A stretch of 64,000 nt of DNA from Azolla caroliniana (Eukaryota; Plantae; Polypodiophyta): the NCBI GenBank assembly GCA_043228905.1, contig JBHGNT010000004.1, forward strand, positions 6,882,001 to 6,946,000, in the 5' to 3' direction. The notes under the pieces are model-generated. The model did no database searches. It saw only the letters and a list, made by a program, of their open reading frames with translations, and had not been told where the DNA came from. Each line of letters opens with the position of its first letter. Position 1 is the first letter of the stretch. Positions 1 through 64,000 of this stretch are shown one piece after another. The position numbers were made by a program, and so were the translations under genes.

Positions 1-199
1 AGAGGAAGAATGTCATTGACAAGAAGAAGGATGGAAATTAGATGAATTTTTGTGATACAAATATCTCTTAGGGAGAAGAGAAGGCCAATTTAGTCTGTAA
101 TGTGGTAATTGAAGAGCAATTTGATGCAAAATTATCTTTATGCCACATTGACTTTAGACAATGCTTCTCTATACTCCACATGCAAGATATGCTAATAAC

Positions 200-1140
200 T
201 AAATGTGACATTGTTGATGCATTGGATCATGCTTGCATTTTAGCCTGAAGTGTCTAATTCCATGTCTTTATTTGGGCAATAATCAAGCTTGCTGGAATAT
301 GCATTTTGAGCATTTGGTTCTCAATGATGGCATTGAACTTGTATTATATGATGTCAAACATGTTCTGGCATGAGAAAGCGTCTATTATTTGTTTTTGAGA
401 TGGATTTGCATGGATATAGCACCAATATTGAGATTGACTCATAGGAACCGACAAAAGTACCATACTGCTGTCAAGGGCACAAGAAATGCACTCTGTATTG
501 CTTGTACGAAAGGCCTGATTAGGGAAAATTTATTGCTCTCAGAGAGGTGGTTTCTCACTTGAATCTTTGGCATAACTGGTTAGCTTGTATGAGCCTAAAT
601 GGATAGGATGTCCTTCATTCTTTAAAATATTTAATGTTAAAGATACTAACTTGATTTTAATGATTGTAAATATGGGAACAAGTGAGAAATTCCTATTACT
701 CTCGTGTTTTGCAAAGTCTTTTGGATCCTGAACATCTTGATATTTGTAGCATGCTTACTAAATCCATGGGGCTTGCTTTGTATTTTATTTCTTTGTTAAG
801 GATTGTTCAAGGAGAATTTGGGTTGTTTACCTGAAAAGCAATGATGATGACTTTTTTTATGCTTTTGTGACCACCCAAACTGAAAGGACGCCAAGAGGCT
901 TGTTTTTCTACGACCTCTGTATGATGGTGGACTTGGAACAGGAGTGACACAAGAGAAAATGATGTGAGGGAGAAGATACACATAGGTGTTTTTTTACTCC
1001 CCTAATAATTATGTTTTAGGAGGGAAAGTATGTCATTTTATTGAAATGCGATTTTAAGGCAGGTGAGTCAATCACACTGGCCATGTGACCCTAAGATGCC
1101 CCTGTAGCTCTTAGGAAAGCTATAATGTGAAAAGGCCTAT
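200..1140 (+). mobile_element. Highly degenerate Ty1/Copia fragment (protease to integrase region) in the ClpP4 upstream intron
   Basis: Broken frames resemble Copia motifs: DGIELVLYDVKHV near 326-365 and a LDLVHSDICG-MPTKSLGGALYFIS-like stretch near 721-795. Many stops and indels; boundaries approximate. Confidence 0.5.
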
Positions 1141-1689
1141 ATAAAATTACAAATGGAGAGTTCTTGGACCTTTATACCCAACAATAAGGGGCAAGGAAGT
1201 TCCTTCAACTGTGGTGCTCCCATTAGCTGAAGACAATGTTGATGCTGTGTTTGAGGGACACTTAGTGAAAACATATACAGGATTGTGTGTGCTGCTGTTT
1301 TTATGAAATGAAACGTGCCCATCCTCTGTCACTTCCTTGATGAAGTGACACTGGTCATCAACTCGCTTCTTGCATGCATGAAACATGGTGTTTGTAGCCA
1401 AGCATATGGCATTCTGTCTATCACCATGTGGGATTAGTATCCTATAACGGCAAGCTCATTGCAGAGGTGTACCAACCATATTACAGCTTTGATAGAAGCC
1501 TCAGTTGGTAGATAATGCATCAATTCTCTGCAACCTGGAACACCATGACATTGCATCATTTGCAAGTGTAAAAACATATCTGCTTGTGAGTTTGCACATA
1601 TCCACGTCATCTGCCATATCAGAGTCACAGAATTCTTGTAATCCCTATGGACTCTATTCACCTTTCATCCCCTTCAAATATCTTATAAT

Positions 1690-3055
1690 TGACTTGATAG
1701 CTTCTTAATGTGCCTTGCCAAGATTAACCATGAACCTGCTAACAACTGCCATTGCATGTGCAATGTGTGGTCTTGTTGCAATCATGGCATATAACAAAGA
1801 AGCAAAAGCTGAAGCATATGATATAACCTTCATTGAATTGTCTGCTGCATCATCTTTGGACCGTCTTTTTCGCTCAAATTGATATGTGGCTGCAAAGTTA
1901 AACTTAACACTTTTGCATCATTCAGGTGAACCTTTCAAGTACTTTTTTTAATGTGTTTTTCTTTGGATACATAAAGCAGCTGCTGCTGTCTACCCTCTTT
2001 ATCCTCCAGGATGTGCTCAGGTGGGTCTAAATCTTTCATTGGCAAAGGCTGATTTTAGCTTGCTTGTAGAGCACCAAAATGATCGAGCTGCCATCTACAT
2101 TCCTTTTTATGTGAAGACAGACAATGATTTGCAAGGCTGCTTTTACCAGCAATAAGAATATCATCTATGTAGAGCACCAAAATGATCGGGCTGCTTGGAT
2201 AAAAGAACCCGTTCCACTGACCACCCCGAGCTATGATCTAGACATAGCCAACCTACCGCCGACGTCCCATACTGCCGGATATTAGGATGACTAATACCTT
2301 GGAAGAGATTAACACGATCGTCATGACGAAAGCCTAGCCTGCACCACCAGTGTCTAAGATAGCAGCCTTTTGACGTAATGTGTTTATGAGGGTAGGTAAG
2401 CCCCATATTTATAACTCTTCCTAGGCTCCTTGAATAGATGTTGCCTTTCTAAAAGACTCTCCATTCATTGGTTGTCAAAACCATGATAGTGCATGCACCT
2501 ATCATTCCTTCTATCTAATCACATTAGTCCCTTTCTAACATTAGTGAACATACCCTTCACTTATGTAAATAATAGTGACCTTCCCTCACCTACGTTATGT
2601 GTACATAACAGTATGGCACCTTTTTAAACCATGTGATAACATAAAAACATCAAACTTTTTTGTATCAGTGCTAGGAGTTTGTTTCAGGCTATATAGATTC
2701 CACTTGAGTTTGCACCCTAAATTATCATTACCAGGAATTGCAAACCCAGTGGCGGTTTTACATATATATATTTTCTTCAATATTACTATTGAAGAAAGAA
2801 TTCCAACTTTTTATTATGTTTCAACAAGATTCGAGCATCTTAACCTCGTGGCTGCAAACAACCTTTTTAAGCTGCGGTAGCCGTATCCTTTATTGGCCAT
2901 ATCTCCTTAACCATACCCAATGAAGATACCCTAAGTGGACTTTGCATCAAGTTTATTCCTAAGGTCATGTGTAATGTACACAAATGCATCAGACCCAAAC
3001 AGGTATAGATGGTTTTATGAGGCTGTTTCATTAGATCAAACCTCTTAAAGGGATC

Positions 3056-3095
<40 letters not shown>

Positions 3096-3400
3096 CTACA
3101 GTTTTAATAGCCTCTCCTCAAAAGCCATGAGCTAGATTAGCTGTGGAAAACAACCATCTAATTAATATCATTCAGCCAATCCATTAGAAGAAGGGCTATT
3201 ATCCCAGTTTTTATACCATGTGAATCACAAGATCCTTTAAATTTCAATACTTGTGAATTCACCCCCATTTTCTGTAGCTTTCTACCTGTTTGGTGTGGGG
3301 AATAAAGTTCCACGAACTCTCCATTTGTACTTTTATAAAGGTTCTTTCAAACTAAAGCTCTCTTGAGAGCTTCTAGAACATATCTTTCTGTCACTAGGGA
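1690..3400 (-). mobile_element. Degenerate Ty1/Copia RT/integrase fragment
   Basis: Minus-strand motifs YASAFASLLYAMIATRPHIAHAMAVVSRF (about 1725-1820), FFNSNIEENIYM (AFLNGDLEEEIYM-like, about 2760-2797), HLYLFGSDAFVYI (about 2975-3012) and ENGGEFTS (about 3250-3273). Boundaries approximate. Confidence 0.6.
3061..3089. repeat. (TA)n microsatellite
   Basis: Direct reading of the TA run. Confidence 0.95.
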
Positions 3401-4071
3401 TACATTTAATGTTTTGATGGGAATGCAACATCTATATACAGATTTCCAACTACTATGAATGCAATTAACATTTATCTACATGTGTAGAATGTGTTGGTGG
3501 TGCTTGATCCCTTGCTTGGAAGAAATTATGCATGATGAATTATGATGTTTTGCATATTCATCTAGTTCTAGTATAGCTAGTATGCCCTTAGTTGGCGTTC
3601 TAGAGAGAGAGAAACCTGTTATACTCTTTATCAATTGATCCTTGCATCATCTAATGATTCTTGCGATTGATTAACATTATCTAGAGGGGCTTGCTCTCTT
3701 TCCTAGATAGGAAGAAATTATGCTACATGACTAGGCTTTAGGTCTAGTGAGGTGAATTGGACAAATGTTTCTGGTTCTATTATAATTCCTAAAACGCCCA
3801 AGATTATTAACGTAGACTTTTATATCTATCTACATTTCTTGTTTGTCGTAACTGAGCAGTAATTTTAAATGCAAAGAAGCTGTTTGCTTATGAATTGTAC
3901 CGAGTAGGATCAGACATATCAGCTATAAAGCATTACATTAAACTCAAAATATTTATCAAACGCTTTAATTAGGGGCATGGTTAAGCTGATTTGGATGTGC
4001 ATTGATCAATAAGTAGTGGGTTCCATAATGCTAACTAAGGAAATGTTGACTTAAGTTATACCTTTCCACAG

Positions 4072-4483
4072 TGCTGCTATGGCAGTTTATGACGCAATCC
4101 AGCTGTGCCGTGCTGATGTTTCTACAATAGCATTTGGTATTGCGGCATCAACAGTTGCTATAGTACTCGCTGGGGGAACAAAGGGAAAACGGTTTGCCAT
4201 GCCAAATGCACGAATCATGTTGCACCAGCCATTAGGGGGTGCAAGTGGACAAGCAATAGATGTGGAGATCCAAGCCAAAGAAGCAATGCATCATCGGAAG
4301 AATGTGACACGAATCATATCTGAAATCACAGGTCGTGCTTTTGAGCAAGTAGAGAAGGATATCGATCGAGATCGCTACATGTCTCCAGCAGAGGCAATGG
4401 AGTATGGTATTTTGGATGGTGTAATCGACAAAGACATGATCATTCCTCTTTGCCCTTCACCCGAAAAGGTATTGCAAAGCTGA
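4072..4483 (+). CDS. CLPP4: 3' exon of nuclear-encoded plastid ATP-dependent Clp protease proteolytic subunit, ClpP4-like; upstream exons lie outside the window
   Basis: Acceptor ttccacAG at 4070-4071. Translation AAMAVYDAIQLCRADVSTIAFGIAAS...RIMLHQPLGGASGQAIDVEIQAKE...KDIDRDRYMSP retains the Ser-His-Asp triad. GGASGQAIDVEIQAKE and IIPL match the ClpP4 subtype. Confidence 0.88.
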
Positions 4484-6336
4484 GGCTATTAAAATGCCAG
4501 GAAAAAGGAAGTCTTTGTTTCCAAATGACAATATTGAAAAGGGCTAGAATTAATTCTGTTATAGTGATAGATCGTTTTTCAATTGGCTCGCTGATGAACT
4601 GTATGTGTGGTATTAGATGACCATGATGCACACAATGATTTTACTTCCTAACCTTCCATATTTTTGTGTAAATGCTGCCTTTGGAATAACGAATCTAATA
4701 ACCGTTAACATGGCCATGAAGATATTCAGGAGTTGAAAGCAATATATGGCTGTCTGTGATGATCATATTTAGGATGTTTGGATAGCCCAAGCTAGGCGTT
4801 CGTAGCCACTATGATCTATGACTTTCAATTCAACTGGAGACCTAATTATGATAAATGTGCCACTGAGAAAATCAACATCAAGATAGGGAGAATTGAAATG
4901 ATTTTCATATTCAATTTTATGATATGTTTATTTATTTTTCTGCTAAATGAATTTTAAGTTCTTGTTCAGTTTAGTTTATAATTAGCATCTTATTTTGTTT
5001 ATTACAAGCTTGACTCATCTTGATAATTAGGACCAACTCAAAGTGTCTCTATTTCAAGCCAAGCTTCCTTCATCTTCATCTAGATGCAAATTTGTCCTTG
5101 ATCTTTTATAGATTCAGAGGTTTAGGTATGCTGTTCCTCAATTTATTTAAAGATGGCACCAGGTTTGGTGAATTAGTAGTTTTCTTCTCTATCCAAAAGC
5201 CTGCCTTCGTATGCAACGAACTTCATAGATTTTGTGCCAAACATTATGCTGAAGCAGATCAACCCCTCTTTTATAATGAATTAAATCTGTTAAATTTTCT
5301 ATGCCATCATCAATATCGAGTTTTATCATTGATACTCATGATCATAACTTTGAATCATAAAGCATAATGTTTGTTCCAAATTTCATGACTAAACTCCTTT
5401 TCCATGGCACAATCTCCAAGGTATCATCCCCAAAAAACTTGAGAGAAGTAGAAGAAGGAATGGTATCAAACTCTTGACGAGCTGGGCTGGTTGGGAAAAA
5501 GATCCCCATGCCCTGTTTTTGACCACTTGTTATATAAAGCACCTTGATATTCTATTAGGATCCTAGATATAGTCCTCTTCATGAACTACAACACCGTTCC
5601 TTGTCCATACGAAATGTCCACTCACGAAGTTCACTCCCGTCAAGGAGTGTAAAGATTTGTTGGACAAGATGGAGAAAATTCTCAAAATCAGATATGCTTT
5701 CCACCTTATGAGTGTTGGTGGAGCTTGGATGGTAACTTTTTCCACATCTAGGGGTTGGTTATAACTTCCTCTTAGGAAATTGGGTGCCTCTCAAAAATGA
5801 CAATGAAATTTTATGAATAGATTGTCTACCCATTTCAATGCATAAATTAGTGATTCCATTTATTTGCCTTAGCAATACAAGGGATTGGTTTATATCTCAA
5901 ATAAATTAACCCATTGTAATGGTGTGGCAAACTAATGATTCATTTTAGATAATAGAAATTGCTACATGGGAGGGGAGGGGAGGCGTGGAGAAGGAACCAA
6001 TTGATAAGCAAGGAAAATGAGGCTTCCCATTTTTTACTCAGAAAAATAGCTCCCTATTTGCCTAGTGGGTCTACACTTTGTCGAGAGTCACAAAAATAGG
6101 TTTATTGACAATTCACAACAAGTTGCAACATACGAACAAGCCACATATCGTGGGTCAAAACCTATGGCTTAGACATGTCACATGTCATGAGCTAACATTC
6201 AACTTCAAATTTCCACTCTCAACCATTACATAATAGGCCAATTTTTGTTCTGTTCAAATGCACAGATAGTGAGCTGAAATTGTTCTGCAACAACCCAACA
6301 AACCATGCTTCAAATCATTCTTTACACCTTGAACTC

Positions 6337-6679
6337 TGAGAAAATTGTAGAGGTTTCACAAAGTACCTACTATGTAGTCATTTGTTGACACATCCTTGCC
6401 AAGAGTGGACCATAGGCCGGACTTCAATTTGCCATTGTTCACATACATGACACCTCACAACTTGCTTATTTTGCATTGAAGGTAGGGTTATTTATGTGTG
6501 TTTTATATGAGAAAATTGTAGAGGTTTCACAAAGTACCTACTATGTAGTTATTTGTTGACACATCCTTGCCAAGAGTGGACCATAGGCCGGACTTCAATT
6601 TGCCATTGTTCACATACATGACACCTCACAACTTGCTTATTTTGCATTGAAGGTAGGGCTATTTATGTGTGTTTTTATA
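6337..6679. repeat. Tandem duplication, 2 x 171 bp
   Basis: Unit starting tgagaaaattgtagagg at 6337 and 6508; two substitutions and one extra T seen. Confidence 0.95.
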
Positions 6680-7155
6680 AAACAAGGGAGAAAACAAGTG
6701 ATTGTGTAAAATATGACATGATGATGGCTTATGTCTTACTTGGAACATAGGCATGAATGATTAGCCTTTAAAGATTGATAAAAAAGAGGAGAATATGAAC
6801 AAGAAGCTATAAATACTGACAAAATTTGTCAATGCCAAGTGACACTTTTGATTCGAATGACCGTTATCGAAAGTAGTTTTTAGAATAGGAGGGTAAAATA
6901 TTGCTACATGAAACAACTTGTTTACTTTACCTCTATCGTGCTCTACCATGTTTGGATGGTATAGTTACTTTTCTTTGTGAAAAGTTAGCCAATTATCTTT
7001 TTCCTTCTTTATTTCTACGAGTATTTCTCTATCTCGAGTCTCCATTTACACCATTTACGAGTATGATTTAAATTTTACACCATTTACTAGTTTGTTGTTT
7101 TACGACACACAAGCACACACCCCTCTCTCTCTTGTAATGACTGTCTGCAACATTA

Positions 7156-7197
<42 letters not shown>

Positions 7198-7199
<2 letters not shown>

Positions 7200-8752
7200 C
7201 GTAAATAATGGCTTTCATTACGAAAGAAAAAACACCACCATGACTAACTTACAACAAACTATAGAACCCCTTCTATCTAGGGATCTAAAGAAAACTACGA
7301 CACCAAACTCAATGCCACCCTACACACCAATTCAAATGGCGAATATGATGATATGTGACCTTGCAGAGTTCTCTCTCTTCTTGGTTGAGATTTTGTGACT
7401 TCTCTAGCACTGTCAATTGCCACAAAAGAAGTCCTTTTAACTTAAGAACATATTTTCTCACCCCAACTTGTGAATAAAAAATGAAGGCATTCCGCATATT
7501 CCAATTGAACCATAGCCCCCAATACCTCAAGAACTCAAAAATAATTTGAAAATGAGGCATCGGTTCATTGTTCTCCATATGTGCAAAAACCCAACTGAAG
7601 GAAGATAGACTTACTCCTGTTAGAGACATCCACACTAAACTGATACACCTCCAAACCATCCTTGCCATCGGGCATGAAATAAATCGATGCCTACTATGTT
7701 CCAATTCCACCGAACAAAAGAAACACAATCCTTTAGTAATGTTCCTTCTTTTTAATGCATCCCCTAATGGTAAAGCTCCAACCATAACTCTCCAAATAAA
7801 TACCTTGGCTCTTAGCATCAATCGAGAACACCAACCTGCCTTGATCACATGAAACCACCAAGTAATGGGCTTATGAAAACCCCATATCTTTATAACCCTT
7901 TCTTCCAACCACTTATGTTTGTCAATCAACTTGTGATAAGCAACATTCGTTGAGATCATAGTCAATCTCTTATTTCCAACAAACCTCCAATCAAGTTCTT
8001 GAGATCGCCCATCTAAATCAGGAATTGGCTCATGCGAAGATAGTATTTGTTGCAACTTATCCCAAATAAAGTTATAACCTTTTGGAATACGAAATGTTGA
8101 TCTTATTGTTCGAAAAGCCATTAATCTTCTTTGTGAAACCAACATAGCATCCTTAACTCTTACCAAACCTAATCTAGCCATCCGATTAAATTGAAGGTTA
8201 AGAATTTGTTTACCTTCCCACCTCAATAACCTTGATGTTGCCAAAACCTCCATTTGTAATGAATTGGCACATCCCCTTTCTTGTGGGGAATGCCATTCCA
8301 CAAAATCCAACATAGTTTGCCAAGATGTCAACAAATGATTAACTATCATAGACCCTGTACATTTGACATCCCTGTCACAATTAATTACATTCCACCAATT
8401 CGCTTCAACCTTCATGTTTCTAAGCTTTATTCCGTTCTTCTCTATAAAGTATGCCACCATTTCTGTCCAAGGTTGTACACCTTCAAACATGAATCAAATG
8501 AAAGTAAATCGACGAGCCACCATATGCTCATATAGATTCAATATTGATGCCCCACCAAGACGCTTCGGAGTACAAACATGATCCCATGTCAGCCATGACA
8601 AGGCACTTTTCCCTTTTCTTTTCCATAACAACATTCGCATCGAGCGTGACAACATTTCAAGAGCTTTCTTTGACCATGGGAGCAAAGGAAGATAATAAGA
8701 TACCATAGAGACCATAATCGATTGGACCACCTTAAGTTGTACATGAAAAGGC
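7198..8752 (-). mobile_element. 5'-truncated L1-superfamily LINE (ORF2 C-terminal region with zf-RVT), flanked on both sides by (TC)n
   Basis: ORFs 8494-8730 and 7309-8490 are in one frame, split by a TGA at 8494-8496. Motifs WDHVCTPKRLGGASI and WRVMVGALPLG...CFFC...EHSRHRFISC...W...WNMRN are typical of LINE ORF2 3' ends. (TC)n at 7159-7194 and 8756-8773. Confidence 0.88.
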
Positions 8753-9180
8753 TAATCTCTCTCTCTCTCTCTCATCCCTTAGGCTAATTCAAACAATTGG
8801 ACACCCCCCCTCCTAAAAACACATACATATATATGTACATGGCCCAAACCTAGTCGAGGTAGTTGTCAAAAGGCATCCACCTAGTGTTTCGATAAATACA
8901 AAGGATTTGAGCACATTGGAAGAGTTTGAAGAGAATGCAAAGTAACTCCTCCTTTCAGTATGTCTCACATGTATTATGCACAAAGTATTGAGGTACGGAG
9001 ATAGCCAAGAATAATAACTAGCATCAAGGCAATGGTTGTTCCTGAACATGAGATGCATCAGATTTGCCAAATGGTTCATGGAGTTTAAAAGAAGGTTGGC
9101 TTACATGTGTGTGTGTGCGTGTGCGTGTGCAATGTATAGAGTTGATGTAGTGGCTACGACTAACTAATGTTTCCTGGCCC

Positions 9181-9505
9181 TCTAAGAATTGGCAATGGCT
9201 TGGCTCATGCCTGAATTGAACCGTTAAACAATTTTGCGGTTTAGTTTGGTTCGGTTTAGGCTCGAGCTTCCTTAATTGGTTCGAGCTCGGTTTGGGATGG
9301 CTCAAGCCGAACTGAACCGATTTTGGACAAATCGGTTAAGGCTTAACGGCTTGGCTAAACGGGTTCCTAAACGGTTTAGGCTTAACCAGTTTAGGAACCG
9401 CTTCGGTTCAAGTTTGGAAACACTCAAAGTGGTCAAGGTTTAACCGATTGGTTTGGACAAGGCCAAACCGGTTAAGCCGAAACGAAACCGTTGCCGATTC
9501 CTAGA
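9181..9505. mobile_element. MITE / non-autonomous TIR DNA transposon (hAT-like)
   Basis: Imperfect TIRs tctaagaattggcaatgg (9181-) and the reverse complement of ccgttgccgattcctaga (-9505). Interior is packed with AACCG/CGGTT subterminal motifs. No clean TSD found. Confidence 0.7.
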
Positions 9506-9827
9506 ACTTCCGGGGCCTCCTTCCTAGTAAAGGCTTGTGAAGCATAGAGGAGGCTTCCAGAGAAAAAACACTAGAGAAGAGAGGGGGAGGGTGTGTCTGA
9601 AATGGCCGCGTTCACACTGCAGGGGCGGACAGAACAGAGAGAGCGATGGACGTCTCACACGCGCCCACTATCGTTTTCAGTGTAGACGACTCTGTTCTTC
9701 TCTGTTCCTCTCTCTCTCTCTCTCTCTCTCTCCTCTCTCTGTGTATGTGTATGTTCGTGACCTCCTCTTACGCCATAGCTTGAATCTTCTCTGCGCAGGC
9801 CTTCCTTACTCTCAGGCACCTGGTCTA

Positions 9828-10823
9828 ATGGCGACCCCCGATCATCCCTACCAGCAGGCCTTGCGGGATTTGTCCTCTTTCCTCCATGAAACAAGCAAGA
9901 ATATAGAGAGGATTCTGCATACCTTCTGTTCTTCTACTACTCCTACTTCCTCCCGGAATGACGATGTTTCGGCTTCCTTCAATAGCTTCACTGCCACTAG
10001 GAGTTTGCTGCCCAACATAGGGGAAAAACCCTCTTCAACAAGTGAATCTCATCTTATAGCTTTCATGGAAGGAATTATGAAGACTTCTCATATATGGTCT
10101 GCTCAACATAAGGCTATACTTAAAGGTAAGAGTAACGTTGGTATCGTTGAGACGAAACCTAATGAACTCTCTAAGCTTTACAATGATATGGATGCGAACA
10201 TAGCAGAAACAGAGGAAGATAAAGTAGGCATTACTACTCTCGAGTATAATCCTAAAGAAGCGTCAAGAATGATCGCTGAGAATGAGGAAGAGAAAGAAGA
10301 CATTGTTACGCTTGATTCTAATCCTAAAGTAGCTTCTAGAAGCATAAAAGCAGAGGAGACTCGTATAGATGAGGATAAAAGAGAGGATAATGAGGGAATA
10401 GCGGAGAGTCCATCTTGTGTGAAAAAAGATGAAGGCAAGAGTTCGGATTCGTTTCATTCCAAGAGCAAGCAAGGTTCTTTTCAGCATGATGTTGGATCAG
10501 GAAGAGATACCAAATTTGACAGTTTCTTGACTCCAGCAAAGAATGACACTGATGGTAATGATAATGATAATGATAATAATGACCATGATCATGATCACGA
10601 TAATGGTGATGCGGAAGATGATGATGATGGTGGTGGTGGTGGAGAGAATAGTAAATTACCATTGACAAAGTGGGTTCCTCCTCCCACTTCCCTATCTGAC
10701 ATGAAAATCCAATCTTATCGCCGTGCTATTGAGGTCATTTCCTCTCCTGAATGGCTCCCTGAAGGTTGGGTCACTGAGCTCAAGACCCGAGGCAGTGGAA
10801 ATAGTGCTGGCACCAAAGACAAG
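9828..10823 (+). CDS. Methyl-CpG-binding domain protein, coding exon 1 (332 aa; long acidic N-terminus plus first half of MBD)
   Basis: ATG 9828 (MATPDHPY) is the first in-frame ATG. Ends PEWLPEGWVTELKTRGSGNSAGTKDK at donor AAG|GTTTTT (10823/10824). Confidence 0.85.
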
Positions 10824-11589
10824 GTTTTTTCTTATATCCACTCATTCATCCTCTACTTTCCCTCCCTGTATCTCTATTTCTACTTCGTTTATAATACATT
10901 TTAATTGGCATGGATGAATGTTTTGTGGGTTTGATCTTTAGAGTTCCACATTTATATGTATGTATGTAGCGATATCATTGTTTTAAATGGAACAACAAAA
11001 GGATTTCACCTTCCGAAAGGAACTAAAACAAACCCCTTCCACTTATAATGAACTAAGCAGGGGGAGCTGTCCTAGTCTTCTCATGATGTTCATAATTTAA
11101 CGTTGTCCTATAAGATTTCAACTTAGGATCAAGAGAAATGGCTCTTTCTGCAAGAACCCAAATAAAACGACATATGATTGAAACGAAGCAGGCTTAAATC
11201 TTCATAAGCTTTGTAACTCAACTTAGTAGGATGATTTCCAAAGGATCTGTGAAGTGAAAAGTATAAGGAAAGGCTTGGATTTATGGACATATGTTCAACA
11301 GCCAAGGAGGTGAGATATGGTCTGTAATGCACACCAATGTCTTTCTAGAAGGATTTAATGTATTTGTCTGAGGAAGTCTCCATATATATGGTGAAGAATA
11401 TAAAGTATGATATCTCTATGGTTGCTTTAAAGGTGTGTAACAAGGGTGGAATCCTCAATGAAACATGTGTATCAATGATCCAAGTATGAATCTTTGTAAA
11501 ATCATACGTTTCTCAAGCTATTATGTATGGAAGTTAATGAAAATTTCTTTTCTATTGAATATATGTTTGCCATATGCTTGTGTATGCAG

Positions 11590-12171
11590 TATTATGTGGA
11601 TCCTGTATCAAAACGTCGGTTTCGATCAAGGAAGGAAGTTTTGGATTTCCTCGAGACAGGAAAAAGGAACAGGCATAGAAAGAGGCTGGATACAAGTCCA
11701 ATCCGGAAGTTTTCAGAACCTGAATCTGAGTCATCACCACCGCCAACTCTCGCTAAGCAACCTATTAAGCGAGCCAAATCTAAACCAAACACAATGCCAC
11801 CGTCATCAACACCTCTTGCAACATCTAGTGGAATGATGGGCAACATGTATATGCCTTTCAGAACAGGTCAACCATCAGAGTGGTTAATGTATGAGAGCTT
11901 AGCTAGTATACCATTCCCTATGTTCGATCCCTTTCGTTATGCAGAGATGAATGCTAACAAGTCAAGTGCTAACAAAGGCCCTCCCCCAGTGTCAAATAGG
12001 CCATGGTTCTTCACTGGCCCGGAGGCATCTTGGATGCCCTTTTCAGGTCTTGGTCGGCCTGGCGAAAAGGGAAGAGAGTATCAAAATCCTCATTCAATGC
12101 CATCAAGTTATACCCCCGAATCTGTGGCTAAGAAACGTGTCCGGAAGTCATCCAAGAAAACTGCCACATGA
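11590..12171 (+). CDS. Methyl-CpG-binding domain protein, coding exon 2 (MBD5/6-like domain; full protein about 525 aa)
   Basis: Acceptor tatgcAG at 11588-11589, phase 0. YYVDPVSKRRFRSRKEVLDFLETG completes a plant MBD. Basic C-terminus AKKRVRKSSKK; TGA 12169-12171. Confidence 0.9.
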   Translation, partial: YYVDPVSKRRFRSRKEVLDFLETGKRNRHRKRLDTSPIRKFSEPESESSPPPTLAKQPIKRAKSKPNTMPPSSTPLATSSGMMGNMYMPFRTGQPSEWLMYESLASIPFPMFDPFRYAEMNANKSSANKGPPPVSNRPWFFTGPEASWMPFSGLGRPGEKGREYQNPHSMPSSYTPESVAKKRVRKSSKKTAT

Positions 12172-15100
12172 ACTCAAGCTAGAAAGAAAGGTACTTTAAA
12201 ATGTTCTCTCCCCCCCCCCCCCCGCAAAGCCCCTTTCAACATCTTTATATTTTTCTTGCTTATTTGTCGCTGGATAAATATAATGGCACTAACAACAATT
12301 CCATCACCTTGGGAATTCCAAAACCATCCTCTTTTGTGTATGCAAGCATGTACTGTCTGCTTAACTAACCTTATTGTATTTGTATAAGAAGTGTCTAAGC
12401 AGTCGTACATGTTAATGAATCGAAACAAACACTCCGAATTTGTATGTCTTATTCAACATACTTGCTTTATTAATAGAGCTATTGCCATGTTGAAATGAGG
12501 CATCTATTTTCTTGTCTTATCTAATAACTCAGCTACCTCATCTTATTGGAACTTTCTTGTCAATTTGATCGTTTAAAGAGTGATTTTCTTGTCAATTTGA
12601 CCTGCTACCCACAATGATATTTTTGGGGTGTTTAACAAACTAAATATTTCAAATCAACTAAAATCCACCGAATGGTTTAGATGTAACTCAAATTCCAATT
12701 GCACTAATTAGTGCTTTATACAGGACTACCTTCAATCAGACATAGCCTTCCATTAGGGTGTGCTTGTCTAAAAAAATATGAAGGGTCTGTGATGGTTCCA
12801 AACATTTCTGAGTTTATAAATAGATGTGACATTCCAGGAATTATAGATAGATCCCATGCTTGGCGTCATGTGACAGTGATAAGCTAAAGGCAGCTAAAAA
12901 AATGTAAGCATTGTTCCATCTCAACTCAATGAACTCATCTTTGCTCATTCCAAGGTTCTTTTGTGATTTTTTAGTTTCGGAAAATTACAACTTTTAGGTG
13001 TTTAGTAGCTTTATGACCATTGTTTCTTATATATTCTTACTGAATACATTTACTGTGTACGACATGAACTTTGATATCATTCGGCCAATATAAATTATGT
13101 TGAAAAATCAAGCATAATATCACAAGCTCCATGTGGTTTCCTGAGGTGTAATTCAGATTTTATTATTTGTTTTTATTTGTAATCAAGCATAACTATGTCC
13201 ATGCTTTGTAAAACTGTGAAACTTGAGGACAAATCACTCAGCAAAAAAATTGTAGAAAGAAGACTTACATTCCTTGTTTGCAGTTCATTATCATAACCAA
13301 GTCTTTTGTGAAACTATTTATAAAATTTCAGATCTCTTGCATTTTATTGTGAAGCATGATAAGATTGCTGTTTGCATGTTGCAAAATATGATTGCCTTAC
13401 TGCTAACATAAAACAATATTGTTGGAACTTGGCATGTAGGAGGTTAACGAGGGAATGTATTCTTAAGTAATCTTGATTCTTAGCAAATATCTTGACACTT
13501 TAACCTCATCAGACTAACAGTAAAAACATGAGATCTCTACGTATATTTTGCATTCATTCTCTTTTGCTACATCTTCCTTCCGTGCATAGAAGGCAAGTCC
13601 TCTCATATATATGCAGTTCCTCCTCCCTAACCTCTTACATAGCAAGTTTCTCTTCATGAATTCTTGCAAACCTTTCTACAAGGGCTTCAAATATCGTCAA
13701 GAAATCTTCACTTTTTAATCGAAGCAACTTGTATGTGTGGCATTTGTTGGAGTCATCTGGTGTGAATACTTAAAAATATCACCCACTACTTTACTAGGTC
13801 TCAGAAAATTTAATTGTATTACTAAGGTTGAAAACCACTTTGAGTCTTTTTGAGTTGGAGTTTTAAAACAAGGAAAAAATCTTTTACAGTGAAGCTCTCA
13901 TAAAAACAAGAGGAACCACTTCTATGTTAAACTCTACACACAACTCTCAATTGATTTGATGAGATACTCCAAAACAAAGCAACCCCAAACATTTTCTATC
14001 AAAATATAAGATATTGGTACATTTAAGATGACATAAACACTGTTTATAGGAACAATTATATACAATATCTTTGCAATCACAAGTACTATTTGATCAATCA
14101 TGTGGTTAATTGATGCACCGTATTCTCTCTTTCGGGTGTTGATTGGGGCATTTGGGAAAGTAATGAAATTTACAATGTCTGAATTACCATGAGCTTCTAT
14201 TGAACGTTGCTGCTTCACTTTCACATTAGTTTAAGAACTTCTATTTTTTTTCTTCTAAGCCTACACTTCATAAAGGAAATCCATGCTCTCATGGATATTG
14301 TAAGGCTAAACATTATTGTTGGAAATTAAAGGAGAGAAATCACCTTAGAGATTTACAACAAAGTAGAGGAAAAACTACCAATCTTAGAAACAAATTCATG
14401 ACTTTGTAACAAAAATAATTATCATAAATCTATAATATGTGAGAAATAGAAACATCAACAATTGCACCATGTAGTGGTTTCACGTCTATTGGGCATTTGT
14501 GCTCCCATGAATTGTTTGATCAGTTAGAGGAACCACTTGAAAGAAGTGTTGGACACATGTGTTGTGTTTGAATGGATTGTACAAGTGGTCAAATGGAACA
14601 CTCGAGAGCGGTGCACATTTGTGCTAATAGGTTTGCTAGTAAAGCTATGAGATACAATAACTTTGAGAAGAGAGAACTAAGAACATCAAGAGAGGAAAGA
14701 GGCATTAAATTTTCCACGAGGAAAATCACCTCTATCCACTCATTTAATGTCACTTAGAAACGATGCACAATTTGGAATAAGAACAAGAATATTTGCAATG
14801 TGCAAAGGGGATATAGAAGCCCAACAAAGCTCAAAACCTTTTTTACATTCTAAACAATCGACAATGTGCAAAAGTGAGATAGAACTACACATAATGATGA
14901 AAATGTGAAAAAACATGACCTAGACAACTTTTCATGGAAAACAATTAAAGTTATAGAATGTTGAAATAAAGCTTTGCTTGCTTATCCAAAGGATTAGTAT
15001 GAGAAAGGAGAGATTTCTAATGGAAGATAAATTGTCATGACATGAGAAAGGAACAAATTCAATAAATGATGGATGCAATGCTCATTAAGTTTTTCTTGGT

Positions 15101-17484
15101 GTATCAATATTGGAATTTTGTTGGAATATAGTATAACATGTCTACATCTATGGGTGATTTTATACCTTTGTAAATGTAGAGATCTTATTAGATTTTAGTG
15201 AATGATGGCTCCTTTTCCGTGAAATAGAAATCATTACGAATAGAGTAGCAAGAGAGAAAATGATTAAATCATTACATGAATATTCAAACAAGGAAAATAG
15301 GTGCAATACCTAATCACAATGTCCTTTGGGTAGGACAGAAAGATTAGGTCAATATGCCGAGGTAGTCATGATAGGGATAGGCATATAGATAGATCTCATA
15401 TATGTTGGTGACCTCAAAACATTGAATGAGTGGCTAATAAAATGTCAGAGATAAAAGTGAAGCAAAACTTCAGAATAGAGCATGGTACCAAAACGCTCAA
15501 GTTATATTATCCTTAAAGAAATCCAAATTATTTTAGTTATTATATTTGGCATTCATTGGATATTTTGGTCATCTTTTTTATAAGAAAATTAGGGGAAATG
15601 ATGTGGTTGTAAACAATCACACCTTATGAGTTGATTATGGTTACATTTGTTTTCCTCCCATAACTACCACATTTATTTAGATTGGCTCCCGCTTTAATTG
15701 TATCTCATTCGAGAGGGTTTGAAAATTACATAGAGTTTGACCATTTAGAGTCCATGTCGACCAATTGCCTATGCCTATACAAATCCTATGTTGTGTTTGT
15801 ATTATTATTCGTAGTGGTTTAGTAATTATGTAAACTTTGACATCCATTAGAATCTCATCTCATAATGGCATTAACCATTAAAACAAGGCTGGTAAAAATG
15901 TAGAGGAATTACGCATGCATGTGATCCAACTTGCAAGAACTAGGTCTGCATAACATCCAATAGAATAATATAAAATGGGAATCGCACACAAATGCACAAA
16001 CAAAATTGTTTAAATATTAGATACTGCTTATACACTTCCTCAACATTTTTCGATTGCAACCTTACACAAATATTTGAGGAAACAAAATCACGGCCAAATA
16101 CTTACACATCGTTTTCCTTTTCTTCTCAGTTTAGGATCCACATATCCAAAAAGTAATTGATTGAACATGACCTGGGATAGTAGTGGTTTGAATTAATAAT
16201 TTACAGTGCTCATCATCATAGAGATGCTATGGTTGTGAGCAACAAGAACTATGTGGGCATCTTTACCAAGAAAAACTTTGGAAGTGTTCTAAAATCAAAA
16301 TGTTTAGTCTGACAAGATTATTGAACCAATTAAGAGAATCCTTAAAACTAGAAGTTGAATTTCACGCATCCTCAATCTATGGGCCCATTCGGTCGGCATT
16401 AAAGTACACCAATATGGTGTTAATTTTTGGAGGAATTAAGAGAAGAAAAATGCAAGAGACCAAACTCATGCAGCTTCAGTAAAGGATCCATGCCTAAAAT
16501 CAAAGTTTAAATCTAGAAAGGAAGCTTCCAATTGTGTTATACAACACTCAAAGTCGATATCGATGACTACTGGTACCAGCCAATAAATGCACCAGGTCCT
16601 TGATACTGACGCAAAACAAAAATAAAATCGATACATTTTCTTTTCCAAAACACTGCTAAATAGATGTTTGTATTGGGGAGCAACCTGAGTTTAAGAGGAT
16701 TCAGTATTACATGTTAACCCCACTGAAGGTTGACTCTTAATGGTTAAACCTTAAAGAAAGTGAAGAAAATGTCTATATCGCTGTCGAACAGTGGCTAGAT
16801 ATTCTACAATACTATAGTAATTGTATTAACCATGAATCTGTAAAACAACTGTACAAATCTGTGATGCAAAGAAAATGAAAAAAATCCTGAAGGTCGGACA
16901 GCTTAGGAAGCAGACTGTCTTATGCTTCCACATCAAATCACGACCCAGAGAAAAAACATATACAAAAGAATATTTAACAATTCTTCACCTAAAAAGAACA
17001 CACACATACAGAATAGAGAGAGAGAGAGAGAGAGAGAGAGCTATCCATCAGTAGATAGTCATTTATAACCCCCCATATTTACCCATTAGTATATCCCAAG
17101 TTTTCTCATCTCTCCTGCATCTTTTTATTTGACATGTTCTTTCATTCACACATACATACACACACACATACATGTATGTGTATGTATATATCTGTGTCAT
17201 CCTGTACTCCTTGTATGCACTGAAAATCTACAACTTGTTTGAATTTGGTTTTTGGTTTTTTTGGTTTCCTTCTTTTATTGCTGCTTTTTTGTTTTTGTTA
17301 CCTCTCATCTGTCTGTCACGGCGATTTATGAACACTTGGGGAAGACTCTTCAAACAAAAATATTTACCATCCAGCAGCACATGTATCAGAAGGGTTTTCT
17401 CACATTGTGGTTTGTACTGAACGGTTAAACAGGAAATCGTATGTACACACGAAATTTCTCCATCAATAGATCACTCTGAAGCTT

Positions 17485-17651
17485 TCACTTGATATTCATC
17501 GATGCGGCAATCGCTCTCAACTCTAAGGCAACCTCTGTGAACGATGGTCTTTCTTCGGGATTCCCCGACCAGCATTTCTCCATAAGTTGTCGCCAACCAG
17601 GATCACACCAAGTCGGTGTGGATGGCCTTAGTGTGTTGTCCACTATGCCAC
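17485..17651 (-). CDS. B4 Raf-like kinase exon 8 (terminal)
   Basis: GIVDNTLRPSTPTWCDPGWRQLMEKCWSGNPEERPSFTE; acceptor catgtAG; TGA at 17485-17487. Confidence 0.93.
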
Positions 17652-17774
17652 CTACATGTGTGACATGGATAAGAACCAAGGGTCGTATAAAATACGAGTA
17701 AATTGTAGCATTATGACTGAACGCCTCTAAGTCAGATCACCATGCGACAAGCATCATATAGAAAGTACCCTTAC

Positions 17775-17862
17775 GTATGATTGCTCCAAATTGCATACTA
17801 GCATATGGCTCCTCTCCGGTTAAAAGTTCCCACATCACAATACCAAATGAATACACATCAAC
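17775..17862 (-). CDS. B4 Raf-like kinase exon 7
   Basis: [29 protein letters not shown]; 88 nt; donor GTAAG. Confidence 0.93.
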
Positions 17863-17974
17863 CTGTTTTATTATTTTGAGAAAGAAAAGATATGCATATA
17901 TATATATATTAGTTTCTTTGAGCCCACTAATTCCTGAAGAACATATATCTTATTAGTGAACCATGCATACATAC

Positions 17975-18097
17975 CTTGTCTGTGACCATCTTCGAGTTGC
18001 CACTTAATAACTCTGGAGCCATCCATGGAAGTGTCCCACGGACACCACCTGATACGAGTGTTTGATGTTTCACTTTCGAAAGCCCGAAATCGCCAAC
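17975..18097 (-). CDS. B4 Raf-like kinase exon 6
   Basis: [31 protein letters not shown]; 123 nt, AG/GT-bounded. Confidence 0.95.
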
Positions 18098-18203
18098 CTA
18101 AGAAATGAATGTTTCAATGATAGGAATCAACCATGTTGCTATCAGACGAGATTTACCACCCAATACAGCACCCCTGGAGAGAATAGTAATAACTTATGAT
18201 TAC

Positions 18204-18351
18204 CTTGCAGATGGGGCGATGGGCATCCTTCATGTTGACTAAAAGATTCTCGCATTTCAAATCAAAATGGACAATGTTTTTACTATGCAAATACTCCATT
18301 CCAAAAGCAGCATCCATGGCAATAACGAGACGTTTTCGGCGATCAATAGTC
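18204..18351 (-). CDS. B4 Raf-like kinase exon 5
   Basis: [30 protein letters not shown] catalytic loop; 148 nt, phase consistent with exon 4. Confidence 0.95.
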
Positions 18352-18444
18352 CTATAACAAAAGGCCATTACTACGAAGTTCCAAAACTAAATGAGCCAAG
18401 TAGACGAGAAAATACATTTGCTGATAACAAGTCTGGCAAAAAAC

Positions 18445-18608
18445 CTGTCCTTTTTCTGCAAGACTTGCTTCAGAGAGCCGTTCACCATGTATTCAGTCAC
18501 TGTTGCAAGAGTTCCATCAGGGCCATCAGGCACTATACCATAGAAAGCAACAACATTGGGGTGATGCAATTGACCTAGTGTACATGCTTCCTTCCAGAAG
18601 TCCGAGAT
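18445..18608 (-). CDS. B4 Raf-like kinase exon 4
   Basis: [46 protein letters not shown]; 164 nt, AG/GT-bounded. Confidence 0.95.
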
Positions 18609-18690
18609 CTGAGTTCAAGAATGCACAAAAAGATCAGAGGAAGGAGCAACATCTCAGAAAAGTGACCACCTTTCTTTGCTTTTGGCACTA

Positions 18691-18867
<177 letters not shown>

Positions 18868-19041
18868 TTAAACATTTCCTTTAGAATCATTCTGTATAAT
18901 GAAAAGAAAAAAAACACTTCAATTTTTTGCCCATCCAGCATCAAGAGTATTGGTATACGCTGTATAATCTTTGTCAAAGTCTCAGCTCTAACAGGCATGC
19001 GTAGGGTGTTCCTATCATGTCCTATAGTTTAGATGAAGTAC

Positions 19042-19122
19042 CTGAAGCCCACGTGCTCTTGCTTCTTCCTCAGGCTCCTTAGTTTCTTCTTTACATAGCT
19101 TCTCAACTTGTGAATCATCTGC
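19042..19122 (-). CDS. B4 Raf-like kinase exon 2
   Basis: AG/GT-bounded, 81 nt, ADDSQ...EARARGLQ; GLQ|IIKN is the usual B4 Raf junction. Confidence 0.85.
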
Positions 19123-19224
19123 CTGCATTTCCGAAAATACAAGGTCACAACTAGCGGTTATATTTTTTGAAGTGAAGGCATGGTGATTCTTAAATTGAAA
19201 TAAGATTCAATATCAAATGGGTAC

Positions 19225-22200
19225 CTGATGTGATAGCACAACGCTGCTTCCTAGTTCTGGTCTTTCTTCAAGCTCTAAATCAGCAGGACTCTTGTGTTTC
19301 TCAATTATTGAAGATTGTGTTTTTTCTGATTCAATCAGTTCAGCTGTTATATCATTTTCTGGACCACATTCATGGTGTGGCTCTTTGTTACAGTCATGAT
19401 CCCCATCCAAGGATGTAATGGTGACAGTCGAGATCCTGTCATCTACTTCTGATGCCAAAGTCATTTTCTCAGTATTATCCATTTCAGTTGCTGATAATGA
19501 TCCAAACTCACTTTCCAAGAAGGAAAACTTGGTCATTCTGATAATACTCTTGTCATAAGTGGGAGACTCAGAAATACCATCCAAACTATCAATACTTAGG
19601 GAGGTCAGGGGGATATCCTTATGTTTCACATGGGGAGTTACAGTCTCTGACAAATGACTATTTCCCAAAGATCTCTCTCCTTCTAAGGCCGGTGGCTTTG
19701 TAGCCGCAGATGCAGCATCAACAACCTCTAGTGGATGAATTGAGACATCTGGTGGTACCTCGCATTTATCATCACTTTGAAGTTCTAAGTTTCCGTGGTC
19801 ATATACAGATTTCCTCAAAGCCATGACAATTTCATGAGACTTATGAGCACTGACTTCCATCAAAACAGATCTAGGAATGAAATTTTCTTTACCCTCTTCA
19901 TGAATCTCACTCTCCACCTCTCTGAACTTGTTTACTTGCATGTGACGTAATGGGACAGGATTAACATCTTGCTCACTATTCCATGGATCATGCATCTCCA
20001 CTGAGGTGGTCAATGATGCTAACTCTGGATTTGACTCAGTTCCACGAGTAGAGAATGGTTGCATGGACCGAATACCTTCCGACACCAAAGGCCTTGTTCC
20101 AGAAGGTGTTGGTTTCCATCCATGCAATATTCCAGCCCTCATTGATGGAGATTCGAGTTCTCCTTGTAGATGACATGGCCTATATAATATTGACTGGCCA
20201 TCAATGCACTTTTCATCTGTAAACTCTCCTCCTCTATAGTCATCATCCTTTGGAATCTGAATGTTAGGGAAAGGTCTCACAACTCTTCCACTCTCGACTT
20301 CAAATGCTTTCTGATGTGAGAAGCATTCATTCACCATATGATCTTGTTTGTCATAATATCCTGGATTTCCCAAAATCTTGTTCCCTGGATGCTTCACATT
20401 ATCGAAACCACCTGTTCCTTGACATGCCTCTTGAGAGTCAAGGGTTTGTAATGTAAAATTCCTGGAGTGGCTCTCTGCCAAGTAATCCATAGGATGAGGC
20501 CTTTGATGCATATACTGACCAGGGGTATGAGACGCTTGCTCTCTATGTTCTGATTCGGCAGTCTCTTGGGAATCAAGGGTTCGTAATGTAAAATTCCTGG
20601 AGTGGCTCTCTGCCAAGTAATCCATAGGATGAGTCCTTTGATGCATATACTGACCAGGAGTATGAGACGCTTGCTCTCTATGTTCTGATTCGGCAGTTCC
20701 GATTAGATGAGGCCACATAGAGGTATCAGTAAAGGAGCTTCTATTATCACAAAATCTGGATGAGTTGAACACACCATGTTTCCTCAGTGTATGTTCCCCG
20801 ACAATATGTCCTGGCCATCTACTAGCTGTAGATTGCTCATCAATGCAAACAGTTATTCCACGGTGTACCAATGCATGTTGCAAACCACAAGGGCACCTTC
20901 CTTGGTGATCACGAATTGAACCCCTTGGGGGATCGATTTGGTATGGTGGTGCCGGAATTACCCCATGTGGAATTTGTGGATGAGGTGGGTATAAACTAGG
21001 CAAGGGTGCATGGTTATGATATTCGCCATTCCACGAGCCTTTGTCATGTGCGACCACGACATGGTGTGGATGATGTTGAGATGGGTAATTATAGTGCTGA
21101 TTGTGGAAGGCTTGTGCCTGCTTGTGCATGTCTTGAGTTCGATGCTCAGCTCTCCCTAAACCAGTGTCAATCTGTATTTTCCATGAATGTTGCTGCTGTT
21201 GTGGAATATACTGTGCATGATAATGATGATGGTGTTGCTGTGGGATGTACTGTTGCTTCTGAATAAGCCTCTGATGGTCTATCTGAGACAAATGAGCTTC
21301 GGATGATTGGTGTTGGGTATTATCATGCCGGTACTCCATCGTTCCATGTGAGCTTGTTCTATAATCCATTATCTGTGGTGATTGATGTGTTATGCTGGAT
21401 AAAGAATCCAAATGAGGCATACCTTGTCTTGATATCAAATGTTCATGGTGCGAAACCCTCAGTGAATCTGCAGCCCCACTCATCTGGCGCTCTAAATTAT
21501 GCTGTTCAGGATGGAATTGATAATGTTCATGATACAAAACCCGAGAGGAACCACCTGAAATGTCAGCCTCCAATAGATTTCCCTCGAATCCACGGGCGAT
21601 AGAAGCCATTTTGCTTGGTTGGTCATTTAGGGCTTGATGGCCCATATCATCCAAGTGGAGATTCTCAGCTGGCACTCCATTTACAGCATTGACAAACCTC
21701 TGCTCCGAAGTGTGAGAAACATCTTCTGCATCTAGTGCCAGCGCTGGAGAAACCTCGACCTCAGCAGGGGAAGAGAAGAAGAAAAGCCGAATCCGAGAGG
21801 TCGTGGCTCCACTCGATTCGACCTTCTCATATTCTTCCATCATGTTTTGCATATCATCATCAGAAGAGACAGAGACCAAGGCATCTAGATCCTCATCAGG
21901 GAGCTGATACTTGAATCCAAGGGGCGAGCCATAAAACTGGCCCATCTTCAACATAAACTCGGCGAACTGAATCCCTCTATCGATGGCTACCATCCTGGTT
22001 TCACCACCGCCATATCTAAGCTTCCCATCTCCGGGGCGAGGCATGATTCGACCTCCATAGCTACACATAAGCCTGACACGAGCCGAGGATGGGCTCTCTG
22101 CGGATGATGGCCGCTCCGATGGATGGCACCCGGACATCAACGAGGTATTTGAATGAATTCCCGCAGCATCCCCATCCAATACAGACAAGCTGATGTCCTC

Positions 22201-22494
22201 AATGACTACCGAGGGGAGAACGCGTGGGGGGTGGTTGCCATATCCAACGCGGAGTTGGACATCGGGTGTTGACGACAGGGATGCCGGGTTACTAGTGCCT
22301 CCATGGTTGAGAGGGGCATGGAGGGAAGAAGCATCAGGGTGCTCCTCTGAGAGGGGGGGGTGGATGTGTTGTGAGTCATGACCAAGAATGATGGTTGGGG
22401 GCGAGAAAGAATGGGGGGAGCCATAGCCGGTGGGGAGGAGGAGACCTGGAGAGGCGACAGTGGAGGAGGAGGAGGAGGAGGAGGAGGGATCCAT
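19225..22494 (-). CDS. PB1-domain B4 Raf-like MAPKKK, exon 1 (PB1 plus long His/Gln-rich linker); alternative in-frame ATG at 22596
   Basis: PB1 motif RVRLMCSYGGRIMPRPGDGKLRYGGGETR...KYQLPDEDLDALVSVSSDDDMQNMMEEY. Donor CAG|GTAC at 19225/19224. Spliced product is about 1397 aa from ATG 22494. Confidence 0.88.
20428..20697. repeat. In-frame 2 x 135-bp tandem duplication inside Raf exon 1
   Basis: 45-aa unit TAESEHREQASHTPGQYMHQR(T/P)HPMDYLAESHSRNFTL(R/Q)TLDSQE; five nt differences counted. Confidence 0.95.
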
Positions 22495-22949
22495 GGTGGT
22501 GTTCTGAGAAAATTGTTGTCTGCAGAGGATCCCGAGCGGGAGCGGGGAGGGGCGGAAGCGCAACGGCTCGTGGTGGTGGGCGAGGCAAGTCTTCATGGCC
22601 GGATAAACATGGGGATAATGGTGGAACAAAGAGGGGGTAGTAGAGGAGCAGGGCTACCAGGGGGGGATCTGCGATTGAAGATTCGATGAGAGCTATGGTT
22701 CGGCATGAGCCGCAGAGGCTGGAATGGAGGAGGAGAAGGAGGAACCTCTGTCTCTCTGTGTCTCTCTGTTCCTGGTTCTGTCTCTGCTTCTTCTTCTTCT
22801 TCTTCTTCTTCTTCCTCCTCTGCTTCTGCTGTTTCTGCTTCTGCTTCATCTCGAAGAAAGAAGAAGAAAGAGAAGCGCCTAAACCATCCCCTTTAAAGCC
22901 CCCCCGTCCCGTCCGTTCTTGTTCTCCTCCACGTCGGATAGGCCCCAAA

Positions 22950-23382
22950 TGACGTGTCGCCACGTCTTCCTGACGTGGCAGATCTCGTGGCGGCCCCTTT
23001 GTGGTGCTTTCTCCTCCCTTCCCCTATCTTTTTGTCAAAGCCTGCCTATTTGCCCTCCTTTTCCCCGTGCAATCACCACGTGTCGGGACCCCCCTCCCAC
23101 GTCACGCAGGACTGCTTGGCGCTCCCCAGGCCACGTCATCCCCCCCCCCCGCTTCTCAGCTTGTGCCCATTCACCGTGCGTCCACGTCTGTCCGTCGACG
23201 TCCTACGTGGCTGGGTCCGTCCGAGGTGGCGTCGCTGGGGGCCACGTCATCCGTCCACGGCGGTCTATCCGACGTGGCGGGGCAAAAGCCGACGGCGCGC
23301 GCGCGCGCGCCACGTCAGAAAGGCCAGGGTGCTAAAACGTAACTCGGGAGAGAGAACGCTCCAATAATGCGTGGCCACGTGC
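22950..23382. promoter_or_regulatory. GC-rich promoter of the Raf gene with an ABRE/G-box (ACGT) array
   Basis: 14 ACGT cores, 10 matching ACGTG(G/T)C on either strand, in a CpG-rich island immediately upstream of the minus-strand gene. Confidence 0.75.
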
Positions 23383-23611
23383 GCAGAGCTAAACGACAAA
23401 AACGCAAAAGAAAACAAGAGCGCCTTTTTTTTTCTTTTCTTTTAATTATGTTTTGTTATTTTATTGATATATCCTGTTTTTCTTCTTTCTTCTTCTTTTT
23501 CCATCAACATAAAACCATGGCCATGGATTTTATTTTATTTTTTAATATAATATATACATCCACACACACACACACATATACATACAGTACATGGATTTAT
23601 TTATTTATTTT

Positions 23612-23615
<4 letters not shown>

Positions 23616-23673
<58 letters not shown>

Positions 23674-23700
23674 CACACACACACACATAACATATATATA
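23616..23700. repeat. (TA)n/(CA)n compound microsatellite
   Basis: Direct reading. Confidence 0.95.
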
Positions 23701-26613
23701 TAGTTTCATATTTGTGTCTCTCTGTCCTCGCATTATGGTTTTTTTGTCGCAACTCCTCGGACAACACTACGCATGCTCTATTGGTGAGACCCTCCCCCCC
23801 CCCCCCCAAAACACCACACACACACGCACGCACGCATGCACACACCTACCACCAACATGTTCTCCTCCTCCGCCTGCATTTTCTTCGCTATCCGTCTATC
23901 TTTCTCTACGTACCTTATCCAAGCAGCACCTACCACTACGTTTTGCTCTCGCTTTCCTTCTTATCTAACATGTGATTCCCCCGATCGAATCGCGCTAGCC
24001 ACATTACACCCAACACCTACCCACCTGCATATAAAGCATGCGACCATATCTGCAAGACTAAAGTGAAACTCACCTACTTGCTTGCTTCTCAATTATAAAC
24101 TCTCTCTCTCTCTCTTTCTCTCTCTCAATTATCATACTTGATTTTGCTCCCCCTACTCCAGTCATGCGTTTTAGTTCACAGATACATTATCGTTTATTAT
24201 TTCCTTATACGAAGATTTTAGCCAATAAGGACAAATTATGTTTGAAGGAAGATTCATAAAAACATGGCCCCGCTGCATTTGTGAGTATGGCCATGAGAAA
24301 CGATAAATTATATATTGGAAACGAATAATATTATGTTTCAATTGTGCGGTCTATTTGTCGAATTCAAATTGCATCATGTTATCGATTTTCTGGTAAATTT
24401 GTCATTACACTATTAACTATGTCAAATGACCTAGCAACCCCCTTTATCTCCATTTATATTTATGTATGCACCGAATGCACGGAGGATGATAGTAAAAACA
24501 TTGAGATGGAGCATTCTGTTGTACTAAAATGATAATAGTTAACATTATATAAAGTCTTGGCGAACATTCATACTGGTTTGGGAACCAAATTTAACCTTAC
24601 ATACCACATGTTAATTATCTGTTTTTTCTAAGTGTATTGGTTTTTCATCCTCAAGATAAGGATCGCGTCTTTTGTTCTTAATGCATTATTGTTTTGGTTT
24701 CGTTGTTGATTGAAAGAGTACCTTTTGATGCGAACACGTTATGAGTTTCTTTTCGAAATTCACTCTCAATTTCCTTCGATTTTCAAATAACCAATCTTTG
24801 ACTATGATTAAGTGAAGGAAAGCACCACAAAGTCGCTCCAAAACTTTAATGATTGTTTCCTTTTAATATGTCGACATACACCATGAATAGCTTACAGTAC
24901 GAGGAAATGCCGAGAAAGGATTCAAATCTTACTTTTGAAAAGAGGGGCATTTTTTTAAGTCTCAATTTTGTTTTCGTTTGTTCCCTGATAATGTGAGTAA
25001 CCCCTTCCCCACATTACAACTAGCCGAACATTGATTCGAATGAAGCTCTTTAGTATTGCTCATATAATTCTTCCATATGCAAGGAAAATAAACACTTGAA
25101 AAAGAGTACAATGATGAGACCACCGTATAAAATATTATTAATTGTCAAACCACAAAGAAGAGATAGCATAGAACTTGTAAACCATGACGAATAAAGGTGT
25201 TGTGAAATTGTACGCACATGTTTACTATTGATGTAAAAGCAAATAGTTGCACCATGCACGCATCAATTCTACCTAAAGAGTAGTGTTATACATGACATCA
25301 CCTCGATTTTATGCCTATGACTTCCCTCGATCAATAAATCCAGATGTAGAATTAGGGCTTGTTTATGTATATCACGAGAGATGGTGGTAAATAGCCAATG
25401 AGAGACAAAATAGAGTGCACCGTTTTTGAACAAGTTAAAGGTGATGCTTTCTATTATTGCAGGCGACAACATAGGTTACATGGATATGCTATATTATCAA
25501 TATCAAATTTACAATTCTCTTTACCTTTTTTTTAAAGCGGACAAGAAGACGATATCAATAATGTAATTGTTAGGTAGCTTGAAAAAGCAAGGCAGTTTGT
25601 AAAGAAATGTCATTTAGCTGAAGCTTCCATAACGGGTATAGGATCCATATCTAGCACTATAGTACGTAACATACTCGAATGCATTTGCAAACATTCTTTT
25701 TCATATGTTTGCAAACAAATGTGTATGTTATGAAAACATACTTATGTTTTTTTTCACATTTTTTACCTTAACTTTCTTACCCTAAAATAAAGTTTTTCCT
25801 TATAATAAATAATGAATACTCAAAGTATGGTATTTACCATACTTCAAGGGTGTTTACCATACTCGAATGTGAATGCACATATGGTACTTATGGTTCATAC
25901 TATGTCTACACAACGTAGGACATGATCCCTTGGTGTTACCGCTCCTTAGCAATGCGGGGTCAAAGACCCACTCCCTAGGTATCCGGATCAAGGTATTGTG
26001 GTCAGAGGATGGAAAAATACTGACTGGTCGCACACGATAGTGCAATGCTACACATAGATGTAAAAAGGTACGTTCACATAAAACTATACCTGATTGGATT
26101 GTAGTATGCACTTGAACACAAGATCTGAGTTGGCTACAATAGACTGATATATTATAGTACATAGTTTTAAAAGAATCAATTAGAACACAGACATCGAGTG
26201 CAAGCAAACAAAGATTCTATTAGAAGACTGACTCAATACAATCGGTAACCTTTTACAGTGTTGCATGCCCCTTTTTGTAGGGGCATGGATAGTTACGTCA
26301 AGCGTGTGAACCGTTACCACTCTCTCGCTAATAATTTACATACGTTATGTTACATTTGTCACTTATGCTTGTCCCTATCCCTACCACCCTTTCACACCTT
26401 GGCCGTCCTTCAGCCTCTTTCTATACTTTGGTCATCCTAGCCGGCCAACACTTGGAAGCAAGGGTTGAATTTTAAGATGAGGAAATACACAATCTTTAGA
26501 ATTTAGACAAAGAACTTCATCAAAGGCATAAATTGATGACCACATATTTCTAAGCTTGTAAAATATGACTGGTGCAAATATTTACAACAATAAACTAATA
26601 CACACACACACAC

Positions 26614-26648
<35 letters not shown>

Positions 26649-29600
26649 ATGACTGATAAACAATTATTTGAAGTTTTATGGGTTCAAATTGTTCACTTTA
26701 TTTTATTTCGTACGGGATTAACGGAACCAAGAACTTAGGACATACCCCCAAAAATGTTCATGAACTTTGTCTGCCCTTTCTATGTATTTGTGCATTTGAC
26801 ACGCTAAATGCATTTAAAAAATGAGAATCGTGGCAAAATGACTTTACAACTTTTCATCTATACGACTCTACATATTGAACTATTTTGTTTCTTTGTGTAT
26901 GCCGTCGTATACAATATTTATAGTTATCTAAGTGTCATAATCAAAACAACTAGTCATGACTATACATTGTCTAACATATCCCATGAGATATATTAAATGG
27001 ATATAAATCACTACTGCAAATGTACCCTCTAATGCATGCTAGATTTATATATGTCTTACCTTTACCTCTAAGTTAGTCCAAACCGATTCATACAACTTTA
27101 TGTCTCAATCATACAGACAAATGAGATTACCCCCTCAATCAACAAATGTTTCAATGTATGTGCCAAATGCATTGAAACAAATGATTTGCACTTTAAATAG
27201 TTTGATTAAAAAGTAAGGTGCAATTGATACATTACAAGCAAAGGATTATGTTGATAAAACTTATTTTCTACATGGTGACGCAAAAACTTTAACTGCAAAG
27301 GATGGTGAAGTGTCACAACGTTGACAATCTTCGTGCAATTTTTTTAAATTTCTTGGGGGGATTTTCTATTCCAATTTGATTTATGATGACATTGTCTTAC
27401 GACATCCTACACACCACACTCTTCATGAGGGTTCCCACTTTGCATTGTATCCAACCTTCAATACATCCTCTCTATATAAGCTACAATGCTCTCAACACAT
27501 GACAACAAGTGTTAGGTTATTTAATGTAACCCAAATCGTGACCCATTGGAGATAGTTGGGATTCACTAGACTCTATGAATACATATTGTTAGAGTCTAAC
27601 CAATTAATTGAGTAGAACATAAGGAATTTTAGAACAATGAAAGGAAAAAGCGGTACCCAACTACCCCTTATTGACGATGTGAGACGGACCGAACCTCCTT
27701 GATGTCCCATTCCACCATTAAAGTCGTTGACCTCTACTAGTAGTAAATTTCATGTTAGATCCATTACTTCGCCCTCCTAGCCATTGAGGTGTTCCATAGT
27801 GTTTTGTGTCGCTTCCATGTACCTCACGGAAATGTATCTATAGATTGATAGGAGTTTTTACTATCTCCTGATGTTGTTGGTCTAATAAAGATTAGGTAGA
27901 TAAAGAATGAGCTTTAATATGCTAATGGGAAGGGAACTCTAAAGAATGAAGAAGAGCTTAAATTGTGTAGGATCTATATATCGATGGAGTTAATCTTGTT
28001 AGGAAATGGGGCTCAAACACAACTAAATGACGAGCACAAGAGTGGGAAAAACAGAGTACTAAACACAAAAAGGATGCAACAACATAGTGACACAAGATAT
28101 TAACGTGAAAAAACCCTTGAAAGGGAAAAAAGCATGGGAGTTCACAAACTCCAAATAATCACTAGAGTGGGAGAAGAAGTTCACAGGAGATTATAAGGCA
28201 ACAACCTTATATTCGTCTTTGCCAAACTGACGGTTACAATAGAGTTCACACTCACTCTCTCAGTCTGTATAGTGATAACTAACTCTACACAACAACCTTA
28301 CTGACATGTTAGCCCTAAGTATATATATATATATATACTTATCCACTATAATGGTTATTTACAAATATAGCCTCTGATTGGCTACGATTGGATCGGGAAT
28401 CGGGAATCAAGATGCATGTTGGATGTCTTCCTGACTGATCTGGTTCCTCGTCGGATCCGGCTGACCGACACGTCCCATCGGGAGGGACTTGTTTCCCAAC
28501 AAACTCCCCCTTCACTTTGGAATGGGATGATCCACCAGAACTGCCTGTTGTTGACATACTTTTAGCTTGTCCATTTGTAGCACCTTGGTCAGCATGTCTG
28601 ATCCATTTTCATTTGTGTGAATCTTCATTAAGTCGAAATTCCTTTCCTCTACCCTCTCTCTAAGCTAGTGATATCTCCGTTGGATATGCTTTGTTCTCGA
28701 GTGATAGGCGACATGTTTTGCAAGGTGGATGGCACTTTGATTGTCACTGTGGAGTCAGAATTGCTCTTGATGAATCCCCAACTCATCGATGAAATCCTTC
28801 ATCCAAATTATCTCCTTGCCGGTTTCAACAACAACCATGTACTTTGCTTTTGTGGTTGACAGTGCCACAGTCTTCAAAAACCTTGATTGTAACGAGTTAG
28901 CTCCCCCTGCATATATCATCACATTCCCGGATGTGGATCAGCTGGCATCCACATCAGTCGACATGTCTGAGTCAATGAAACCTTCTAATATGGGGTTACC
29001 TGAGCCGAATTGGAGGCACACACTTGAGGTGTCTCTCAGGTATCAAAGTATCCACTTCACTGTAGCCTAATGCTCTCTTACGGGATTGCTCATATATCAG
29101 ATGACGACTCCGACAACATATCCAATGTTCGGCTTGGTGTAGACCATTGCATAAATAAAGCTTCCGATTGCTGAGGCGTATGGGACCTTGCTCATTTCAG
29201 CCTTCTCCGTTTTCGTCTTCCGACATTGTCTCTCGGACAACTTGCAGTTTGTCGGCAATGTCGAGCCGACTGGCTTCACGTTTTCTATGTTGAATCTCTG
29301 GAGCACCTTTGTCACGTATTTCTCCTGTGACAGCCACAACAACTTCTGTGTCCTGTCCTGAACAATGTGACAGGAATATGCGGAATAATCTTTGGCAACA
29401 ACCGAGACTTAGATCACTTAATGATAATCAAACACAGAAGAAATGAGAAATGGAAGTAAGTACACAAACAGAAGAGAATGCACAGGATGTTAATGTGGAA
29501 ACCCTAAACGGGAAAAACCACGGGAGACCACAGACTCCGAACTATCACTATGTAAGGAGAATACAACAAGGGAACACAGAGGCAACGACCTCGTGCTCAC

Positions 29601-29995
29601 AATCTTCGCCTAGTGGTGGTTACAGCAGAGACTCACTCTGTCTCTGTCTGTCTCTGACTCTCTTTCCCTCTGCTATGCTCTGTGCAACAATTGCACCAAA
29701 ATAACACTATACAAAATAATGACAATACAATGATACACACACACACACACACACACACACACTTTGTTTGCCCTATGTCATATTTATACTAATATGGATT
29801 TAGGACTATTTATAGATATATCCCCAATGGTCTCTTAGAAGCATATTTCCATATATGTCCCTTCATCCGGTTCCCCCCGGGTCTTCCTTATTGGGTACTC
29901 ATCATCCGGTTCTCACCGGGCCTTCATCATCCCATTTGGAGGGACCAAGATCCTAACAAACTCCCCCTTCACTCCGGCATGGGATGTTTGGTTAG

Positions 29996-30563
29996 TCCAA
30001 TTCGCTTCTGGCATGCGTCCAGCTTGTCGGGCGTCAACACCTTGGTTAGGATATCTGACCCATTCTCCTCTGTGTGGATCTTCATCAGCACGAACTCTCG
30101 ATCTTCCACTTGCTCCCGGATCCAGTGGTACCTCCGCTTGATGTGCTTCGTCCTGGAATGATACGCCGTGGATGGCACTTTGACTGTCGCAATAGAGCCG
30201 ATATTCCAATTCGCTTCTGGCATGCGTCCAGCTTGTCGGGCGTCAACACCTTGGTTAGGATATCTGACCCATTCTCCTCTGTGTGGATCTTCATCAGCAC
30301 GAACTCTCGATCTTCCACTTGCTCCCGGATCCAGTGGTACCTCCGCTTGATGTGCTTCATCCTGGAATGATACGCCGTGGATGGCACTTTGACTGTCGCA
30401 ATAGAGCCGATATTCCAATTCGCTTCTGGCATGCGTCCAGCTTGTCGGGCGTCAACACCTTGGTTAGGATATCTGACCCATTCTCCTATGTGTGGATCTT
30501 CATCAGCACAAACTCTCGATCTTCCACTTGCTCCCGGATCCAGTGGTACCTCCGCTTGATGTG
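29996..30563. repeat. 209-bp tandem triplication in the RNase H of element B; third copy interrupted by Gypsy G
   Basis: Unit starts tccaattcgcttctgg at 29996, 30205 and 30414. Confidence 0.95.
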
Positions 30564-33500
30564 TGTCAGGAACAATACTAAGACAGAGAAGGAATTAGTA
30601 CTAAAAGAAGTATTAGTACTACAAGAGGTGAAGAACTCTCGAGAGAAGGAAAGAGTGAGTGAGAGGGAGGGAGAGAGAGATCGAGAGAGAGAGAGAGAGT
30701 GATGATAAGAAAAGATATATATTATGTGAAGAAAATGTACAGTAGCTAGGAGGCTTAAGACTGGCGTTGAACCGATTTGGTTCGAAATAATGCCTTGTCC
30801 CTCCTTTTATAGTGTTCTAAGGAATACTCCTGAAGTTTTTAGAATGTTCCAGAGAAATCTGGAATATACATCAATTTTCTATAATAAAACATAAAAGAAA
30901 ATAATATTTTACGTATTATAATGTATAGTCTAATGGTCAAGAGCTCGACCCATGTAGCATAAGGTCATGGGTTCGAGTCTTGCCATATCATGACACTATC
31001 CCCCCTTTAAAACGACGAGTGTAACGAGTCGTTTTGGATTGAGGACCCGGTTTGTCTGGATATTGACGATGGAAGTCTTCAAGAAGAGCACGAGCATTAG
31101 TGACATTCTCTATCGGTTCCCAAGTACGCTCGCTGGGACTATATCCTAGCCAATCGACTAGATAGTAGAGCTTGTTGCGAACAAGCTTGGAATCAAGGAT
31201 GGCGGCAACCTCGTACTCAGGTCCATCTTCAAGCTCGATCGGGGGTGGAGGCTGTGTAATACGTCCTGGGATGGTGCTCTCTTGATAGGGTTCAAGGAAA
31301 GAACTATGAAACACCGGATGTATCCGAAGTTGTGGAGGTAGATCAAGACGAAAAGCGACATCATTAATCTTTCCTATAATACGGAAGGGACCTAATCGCC
31401 GATAATCCAACTTCTCGCATGGGCGAGTAGTCTTGATGTGTCGTCGGAGTAGCCATACCCGATCTCCAATGTTAAAACTAGATGGGAGTCGATGACGATC
31501 CGCATAAACCTTGTGTGTTTCTTGAGCTTGTTGGAGATGAGTAGATAAATCCGCTTGTATCTTGCGTAACCTCTCCAAACGATCCTCTGCGCAAGGATTT
31601 GTGGACACCTTTGGGGTTTCAAGTACACACCACCGGGGGTGACATCCTGTATAAGCATAAAATGGTGTAACTTTAGTGGATGCGTGGATAGAGTTGTTAT
31701 AGGCAAATTCGGCGAAGTGGAGAATATCTGCCCAGTCATCCTGATGATAGCTGAGAAAGCACCGCAGATACTGCTCTAGCGTTTGATTAGTTCGTTCGGC
31801 TTGGCCGTCGGTTTGTGGGTGGTAGCCGGAGGAGAGGTTACAAGTGACCTTGAGAATGTTAAAAAGGTGCTTCCAGAATTTTGACACGAACTGGGGTCCA
31901 CGGTCGCTGATGATACTATCGGAAGTCCATGATGCCGACATACTTCACGCATGACAATTTCGGCAGTGTCTTCACTGGAGATCTCCTTAGTACATGGCAA
32001 GAAATGAGCCATCTTCGTATATCGATCGACCACTGTTAGAATCGCATTGAACCCCTTAGAGACTGGAAGATCTGTGATGAAGTCTAGAGCAATGGATTGC
32101 CACGACTTGCTTGGAATTGGTAATGGTTGTAATAAACCATATGGATGATGCCTTGGCATTTTCGCTCTGCAGCATGTATCACACGTCCGAACAAAATCCT
32201 TGACAAATTGTCGCATACAGGGCCACCAGAATGATCGTTGTACTAAATGTAACGTTTTAGTACTACCAAAATGCCCAGCTGTATATGTGTCATGATAGTT
32301 TTGTACTACTTGAAGGCGGCAAGAACCATTAGGAACGTACAAAAGTTCTTTAAAGAAGAGTAATCCATCATGGTATTTGAATTGCTGATAGTCCGTACCT
32401 GGTGGTTGCGACTGTGAACACGACGCTCGAGAGGGATCAATTTGTGCTAGTATAGCTTGGGCGAACGCATCTGTCTTCAAGTCTTCGCGTATGGTATCGA
32501 TAATGCGGGAATCCATGGGCATGTCAAAGATCTGTGTTGCGTGTAGTCGTGCCGGTCCCAAGATGACTTGTTTTTGGTTATCGAAAGTTGGCTCGCCGGG
32601 ACGGGGTGCTAGATACGAACGCCGTGATAATGCATCTGCCTTCCCTTGGTGCTTCCCCAGACGATATGCAATTTTGAAGTCAAAACGCGTGAGGAAGTGG
32701 GCCCATCGAGCTTGACGTCGATTCAACACACGAGCATCCTGAAAGTAGGCAAGGTTCTTGTGGTCACTAAATACGGTGACCGGATGAGAGGATCCCTCCA
32801 GAAAATGCCTCCATTGCATAAAAGAATGCACTATTGCCAATAGCTCCTTATCATGAATTTCATAGTTGATTTCGGCGGCGTCAAACTTGCGTGAGTGAAA
32901 AGCCACAGGATGTAGCTTCTCATCATTCCCCTGTTGTGACAGAATGCTCCCCAATGCAAAATCCGATGCGTCAGCTTCGATAATGAATGATTTTTCCGGA
33001 TCGACATGAGCTAGAATTGGAGCCGATGTAAATGCCTTTTTAAGACTCTCGAAAGCCATGTCCGTTTCTTCAGACCAGATGAACGGTTGTCCCTTCCTGG
33101 TAAGTTGTGTGAGAGGTAGAACGATCTTTGAGTAATCTTGTATGAACTTCCGGTAAAAATTGGCAAAGCCTAGGAAGCATTGCACATCCCGCACCGAACG
33201 CGGAGTCTACCATTCTACCACAGTTTTGACCTTAGCTGGGTCCATGGAGATGCCTTCTGACGAAATGATGTAGCCGAGAAATTCCACTTGGTTGCACCCG
33301 AAACTACATTTTTCCAGCTTTGCATACATACCATGTTCTCGAAGTCATTTTAGTACTAATAGTACATGAGAATCATGTTCTTCTTGGGTCTTTGAATAAA
33401 CCAGTAGATCATCCAAATAGATGATCAAACAATCATCCAATAGATCTCGGAATATATCATTAGCCATGTGCTGGAAGACTGCCGGCGCATTAGTGAGGCC

Positions 33501-35517
33501 GAACGACATGACCATATACTCGAAGTGCCCATATCTGGTGCGAAACGCGGTCTTCCATTCGTCTCCTGGTCGGATCTGTACGAGGTTATATGCTCCCGGT
33601 AAGTCGATCTTCGTGAAGAACCTGACACCATTGATCCGTTCTAAAAGACTTGAGATAAGGGGAAGAGCATACCTATTCCTGATTGTAACCTTATTCAGGC
33701 CACGGTAATCTACAACGAGACGAAGCGATCCATCCTTTTTCTTGATGAAGAAAATGGGCGCGCCGGCTGGAGATTTCGAATGCCGAATGAAACCATTTTC
33801 CAAATTCTCCTCTATATAGGCCCGAAGGACTTCCAGCTCGGTTGGTGACAAATTGTAGATCGGTCCCCATGGCGGCTCTTTTTCCGGTTGTAAATCGATG
33901 GGGCAATCGTACGGTCGATGATGAGGAAGTGTGTTGGCTTGTACTTTATCGAACACATCGGCGTAATGACGATACTTCTAGGGAAGTTGAACGGTGGATT
34001 CTTCTTTAGTGGTGCTGGAGGGGTTTACTGATATTGCAAAGAGGAACATTTCCTCCTTGCGCCCTTCTTTACGCAACTAATGTAGCGAAATGGTTGCCAT
34101 CTTCTGAGTTGACCCTTGGGTTTGTCGACACTGGATTTCTCTTGTTCTCCAATCTTTGTCTGGGTTATGTAACTCGAACCACGACAATCCTAAAACTATG
34201 GGATGTTCTGGGATACTAATAATATTAAATGATACTACACATGCTAAGTTATCTAGGACAATATTAATGGGCTCTGACTCTTCTATGATATTTCCGGAAG
34301 CAATGGGACGTCCATCAATGACTACTAGAGAGGCTGGACATTGGAGTTTTCTTAGGGATATCTTATGAGGTTGAGCAAATTTCTTATCCATAAAGCAAGA
34401 GTTAGCTGCTTTTCTTCTTCGGATAATGGCCCTCGATGACGTGTAGTATCAATCTCCATCGGAGTCGGAGTATTCGCTGGAGGCGCATTATATGACTCCC
34501 TCGGAAAAGGTCTTGCTACCACTAAGGCGTAGGTGGGCTCTGATCTTGCCCTCGGCATCTGTAGCTGTCGTTCCGAACGTCGCTCAAAGAGGTGGTTGTC
34601 ACATCTCACCGCGCGACTGATTGCTTCTGTTAAGGACTTTGGCTCTTCGGGGAAGGTCAAGAGTAAATCCTTGACGTCGTTGCGTAAACCATAACGGAAT
34701 TGCTCCATCAACGCTTGATCATCCCAAGGGATATCGGCGGCGAGTAGACGAAAATCTGCAGCGTATGCGGAGGCTGGACGGTCACCTTAGCGTAATCGCC
34801 GAATTTTGTTGATTGCGGTCCTGATGTTGTCAGTATCTCCAAAACATGCTTTAAACTCACCTAGAAACTCTTCAAAATTGTTGAGTAACGGAGATTCCTT
34901 TTCTAATAGCGGAGCGAACCATGCCAACGCTTAGCCACTTAACAAAGTGCCTACTAAACCCACTCGTGATGCATCGGTGGGATATCGGGAAGGATGCATT
35001 TGAATAACTAATTGTACCTGGTTAAGGAACCCTCTAAATTGCGATCGTGTTCCATCGAACTTCATGGGAAGGCCAATCTTGGGTTCTTTATGAATCCCTT
35101 GTGTTCCGGGCCCTTGTTGTTGCATCGCTACGATGGTTGCTTCGAGTTGTTGCACGCATAACGCAAGTTCCCCATGCTGTTGTTGCGTTTGCTGCTTTTC
35201 TAAGGAGATTTGTTGAAGATCCCCCAGCAACCGTTGGTTTTCTTGTTCCAAAGCATGGAACTTCTCTTTCAAGCATTGAAATTCCGAGAAAACAGATTGA
35301 TATTCTTCAGCGCTAACAGTGGCCATGGGATGAAAGAAAAGAGGAATAAGAGATTAGTGGGAAATGAGAGAGACAGAAGGTAGGGCAAATCGGTTCAAAC
35401 TGTCAGGAACAGTACTAAGACAGAGAAGGAATTAGTACTAAAAGAAGTATTAGTACTACAAGAGGTGAAGAACTCTCGAGAGAAGGAAAGAGTGAGTGAG
35501 AGGGAGGGAGGGAGAGA

Positions 35518-35557
<40 letters not shown>

Positions 35558-35850
35558 TGATAAGAAAAGATATATATTATGTGAAGAAAATGTACAGTAG
35601 CTAGGAGGCTTAAGATTGGCGTTGAACCGATTTGGTTCGAAATAATGCCTTGTCCCTCCTTTTATGGTGTTCTAAGGAATACTCCTGAAGTTTCTAGAAT
35701 GTTCCAGAGAAATCTGGAATATACATCAATTTTATATAATAAAACATAAAAGAAAATAATATTCTACGTATTACAATGTATAGTCAAATGGTCAAGAGCT
35801 CGACCCATGTAGCATAAGGTCATGGGTTCGAGTCTTGCCATATCATGACA
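30564..35850 (-). mobile_element. Chromodomain Gypsy element G (Tcn1-like). LTRs 35401-35850 (5') and 30564-30995 (3'), TSD ATGTG, internally deleted.
   Basis: ATGTG at 30559-30563 and 35851-35855; TG...CA LTRs; PPT aaggggggatag. gag from 35326, RT YLDD, RH, INT, C-terminal chromodomain YEVAAILD...YLVDWLGY...TWEP. Several stops and frameshifts. Confidence 0.95.
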
Positions 35851-35967
35851 ATGTGCTTTCTCTTGGAATGATACGCCACGTTCTTCGCAATGTGGATGGC
35901 ACTTTGACTGTCGCAACAGAGCCGATATTCCTCTTGCCGGATCCCTAACTCTCTGATGAAGTCTTTC

Positions 35968-36238
35968 ATCCATAATATTTCCTTGCCGGCTTCCACAATC
36001 GCCATGTACTCCGCCTCCGTGGTTGGCAACGCAACCGTCTTCAGCAACCTCGACTGCCACGAATAACTCCCCTTGCATATGTCATAACATATCTCAATGT
36101 TGATCCATAATATTTCCTTGACGGCTTCCACAATCGCCATGTACTCCGCCTCCGTGGCTGGCAATGCAACCGTCTTCTACAACCTCGACTGCCACGAAAC
36201 AACTCCCCTTGCATATGTCATAACATATCTCAATGTTG
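35968..36238. repeat. About 135-bp tandem duplication in the RNase H of element B
   Basis: atccataatatttcc starts at 35968 and 36103; encodes TEAEYMAIVEA twice. Confidence 0.9.
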
Positions 36239-39200
36239 ACCGATTGGTATCTGCATCATCTGACATGTTTGAATCCGTGAAACTGTCAAGTTGGGGTTTG
36301 CCGGAGCCAAATCGGAGACACATACTTGAGGTGCCTTTCAAGTACCGGGGTATCTATTTTACTACATTCTAGTGCTCATTGCCGAGATTGCTCATAAACC
36401 GGCTCACCACTCTGATTGCATATCCGATATTCGATCGGGTACACATCATTGCGTACATTAAGCTCCCGACGGCAGAGGCATATGGTATCTTCATCATATC
36501 CGCCCTCTCTGCCTTCATCTTCGGGCTTTGCTTACCGGATAACCTGCAATTTGCCGGGAGTGTCGATTCGACCGATTTTGCTTCTGACATGTTGAACCGC
36601 TGAAGCACCTTTGTCACGAACTTCTCTTGTGACAACCACAATTGCTTCTTTGACCGGTCTCGAATGATATGCATCCCCAGTATTTGTCTTGCCGGACCCA
36701 AGTCTTTAATTGAGAAGGTCTAGTTCAAGGCCTTCTTCAGCATCTGTATCTTGACTTGGTCTCGTCCGACGATCAACATGTCGTCCACGTACAGGAGCAA
36801 TATCAGGAATTCTCCTCCATCAAATTTCTTCACAAACACGCAGTGATCGGCCTACGTCTTGTGGTACCGTTTATCGGTCATGAAGGAGTCGAACTTCCGA
36901 TACCATTTCCGGGGAGCCTGCTTCAAATCGTAGAGGCTCTTCTTAAACCAACAAACTAGGTGCTCTTTCCCTTTCTTCACAAATCCCTCCGGTTGCTGCA
37001 TGTAGATCTCCTCTTCGAGGTTGCCGTGGAGGAACGCCGTCTTCACGACTAACTGCTCTACCTCGAGGTCCATGCTTGCCGCTATGCTCAACACCGTCTA
37101 GATGGAAGTCATCTTTACTACCGGGGCAAATATCTCGTCGAAGTCCACACCCTTCTTCTGCTGGAACCCCTTCACCATGATCTTGGCTTTGTATCTCGGG
37201 GGGTTACCGGCATCTCCCAGTTTCAGCTTGTACACCCACTTGTTTCGGAGTGCCCTCTTTCCTTTCAGCAACTCCACCAATTCATACGTGTGGTTCTCAT
37301 GCAGGGAATCCATCTCGTCCTGCATGGCACTCAACCACTTGCGGCTATGGGTGTCATCCCTAGCCTCTTCGAAGCTTTCCGGCTCCCCCTCATCGGTCAG
37401 CAACACATGCTCTGCATCCGGAAATATCCAGGGGGCTCTTCTTTCCCGAAGAGGATATATCCGTCCTCAGTTTTCGATAACCGGCTCCTGCGTCTGTTCT
37501 TCATCCGAATCCGATTCGGGGTCTTGTCCGGTTCCGGTTTCAGCTTCCTCTCCTTCTTCTGCCGATTCGGTATCCTCACTGTATACGGCTGGTTCTTCGA
37601 GTGTCAACCGGCTCTTAGCCGGGTAGGTCCGAATCTCATCGGTCCGATCCTTACCGATCGACTCAGAGTTCATTATCTTCTTCTCCGACTCCCAGTCGGC
37701 AAGGGTCTTGTCCTCCATGAAGATAATATCTCGACTCCGGAACACCGGGGTCCCACACTCGGTAGCCGAACTCATCATCACCATATCCGAGGAATATCCA
37801 AGGCCAGGAGTTTGGATCCAACTTTGCTCTCCGGTCCTTTGCAACATGCACGTAAGCGAGACACCCGAACACCTCTAGATGCTGGTAAGACACTTCCTTA
37901 CCGGTCCACACTCTCTATGGCATGTCTCCGTCCAAGGGTACTGAGGGTGATCTGTTTATCACGTACGTCGATGTCGTCAGTGCCTCAGCCCAAAACGTCT
38001 TGGGTAACTTGGCATGTGCTAGCATACTCCGAACCCTCTCCATTATGGTCTGGTTCATCCTCTTGGCCAACCCATTGAGTTCCGGCGTCTTCGGCACGAT
38101 AAATTCGAGCCGAATTCCCTTCGAGCAACAATACTCCTCGAATTGCCCCTGATATTCTCCTCTGTTATCTACTCGAACCACCTTCAACTTCCGACCGGTT
38201 TCTCTTTCCATTCTCGCGTGGAGCTCCTTGAAGATGGATAACACTTGATCCTTCGTCTTCAATGGTGTGGCCCACAACTTCTGGCTGTGGTCATCTATGA
38301 ACATCACGAAGTACTGTGATCCGGCATGTGACTCACTTGACACACATCGGTATGCACCAGCTCCAGTGGTGCATTACGTCTCATCGGTGGCCTTGATCGG
38401 AAGGAGGTCCGGTTTTGCTTACCAGCCAGGCAGTCGGTGCACCTCTCAAGATGCACGTCCTTCACCGGAATGAGGTTGTCTTCGGCAAGCCTCTTCATCC
38501 CCTTCTCGCTCATGTGACACAATCTCTTGTGCCACAACTCACCGGTAGTGTCAGATGCCACGTTCATGTCTTCCCGGCATAACCGGGCATTCATTAGATA
38601 CAACGTGTTGACTTTCCGGGCCCGAGCCATTATTAGGCTCCCTTTGCAGAACTTCATGACACCATTCTGGATGCTACGCATGTAGCCTTCATCATCTAGC
38701 CGACCGGCTGATATCAGGTTTAGTCGAACCTCCAGAATGTGTCGGACATCCTTCAACAACAGCTTGCATTTGGTTGATGTTGTCAACAACACATCTCCTA
38801 TGCCGACAATTCGGCATGTCCCTTCATTCCCCATCCGAACACAACCGTGCTCACTGCTTGTGTAGGATGAGAAGCATTTCCGGTCCGGGGTAAGGTGGAA
38901 TGACGCTCCGGAATCGACAATCCATGTTGTCTCGTCGCCGGCAAGGTTCAACTCACTCTCCTCGGTGATGAGCATCAACTCTTCTTCACTTGTTGCGATC
39001 GCCGTCGTTCCCTTCCGGTTCGGGCCTCGCCGATCTGAACCGTTTCGGTCCGACGACTTCTTCGAATCGGTATTGTTGGTTCCCTTGTCTTTCCGGAAAT
39101 GCCGACAGTTCTTCCGGAAGTGCCCCGGCTTGCCGCAATAGAAGCAAGTAGGCCTTCCCCTTGACTTTGACCGTGTCCCCGACTTTTCCCGGTTTTGGGG

Positions 39201-40439
39201 ACTCCGGTTCCTTTGTCTTCTGCGTTCCGATTTGGTAAGGAGCGCTTTGGAGTCGGAGATTGTATCCTTGTCTTTCTGACGCGCCTCCTCATCTAGCAAG
39301 CTCGACTTGACTCTTGCTAGGGATAGCTGTTTTACTTCCGGCCCGGCGTTGCCCAACGTGATAACTAATGTCTCCCAGCTATCCGGGAGGGAACCGAGCA
39401 AGAGTAGTGCTAGTACCTCATCGGCGAGAGGTACTTCCGATGAGGTTGCCTGATGTATTAGCCCTTGGAAGGCATTCGCGCGCTCCACCATACTGGAGCC
39501 GTCTTGGTACCGGAGCCTCACTAGCTCCTGAAATACCGAAACCCGATTAACAACATTTTTGTTCTAAAACATAATGCCGATCTTCTCCCAGAGTTCATGA
39601 GCCTTGCTCTCTTCATTGAAGTTGTTGTACAGGATCATGTTGATGAAACACCGTATGTACGCCGTTGTCTTCATGTGCATCACCTCCCATATCGTGGCAT
39701 TGATCTTGTCCGGTCTCATGTCCCCGAATTGAACCTGCAACCAGAGATCTTTGATCACGAGCATGTCCCTCATCTTCGACTTCCACACTGAGTAGTTGGA
39801 GCCAGTGAGCTTGAACATGCCTCCCAACGAATCTTCCATTTTTCTGTGTCGTTTCGCTCTGATACCAGATTGGCAGGAATATGCGGAATAATCTTTGGCA
39901 ACAACCGAGACTTAGATCACTTAATGATAATCAAACACAGAAGAAATGAGAAATGGAAGTAAGTACACAAACAGAAGAGAATGCACAGGATGTTAACGTG
40001 GAAACCCTAAATGGGAAAAACCACGGGAGTCCACAGACTTCGAACTATCACTATGTTAAGGAGAATACAACAAGGGAACATAGAGGCAACGACCTCGTGC
40101 TTACAATCTTCGCCTGGAGATGGTTACAGTAGAGACTCACTCTGTCTCTCTCTGTCTCTGTCTCTCTTTCCCTCTGCTACGCTCTGTACAACAGTTGCAC
40201 CAAAATAACACTATACAAAATAATGACCACACAATGATACACACATGCCCTAGGTCATATTTATACTAATATGACTTTAGGACTATTTAAAGATATATCC
40301 CCAATGGGCTCTCAGAAACATATTTCCATATATGTCCCTTAATTCGGTGAGAGGTTCTCACCGGGCCTTCATCATCCCATCCGGAGGGATTGAGATCCTA
40401 ACACAATGTGTACATTCCCAGGATTTGCTTTGCCGAACC

Positions 40440-43400
40440 TGTAGAAAGTAGCGTGCGGAAGCAAGTATGAAGACCGAACAGAAGAGAGGAAACTCAGGTT
40501 CAATGCAGAGCTTGAGCTTACACGGTATACGCAGGAGAGACAGAGAGAGAGAAACACAAAAACTATATTCAACAATAATACTCAATCTGTACATAAGACG
40601 TGCTTCAGTGAACACTTTTATACAAGTCCTAGAAGGACTGACCGAAGTACTGACAGTACTTCAATGCTCATTAAGAGCTCCTACACTAACTCCCAAATAT
40701 ATTCCTCACGGAATATCTTTCCTAACGGCATCCCGGTTTACGCACTTGGCCTAACCGATCGGTCCCAACCGATCCGGTCCTCGGCTTCTTCAGCCGATCC
40801 AGCCGATGTTGAGGTTGTCTCTCAACACTCCCCCTCAAGCTCAACTCGAGGCTCTTCGGGATCCTCGGACTCACAGCTCCGGTTCCTCCTGGCTTCACGC
40901 CTCGCTCGCGCTCCTCGACCTGTTCGACTCCGCGCGCTTCGACCCTTCCGGTCGGCTTGTCTGCTCATGCGGCCCTTATAAGCTCTTCTGCTGTTGCGGT
41001 GTTGACGCTTCTCCTGCTGCCTTTTCTTCCACTTGGGCCTCGGTTGATTCACCGTGTCTGAGTCAAACATCCGAACCGATTCGGCTACCTCTGATCGGTT
41101 TTCGCTCTCGTCCGAGTTGGCTGTCTCCAACTCGTCTTCGGTCTTCTCGCCCTCGATGGCATCATCTCCCCCATGCGTGGTTGGCTTCGGCTCTCTCCTT
41201 CGGCTGCTCCCCTTCTGTCCGCTTCCGGACTTCTCCGCGGGTCCGCCCTCGGCTTCTTCAGCCGATCCGAAGTCGAACTCAACAACCGAGTCAACTGACT
41301 CGGTGGTGTCGCGGTCTCCGCTCCTTTCCTGCTGCCTTGCTTGGTCGTTCGGGACTGTTCTCCCCCTCAAGCTCGGCACATCGAGGTGACGCAACCCGAG
41401 CGCACCTGAGAATTGCCGCAACTTGTCCAGACCAAGAGGCTTTGTGAAGATGTCGGCAGTCTGCCGATCCGTCGGCATGTACTGAAGTTCGACTTCACCG
41501 GAAAGGGCACGCTCACGGACGAAATGGTAATGCACCTCAATGTGCTTGGTCCGTGCGTGAAAAACGGGGTTCTTCGCGAGCTGGGTGCTGCTGAGGTTGT
41601 CGTAGTAGATCGTCGTCGGATCTGACACCTCCTCTTGCAGGTCCTTAAGTAGCCGCTTCAACCATATGGCTTCGCATGTCGCGATAGATGCTCCTTGGTA
41701 CTCAGCTTCGGTGCTCGACAGGGCAACTGTCGGCTGCTTCTTACTGCTCCACGCGATCGCGACACTCCCGAGGGAGAACGCGTATCCAGACGTGGATCGG
41801 CGATCGGCGATCGGCGGCATTGCCAGCCCAATTAGCATCGGTGTAGCCGACTAACCGCGCGGCTGCACCGGTCCGATATAGGAATCCCCAGTCCTTAGTG
41901 CCGTTGACATACCGAAGTATGCGTTGCACACACTTAAGGTGCTCCTCGGTAGGTCGCGCCATGAACTGACTGATCACCCCGACCGGATAACTGAGGTCGG
42001 GTCGGGTGATGGTCAAGTATATGAGGCTTCCGACAATTTGTCGGAACCTCGTCGGGTCGCATACCTTTCCCGTATCGGGACGAAGCTTGACGGTTCTGTC
42101 TAGAGGAGTCGAGACGGACTTACAGGCTGCCATCCCGAATTTGAAGAGCATACTCAGCACGTAATGACGTTGGCTGATCAATATGCCTTTAGAGGTACGG
42201 ATCACTTCGATCCCGAGGAAGTAATGAAGGTCCCCCGGATCCTTCATGTCGAACGATGCCGCAAGCTGGAGCTTCACGCGGTTGATTTCACCTAGGTCGG
42301 CGCCGGTGATGACCAAGTCATCAACATACAGTAAAATACTAACCGGTCCGAGTCGACCTTTCCGGATGAACAGGGAAGAGTCCGATTTTGACGTGACGAA
42401 GCCCAACCGATGCAGTTGTTGCGTGATCTTCGCGTTCCAGGCACGCGGGGCTTGCTTCAGTCCATAAAGGGACTTCTTCAGTCGGCATACTGCCGAGGAG
42501 TTTGTTCCGGAGTGAAATCCGGGGGCTGTACCATGTACACCTGTTCCTCAAGGTCACCTTGCAGGAACGCATTCTTTACATCCATCTGATGTAAGTGCCA
42601 CCCCTTGGCCGCGGCTACTGCGAGCAAAACACGGACGGTCGTCATTTTCGCGACCGGCGCAAACGTCTCATCATAGTCGATGCCGTGTTTCTGCACATAG
42701 CCCTTTGCCACTAGCCGAGCCTTGTACCGGTTGACCGAGCCATCGGTGTTGTGCTTGACTTTGTACACCCATCTACACCCGATCGGCTTCACACCCTTCG
42801 GTGCGTCAACCAGGTCCTAGGTCTCGTTCTCCGCCAATGCGTGCATCTCTTCCTCCATCGCGGCACGCCAATTCGCGTCTTTAGCCGCTTCTGCGTAGCT
42901 CTCCGGCTCACGCACTTCCGCTACACGGGTCATGTACGCATAATGATGCGCCATGTACTCGTTGTATCCGAACCGCAAAACAGGATTCTTCTGGCGGGTA
43001 GATCGGCGTAATCTCACATTAGCCAATGTCGAGGCCTTCTCGGTCGACGCGGTCTTCACCTTTAAAGACCCGTCACCGGTTCCCTCGGAGTCGGACTTGC
43101 GTCGGTCTGACTTGTTCCTTTTCGTGCCGGAATGCAACACCTTCTTCTTCCCTTTCTCTTTGCGCGTAAGCCGTCTCCTCGGCTTCCTGCGCGGGGAATG
43201 CACGGCCGAGTCTCCACTACTCTCCGACACTTCATCGGACTGGTCGTACCGACTCAGTCGTGCAATCGGTCCACTTAACTGCAGTGAAATCGGACTCTCT
43301 TCGCGAGTCTCGATTTCGGGCTCATCCGGAGGCATCTCGGCCTCGCTGACCTCATCGTTAGAGCTCGGATTGGAGTCGAGGTTTGTAGTCGGGGGCAGGT

Positions 43401-46046
43401 ACCAGGACGCGGACTTGTCAAACACAACGTTGCGGCTAACACGCGCTTGTTTGGTGCTAGGGTTATAGCACTTATAACCCTTCTGCTCGTCCGAGTAACC
43501 GACCAAGATGCACTTCTTGGCCTTTGCGTCCAGCTTCCTCCTTTTCTCCTTCGGTATATGCACATACGCAATGCTACCGAACACCCTCAAGTGTTGCAAG
43601 TTCGGCTTCGTTCTGAAATATAGCTCGTGCGCCGACACTTTGTCTCCAATCCGGTTCTGGATGTATACCGCGGTCCTTACCGCCTCGGCCCAATAGAACT
43701 TGGGCAAGCTCTTCTCCTCTAGCATTGCCCGTGCCGCTTCCACAACTGACCGATTCTTCCTCTCGGCCACACCGTTCTGTTCTGGCGTGTATCTACAACT
43801 GAATTCGCGCCGAATTCCCATTTGTTGTAGATAACCGTTGAATTGACCGGAAAAGTACTCTTTCCCGCCATCCGACCGCAGGCACTTGATGTTTCGTCCA
43901 ATTTCGGCTTCCACGAACCCTTTGAGGTCCCGGAAACAATCGAAGACTTCGCTCTTCCTCTCAATGAGGTAGATCCACGTGTGTCGTGTGTGGTCGTCGA
44001 TGAAGGAGACGAAATATCGGCTCCCGCCAAGACTAACGTTTTGTGCTGGCCCCCATACATCAGAGTGTATAAGGTCGAGCTTGTTCCGGCTCCGGTTTCG
44101 CTCGTTGGGGAAGGGAAGTCGGTGTTGCTTCCCGAGCTAGCAGGCTTCACAAATTTGTGCTTTTCGGCCACTAAATTTGGGCAATCCGAACACTACCTGT
44201 TTCGTTTGCAGGTCTTGAAGCCGCTGGTAATTGACGTGGCCTATCCGCTTATGCCACAAGTCGATGTCCGACTCGGTTTTTCTTCCCTTTGCGAACATTG
44301 CGGTGCCGCCGTCAGTGGAGTCGAGGATGAACATCCTCCCGTCTCTGCGCCCTTGCGCAATCACACGGCCTTCTTCCTCAATGAAGCACCCGAGGTGTGT
44401 AAACCGAACCTCCATCCCTTGGTCGACGATCTGTCCGACCGAGACCAAGTTCTTTGTGATTGTCAGAACGTGCAACACGTTCATGAGTTTCCCTTTCTGC
44501 CCGACATGGCTAAGGGGAACTTCTCTGACATTTGCGATCGGATGCAGAGTGTCGTCTCCAGTTGCGACTACTCCAGGTTGTATCGGTTTTTCAAGGTATG
44601 AGAACCACTCCTTATGGCTTGTCATGTGGTTTGACGCGCCGGAGTCTACGTACCACACCTCGTCCAATCTCGGGGTGCTTTGTTTCATTGAGTTTTCTTC
44701 GTGTCTCGTCACAAAGATAGACCCTTCTCCAGCTCTCCCGGAGTCTTTGGCGTAGTGCGATCCCGGAGTCTTCGTGGCCTTTCTTGCCACAGTACCAACA
44801 CTCCGCGATGGCCTTCCCTTGCCGGTTCTCATCGCTTCGACTCCCCCTGTTTCCGGAGGGTCCGAAGTTGCTGTCGGCATCACTTCGGTGCCTTCTTCCT
44901 TGATCTCGTCGGCCGCATCCATTGCGCGCCGACTCGCCTCGTCCACCACGTCCACGGGGCCTATCTCCCTCCGTGTACAGCATTTTGCTGTCAGTGTGCG
45001 TGCTTGTAGACGCACCCGCGTGGTTCTCATCTACCAGGAGCATTGACTGTAAGTCAAAAAAGGACGACGTATTCTCCCGGGTACACACAGCCGTTCGGAA
45101 CGCTCCGAACTTCGACGCCAAACCTCCGAGACAGATCTGGACCATCTCGCTCTCCTCGATGTTCACGTCTATGGAGGCGAGGGAGTTGCAGATATCCTTG
45201 ATCTTCGAGGTATAGTTCGCCACCGACAAGTCGCGTTGTCGTAGGTTGCTCAACTCCTGTCGGAGCTGAAGCTTCCTAGCTGTGGTGCTCGCGGCGAAAA
45301 TCTTCTTCAGATTTTCCCACGCACCCTTCGGCGTCTTTGCATCCCGAATATAGCTCAATAGCTGTTCGTCCACACACGACGCAAAGCAGTATAATACCCT
45401 GCTCGCCGATTGCTCCCATGACAGGAAGTCTCTGTGTGTCGATTCGGGTGCCGCGTCATTAGCTCCTTCGACATAACTCCAGTAGCCGTGCCCGAGCAGG
45501 TACTGGTGCATCTTGTAGGACCAAGACGCGTAGTTGGTTCTGTCGAGCTTCTCTGTTGGAAGCGAGCTCACCATGTCTCTATCCATCGTTCTTCTTATTC
45601 TTCTTCGTCAAGCTGTGTTGGCTGCAGAGAGGTTCTCAACCCTCACGCTCTGATACCATGTAGAAAGTAGCGTGCGGAAGCAAGTATGAAGACCGAACAG
45701 AAGAGAGGAAACTCAGGTTCAATGGAGAGCTTGAGCTTACACGGTATACACAGGAGAGACAGAGAGAGAGAAACACAAAAACTATATTCAACAATAATAC
45801 TCAATCTGTACATAAGACGTGCTTCAGTGAACACTTTTATACAAGTCCTAGAAGGACTGACCGAAGTACTGATAGTACTTCAATGCTCATTAAGAGCTCC
45901 TACACTAACTCCCAAATATATTCCTCACGGAATATCTTTCCTAACGGCATCCCGGTTTACGCACTCGGCCTAACCGATCGGTCCCAACCGATCCGGTCCT
46001 TGGCTTCTTCAGCTGATCCAGCCGATGTTGAGCTTGTCTCTCAACA
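40440..46046 (-). mobile_element. Copia element C (Ale-like). 388-bp LTRs 45659-46046 (5') and 40440-40827 (3'), TSD GAACC.
   Basis: GAACC at 40435-40439 and 46047-46051. iMet PBS abuts the LTR (45646-45658); PPT gagcttgagggggag 40828-40842. gag from 45586, WYVDSGASNHMT, INT, RT YVDD, RH. Seven LTR mismatches counted. Confidence 0.95.
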
Positions 46047-46103
46047 GAACCCATATCCTTCATCGCGAAGGACTTGCTCATGGCCTTCTTCAAGCTTTCG
46101 ATT

Positions 46104-46274
46104 TGTTGGGAAACTAGTCCGGATTAGAACCGGACAAGCCAGATTGGACGAAACAAACTGGATGGATCCAGAAGGTACCTTGACATTCATATTTGTAAAT
46201 AACCCCAAAGTTATATATGTATAAATAGAACTAGGGAACACTACTAAAAATGAGTAGTTGTGGTTATGTGTGTT

Positions 46275-46310
<36 letters not shown>

Positions 46311-48066
46311 CATTTTTTGTTGTAACCGTCGTTCACAAAGATAGAGCTCGAGGTCATTCCCTCAGAGTCTCACACTGTAATATCTCTCCTCATAGTGGTT
46401 CAGTTTAGAGTCTACGAACTCCCATGGTTTTGCCTCCTTGAGGGTTTCCATGTAAAAATCTTGTGTTGTTTCGTTTGACTGTGTAAGTGCATTCATCATT
46501 ATATCCGATTTCTGTTTCTTTCATAGAGTGATTGAGACTCGGTTGTGGTCGAGCACTATTTCTATCAAATTAGTATCATAACGATTTGGTTTCAAGCCTA
46601 AATAGAAAATGGAAGATTCATTCGACGACATGTTCAAGCTCACCGGCTCCAACTACTCAGTGTGGAAGTCAGAGATGAGAGACATGCTGGTGGTAAAAGA
46701 TCTTTGGCTGCCGGTATAGTTTAGAGATGCAAAACCGGACAAAATAGATGTGTCAACCTCGGAGGTGATGCACATGAAGATGACAACCTACATTCGATGC
46801 TTCATCGACATGAGCCTGTATAACAACTTCAATGAGGAGAAGAAATCCCACGAGCTCTGGGAGAAGATATGCATCATGTTTGAGAACAAGAATGTTGTGA
46901 ATCGAGCCTCGGTCTTTCGAAAGTTAGTGAGACTAAGATATCAAGATGGCTCCAACATGGCGGATCATATGAATGCCTTCCAGGGCTTATAAATCAGACA
47001 ACCTCGCTAGAGGTACCTCTAGCTGACGAGGTACTCGCCTTGTTGCTTCTCGGTTCCCTCCCGGATAGCTGGGAGACGTTGATTGTCACGCTGGGCAATG
47101 CCGGGCCGGAAGGTAAACACCTATCCCTAGCGAGAGTAAAATCAAGCTTGCTAAATGAAGAGGCTCATCAGAAAGACAAGGAGGTGATCTCCGTCTCAAA
47201 AGTGGGTGGTCAACTTCAGAGCGTCATTCCATCTTACACCCGACCGGAAGTACTTCGCATCCTACAGAGCCAAGGATCACGACTGTGTAAGGATGGGAAA
47301 TGAAGGTGCATGCCGAATTGTCGGCATAGGAGACATATGGCTGACGACGTCAACCGGGTGCAAATTGTTTCTGAAAGACGTTTGACAAGTTCCGGAAGTT
47401 CGGTTGAACCTGATATTAGCCGGTTATCTGGATGATGAATGCTACATGGGTAGCATCCGAAAACGGAGTCATGAAGTTAAGCAAAGGAAGCCTGATCGTA
47501 GCTCGAGCCCGGAAGATCAACACACTATACCTGATGCATGCCTAGATTGGTCGGGAAGACGTAAATGTGGCAGCGGATACTGTTGGTGAGATGTGGCACA
47601 AGAGGTTGTGCCACATGAGTCAGAAAGGGATGCAATGGCTTGCTGAAGATAACCTCATTCCGGAGGTGAAGGACGTGCATCTTGAGAAGTGCACCTACTG
47701 TTTGGCCGGAAAACAGAATGAAACCTCTTTCCGGTCAAGGCCACCAACAAGTCGGAAAGAACCACTGGAGCTCGTGCATACCGATGTATGCCAAGTGGAC
47801 ACGAAGTCACATGTTGGGTCGCAGTACTTCGTGATGTTCATAGATGACCACAATTGGAAGTTGTGGGTCTCACCGCTGAAGACAAAGGATCAAGTACTGA
47901 CCATCTTCAAGGAGTTCCACATGAGAGTGGAAAGAGAAACAGACCGGAAGCTGAAGGCAATTTGAGTCGACAACGGTGGAGAGTACCAGGGGTAGTTTGA
48001 GGAATACTGCAGGTCAAAAGGAATCCAACACGAATTTACCATGACGAAGACGCCAGAGTTGAACAA
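46104..48066 (+). mobile_element. Copia element D (same family as B), 5' LTR about 46104-46567 plus decayed gag-PR-INT, 3'-truncated
   Basis: TGTTGGG start, degenerate PBS tagtatcataacg, gag MEDSFDDMFKLTGSNYSVWKS at 46609, WHKRLCHMS and ELVHTDVC. Breaks off after TPELN. Confidence 0.85.
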
Positions 48067-48918
48067 TGTCACGGTTTTCGTGATTATGTGTCGAAATGGG
48101 GCGGGACCACCAGGGACCCGGACCAAGGAGCCGGTGTGAGATGTTTTCGTGACACTAATCCTATGGGTCCTCATCATCTTTTGCTGCATAAGATCTTCTA
48201 TATTCATCATTTGGTATCAGAGTGACCTTGTTGTCGAACGACAACAAATAGCAAGAGAGAAACTATCTGGCTAAAAGAAAAGATCAGGTCGGTAGAAATT
48301 TCTTTTCTAGAAGATGGCATCACAATTTGGCATAAGTGTAGAAATCTAGAAGTTCGATGGAAAGAACTTTGTCCTCTAGAAAGAAATGATGTGCGATGTC
48401 TTAATCATCCGGTGGCAAGTGTCATGGCAAGACTCGAACCCATGACTTTATGCTACATGGGTCGAGCTCTTACCATTAGATTAGGAATTGTATTTTGTAG
48501 GATATTATTTTCATTTATACTTTATCATAGAAAATTGATGTATATTCCAGATCTCTCTGGAACATTCTAGAAGCTTCAAGATTATTCCTAAAAACACTAT
48601 AAAAGGAGGCACAAGGCATTGTTTTGAACCAAATTGGTTCAACGCCAGTCTTAAGCCTCTTAACCGCTTGTACTTATCTTTTCACATAATATATAGTTGT
48701 TGTCATCATCTCTCTCATTCTCGCTATCTCTCTCTCTCTCCTCTTCTCACTTCCTCTCTCGGGAATCTTATGCAGTCCCGTCCTCTTAGTACTAATAGTA
48801 CTGCTGTTCATAGTACTAATTCCATCTCTGTTTTAGTACTATTCCTGACAGTTTGAACCAATTTCTCCTCTAGCCTACTTGTCACTCTCCCTCATCCTCC
48901 TACCCTTTTCCCTATACT

Positions 48919-50076
48919 ATGGCTACTGTTAGCGCCCAAGAATACCAATCCGTTTTCTCTGAGCTACAGTGCCTAAAAGAAAAGTTTGTTGCCCTGGAAC
49001 AAGAAAACCAACGGCTGATAGGGGATCTGCAACAAATCGCTCTAGAAAAACAACAAACGCAACAACAACATGGGGAGTTAGCGTTACGGGTACAACAACT
49101 CGAAGCAGCGTTGCAACAACAAGGATCCAGTCCCCAAGGGTTTCATAAAGAGCCCAAGATTGGACTTCCTGTGAAATTTGATGGAACGCGTTCGCAATTC
49201 CGGGGATTCCTTAATCAGGTACGCTTAGTCATCCAGATGCATCCTTCCCGATATCCCACTGATGCATCTCGAGTCGGCCTAATAGGCACGCTACTTAGCG
49301 GCTCAGCCTTGGCATGGTTTGCTCCGCTTCTAGAAAAACAATCACCCTTACTTAATAACTTTGAAGATTTTATTGGTGAGTTTAAAGCCTGCTTTGGAGA
49401 CACCGACAGCATCAGGACGGCGATCAACAAGATCCGGCGATTGCGTCAAGGCGATCGTCCAGCCTCTGCCTACGCGGCGGATTTCCGCCTACTTGCTTCA
49501 GATATACCCTGGGATGATCAAGCACTAATGGAGCAGTTTCGCTATGGCTTGCGAAACGATGTCAAAGATCTACTTCTAACTTTCCCCGAAGAACCAAAGT
49601 CTCTTACGGAGGCAATCAGTCAGGCAGTTCGATGTGACAACCGCCTTTTTGAACGGCGTTCAGAACGTCAATTACAGATACCACGCTCTAGGCCAGAGCC
49701 CACTTACGCCGCAGTCGCGGCTAAACCGTTTGCACGAGACACACCTCAAGCAAATACTTCGACACCGATGGAGATCGATACCATGCGTCGACGCGGCCCG
49801 TTATCGGAAGAAGAAAAGCAACGACGACGTGCCAATCGATTATGTCTTTATTGCGGTGGACCAGGACATATCGCCATCAATTGTCCCCATAGGCCAAGAA
49901 GACAGGTAAATCAAATCGTCGCCTGTACTAAACCTGAGTCAATTCTTCCCTTTGGAGTGTCTGATAGTATTAATAGTACTAATAGAGTGTCAGATAGTAT
50001 TCATAGTACTAATAGCCCAAGTATCTCAAATAAATTTGAAATCCTTAGTCAATTAGATGAAGAGTTAAACGATTGA
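48919..50076 (+). CDS. gag: Gag of element F (coiled coil, capsid, CCHC knuckle)
   Basis: 385-aa intact ORF with [19 protein letters not shown] and [14 protein letters not shown]. Confidence 0.93.
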
Positions 50077-53000
50077 GTCCAGCCAAAATAGGAGCCATTT
50101 GGTTGGACAGCAGCCCTAGATCTGTACAGCCCATTAGTGGTTCCATTCCTTCCAAGCAAGTTAGCAATGTGTTCCTAGCCCAAGTCATTGTTAGTACTAA
50201 AAGTACTCCCCCAGTACCCGTCCTAGCACTTTTAGATTCCGGAGCTAATTCCTGTTTTATGGATCGAAATTTTGCCCAAGCTTCTCAGATATCCTTAAGA
50301 AAACTTCCTTGTCCCGCATCTGTAGTGGTCATTGATGGTCGTCCCATTGCTTCCGGGAATATTGTAGAAGAATCAGAACCCATTCAAGTTGTCCTAGGTA
50401 GTTTTGTGTGTATAATATCATTTAATATAATTAGTAGTCCAGAGCATCCCATTGTCCTAGGATTACCTTGGCTTGAATTACATAATCCAGCCATAGATTG
50501 GAGAACAAGAGAAGTCCGATATCGACCACCCCAAGAAACAACTCACCGAGTTTCGACCATTTCACTCCATCAACTACGCGAAGAAGGACCCAAGGAGGCA
50601 ATGTTCCTATTTGCCATATCAGTACATCCTTCTAGCACTATTAAGGACTCCTCAATACAACTTCCGGCAAAATATCATCCTTATGCCGATGTATTTGACA
50701 AGGTAAAAGCCGGTACCCTTCCTCATCACCGTCCCTATGACTGTCCCATCGATTTACAACCAGGAACCGAGCCACCATGGGGACCAATTTACAACTTGTC
50801 ACCCACAGAGTTAGAAGTCCTTCGAGCCTACATAGAGGAGAACTTGGCAAGCGGGTTCATCCGTCATTCGAAATCTCCGGCCGGTGCACCCATCTTCTTT
50901 GTCAAGAAGAAAGATGGCTCACTTCGTCTTGTCGTTGATTACCGCGGATTGAATAAAGTCACCATCCGGAATAGGTATGCACTTCCTCTTATATCAAGTC
51001 TTTTAGAGCGAGTTAATGGTGCCAAGTTTTTTACTAAAATCGACCTACGAGGAGCGTATAATCTCGTGCGGATCCGACCGGGAGATGAGTGGAAGACCGC
51101 TTTTCGCACGCGGTATGGGCATTTCGAGTATACTGTTATGCCGTTTGGCCTAACCAATGCACCCGCAGTCTTCCAACACATGGCAAATGATATATTCAGA
51201 GACCTCTTGGATATCTGTTTGATCATTTATCTGGATGATCTGTTGATTTATTCGAAGACCTAGGAAGAGCACGATTCTCATGTACTATTAGTACTAAAGC
51301 GACTCCGCGAGAATGGTCTTTATGCCAAGCTAGAGAAATGTAGCTTTGACTGCAAGCAAGTGGAATTTCTAGGCTACGTCATCTCCTCAAAGGGCATCGC
51401 CATGGATCCAGCTAAAATCCAAACTGTACTAGAGTGGCAAATTCCACGGTCGGTACGAGATGTACAATGTTTTCTAGGCTTTGCTAACTTCTACCGTAAG
51501 TTTATACAGGATTACTCGAAGATTATTTTACCTCTCACACAACTTACGAAGAAGGGCCAAGCATTTCTTTGGTCCATCGAAGCAGATATGGCTTTTCGGC
51601 ATCTTAAGAAAGCCTTTACATCAGCACCGATTCTAGCTCATGTGGATACAAGCAAACCATTCATCATGGAGGCCGACGCATCAGATTTCGCCCTCGGTAG
51701 CATCCTTTCTCAACAAGGCGATAAAGAAGAGTTGCATCCGGTGGCTTTCCATTCACGCAAATTCAATGTCGCAGAAATCAACTACGAAATACATGACAAG
51801 GAGTTATTAGCCATCGTGGATTCATTTGTACAATGGCGGCATTTCTTAGAGGGCTCTCCACATCAGGTCATTGTCTTTAGCGATCATAAAAATCTTGCTT
51901 ATTTTCAGAACGCTCGCGTACTAAATCGACGGCAAGCTCGGTGGGCGCAATTCCTCACGTGTTTCAACTTCGAAATCACATATCGACCGGGGAAGCAGCA
52001 AGGAAAAGCAGATGCACTATCACGGCGTTCATATCTTGCACCTCGTCCTGGTGACGCAACATTTGATAATCAAAAGCAAGTAATCTTGGGACCAACACGA
52101 TTGCACACGACGCGGATTTTTCACACCCCGATGGATTCACGGATTACCGATGACATACGTGCAACCTTGAAGACGGATAGTTTTGCTCAAGACATCCTGG
52201 CGCACATTGATCCTTCTCGGGCATCCTGTTCTCAGTCTCAACAACCAGGTATTGACTACCGACAATTCGAATATCATGATGGTTTGTTATTCTTTAAAAA
52301 GCGCGTATATGTCCCCGATTGCTCCGGTCGCCTTCAAATCGTCCAACATTGTCACGACACCCATACGGCGGGACATTTCGGTAGTACCAAGACGTTGGAG
52401 TTAGTGCATCGATCTTTTTGGTGGCCCCACATGCGCCGTTTTGTCGACGACTATGTTCGGACCTGTGATGCTTGCTGCCGAGCAAAGATGCCACGACACC
52501 ATCCATATGGCTTGTTGGAACCTTTACCAATTCCAAGTAAGCCATGGCAGTCTATTTGTCTTGATTTTATTACAGATCTGCCGGTCTTGAAGGGGTTCGA
52601 TGCTATCCTAACCGTCGTCGATCGATATACGAAGATGGCACATTTTGTGCCATGTACTAAAGCCATCACTAGCGAGGAAACCACCGCTCTTGTTATGCGT
52701 GAGGTATTTCGGCATCATGGCCTACCAGACAGTATTATCAGTGACCGAGGCCCGCAATTTGTCTCCAAATTTTGGCAGCATCTCTTTAGGATGCTCAAGG
52801 TCTCCTGCAACCTCTCCTCCGGCTACCATCCTCAAACTGACGGACAGGCGGAACGAACAAATCAAACGTTGGAGCAATATCTCCGGTGTTTCCTGAGTTA
52901 TCAACAGGACGATTGGGCCAAGATTCTCCACTTTGCGGAGTTTGCGTATAATAATGCTATTCACTCCTCGACTCGGGTCTCCCCATTTCTCGCTTATACC

Positions 53001-53642
53001 GGTTTCCATCCTCGCTGGTCGGTGATCGACACTCCGGAGCTACCTACCAACCCTCGTGCCGAGGACCATTTGGAGAGGCTACGCAAGATCCAGATGGATC
53101 TCTCTACTCACCTTCGTCATGCTCAACGCACACAGAAGACTTATGCGGATCGTCATCGGATTCCCTCCTCTTTTGCCATCGGAGATCGAGTATGGCTCTT
53201 ACGCCGTCACATCAAGACTACTCGACCGTGCGACAAGTTGGATTATCGACGACTCGGTCCTTTCCGTATTACGGGGAAGATTAATGATGTCACCTTCCGC
53301 TTGGATCTCCCTCCGCAGCTTCAGATACATCCGGTTTTCCATTGTTCTCTTCTTGAACCTTATAAAGCAAACACCATTCCCGATCGTGTGACACCACCGC
53401 CGCCCCCGCTGGAGTTGGACGACGGCCCGGAGTATGAAGTTGCTGCCATCCTCGATTCCAAACTTGTTCGCAACAAACTTTATTACTTGGTCGATTGGCT
53501 CGGTTATAGTCCGAGCGAACGTACTTGGGAACCCGTCGAGAATGTTGCCAATGCACAAGATCTTCTTGCTGATTTCCACCGAAAGTATCCGGACAAACCC
53601 GGTCCGCAGTTAGCGCCGACTCGTTCCACTCGTCGTCTTTAA
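50064..53642 (+). pseudogene. pol: Pol of element F in the -1 frame (PR, RT, RH, INT, chromodomain) with one premature stop
   Basis: [33 protein letters not shown], chromodomain. Single TAG at 51261-51263 where copy G encodes Gln ([10 protein letters not shown]). Confidence 0.92.
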
Positions 53643-54954
53643 GGGGGAGATAGTGTCATGGCAAGACTCGAACCCATGACTTTATGCTACATGGGTCGAG
53701 CTCTTACCATTAGATTAGGAATTGTATTTTGTAGGATATTATTTTCATTTATACTTTATCATAGAAAATTGATGTATATTCCAGATCTCTCTGGAACATT
53801 CTAGAAGCTTCAAGATTATTCCTAAAAACACTATAAAAGGAGGCACAAGGCATTGTTTTGAACCAAATTGGTTCAACGCCAGTCTTAAGCCTCTTAGCCG
53901 CTTGTACTTATCTTTTCACATAATATATAGTTGTTGTCATCATCTCTCTCATTCTCGCTATCTCTCTCTCTCTCCTCTTCTCACTTCCTCTCTCGGGAAT
54001 CTTACGCAGTCCCGTCCTCTTAGTACTAATAGTACTGCTGTTCATAGTACTAATTCCATCTCTGTTTTAGTACTATTCCTGACAGCATGTCGAAGCAATC
54101 CAGCACAACTGCCGACCAACTTTGATTTCTACAGAAGAATTGTGATCGATGGACGAAATAGCATGATCAACCATCCAGATGCACTTGGTCGAGAACATCT
54201 ATTTTAGCATAGCAAAGGAGATGTCAACATTCTCATTGTGGGAGAAGTTACATGCCATATCTCATTGCGGGAGAAGTTACAAGCCATATACGAGAAGAAA
54301 TCCTCCTCGTTGAAACTCATATTGATCTTACAATTATTCAATATGAAGATGAGAGAGTCGGATCCGGCAACCTCCCACATCAACACCTTCATCCGGGTGT
54401 TCTCCGAACTCTCCTCCCAAGGGATTAACTTTGAAGAAGAAGTTAAGGACATTGTCCTCCTTTCGAGCTTGCTGGCGAGTTGGGAAGACTTCTATATGAT
54501 GTTTGCCACCAGCTATTTGAATCTCAATTTGGACGAAACAGTAGGAAAAATCCTATCAGAAGACATCCAATTACAATCGATGGGTCTCACCATCGACGAT
54601 TCGGTAGAAGCTCACCACTCGATTGAGCCAGCCAAAAGAATCGACCGAAGAGGAGGGACGATCGACAAAGATCGAAATCAAAGAATGGTCGGTCGAGTGC
54701 CTTTTGCACATATTGCAAAAAGGTTGGCCACAACATTTCCAACTGTTGTTGGATAAAAAGAAAGGAGAATGGTCAACGATTCAATCAGACTCAAGGAAAA
54801 TCCAATTCGATCCGTTCTTTGACTGGCAACCAAGTCAATGTTTTTGAATCACGGTCTGGAGAAGTCCTCTCCTTTGAAAACTCTTCGACCAGTGAAGTCC
54901 TACACAATGCGAAAGACGTGGGAACGTGGCTGCTTGACTCCAGCACCATATTTC

Positions 54955-55655
54955 TGTTGGGAATATTTCCCTCCAATGGGAGGAAGAATCGATTGATCAA
55001 AAAGCCGATAGTCAATGATAGGGAAGATCCGATTGTTCAGAAAGTCGACAGTCGAAGAGTTGAAAACAGTGAGTCGACTGTTTGAAGATTCGACTATTAT
55101 TATTATAGTAATAATAATAATGATGATGTGTGGAAACAAGTCCCTCCAGATGGGAAAGAGAGAGGAGCCGAGTTGATGAGTGACTCGGCTGAGGCCAAAA
55201 TTGGAATTGTGTAAATAGCCAACTCGGGTGACTATACTTGTAAATAGTCTAAGTGTGCGCCCCATGAGGGCTACGTATGTAAATAGCCAGAAAGTTGTGT
55301 AAGAATATATACAACTAGGGAAAACTTTATGTGTGTGACGAACAGAGTAAAAACAGAAGTTGTGTGCAGGAGAGAGTGAGAGAGAGAGTGTGTTTGTGAG
55401 CCGCACCATAGCTGTGTGAGTAACAACAGATGCGAAGAGCCCTGTGCGGCTGATACACTCGACAGAGTGTTGTATTCCTCTCAGTGTTGTATATCCACTT
55501 TGTATAGTGAAGAAATCTGTTCACCCGTGGTTTTCCCTGTTTTAGGGTTTCCATGTAAATCTCTGTGCACCATTGTTCATCTTGTCTTTTCTTGGCATAT
55601 TTCGGTGATTCGTATTTCAGCGCGTAGTTAGTTTATTGTGATCTATTTCGCAACG
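54955..55655 (+). mobile_element. Solo LTR H (Copia-type) inserted in the protease of E
   Basis: Ends TGTTG...CAACG, flanks ATTTC/GTTTC (TSD with one mismatch), U5-like ccgtggttttccc...gggtttccatgtaaa; host frame resumes after it. Confidence 0.75.
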
Positions 55656-57481
55656 GTTTCTCGACAATTTAACGTGACCCTGGACATCAAATGGTTTTTC
55701 AATTATTCGACCGGAGCCGACAACACAATCTAACTCGGCAACGGGCAAGAGTGCGTTGTCGTGACGTGACTCGCCTAGAAGCGTAGCGTTGCGCACACAA
55801 AGGATAACGTGAAAGTGAGGAAGGAATCACTGGGGTTATGGACGGAAGAGACGAAAGAGTAGAGATGGAGTGAATAGAGATCAATAAGATATGACAAAAT
55901 AGGATTTTTAAGCAATTTAAGATAAGACAAGATAAGATATAAAATAATATATGAGAAAGTGTATGAAATTTATAATCATTTTCATGAAAGAGTTACAAAA
56001 TGATTGTACATGTCGTTGAACCTCCGAACTTTGTCTTGCAAGGTAATCGCTCTTCTCTTTCTTGATCGTAGACCACTACAATCTTCACTTCAATATTTTG
56101 ATGAAGATAAGGCTCGAACCACCTCCCTCTTGTTGAGAGTTGACCACCACGACCGCCAAGCTAGAGCTCCACCTTTATATTAAACTTCTTCCCTTCTTTA
56201 TCTATTTTTGTGGTATCTCTTATGTAATACATAATTTGATTGATATCTCATCCATATCTCCTTGTTCTTCTCTTTCACCATTTAAATAGGTGCCCCCATG
56301 CATATGATGCATTGGAGGGTACAAGTCATGCATGTAGTGCATGAAATGCATGTGATGCATGATAAACATCTCGCTCATTTGAGCTTTTATATATGAAACA
56401 ATATATGCAATAAGAATAAACATGAAAATATAATCTTAAAGAGAAAGGGCCTAGCCTAATGGTAGGTGTGTTGACTTTGGTGTATGAGGTTGTGGGTTTG
56501 AGTCTCAAAATACTATTGAATACAACATATAACTTTATTTTTATATCATGACGCAAATCCTTTATGTAGTATAAAGTAAATATAAAGTATGCTTTATTCT
56601 ATGTATGTTACTAGTATAGAGTAAATGGTAAGATTTGAGAGTCATAGGGTGGGGTTATTGGTTCACGTCCTCTCTTGTTCGTGTAATATAATATATTTAT
56701 CTATATATATATATTATTTTTCTTTACCGATATATAATATTATCATATGTGTTGTTAATATTATCTTTATATATAAAACATTATCAAATGTTATTTTAGT
56801 TATGTATTTATCTTATTGTAGACTTTTAATGTGAAGCTTTCGTATTTCACGACAACGTAATCAAAGGGATCAGAGAGGTCCCAATTCAATTGCCGAATGG
56901 CAATTCGATCATCCTACACTGAGTCCGGCACATACCCAAGCAAAGGAGTCTAGTCTCCATCGACATGCTAGCCAAAGCAGTGTCGTAGTGTACTTCGTAC
57001 ACTATGTAAACGTACCGAGTTCCCGATTGAATGGGCATGAAGTAAAAGGAGAAAAATGTTAAAACAATGTTACATGCATACGACATGATTCAAACCCTAT
57101 AAATCCATGTTAATAATTTGAAGCCTTACCATTATACTAACTTATCATGAGTGATATAATGATAGATTTAGTATCTATAAGAGCATATCCTCTCGTGCAA
57201 ATTCTAGGAAACTTACTCATGCACGACTAGTGTACATGAGTACTATAGTTAAAAAAAACATAGATTGCTATGTGATAAGATATACTCAGCCTCTCCCATC
57301 ACTATATAAGGATGGGGAGCAAAATGCAATGTGGTTGTTGATTCTTGGGGATTTATTAGAGTTCTAAATATTCTCGATTCTCGATTTTTCTTTCTCTCTC
57401 TCTTTCAATCTATTCATATTCTTATTTGCCTTAACATTCTCCTCCTCTTAATCCATAACATCGATGGTCTCCACCTGACTC

Positions 57482-57764
57482 ATGCAACGATCTGGCACCA
57501 AAAGGCACGACACATTTGGTGAACCCGACATGAAAACGGGTGACAAGGAGATGGAGAATCGACAAGAGGCCAACAACGTGATGATGATGTTTGAGCGGAT
57601 GTTGCAGGAACAATGCGCGATGTTGAAGGTCGCGGCGACAATAAAGCAGCCCATGCAACAGAATGGGCAATTCAACAGAAAGGATGTGTCATGTTAACTA
57701 TGGGACTACAAGGCGGAGGTGTTGCGATGGAGGATATTAGAAGGGTTGCAAGTGACATCCTTCA
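57482..57764 (+). pseudogene. Gypsy-like gag fragment; the preceding 55.8-57.4 kb may be its LTR/leader
   Basis: MQQNGQFNRKDVSC*LWDYKAEV resembles a capsid N-terminus; cut by element I. LTR limits not resolved. Confidence 0.4.
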
Positions 57765-60700
57765 TGTTGAGAATTGAGCCCATCATTGTGAAAACTTAAA
57801 CAACATCTTGAGATGAAGATGACTGAGTTATTATGTGTAAGCAAGATACAACAGAGAATTTGAGAGAGACAGAGAGACAGGGAGGCACACAATGTAACAA
57901 TATTATTTAGAGAATGGTTACAATACAATGGAGACAACGACTCTCTGACAATAGCAACCAACACCAAAATAACAACAACCTCATGAGCTAGGTTACAAAG
58001 CCCTTTATATACTAACTGGGCTAGGGCAACTTCCCTTTGACGTATTTACAAAGATTTATGTTAAGAATTAGGTAAGTAATTAAGAGTTAATTAGTACCTA
58101 ATTATGTGATTAAGTTAAGTGTGGAAGATTATGTGATATGTGTGTGAGAAGAAGAGAGAGAGGAGATATACACTTATGAACAACACAAGATGGGGGATGA
58201 GTAAACTAGAGTGTATATTATAAAACATCATCAAATACAAAAATACCATCAATGAGGTATATATAGATCTCATGTGCAAGGGTGCACATGTGTGAGGAGA
58301 ATATAGGTACAACCGTGTAAGTCCTATATTAAATGACTTTGGGAGTGAAGGATCTAGAATATCCTACTTAAGTACAAGGTCCTATTTAAGTCGTTATAGT
58401 CAACACTTCTAACTAGATTCTATCTAGGTAACTACGAAGTTACATGGTTGACTAACTAACTAAACGAAGTTGAGCTTGATCTCTCAACAATTTCCTAAAC
58501 CTAGACTGTCCAAAGGGACAACATGAATACGACCATTAGATACCCGTATTCGACACTCCCCCGTAATGGACATATACACCAAAAATCCTGTAAAAGAATA
58601 AATACAGATTATACAAAGTTGTCGAACATATTGGTTTTGTTCGAATCAGAAAAATCCGAAAACTAGGAGGCCGAGTTGGCTAGGGTCCGATCAACTAAAC
58701 CCGTGCTTCAAATTGTCGATTTCGAATGTCTAGAAAACGTCCTGAATGTCTGACTCAATTAGACTGATTCTTATCTATGCCCATCTGGTGTCGAAGGGAT
58801 CATAATCGATCTACTGAAAGACACTTGGTCATCCCATCTGCGACATTATCGGCTATAAGTATCTTCTCATGGACAATTTTCCTTGAAATTACGTAGTCTC
58901 GAACAAAGTGATATCTCACGTTGATGTGCTTCGAGGCATTGTGTTGGACCGGATTTTTCGACAAAGCAACAACACCCTAACTGTCACTGTAGACAAATGG
59001 AGCTGAATTAGAATCGACTTGTCGAAACGTGCATGCTAGCCGACCGAGCCATAAGGCTTCTTTTGCCACATCGGACAGGGCTACGTATTCAACCTTGGTT
59101 GTTGATGTGGCAGTGCACTCCTGAAGTTTCGATTTCCACGAAATTGCTCCATTGCCAAATTTGAAACAGTAACCGGTTGTCGATTTTCGACTGTCCACAT
59201 AGCCGGCAAAGTTCAACTCGGTGTATCTGACTATGCCTGAAGTGTCATTCAGGCCGAATAGAATGCCATAGTCTTTTGTGCCGACTAGGTATCTAAACAC
59301 ATGCTTTACTGTGTTCCAATGTGATCGGTTGGGGTTGTGCATGAATTTGCTGACCACTCCAACGACATGAGCAATGTCAGGCTGTGTTGCAAACATCGCA
59401 TACATCAGGGAGTCGATTGCCGGTGCATATGGTACCGACTTCATATCTTCCCCCTCTAGGCCGGATGTCGGGCAGTCATGCTGAGACAGCCGAATACTAA
59501 TTGGAAGCGGGGTCGAAGCAGATTTGGCTGATTGCATGCTGAAGCGTTCCAAGACACGAGACCAATATAGTCGGATTGAGATAGGAACAGATGTCGTCGA
59601 TTCTGATTCTGATTCCAACTTATCTTCATCCCGAGAATGTGTCTTGCAAGACCAAGATCCTTCATGGCGAACTTCAACCGCAATTATTGAATAAGTTCGG
59701 TGAGTTCTCTGGCATGTCGACCGGAGAATAACATGTTGTTCACGTAGATGATGAGGAAGATGGGAGACCCATCTTGAGCTATTTTGGTGAAGAGGCAGTG
59801 GTCCTCATCGCTCTTTGAGAAACCTACTGATTGGATGAAGTCATCGAACTTCTTATACCACTATCTCGGTGCCTGTTTCAAGCTGTATAGACTCTTCCTG
59901 AGTCGGCAGACTAGATGTTCCTGGCTGGAAACCACAAACCCTTCCGGTTGCTCCATATAAACTTCCTCCTCTAAGTCACCGTGGAGGAATGTCATTTTTA
60001 CATCTAGTTGAATCAACTCTAGATCCTCGGTTCCCACTACGCCGAGTAGGAAGCAAAAGGTGGTCATCTTCGCCACTGGTGAAAAGATTTTGTAAGTCGA
60101 CGCCATATTCCTATAGGAAACCCTTCGCGACTAATGTGGCCTTGTATTTTGGGGTGGCCAAATCAGACGTCTCTTTAGTCTATAGACCCACTTGCACAGA
60201 AGAGCATGTCGATTTTTTGGTAATACGACTAAGTTCCAAGTCTTGTTTGCTTGAATGGAGTTCATTTCCGACTCCATCACTAGATGCCAGGTGGTTGAAT
60301 TGGCGGATTCCGATGCTTCTTCGTATGACGTTGGTTAGTCGGCGTCTGTAAAGAAGATTCAAGGAGAATACCTCTCTAGAGGCTGCGATAGTCTCTCAGA
60401 TCTTTAAGGTATAAATGGATTGGTTGCATCAGGTGTCGGGGTCAGATGATCCAGAGCAAAACCATTTGGTTTTTCCGAGTTGAGCATTGTCGAGTTAGGG
60501 CTTGAGGATTCGGCAACTTCGGAAAAGGTTACCCTTCGGACTTCAATAGGCCTTTCAACCGTCTTATGCATAACCGACTCATTGAACACTATGTCCGAAC
60601 TTCGAATAATCTGTCTGTGCTCGAGGTCCCTGTTACCCGGACAAGTATGGATGCGTCGGAGTCAGAAGGATGTTCAGAGTCAGAGTCAGATCGATAGTTC

Positions 60701-63700
60701 GGATCGATGACTCAACAGATAGCCGAATAGGATATAGTTAGTTACAAAGTTTTGTAATTCTTGATAATTATAGGTAGTAGGATTTCTTGATGAGAAAAGA
60801 ACTTCGGGTTACCTATAAAAGGAACTGAAGGCATTGTAAAAATCTATCGTTGTATTTAGTAATATAAAGTTTAGTTAGGAAACCTCTGTGTACGAATCGC
60901 TCTTGCTATCTATTTACTTCGGTCTAAGCTATATTACATAAGTCACGATCTCGGTGTCTGTTATCACCGATAAGATTACAACTAATTCGTATCTATTCTT
61001 CTAACCACAACTTCTTGATAGAACGTTCGGTACGAACGTTCGTCTTATATTGTGTCGGCAAAGTAGTAATTGTTAACCGAACAACATAGTATAATTTTGG
61101 CACGCCCGGTTACATCTGCACATAGTAGAGAACAAGACGAATGGATGTCGTCTGGTCTAGATACACCAATCGGTTGTAAACGTCCTCGTATGCGTTCTGT
61201 TACGAAGGCACTAGAGACAGAATCAGCTGAGGAATTACAGCCGGAAACAAGTAGAAGGTGGTCTGTACTTCTTGATTTAAGTGATAGCCAGTCTTGAGAC
61301 GAAAATAAGCCGAAGGAGGTATCATTTTACAATGTCTGAAGTGAGGACAATATGCCTTATCCGTATTCTAAGTTCTGCGAGGGAGCTGATGCAGAAGCGC
61401 ATGTGAGGGATTTCCTAACAACATGGGAGATTAACCATGGAGCTCAGAGACTGTCGGCAGCAACCGAAGATAAGTCTAAGATTGCTGAGTTCGTTTTGTC
61501 ATTGGAGGGTTATTTCGCTTATTGGTTTGCACAAAATGGTGTCCGTGGGTTCGAAACATTCGAACAATTGACCAACAAATTTCTGTAGTTATTTCATTGT
61601 CAGATACCTCAAAAGGATTTGATAGCACAATTTTTTGCGTTGTATCAAGAGTAGCATGAAATGGTGTCTCAATTCGTGATCCGTTTTCAGAATTTACAAC
61701 TTCAAATTTCCAGGCCTATTCTGGACAATGAATTGAAGGATGTATTCCTTGAAGCAATTCGTGAACCATTATGAAGAACACCGAAGGTGTTTGATTTCCG
61801 GAATTAGAATATCGAGCAAGTGATTGATAAGGCAATCACTATGGGCCGACCACAGATAAATGTACGGAGTATGGATATGTCAACACTAAATCGTACACTG
61901 CCAACGATGGAGGAATGATTTTCGGATTATCATCAAAATTCTGATTTTCGGATTATCATCAGGACTCGGACAAGTATGGATGCGTCAGAGTCGGAGTCAA
62001 AGTCGGATCGACATTTCGGATCGATGACTCAGCAGATAGCCGAATAGGATATAGTTAGTTACGAAGTTTTGTAAATCTTGATAATTATAGGCAGTAGGAT
62101 TTCTTGATGAGAAAAGACCTTTGGGTTACCTATAAAAGGAACCGAAGACATTGTAAAAATCTATCGTTGTATTTAGTAATATAAAGTTTAGTTAGGAAAC
62201 CTCTATGTACGAATCGCTCTTGCTATCTATTTCCTTCGGTCTAAGCTATATTACATAAGTCACGATCTCGGTGTCTGTTATCACCGATAAGTTTACAACT
62301 AATTCGTATCTATTCATCTAACCACAACTTCTTGATAGAACGTTCGGTACGAATGTTCGTCTTATACTGTGTCGGCAAAGTAGTAATTGTCGACCGAACA
62401 ACAGTCCTAGAGTCGGTAGCCGATTTTGCCATCTAGTCCATAACCAAGGAAGATACATTTCCGGGACCTTGGTGCAAGTTTGTGGCAATCGTCTTTCGGT
62501 ATGAGGGCGTACGCCTCGCACCCGAAAATCCTTAGTTTGTCGTAATTTGGCTTACTATCGGTCCATAATTCCTAAGGTATTTGAAGTCCTAGAGGCCTAC
62601 TTGGCGACATATTGATTATGTGTGCTACCGTGAGTAGGACCTCTGCCTAGAAGCTATATGACAATCCGGAATGTTGGAGCATGGAAACTATCCTTTCTTG
62701 AATTGTCTGATTCATTCGCTGGACAATTCCATTCTGCTCCGGACTATAGGGTGTCGTATATTCACGTTGAATGCTACTCCGTTAGAAAAATTTGATGAAT
62801 TCTTCAGACTTGAACTCTCCTCCTTTATTGGTTCGAAGGCATTTCAGCTTTCGATTGTTCTGGTTCTCTATCATAGCGAGCAAATCAGAAAAAATCAAGA
62901 ACACACGATCTTTGGTTTTGATAGGATAAGCCCACACCTTGCGAGTAAAGTCGTTGATAAAGCTGACAAAATACAAAGCACCGCCGAGAGACTGATGTGG
63001 CATAGGACCATAGATGTCCGAGTGGACCAAATTAAGTGGACTCGATTCTCTTGGTGCTGAAGTCGGGTGTGATGCGGTATCTGTTTGCCATACTGGCAAT
63101 GCTCACGTAACTGATGATCAGTGAAGGAGATTTTAGGGATGTATCTGGCTCAAGATAGATGTGTGATTCCGTCCTTGCTGAGGTGTCTGAGTTGTCCATG
63201 CCATAGTGATGACACGGGAATGTCGACCAGGAACAAGTCACCCTCTTTGAGTGTGACCTATAATGGGTACAACGAATGTACTTTTGGTCCTTTACCAAGC
63301 AGGAGGTTCCCCTTGTGGAGTGTCCATCCTCTTGATGAGAAGCCAATACGAATGTCGTCGTCATCAAGTTCTCCGACTGAGATCAATGTTCTTGAGATCT
63401 CAAGTACATGTCGGACATTGTAGTATCATTGTAGAGCAACTGGAAGGTTAAGCTCTACTATGCCGATTCCGATTATGGCGCAGTGTTGCAAATTTCTGAC
63501 TCTAACTGAGTCGGAATGTCGGGTTGAGTATTGCCGAAATTGGGATCGATGAGGGGTCACATGATATGAAGTGCCAGAATCCAAGAGCCATGTGCTCAAT
63601 TCCTCAGTCGTAAGCAGAACTTCTGATTCGACTGGGTTATGAATGGCTAGTATGTTCGGGTCGCTCTACAGTACTTTGGCTAAAGAGCCGACATAATTGA

Positions 63701-64000
63701 CCTCCTCATGCCGGCCACTCTTTTGATCCACTCATTGAGCGTTGTCGATTATTTCCGCTTTGATGTGTCTGGGTTGCTTGCAATAATTGTAAACTCGATT
63801 ATCCCAGGATTTGCTCCGACTTCGCTGGTTGTTCGACTATTGAGAGGAACTTCTTCCTCGATTCTTCGATTGGTCAGTCGAACCTTGTACTACATAAGCG
63901 TCATTGGCCAAATCGTTTGCAAAGGATTTCCTCCAAGCTAATTCAGTTAGAATTCCTTGACAACAATAGTCGACGCATTGCACGCAGTAGTGACGAAAAT
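57765..64000 (-). mobile_element. Decayed Copia element I (3' LTR about 57765-58555, PPT 58556-58562, RH-RT-INT-PR-gag), continuing past the window end
   Basis: Motifs VPYAPAIDSLMYAM, ISWKSKLQ, LRKSLYSLKQAPR, LVHSDIYGPMP, and WLLDSGTSYH near 63560-63595. Confidence 0.88.
60631..62403 (+). mobile_element. Internally deleted non-chromoviral Gypsy element J (Tat-like) nested in the integrase of I. LTRs 60631-61086 and about 61964-62403.
   Basis: TSD GTCCC/GTCCT; host reads GYRL*D|LEHRQIIRS across it. PBS TGGCACGCCCGGT 61098-61110 (tRNA-Arg type). Only a decayed gag (61352 to about 61900), no pol. Confidence 0.85.

What the first reader, a model, noticed from the sequence alone, without database searches (positions are those of the whole stretch)
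48598..48864. tRNA-independent self-priming signal in a plant chromovirus, with a compensatory base change between two copies
Seen: neither F nor G has a TGG-type tRNA PBS. In F the 12-mer TTGAACCAATTT (48853-48864, 2 nt after the 5' LTR) is the exact complement of AAATTGGTTCAA (48631-48642), which starts 33 nt after the first T of TATAAAA (48598), at the expected transcription start. In G (minus strand) both partners differ together: PBS TTGAACCGATTT (35398-35387) and R start AAATCGGTTCAA (35633-35622), with the same 33-nt TATA spacing in its 3' LTR. An A:T pair has become G:C and the duplex is preserved. Known: S. pombe Tf1 primes reverse transcription with its own first 11 nt after RNase H cleavage. 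Inference: this family uses the Tf1 mechanism in a land plant.
Basis: partly seen in the sequence, partly recalled or inferred. Interest (0 to 1): 0.85.

Follow-up and report, generated by a model that had tools for sequence, protein, structure and literature searches.

The report
Self-priming Tcn1 retrotransposon, probable fern
Two jumping genes, probably in a fern genome, carry a 12-base site that pairs with the predicted start of their own RNA, and relatives keep the pairing through matching changes, so they likely prime their own copying without a tRNA, a trick proven in yeast and already predicted in print for this group of plant elements.

Summary
Observation confirmed at the stated coordinates. 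F and G are Tcn1-like chromoviruses (RT 119 of 145 residues identical to Selaginella SM-Tcn1, by eye); a neighbouring host kinase points to a fern. In 34 elements with both anchors (F, G, 32 of 78 loci), 26 pair 12/12, 8 of 12 positions change on both sides, pairing stops at both ends, and 15 of 17 possible changes are shared on a Gag tree (null mean 1.7, maximum 8). SM-Tcn1 itself carries the same signal, which its describers missed. The F/G change alone is weak: both are CpG-type transitions. No transcription start or cleavage could be shown, and Tf1-type flanking stems were not found. The inference is not new: Neumann 2019 (PMC6317226) predicted self-priming for 83% of 1500 plant Tcn1 elements, and this scan noted it before in moss genomes. 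Added here: covariation support and a probable fern host. New member of a known kind; interest 0.25.

The parts
48420..48850 (+). Element F, 5' LTR (431 bp, TG..CA)
   Evidence: 429 of 431 identical to the 3' LTR
48598..48604 (+). F TATA box (TATAAAA), 33 nt before the 12-mer
   Evidence: spacing 31-33 nt in 31 of 34 elements, 38 in 2, not measurable in 1
48624..48642 (+). F inverted repeat across the predicted U3/R border: the 12-mer is its right arm; not general in the family
   Evidence: z below -1.5 in 4 of 21
48631..48642 (+). F predicted self-primer, first 12 nt of the predicted RNA (AAATTGGTTCAA), preceded by C
48643..48650 (+). Conserved motif after the primer (C-R-C-C-A-G-T-C); C13 is unpaired with the spacer and marks the inferred cleavage site
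   Evidence: also in SM-Tcn1 by eye; partly circular because it served as a search anchor
48851..48852 (+). 2-nt spacer (GT) between the LTR end CA and the PBS
   Evidence: GA in L068, L073, L075; AT in L050
48853..48864 (+). F primer-binding site (TTGAACCAATTT), no TGG
48919..50076 (+). F gag ORF (Retrotrans_gag, Ty3 capsid, weak CCHC)
50061..53642 (+). F pol (PR-RT-RNase H-IN-chromodomain), overlapping gag in the -1 frame; in-frame stop in RT at 51261-51263
53641..53650 (+). F polypurine tract
53654..54084 (+). F 3' LTR, with the second copy of the 12-mer at 53865-53876
35401..35850 (-). Element G, 5' LTR (450 bp)
   Evidence: 422 of 432 aligned bases identical to the 3' LTR
35622..35633 (-). 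G predicted self-primer (AAATCGGTTCAA)
35387..35398 (-). G primer-binding site (TTGAACCGATTT)
30564..30995 (-). G 3' LTR, TATAAAA at 30811-30805, 12-mer at 30778-30767

Best explanation
F and G are Tcn1-like Ty3/gypsy chromoviruses, probably in a fern, whose primer-binding site is the exact complement of a 12-base stretch of their own LTR, and they likely start reverse transcription with their own RNA as Tf1 does. Shown: the complementarity, its fixed place 2 nt after the LTR and about 32 nt after TATA, and its covariation in relatives. Predicted: the RNA starts at the A of a C|A step (48631), and its first 12 nt (10-11 in two more distant subfamilies) fold onto the PBS. Inferred from Tf1: RNase H cuts after the invariant UCAA, leaving a 3'-OH; RT then copies the 2-nt spacer, U5 and R; the spacer would be the dinucleotide that integrase trims. 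Inferred: if the primer is copied into the plus strand, the PBS is re-templated from the LTR each cycle, which would itself produce the matching changes, with G.U pairs as tolerated intermediates.
For: Exact 12-bp match in F and G; it closes the minimum-energy fold of both 5' regions, z -4.3 and -6.7. Of 34 elements, 26 pair 12/12; each position pairs in 32-34 of 34, against 0 of 34 at positions 13-15 in register and 1 and 3 of 34 at -2 and -1. 98.1% of 360 cells pair, 8 of 12 pairs change on both sides, 0 of 500 shuffles reach the score, slid registers give 9-64%; RNAalifold finds the helix unaided. On a Gag tree, 15 of 17 possible changes are shared without L062/L065 (20 of 23 with them), against 23 of 82 for wrong-partner columns and a null mean of 1.7, maximum 8 in 100000; 5 shared changes are transversions (8 with L062/L065), which CpG decay cannot give. 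G.U intermediates in L004, L005, L060 and L002. Three more loci (L068, L073, L075) show an 11-bp version with different letters, 32 nt after TATA as counted in L075 (by eye); L008, L010, L016 pair 12/12. SM-Tcn1 pairs 12/12 (395-406 with 499-510, 33 nt after TATA, by eye). Self-priming predicted for 83% of 1500 plant Tcn1 elements.
Against: No transcription start or cleavage is shown; the four runs laid are contigs only. The two flanking stems that Tf1 needs were not found as covarying helices (own partner -7.2 versus foreign partner -7.0 kcal/mol, 6332 of 20000 permutations as good; leader stem z below -1.5 in 2 of 21). Imperfect cases: L032, L061, L076 among the 34, and L039 (10 WC, 1 G.U, 1 mismatch) and L040 (9 WC, 1 G.U, 2 mismatches) outside them. 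30 of the 32 loci come from one series of assembly accessions and are probably collapsed from many copies, so they are not independent hosts and the two sites may be unphased. Anchors were chosen. Host tRNAs could not be searched (no genome). F has a stop in RT, so this copy probably cannot move unaided.
Confidence: 0.88

Rival explanations
1. The duplex is real and selected but serves another step (RNA circularisation, packaging, dimerisation or translational control), or priming uses the identical copy in the 3' R region rather than the 5' end.
For: Covariation shows pairing, not priming. The 3' LTR copy is equally complementary. One contig of a run guessed to be RNA joins U3 plus the 12-mer to the minus strand of U5 across the 12-nt match and includes 71 nt upstream of the predicted start (X3, depth 3.5). 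Tf1-type flanking stems were not found.
Against: There is no other primer site; the duplex ends exactly 2 nt after the LTR end and begins at a C|A step about 32 nt after TATA in 10-, 11- and 12-bp variants, as a 5'-end primer requires. The X3 contig is single and is equally explained by library fold-back or template switching.
Confidence: 0.07
2. A host tRNA half or fragment primes at this PBS, and the LTR match is secondary.
For: Several 12-mers resemble the tRNA T-loop consensus GGTTCRA / GTTCGAATC (motif recalled, from no call). Half-tRNA priming exists in plant copia lineages (PMC6317226). Host tRNAs were not searched.
Against: The PBS begins TTG, so no CCA-ended tRNA fits. Eleven different PBS sequences occur among the 34 elements, most matched by their own LTR; a tRNA primer gives no reason for the LTR to follow. 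No Rfam match in 48400-49000.
Confidence: 0.03
3. The match is a chance or relic inverted repeat and the F/G difference is parallel CpG decay.
For: The F/G change is a CpG-type transition on both sides; L060 looks the same.
Against: Shared transversions, tree-aware excess, 0 of 1054 pseudo-PBS controls, and the same layout in SM-Tcn1.
Confidence: 0.01

Closest known systems
Plant Tcn1-clade chromoviruses (REXdb, Neumann 2019 PMC6317226; SM-Tcn1 of Selaginella moellendorffii, Novikova 2010 PMC2864245)
   Same: RT 119 of 145 and chromodomain 26 of 34 residues identical to SM-Tcn1 (by eye); overlapping gag/pol, 5-bp TSD, size, group I chromodomain; same layout GACA-GT-TTGA(N8) and (N8)TCAA-CACCAG, same 33-nt TATA spacing; self-priming already predicted for 83% of 1500 elements.
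   Different: Host is probably a fern, whereas both papers report plant Tcn1 only from mosses and lycophytes (PCR on 26 ferns and horsetails found none). Neumann's call rests on a 10-nt complement alone, with no covariation test in the passages I read; Novikova found no primer signal in SM-Tcn1.
Tf1/Tf2 of Schizosaccharomyces pombe and the Tf1/sushi group (Tj1, Tosmo, Cryptococcus Tcn1)
   Same: PBS complementary to the (here predicted) 5' end of the element's own RNA; no tRNA site; Ty3/gypsy with chromodomain integrase.
   Different: 12-nt (10-12) primer against 11 nt in Tf1; the three-duplex 'pretzel' was not detected as covarying helices, only a possible 2-bp extension and a 3-bp GUC/GAC stem; nothing here is shown by experiment.
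TAR lineage of plant Ty1/copia (Houba, Osr-1)
   Same: Predicted self-priming in plants (89% of 203).
   Different: Different superfamily and domain order.

Membership tests
Tcn1 clade of chromoviruses | RT/RH/INT closest to Tcn1 references | tested here: met
   119 of 145 RT residues identical to SM-Tcn1, ungapped, counted by eye; the two best named hits with near-full coverage are fungal (chytrid element 53% over 95%); Atlas top three clusters mostly Basidiomycota
Tcn1 clade of chromoviruses | Placement inside Tcn1 on a tree with reference clades (Tekay, Reina, Galadriel, CRM, Chlamyvir) | not tested
   No reference proteins were available as tool sequences; the REXdb fasta supplement was too large to read
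Tcn1 clade of chromoviruses | Group I chromodomain with aromatic cage and chromo box | tested here: met
   PF00385 E 7.7e-14; Y, W, Y cage positions and YLVDW box present (definition)
Tcn1 clade of chromoviruses | gag and pol in overlapping frames; 5-bp TSD; 5.5-9.4 kb | tested here: met
   F gag ends 50076, pol frame opens 50061; TSD exact in G, 4 of 5 in F; F 5665 bp, G 5287 bp, slightly under the published range
Self-priming elements, sequence criterion of Neumann 2019 | At least 10 nt starting 0-5 nt after the 5' LTR complementary to the 5' LTR; no TGG tRNA site | tested here: met
   12 nt starting 2 nt after the LTR in F and G (criterion)
Tf1-type self-priming | The complement lies at the 5' end of the transcript | tested here: inconclusive
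   TATA spacing 31-33 nt in 31 of 34 and C|A at the 12-mer start in 30 of 34 fit, but only contigs were available
Tf1-type self-priming | RNase H cleavage releases the primer, which starts minus-strand DNA | not testable with these tools
   Needs biochemistry or cDNA end mapping; RNase H domain present
Tf1 three-duplex 'pretzel' subtype | Two further stems flanking the PBS, formed with LTR sequence downstream of the primer | tested here: not met
   No own-partner preference or excess over shuffles in 21 representatives; the test is energy-based with fixed windows and could miss short or shifting stems. Not filed under this subtype
tRNA-primed plant chromoviruses (Tekay, Reina, Galadriel, CRM) | PBS starting TGG, complementary to a tRNA 3' end | tested here: not met
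   PBS starts TTG in 34 of 34

The most novel reading that the evidence does not exclude
A young, diverse Tcn1 radiation lives in ferns, a group where the papers I read did not find it, and it self-primes with a stripped-down signal: a 10-12 bp duplex ending in an invariant UCAA, a bulged C and a conserved CRCCAG motif, shared from a lycophyte to a fern, without the flanking stems that Tf1 needs. The PBS is re-templated from the primer each cycle, so primer and PBS drift together through G.U intermediates.
Probability: 0.3. Interest if true: 0.45.

Novelty: new member of a known kind. Interest (0 to 1): 0.25.

Why it matters
It turns a published prediction (self-priming in plant Tcn1, based on a 10-nt match) into a claim with tree-aware covariation behind it, shows that the signal is present in SM-Tcn1 where it was reported absent, and probably extends Tcn1 to ferns, which bears on the proposed fungus-to-plant transfer. 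It also names the likely start and cut sites for a direct test. It does not reveal a new mechanism.

Tried and rejected
No whole genome is held, so no copy census or host tRNA search; ARAGORN finds no tRNA in the window. RNA: no RNA holder listed; the four runs laid are contigs, with no start sites; this says nothing on expression. Flanking stems: not supported; own R segment beat an upstream control window in 20 of 21, but shuffles do as well, so I put that down to composition. A U3/R hairpin that might mask the 3' copy of the primer is strong in F and L068 but not general (4 of 21). A direction of change (LTR first, PBS after) fits L002, L004, L005 but not L032 or L061, so no claim is made. 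Rfam: no match. Dropped rows: of 78 loci, 14 were not examined because the match began too far into Gag or at the contig edge, 16 had no PBS anchor and 16 no R anchor in the same LTR; one search then rescanned all 44 and searches recovered three with a GA spacer. Literature on Tcn1 in ferns: three searches listed no paper reporting it, and PMC6786969 has no 'Tcn1' in its main text; genome-paper supplements and subscription journals were not seen and may hold it. [quoted passage not shown]

Full report
Observation. Every coordinate holds. In F, 48853-48864 is the exact reverse complement of 48631-48642, and TATAAAA begins 33 nt upstream at 48598. F's LTRs are 48420-48850 and 53654-54084, 429 of 431 identical, so the PBS starts after a 2-nt GT spacer. 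In G (minus strand; LTRs 35850-35401 and 30995-30564) the pair is 35633-35622 and 35398-35387; the 3' LTR has TATAAAA 33 nt before its 12-mer and the 5' LTR has CATAAAA there. An exact 12-nt complement somewhere in the F LTR has a chance of about 4e-5, or 3e-4 with six offsets, and 0 of 1054 shifted pseudo-PBS windows reach 10 nt. A copia element in the window has an ordinary TGG-type PBS. The duplex closes the predicted fold of both 5' regions (z -4.3 and -6.7). One caution: the F/G difference is a CpG-type transition on both sides, so that pair alone is weak evidence.

What the elements are. F encodes Gag, protease, RT, RNase H, integrase and a chromodomain; three G fragments scanned give RT, RNase H, integrase zinc finger and chromodomain. 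Gag and pol overlap in the -1 frame, and F's RT has an in-frame stop at 51261-51263. Compared by eye with the SM-Tcn1 record in the supplement of PMC2864245, F shares 119 of 145 RT residues and 26 of 34 chromodomain residues, with the group I aromatic cage (definition in PMC3350952, passages). TSD, size and ORF layout match the Tcn1 row of PMC6317226 Additional file 5, except that G is slightly short and F's TSD has one mismatch. Named protein hits are few and mostly fungal. No tree with reference clades was built. The host is probably a fern: a PB1-RAF kinase gene in the window scores highest against Adiantum and Ceratopteris proteins (796 and 778 bits, against at most 652 for the non-fern named proteins among the 26 tried). 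This rests on one gene.

Covariation. An alignment of 55 Gag proteins fetched 78 metagenome loci. I anchored on the LTR end and on TATA plus the motif after the 12-mer, neither of which includes the duplex letters, though both were chosen after the unanchored scan. Of 64 loci examined, 32 had both anchors, 16 no PBS anchor and 16 no R anchor; 14 were not examined at this step. Among the 34 elements with F and G, 26 pair 12 of 12; three have one G.U; L032, L061 and L076 have mismatches; L062 and L065 have a 10-bp duplex. Each position pairs in 32-34 of 34; positions 13-15 in register pair in 0 of 34. In 21 clusters at 85% identity, 16 of 21 own pairs are perfect against 61 of 420 foreign pairs, and 0 of 100000 permutations reach the observed sum. 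The pair counter gives 98.1% paired cells, 8 of 12 pairs changed on both sides, and 0 of 500 shuffles on score; RNAalifold predicts the same helix. On a tree of the first 600 nt of gag, 15 of 17 possible changes are shared without L062/L065, against 23 of 82 for wrong-partner columns and a simulated mean of 1.7 (maximum 8); five of them are transversions. A rescan of the other 44 loci added perfect pairs in L008, L010 and L016, a G.U in L002, and two degenerate copies, L039 and L040. L068, L073 and L075 have an 11-bp duplex with different letters and a GA spacer. SM-Tcn1 pairs 12 of 12 with the same spacing. Limits: 30 of the 32 loci share one accession series, and contigs are probably collapsed from many copies.

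How it most likely works. The RNA is predicted to start at the A of a C|A step 31-33 nt after TATA (C|A in 30 of 34, spacing in 31 of 34); in the 10- and 11-bp variants the duplex also starts at C|A. The first 12 nt pair with the PBS. By analogy with Tf1, whose first 11 bases are cut off by RNase H and used as primer (PMC7175516, passage), the cut would fall after the invariant UCAA, before an unpaired C. RT would copy the 2-nt spacer, U5 and R; the spacer would be what integrase trims (general retroelement knowledge). If the primer stays on the DNA, as the title of Atwood-Moore 2006 says for Tf1 (reference list only), the plus strand copies it and the PBS follows the LTR without needing two separate mutations; this is inference. 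Tf1 needs two more stems (bioRxiv 10.1101/2022.12.06.519325, passages). I did not find them as covarying helices; there is only a possible 2-bp extension past the bulged C and a 3-bp GUC/GAC stem with one compensating change, and both overlap my anchors.

RNA evidence. No RNA holder was listed and all four runs laid are contigs, so no start could be mapped. One contig in X3 switches strand across the 12-nt match; it includes U3 upstream of the predicted start and may be a fold-back artefact. It is a weak hint that the two sites anneal, nothing more.

Prior art. PMC6317226 (passages, methods passage and Additional file 5) says most plant Tcn1 elements lack tRNA sites and are predicted to self-prime (83% of 1500) and uses this as support for transfer from fungi. 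PMC7175516 (passages) reports the same proposal for Cryptococcus Tcn1. PMC2864245 (passages, section 7, supplement) found no self-priming signal in SM-Tcn1 and no Tcn1 clones in 26 ferns and horsetails. PMC4600332 (passages) covers Tj1. PMC8282616, PMC6911290, PMC6786969 and PMC11042837 were read as term passages only and added nothing. Searches for Tcn1 in ferns and for plant self-priming listed no paper with a fern Tcn1 report or a covariation test; unseen supplements and subscription papers may hold either. Earlier notes of this scan report the same signal in moss genomes; my reading was fixed before I saw them.

Verdict. Real feature, well supported as a selected or re-templated RNA duplex, most likely Tf1-type self-priming (0.88). 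The mechanism is known and already predicted for this clade; the additions are covariation evidence, the signal in SM-Tcn1, and a probable fern host. New member of a known kind; interest 0.25.

Noticed in passing
run X3 laid on window 48560-48630 / 48864-48781: One 201-nt contig (depth 3.5, run guessed to be RNA) switches strand across the 12-nt match, giving the sequence of primer extended on the PBS but with 71 nt of U3 in front; not listed for X1 or X2. Fold-back artefact or a real by-product; unresolved.
   Followed up: partly
SM-Tcn1 record, PMC2864245 supplement, 395-406 and 499-510: The published Selaginella element has a perfect 12-nt self-primer/PBS match 33 nt after its TATA, although the paper says no evidence of self-priming was found.
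   Followed up: yes
window 17488-22653 (-): PB1-domain RAF-like kinase gene; best named relatives are fern proteins (Adiantum, Ceratopteris), the basis for the host guess.
   Followed up: partly
window 40440-45999 (approx., -): Copia element with near-identical LTRs and a TGG-type PBS (TGGTATCAGAGC) next to 45659; useful internal control.
   Followed up: partly
window 28684-47800: Nested retrotransposon cluster: repeats on both sides of G and copia domains nearby suggest G and the copia element sit inside older copia copies; nesting order not worked out.
   Followed up: no
window 48785-48845 and 35460-35405: U5 of the F/G subfamily holds several copies of the palindrome AGTACT that fold into local hairpins; largely absent from more distant subfamilies.
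   Followed up: no
L062 and L065, 5' region: More distant elements (53-54% Gag identity) with a 10-bp duplex, longer TATA spacing (38-40 nt) and, in L062, a strong leader/U5 stem (z -3.8) like one arm of the Tf1 pretzel; host unknown.
   Followed up: partly
window 50064-50070: GTTAAAC just before the gag stop, inside the gag/pol overlap; possible -1 frameshift site, not tested.
   Followed up: no
window 7309-8493 (-): ORF with a zf-RVT domain, probably a LINE remnant.
   Followed up: no
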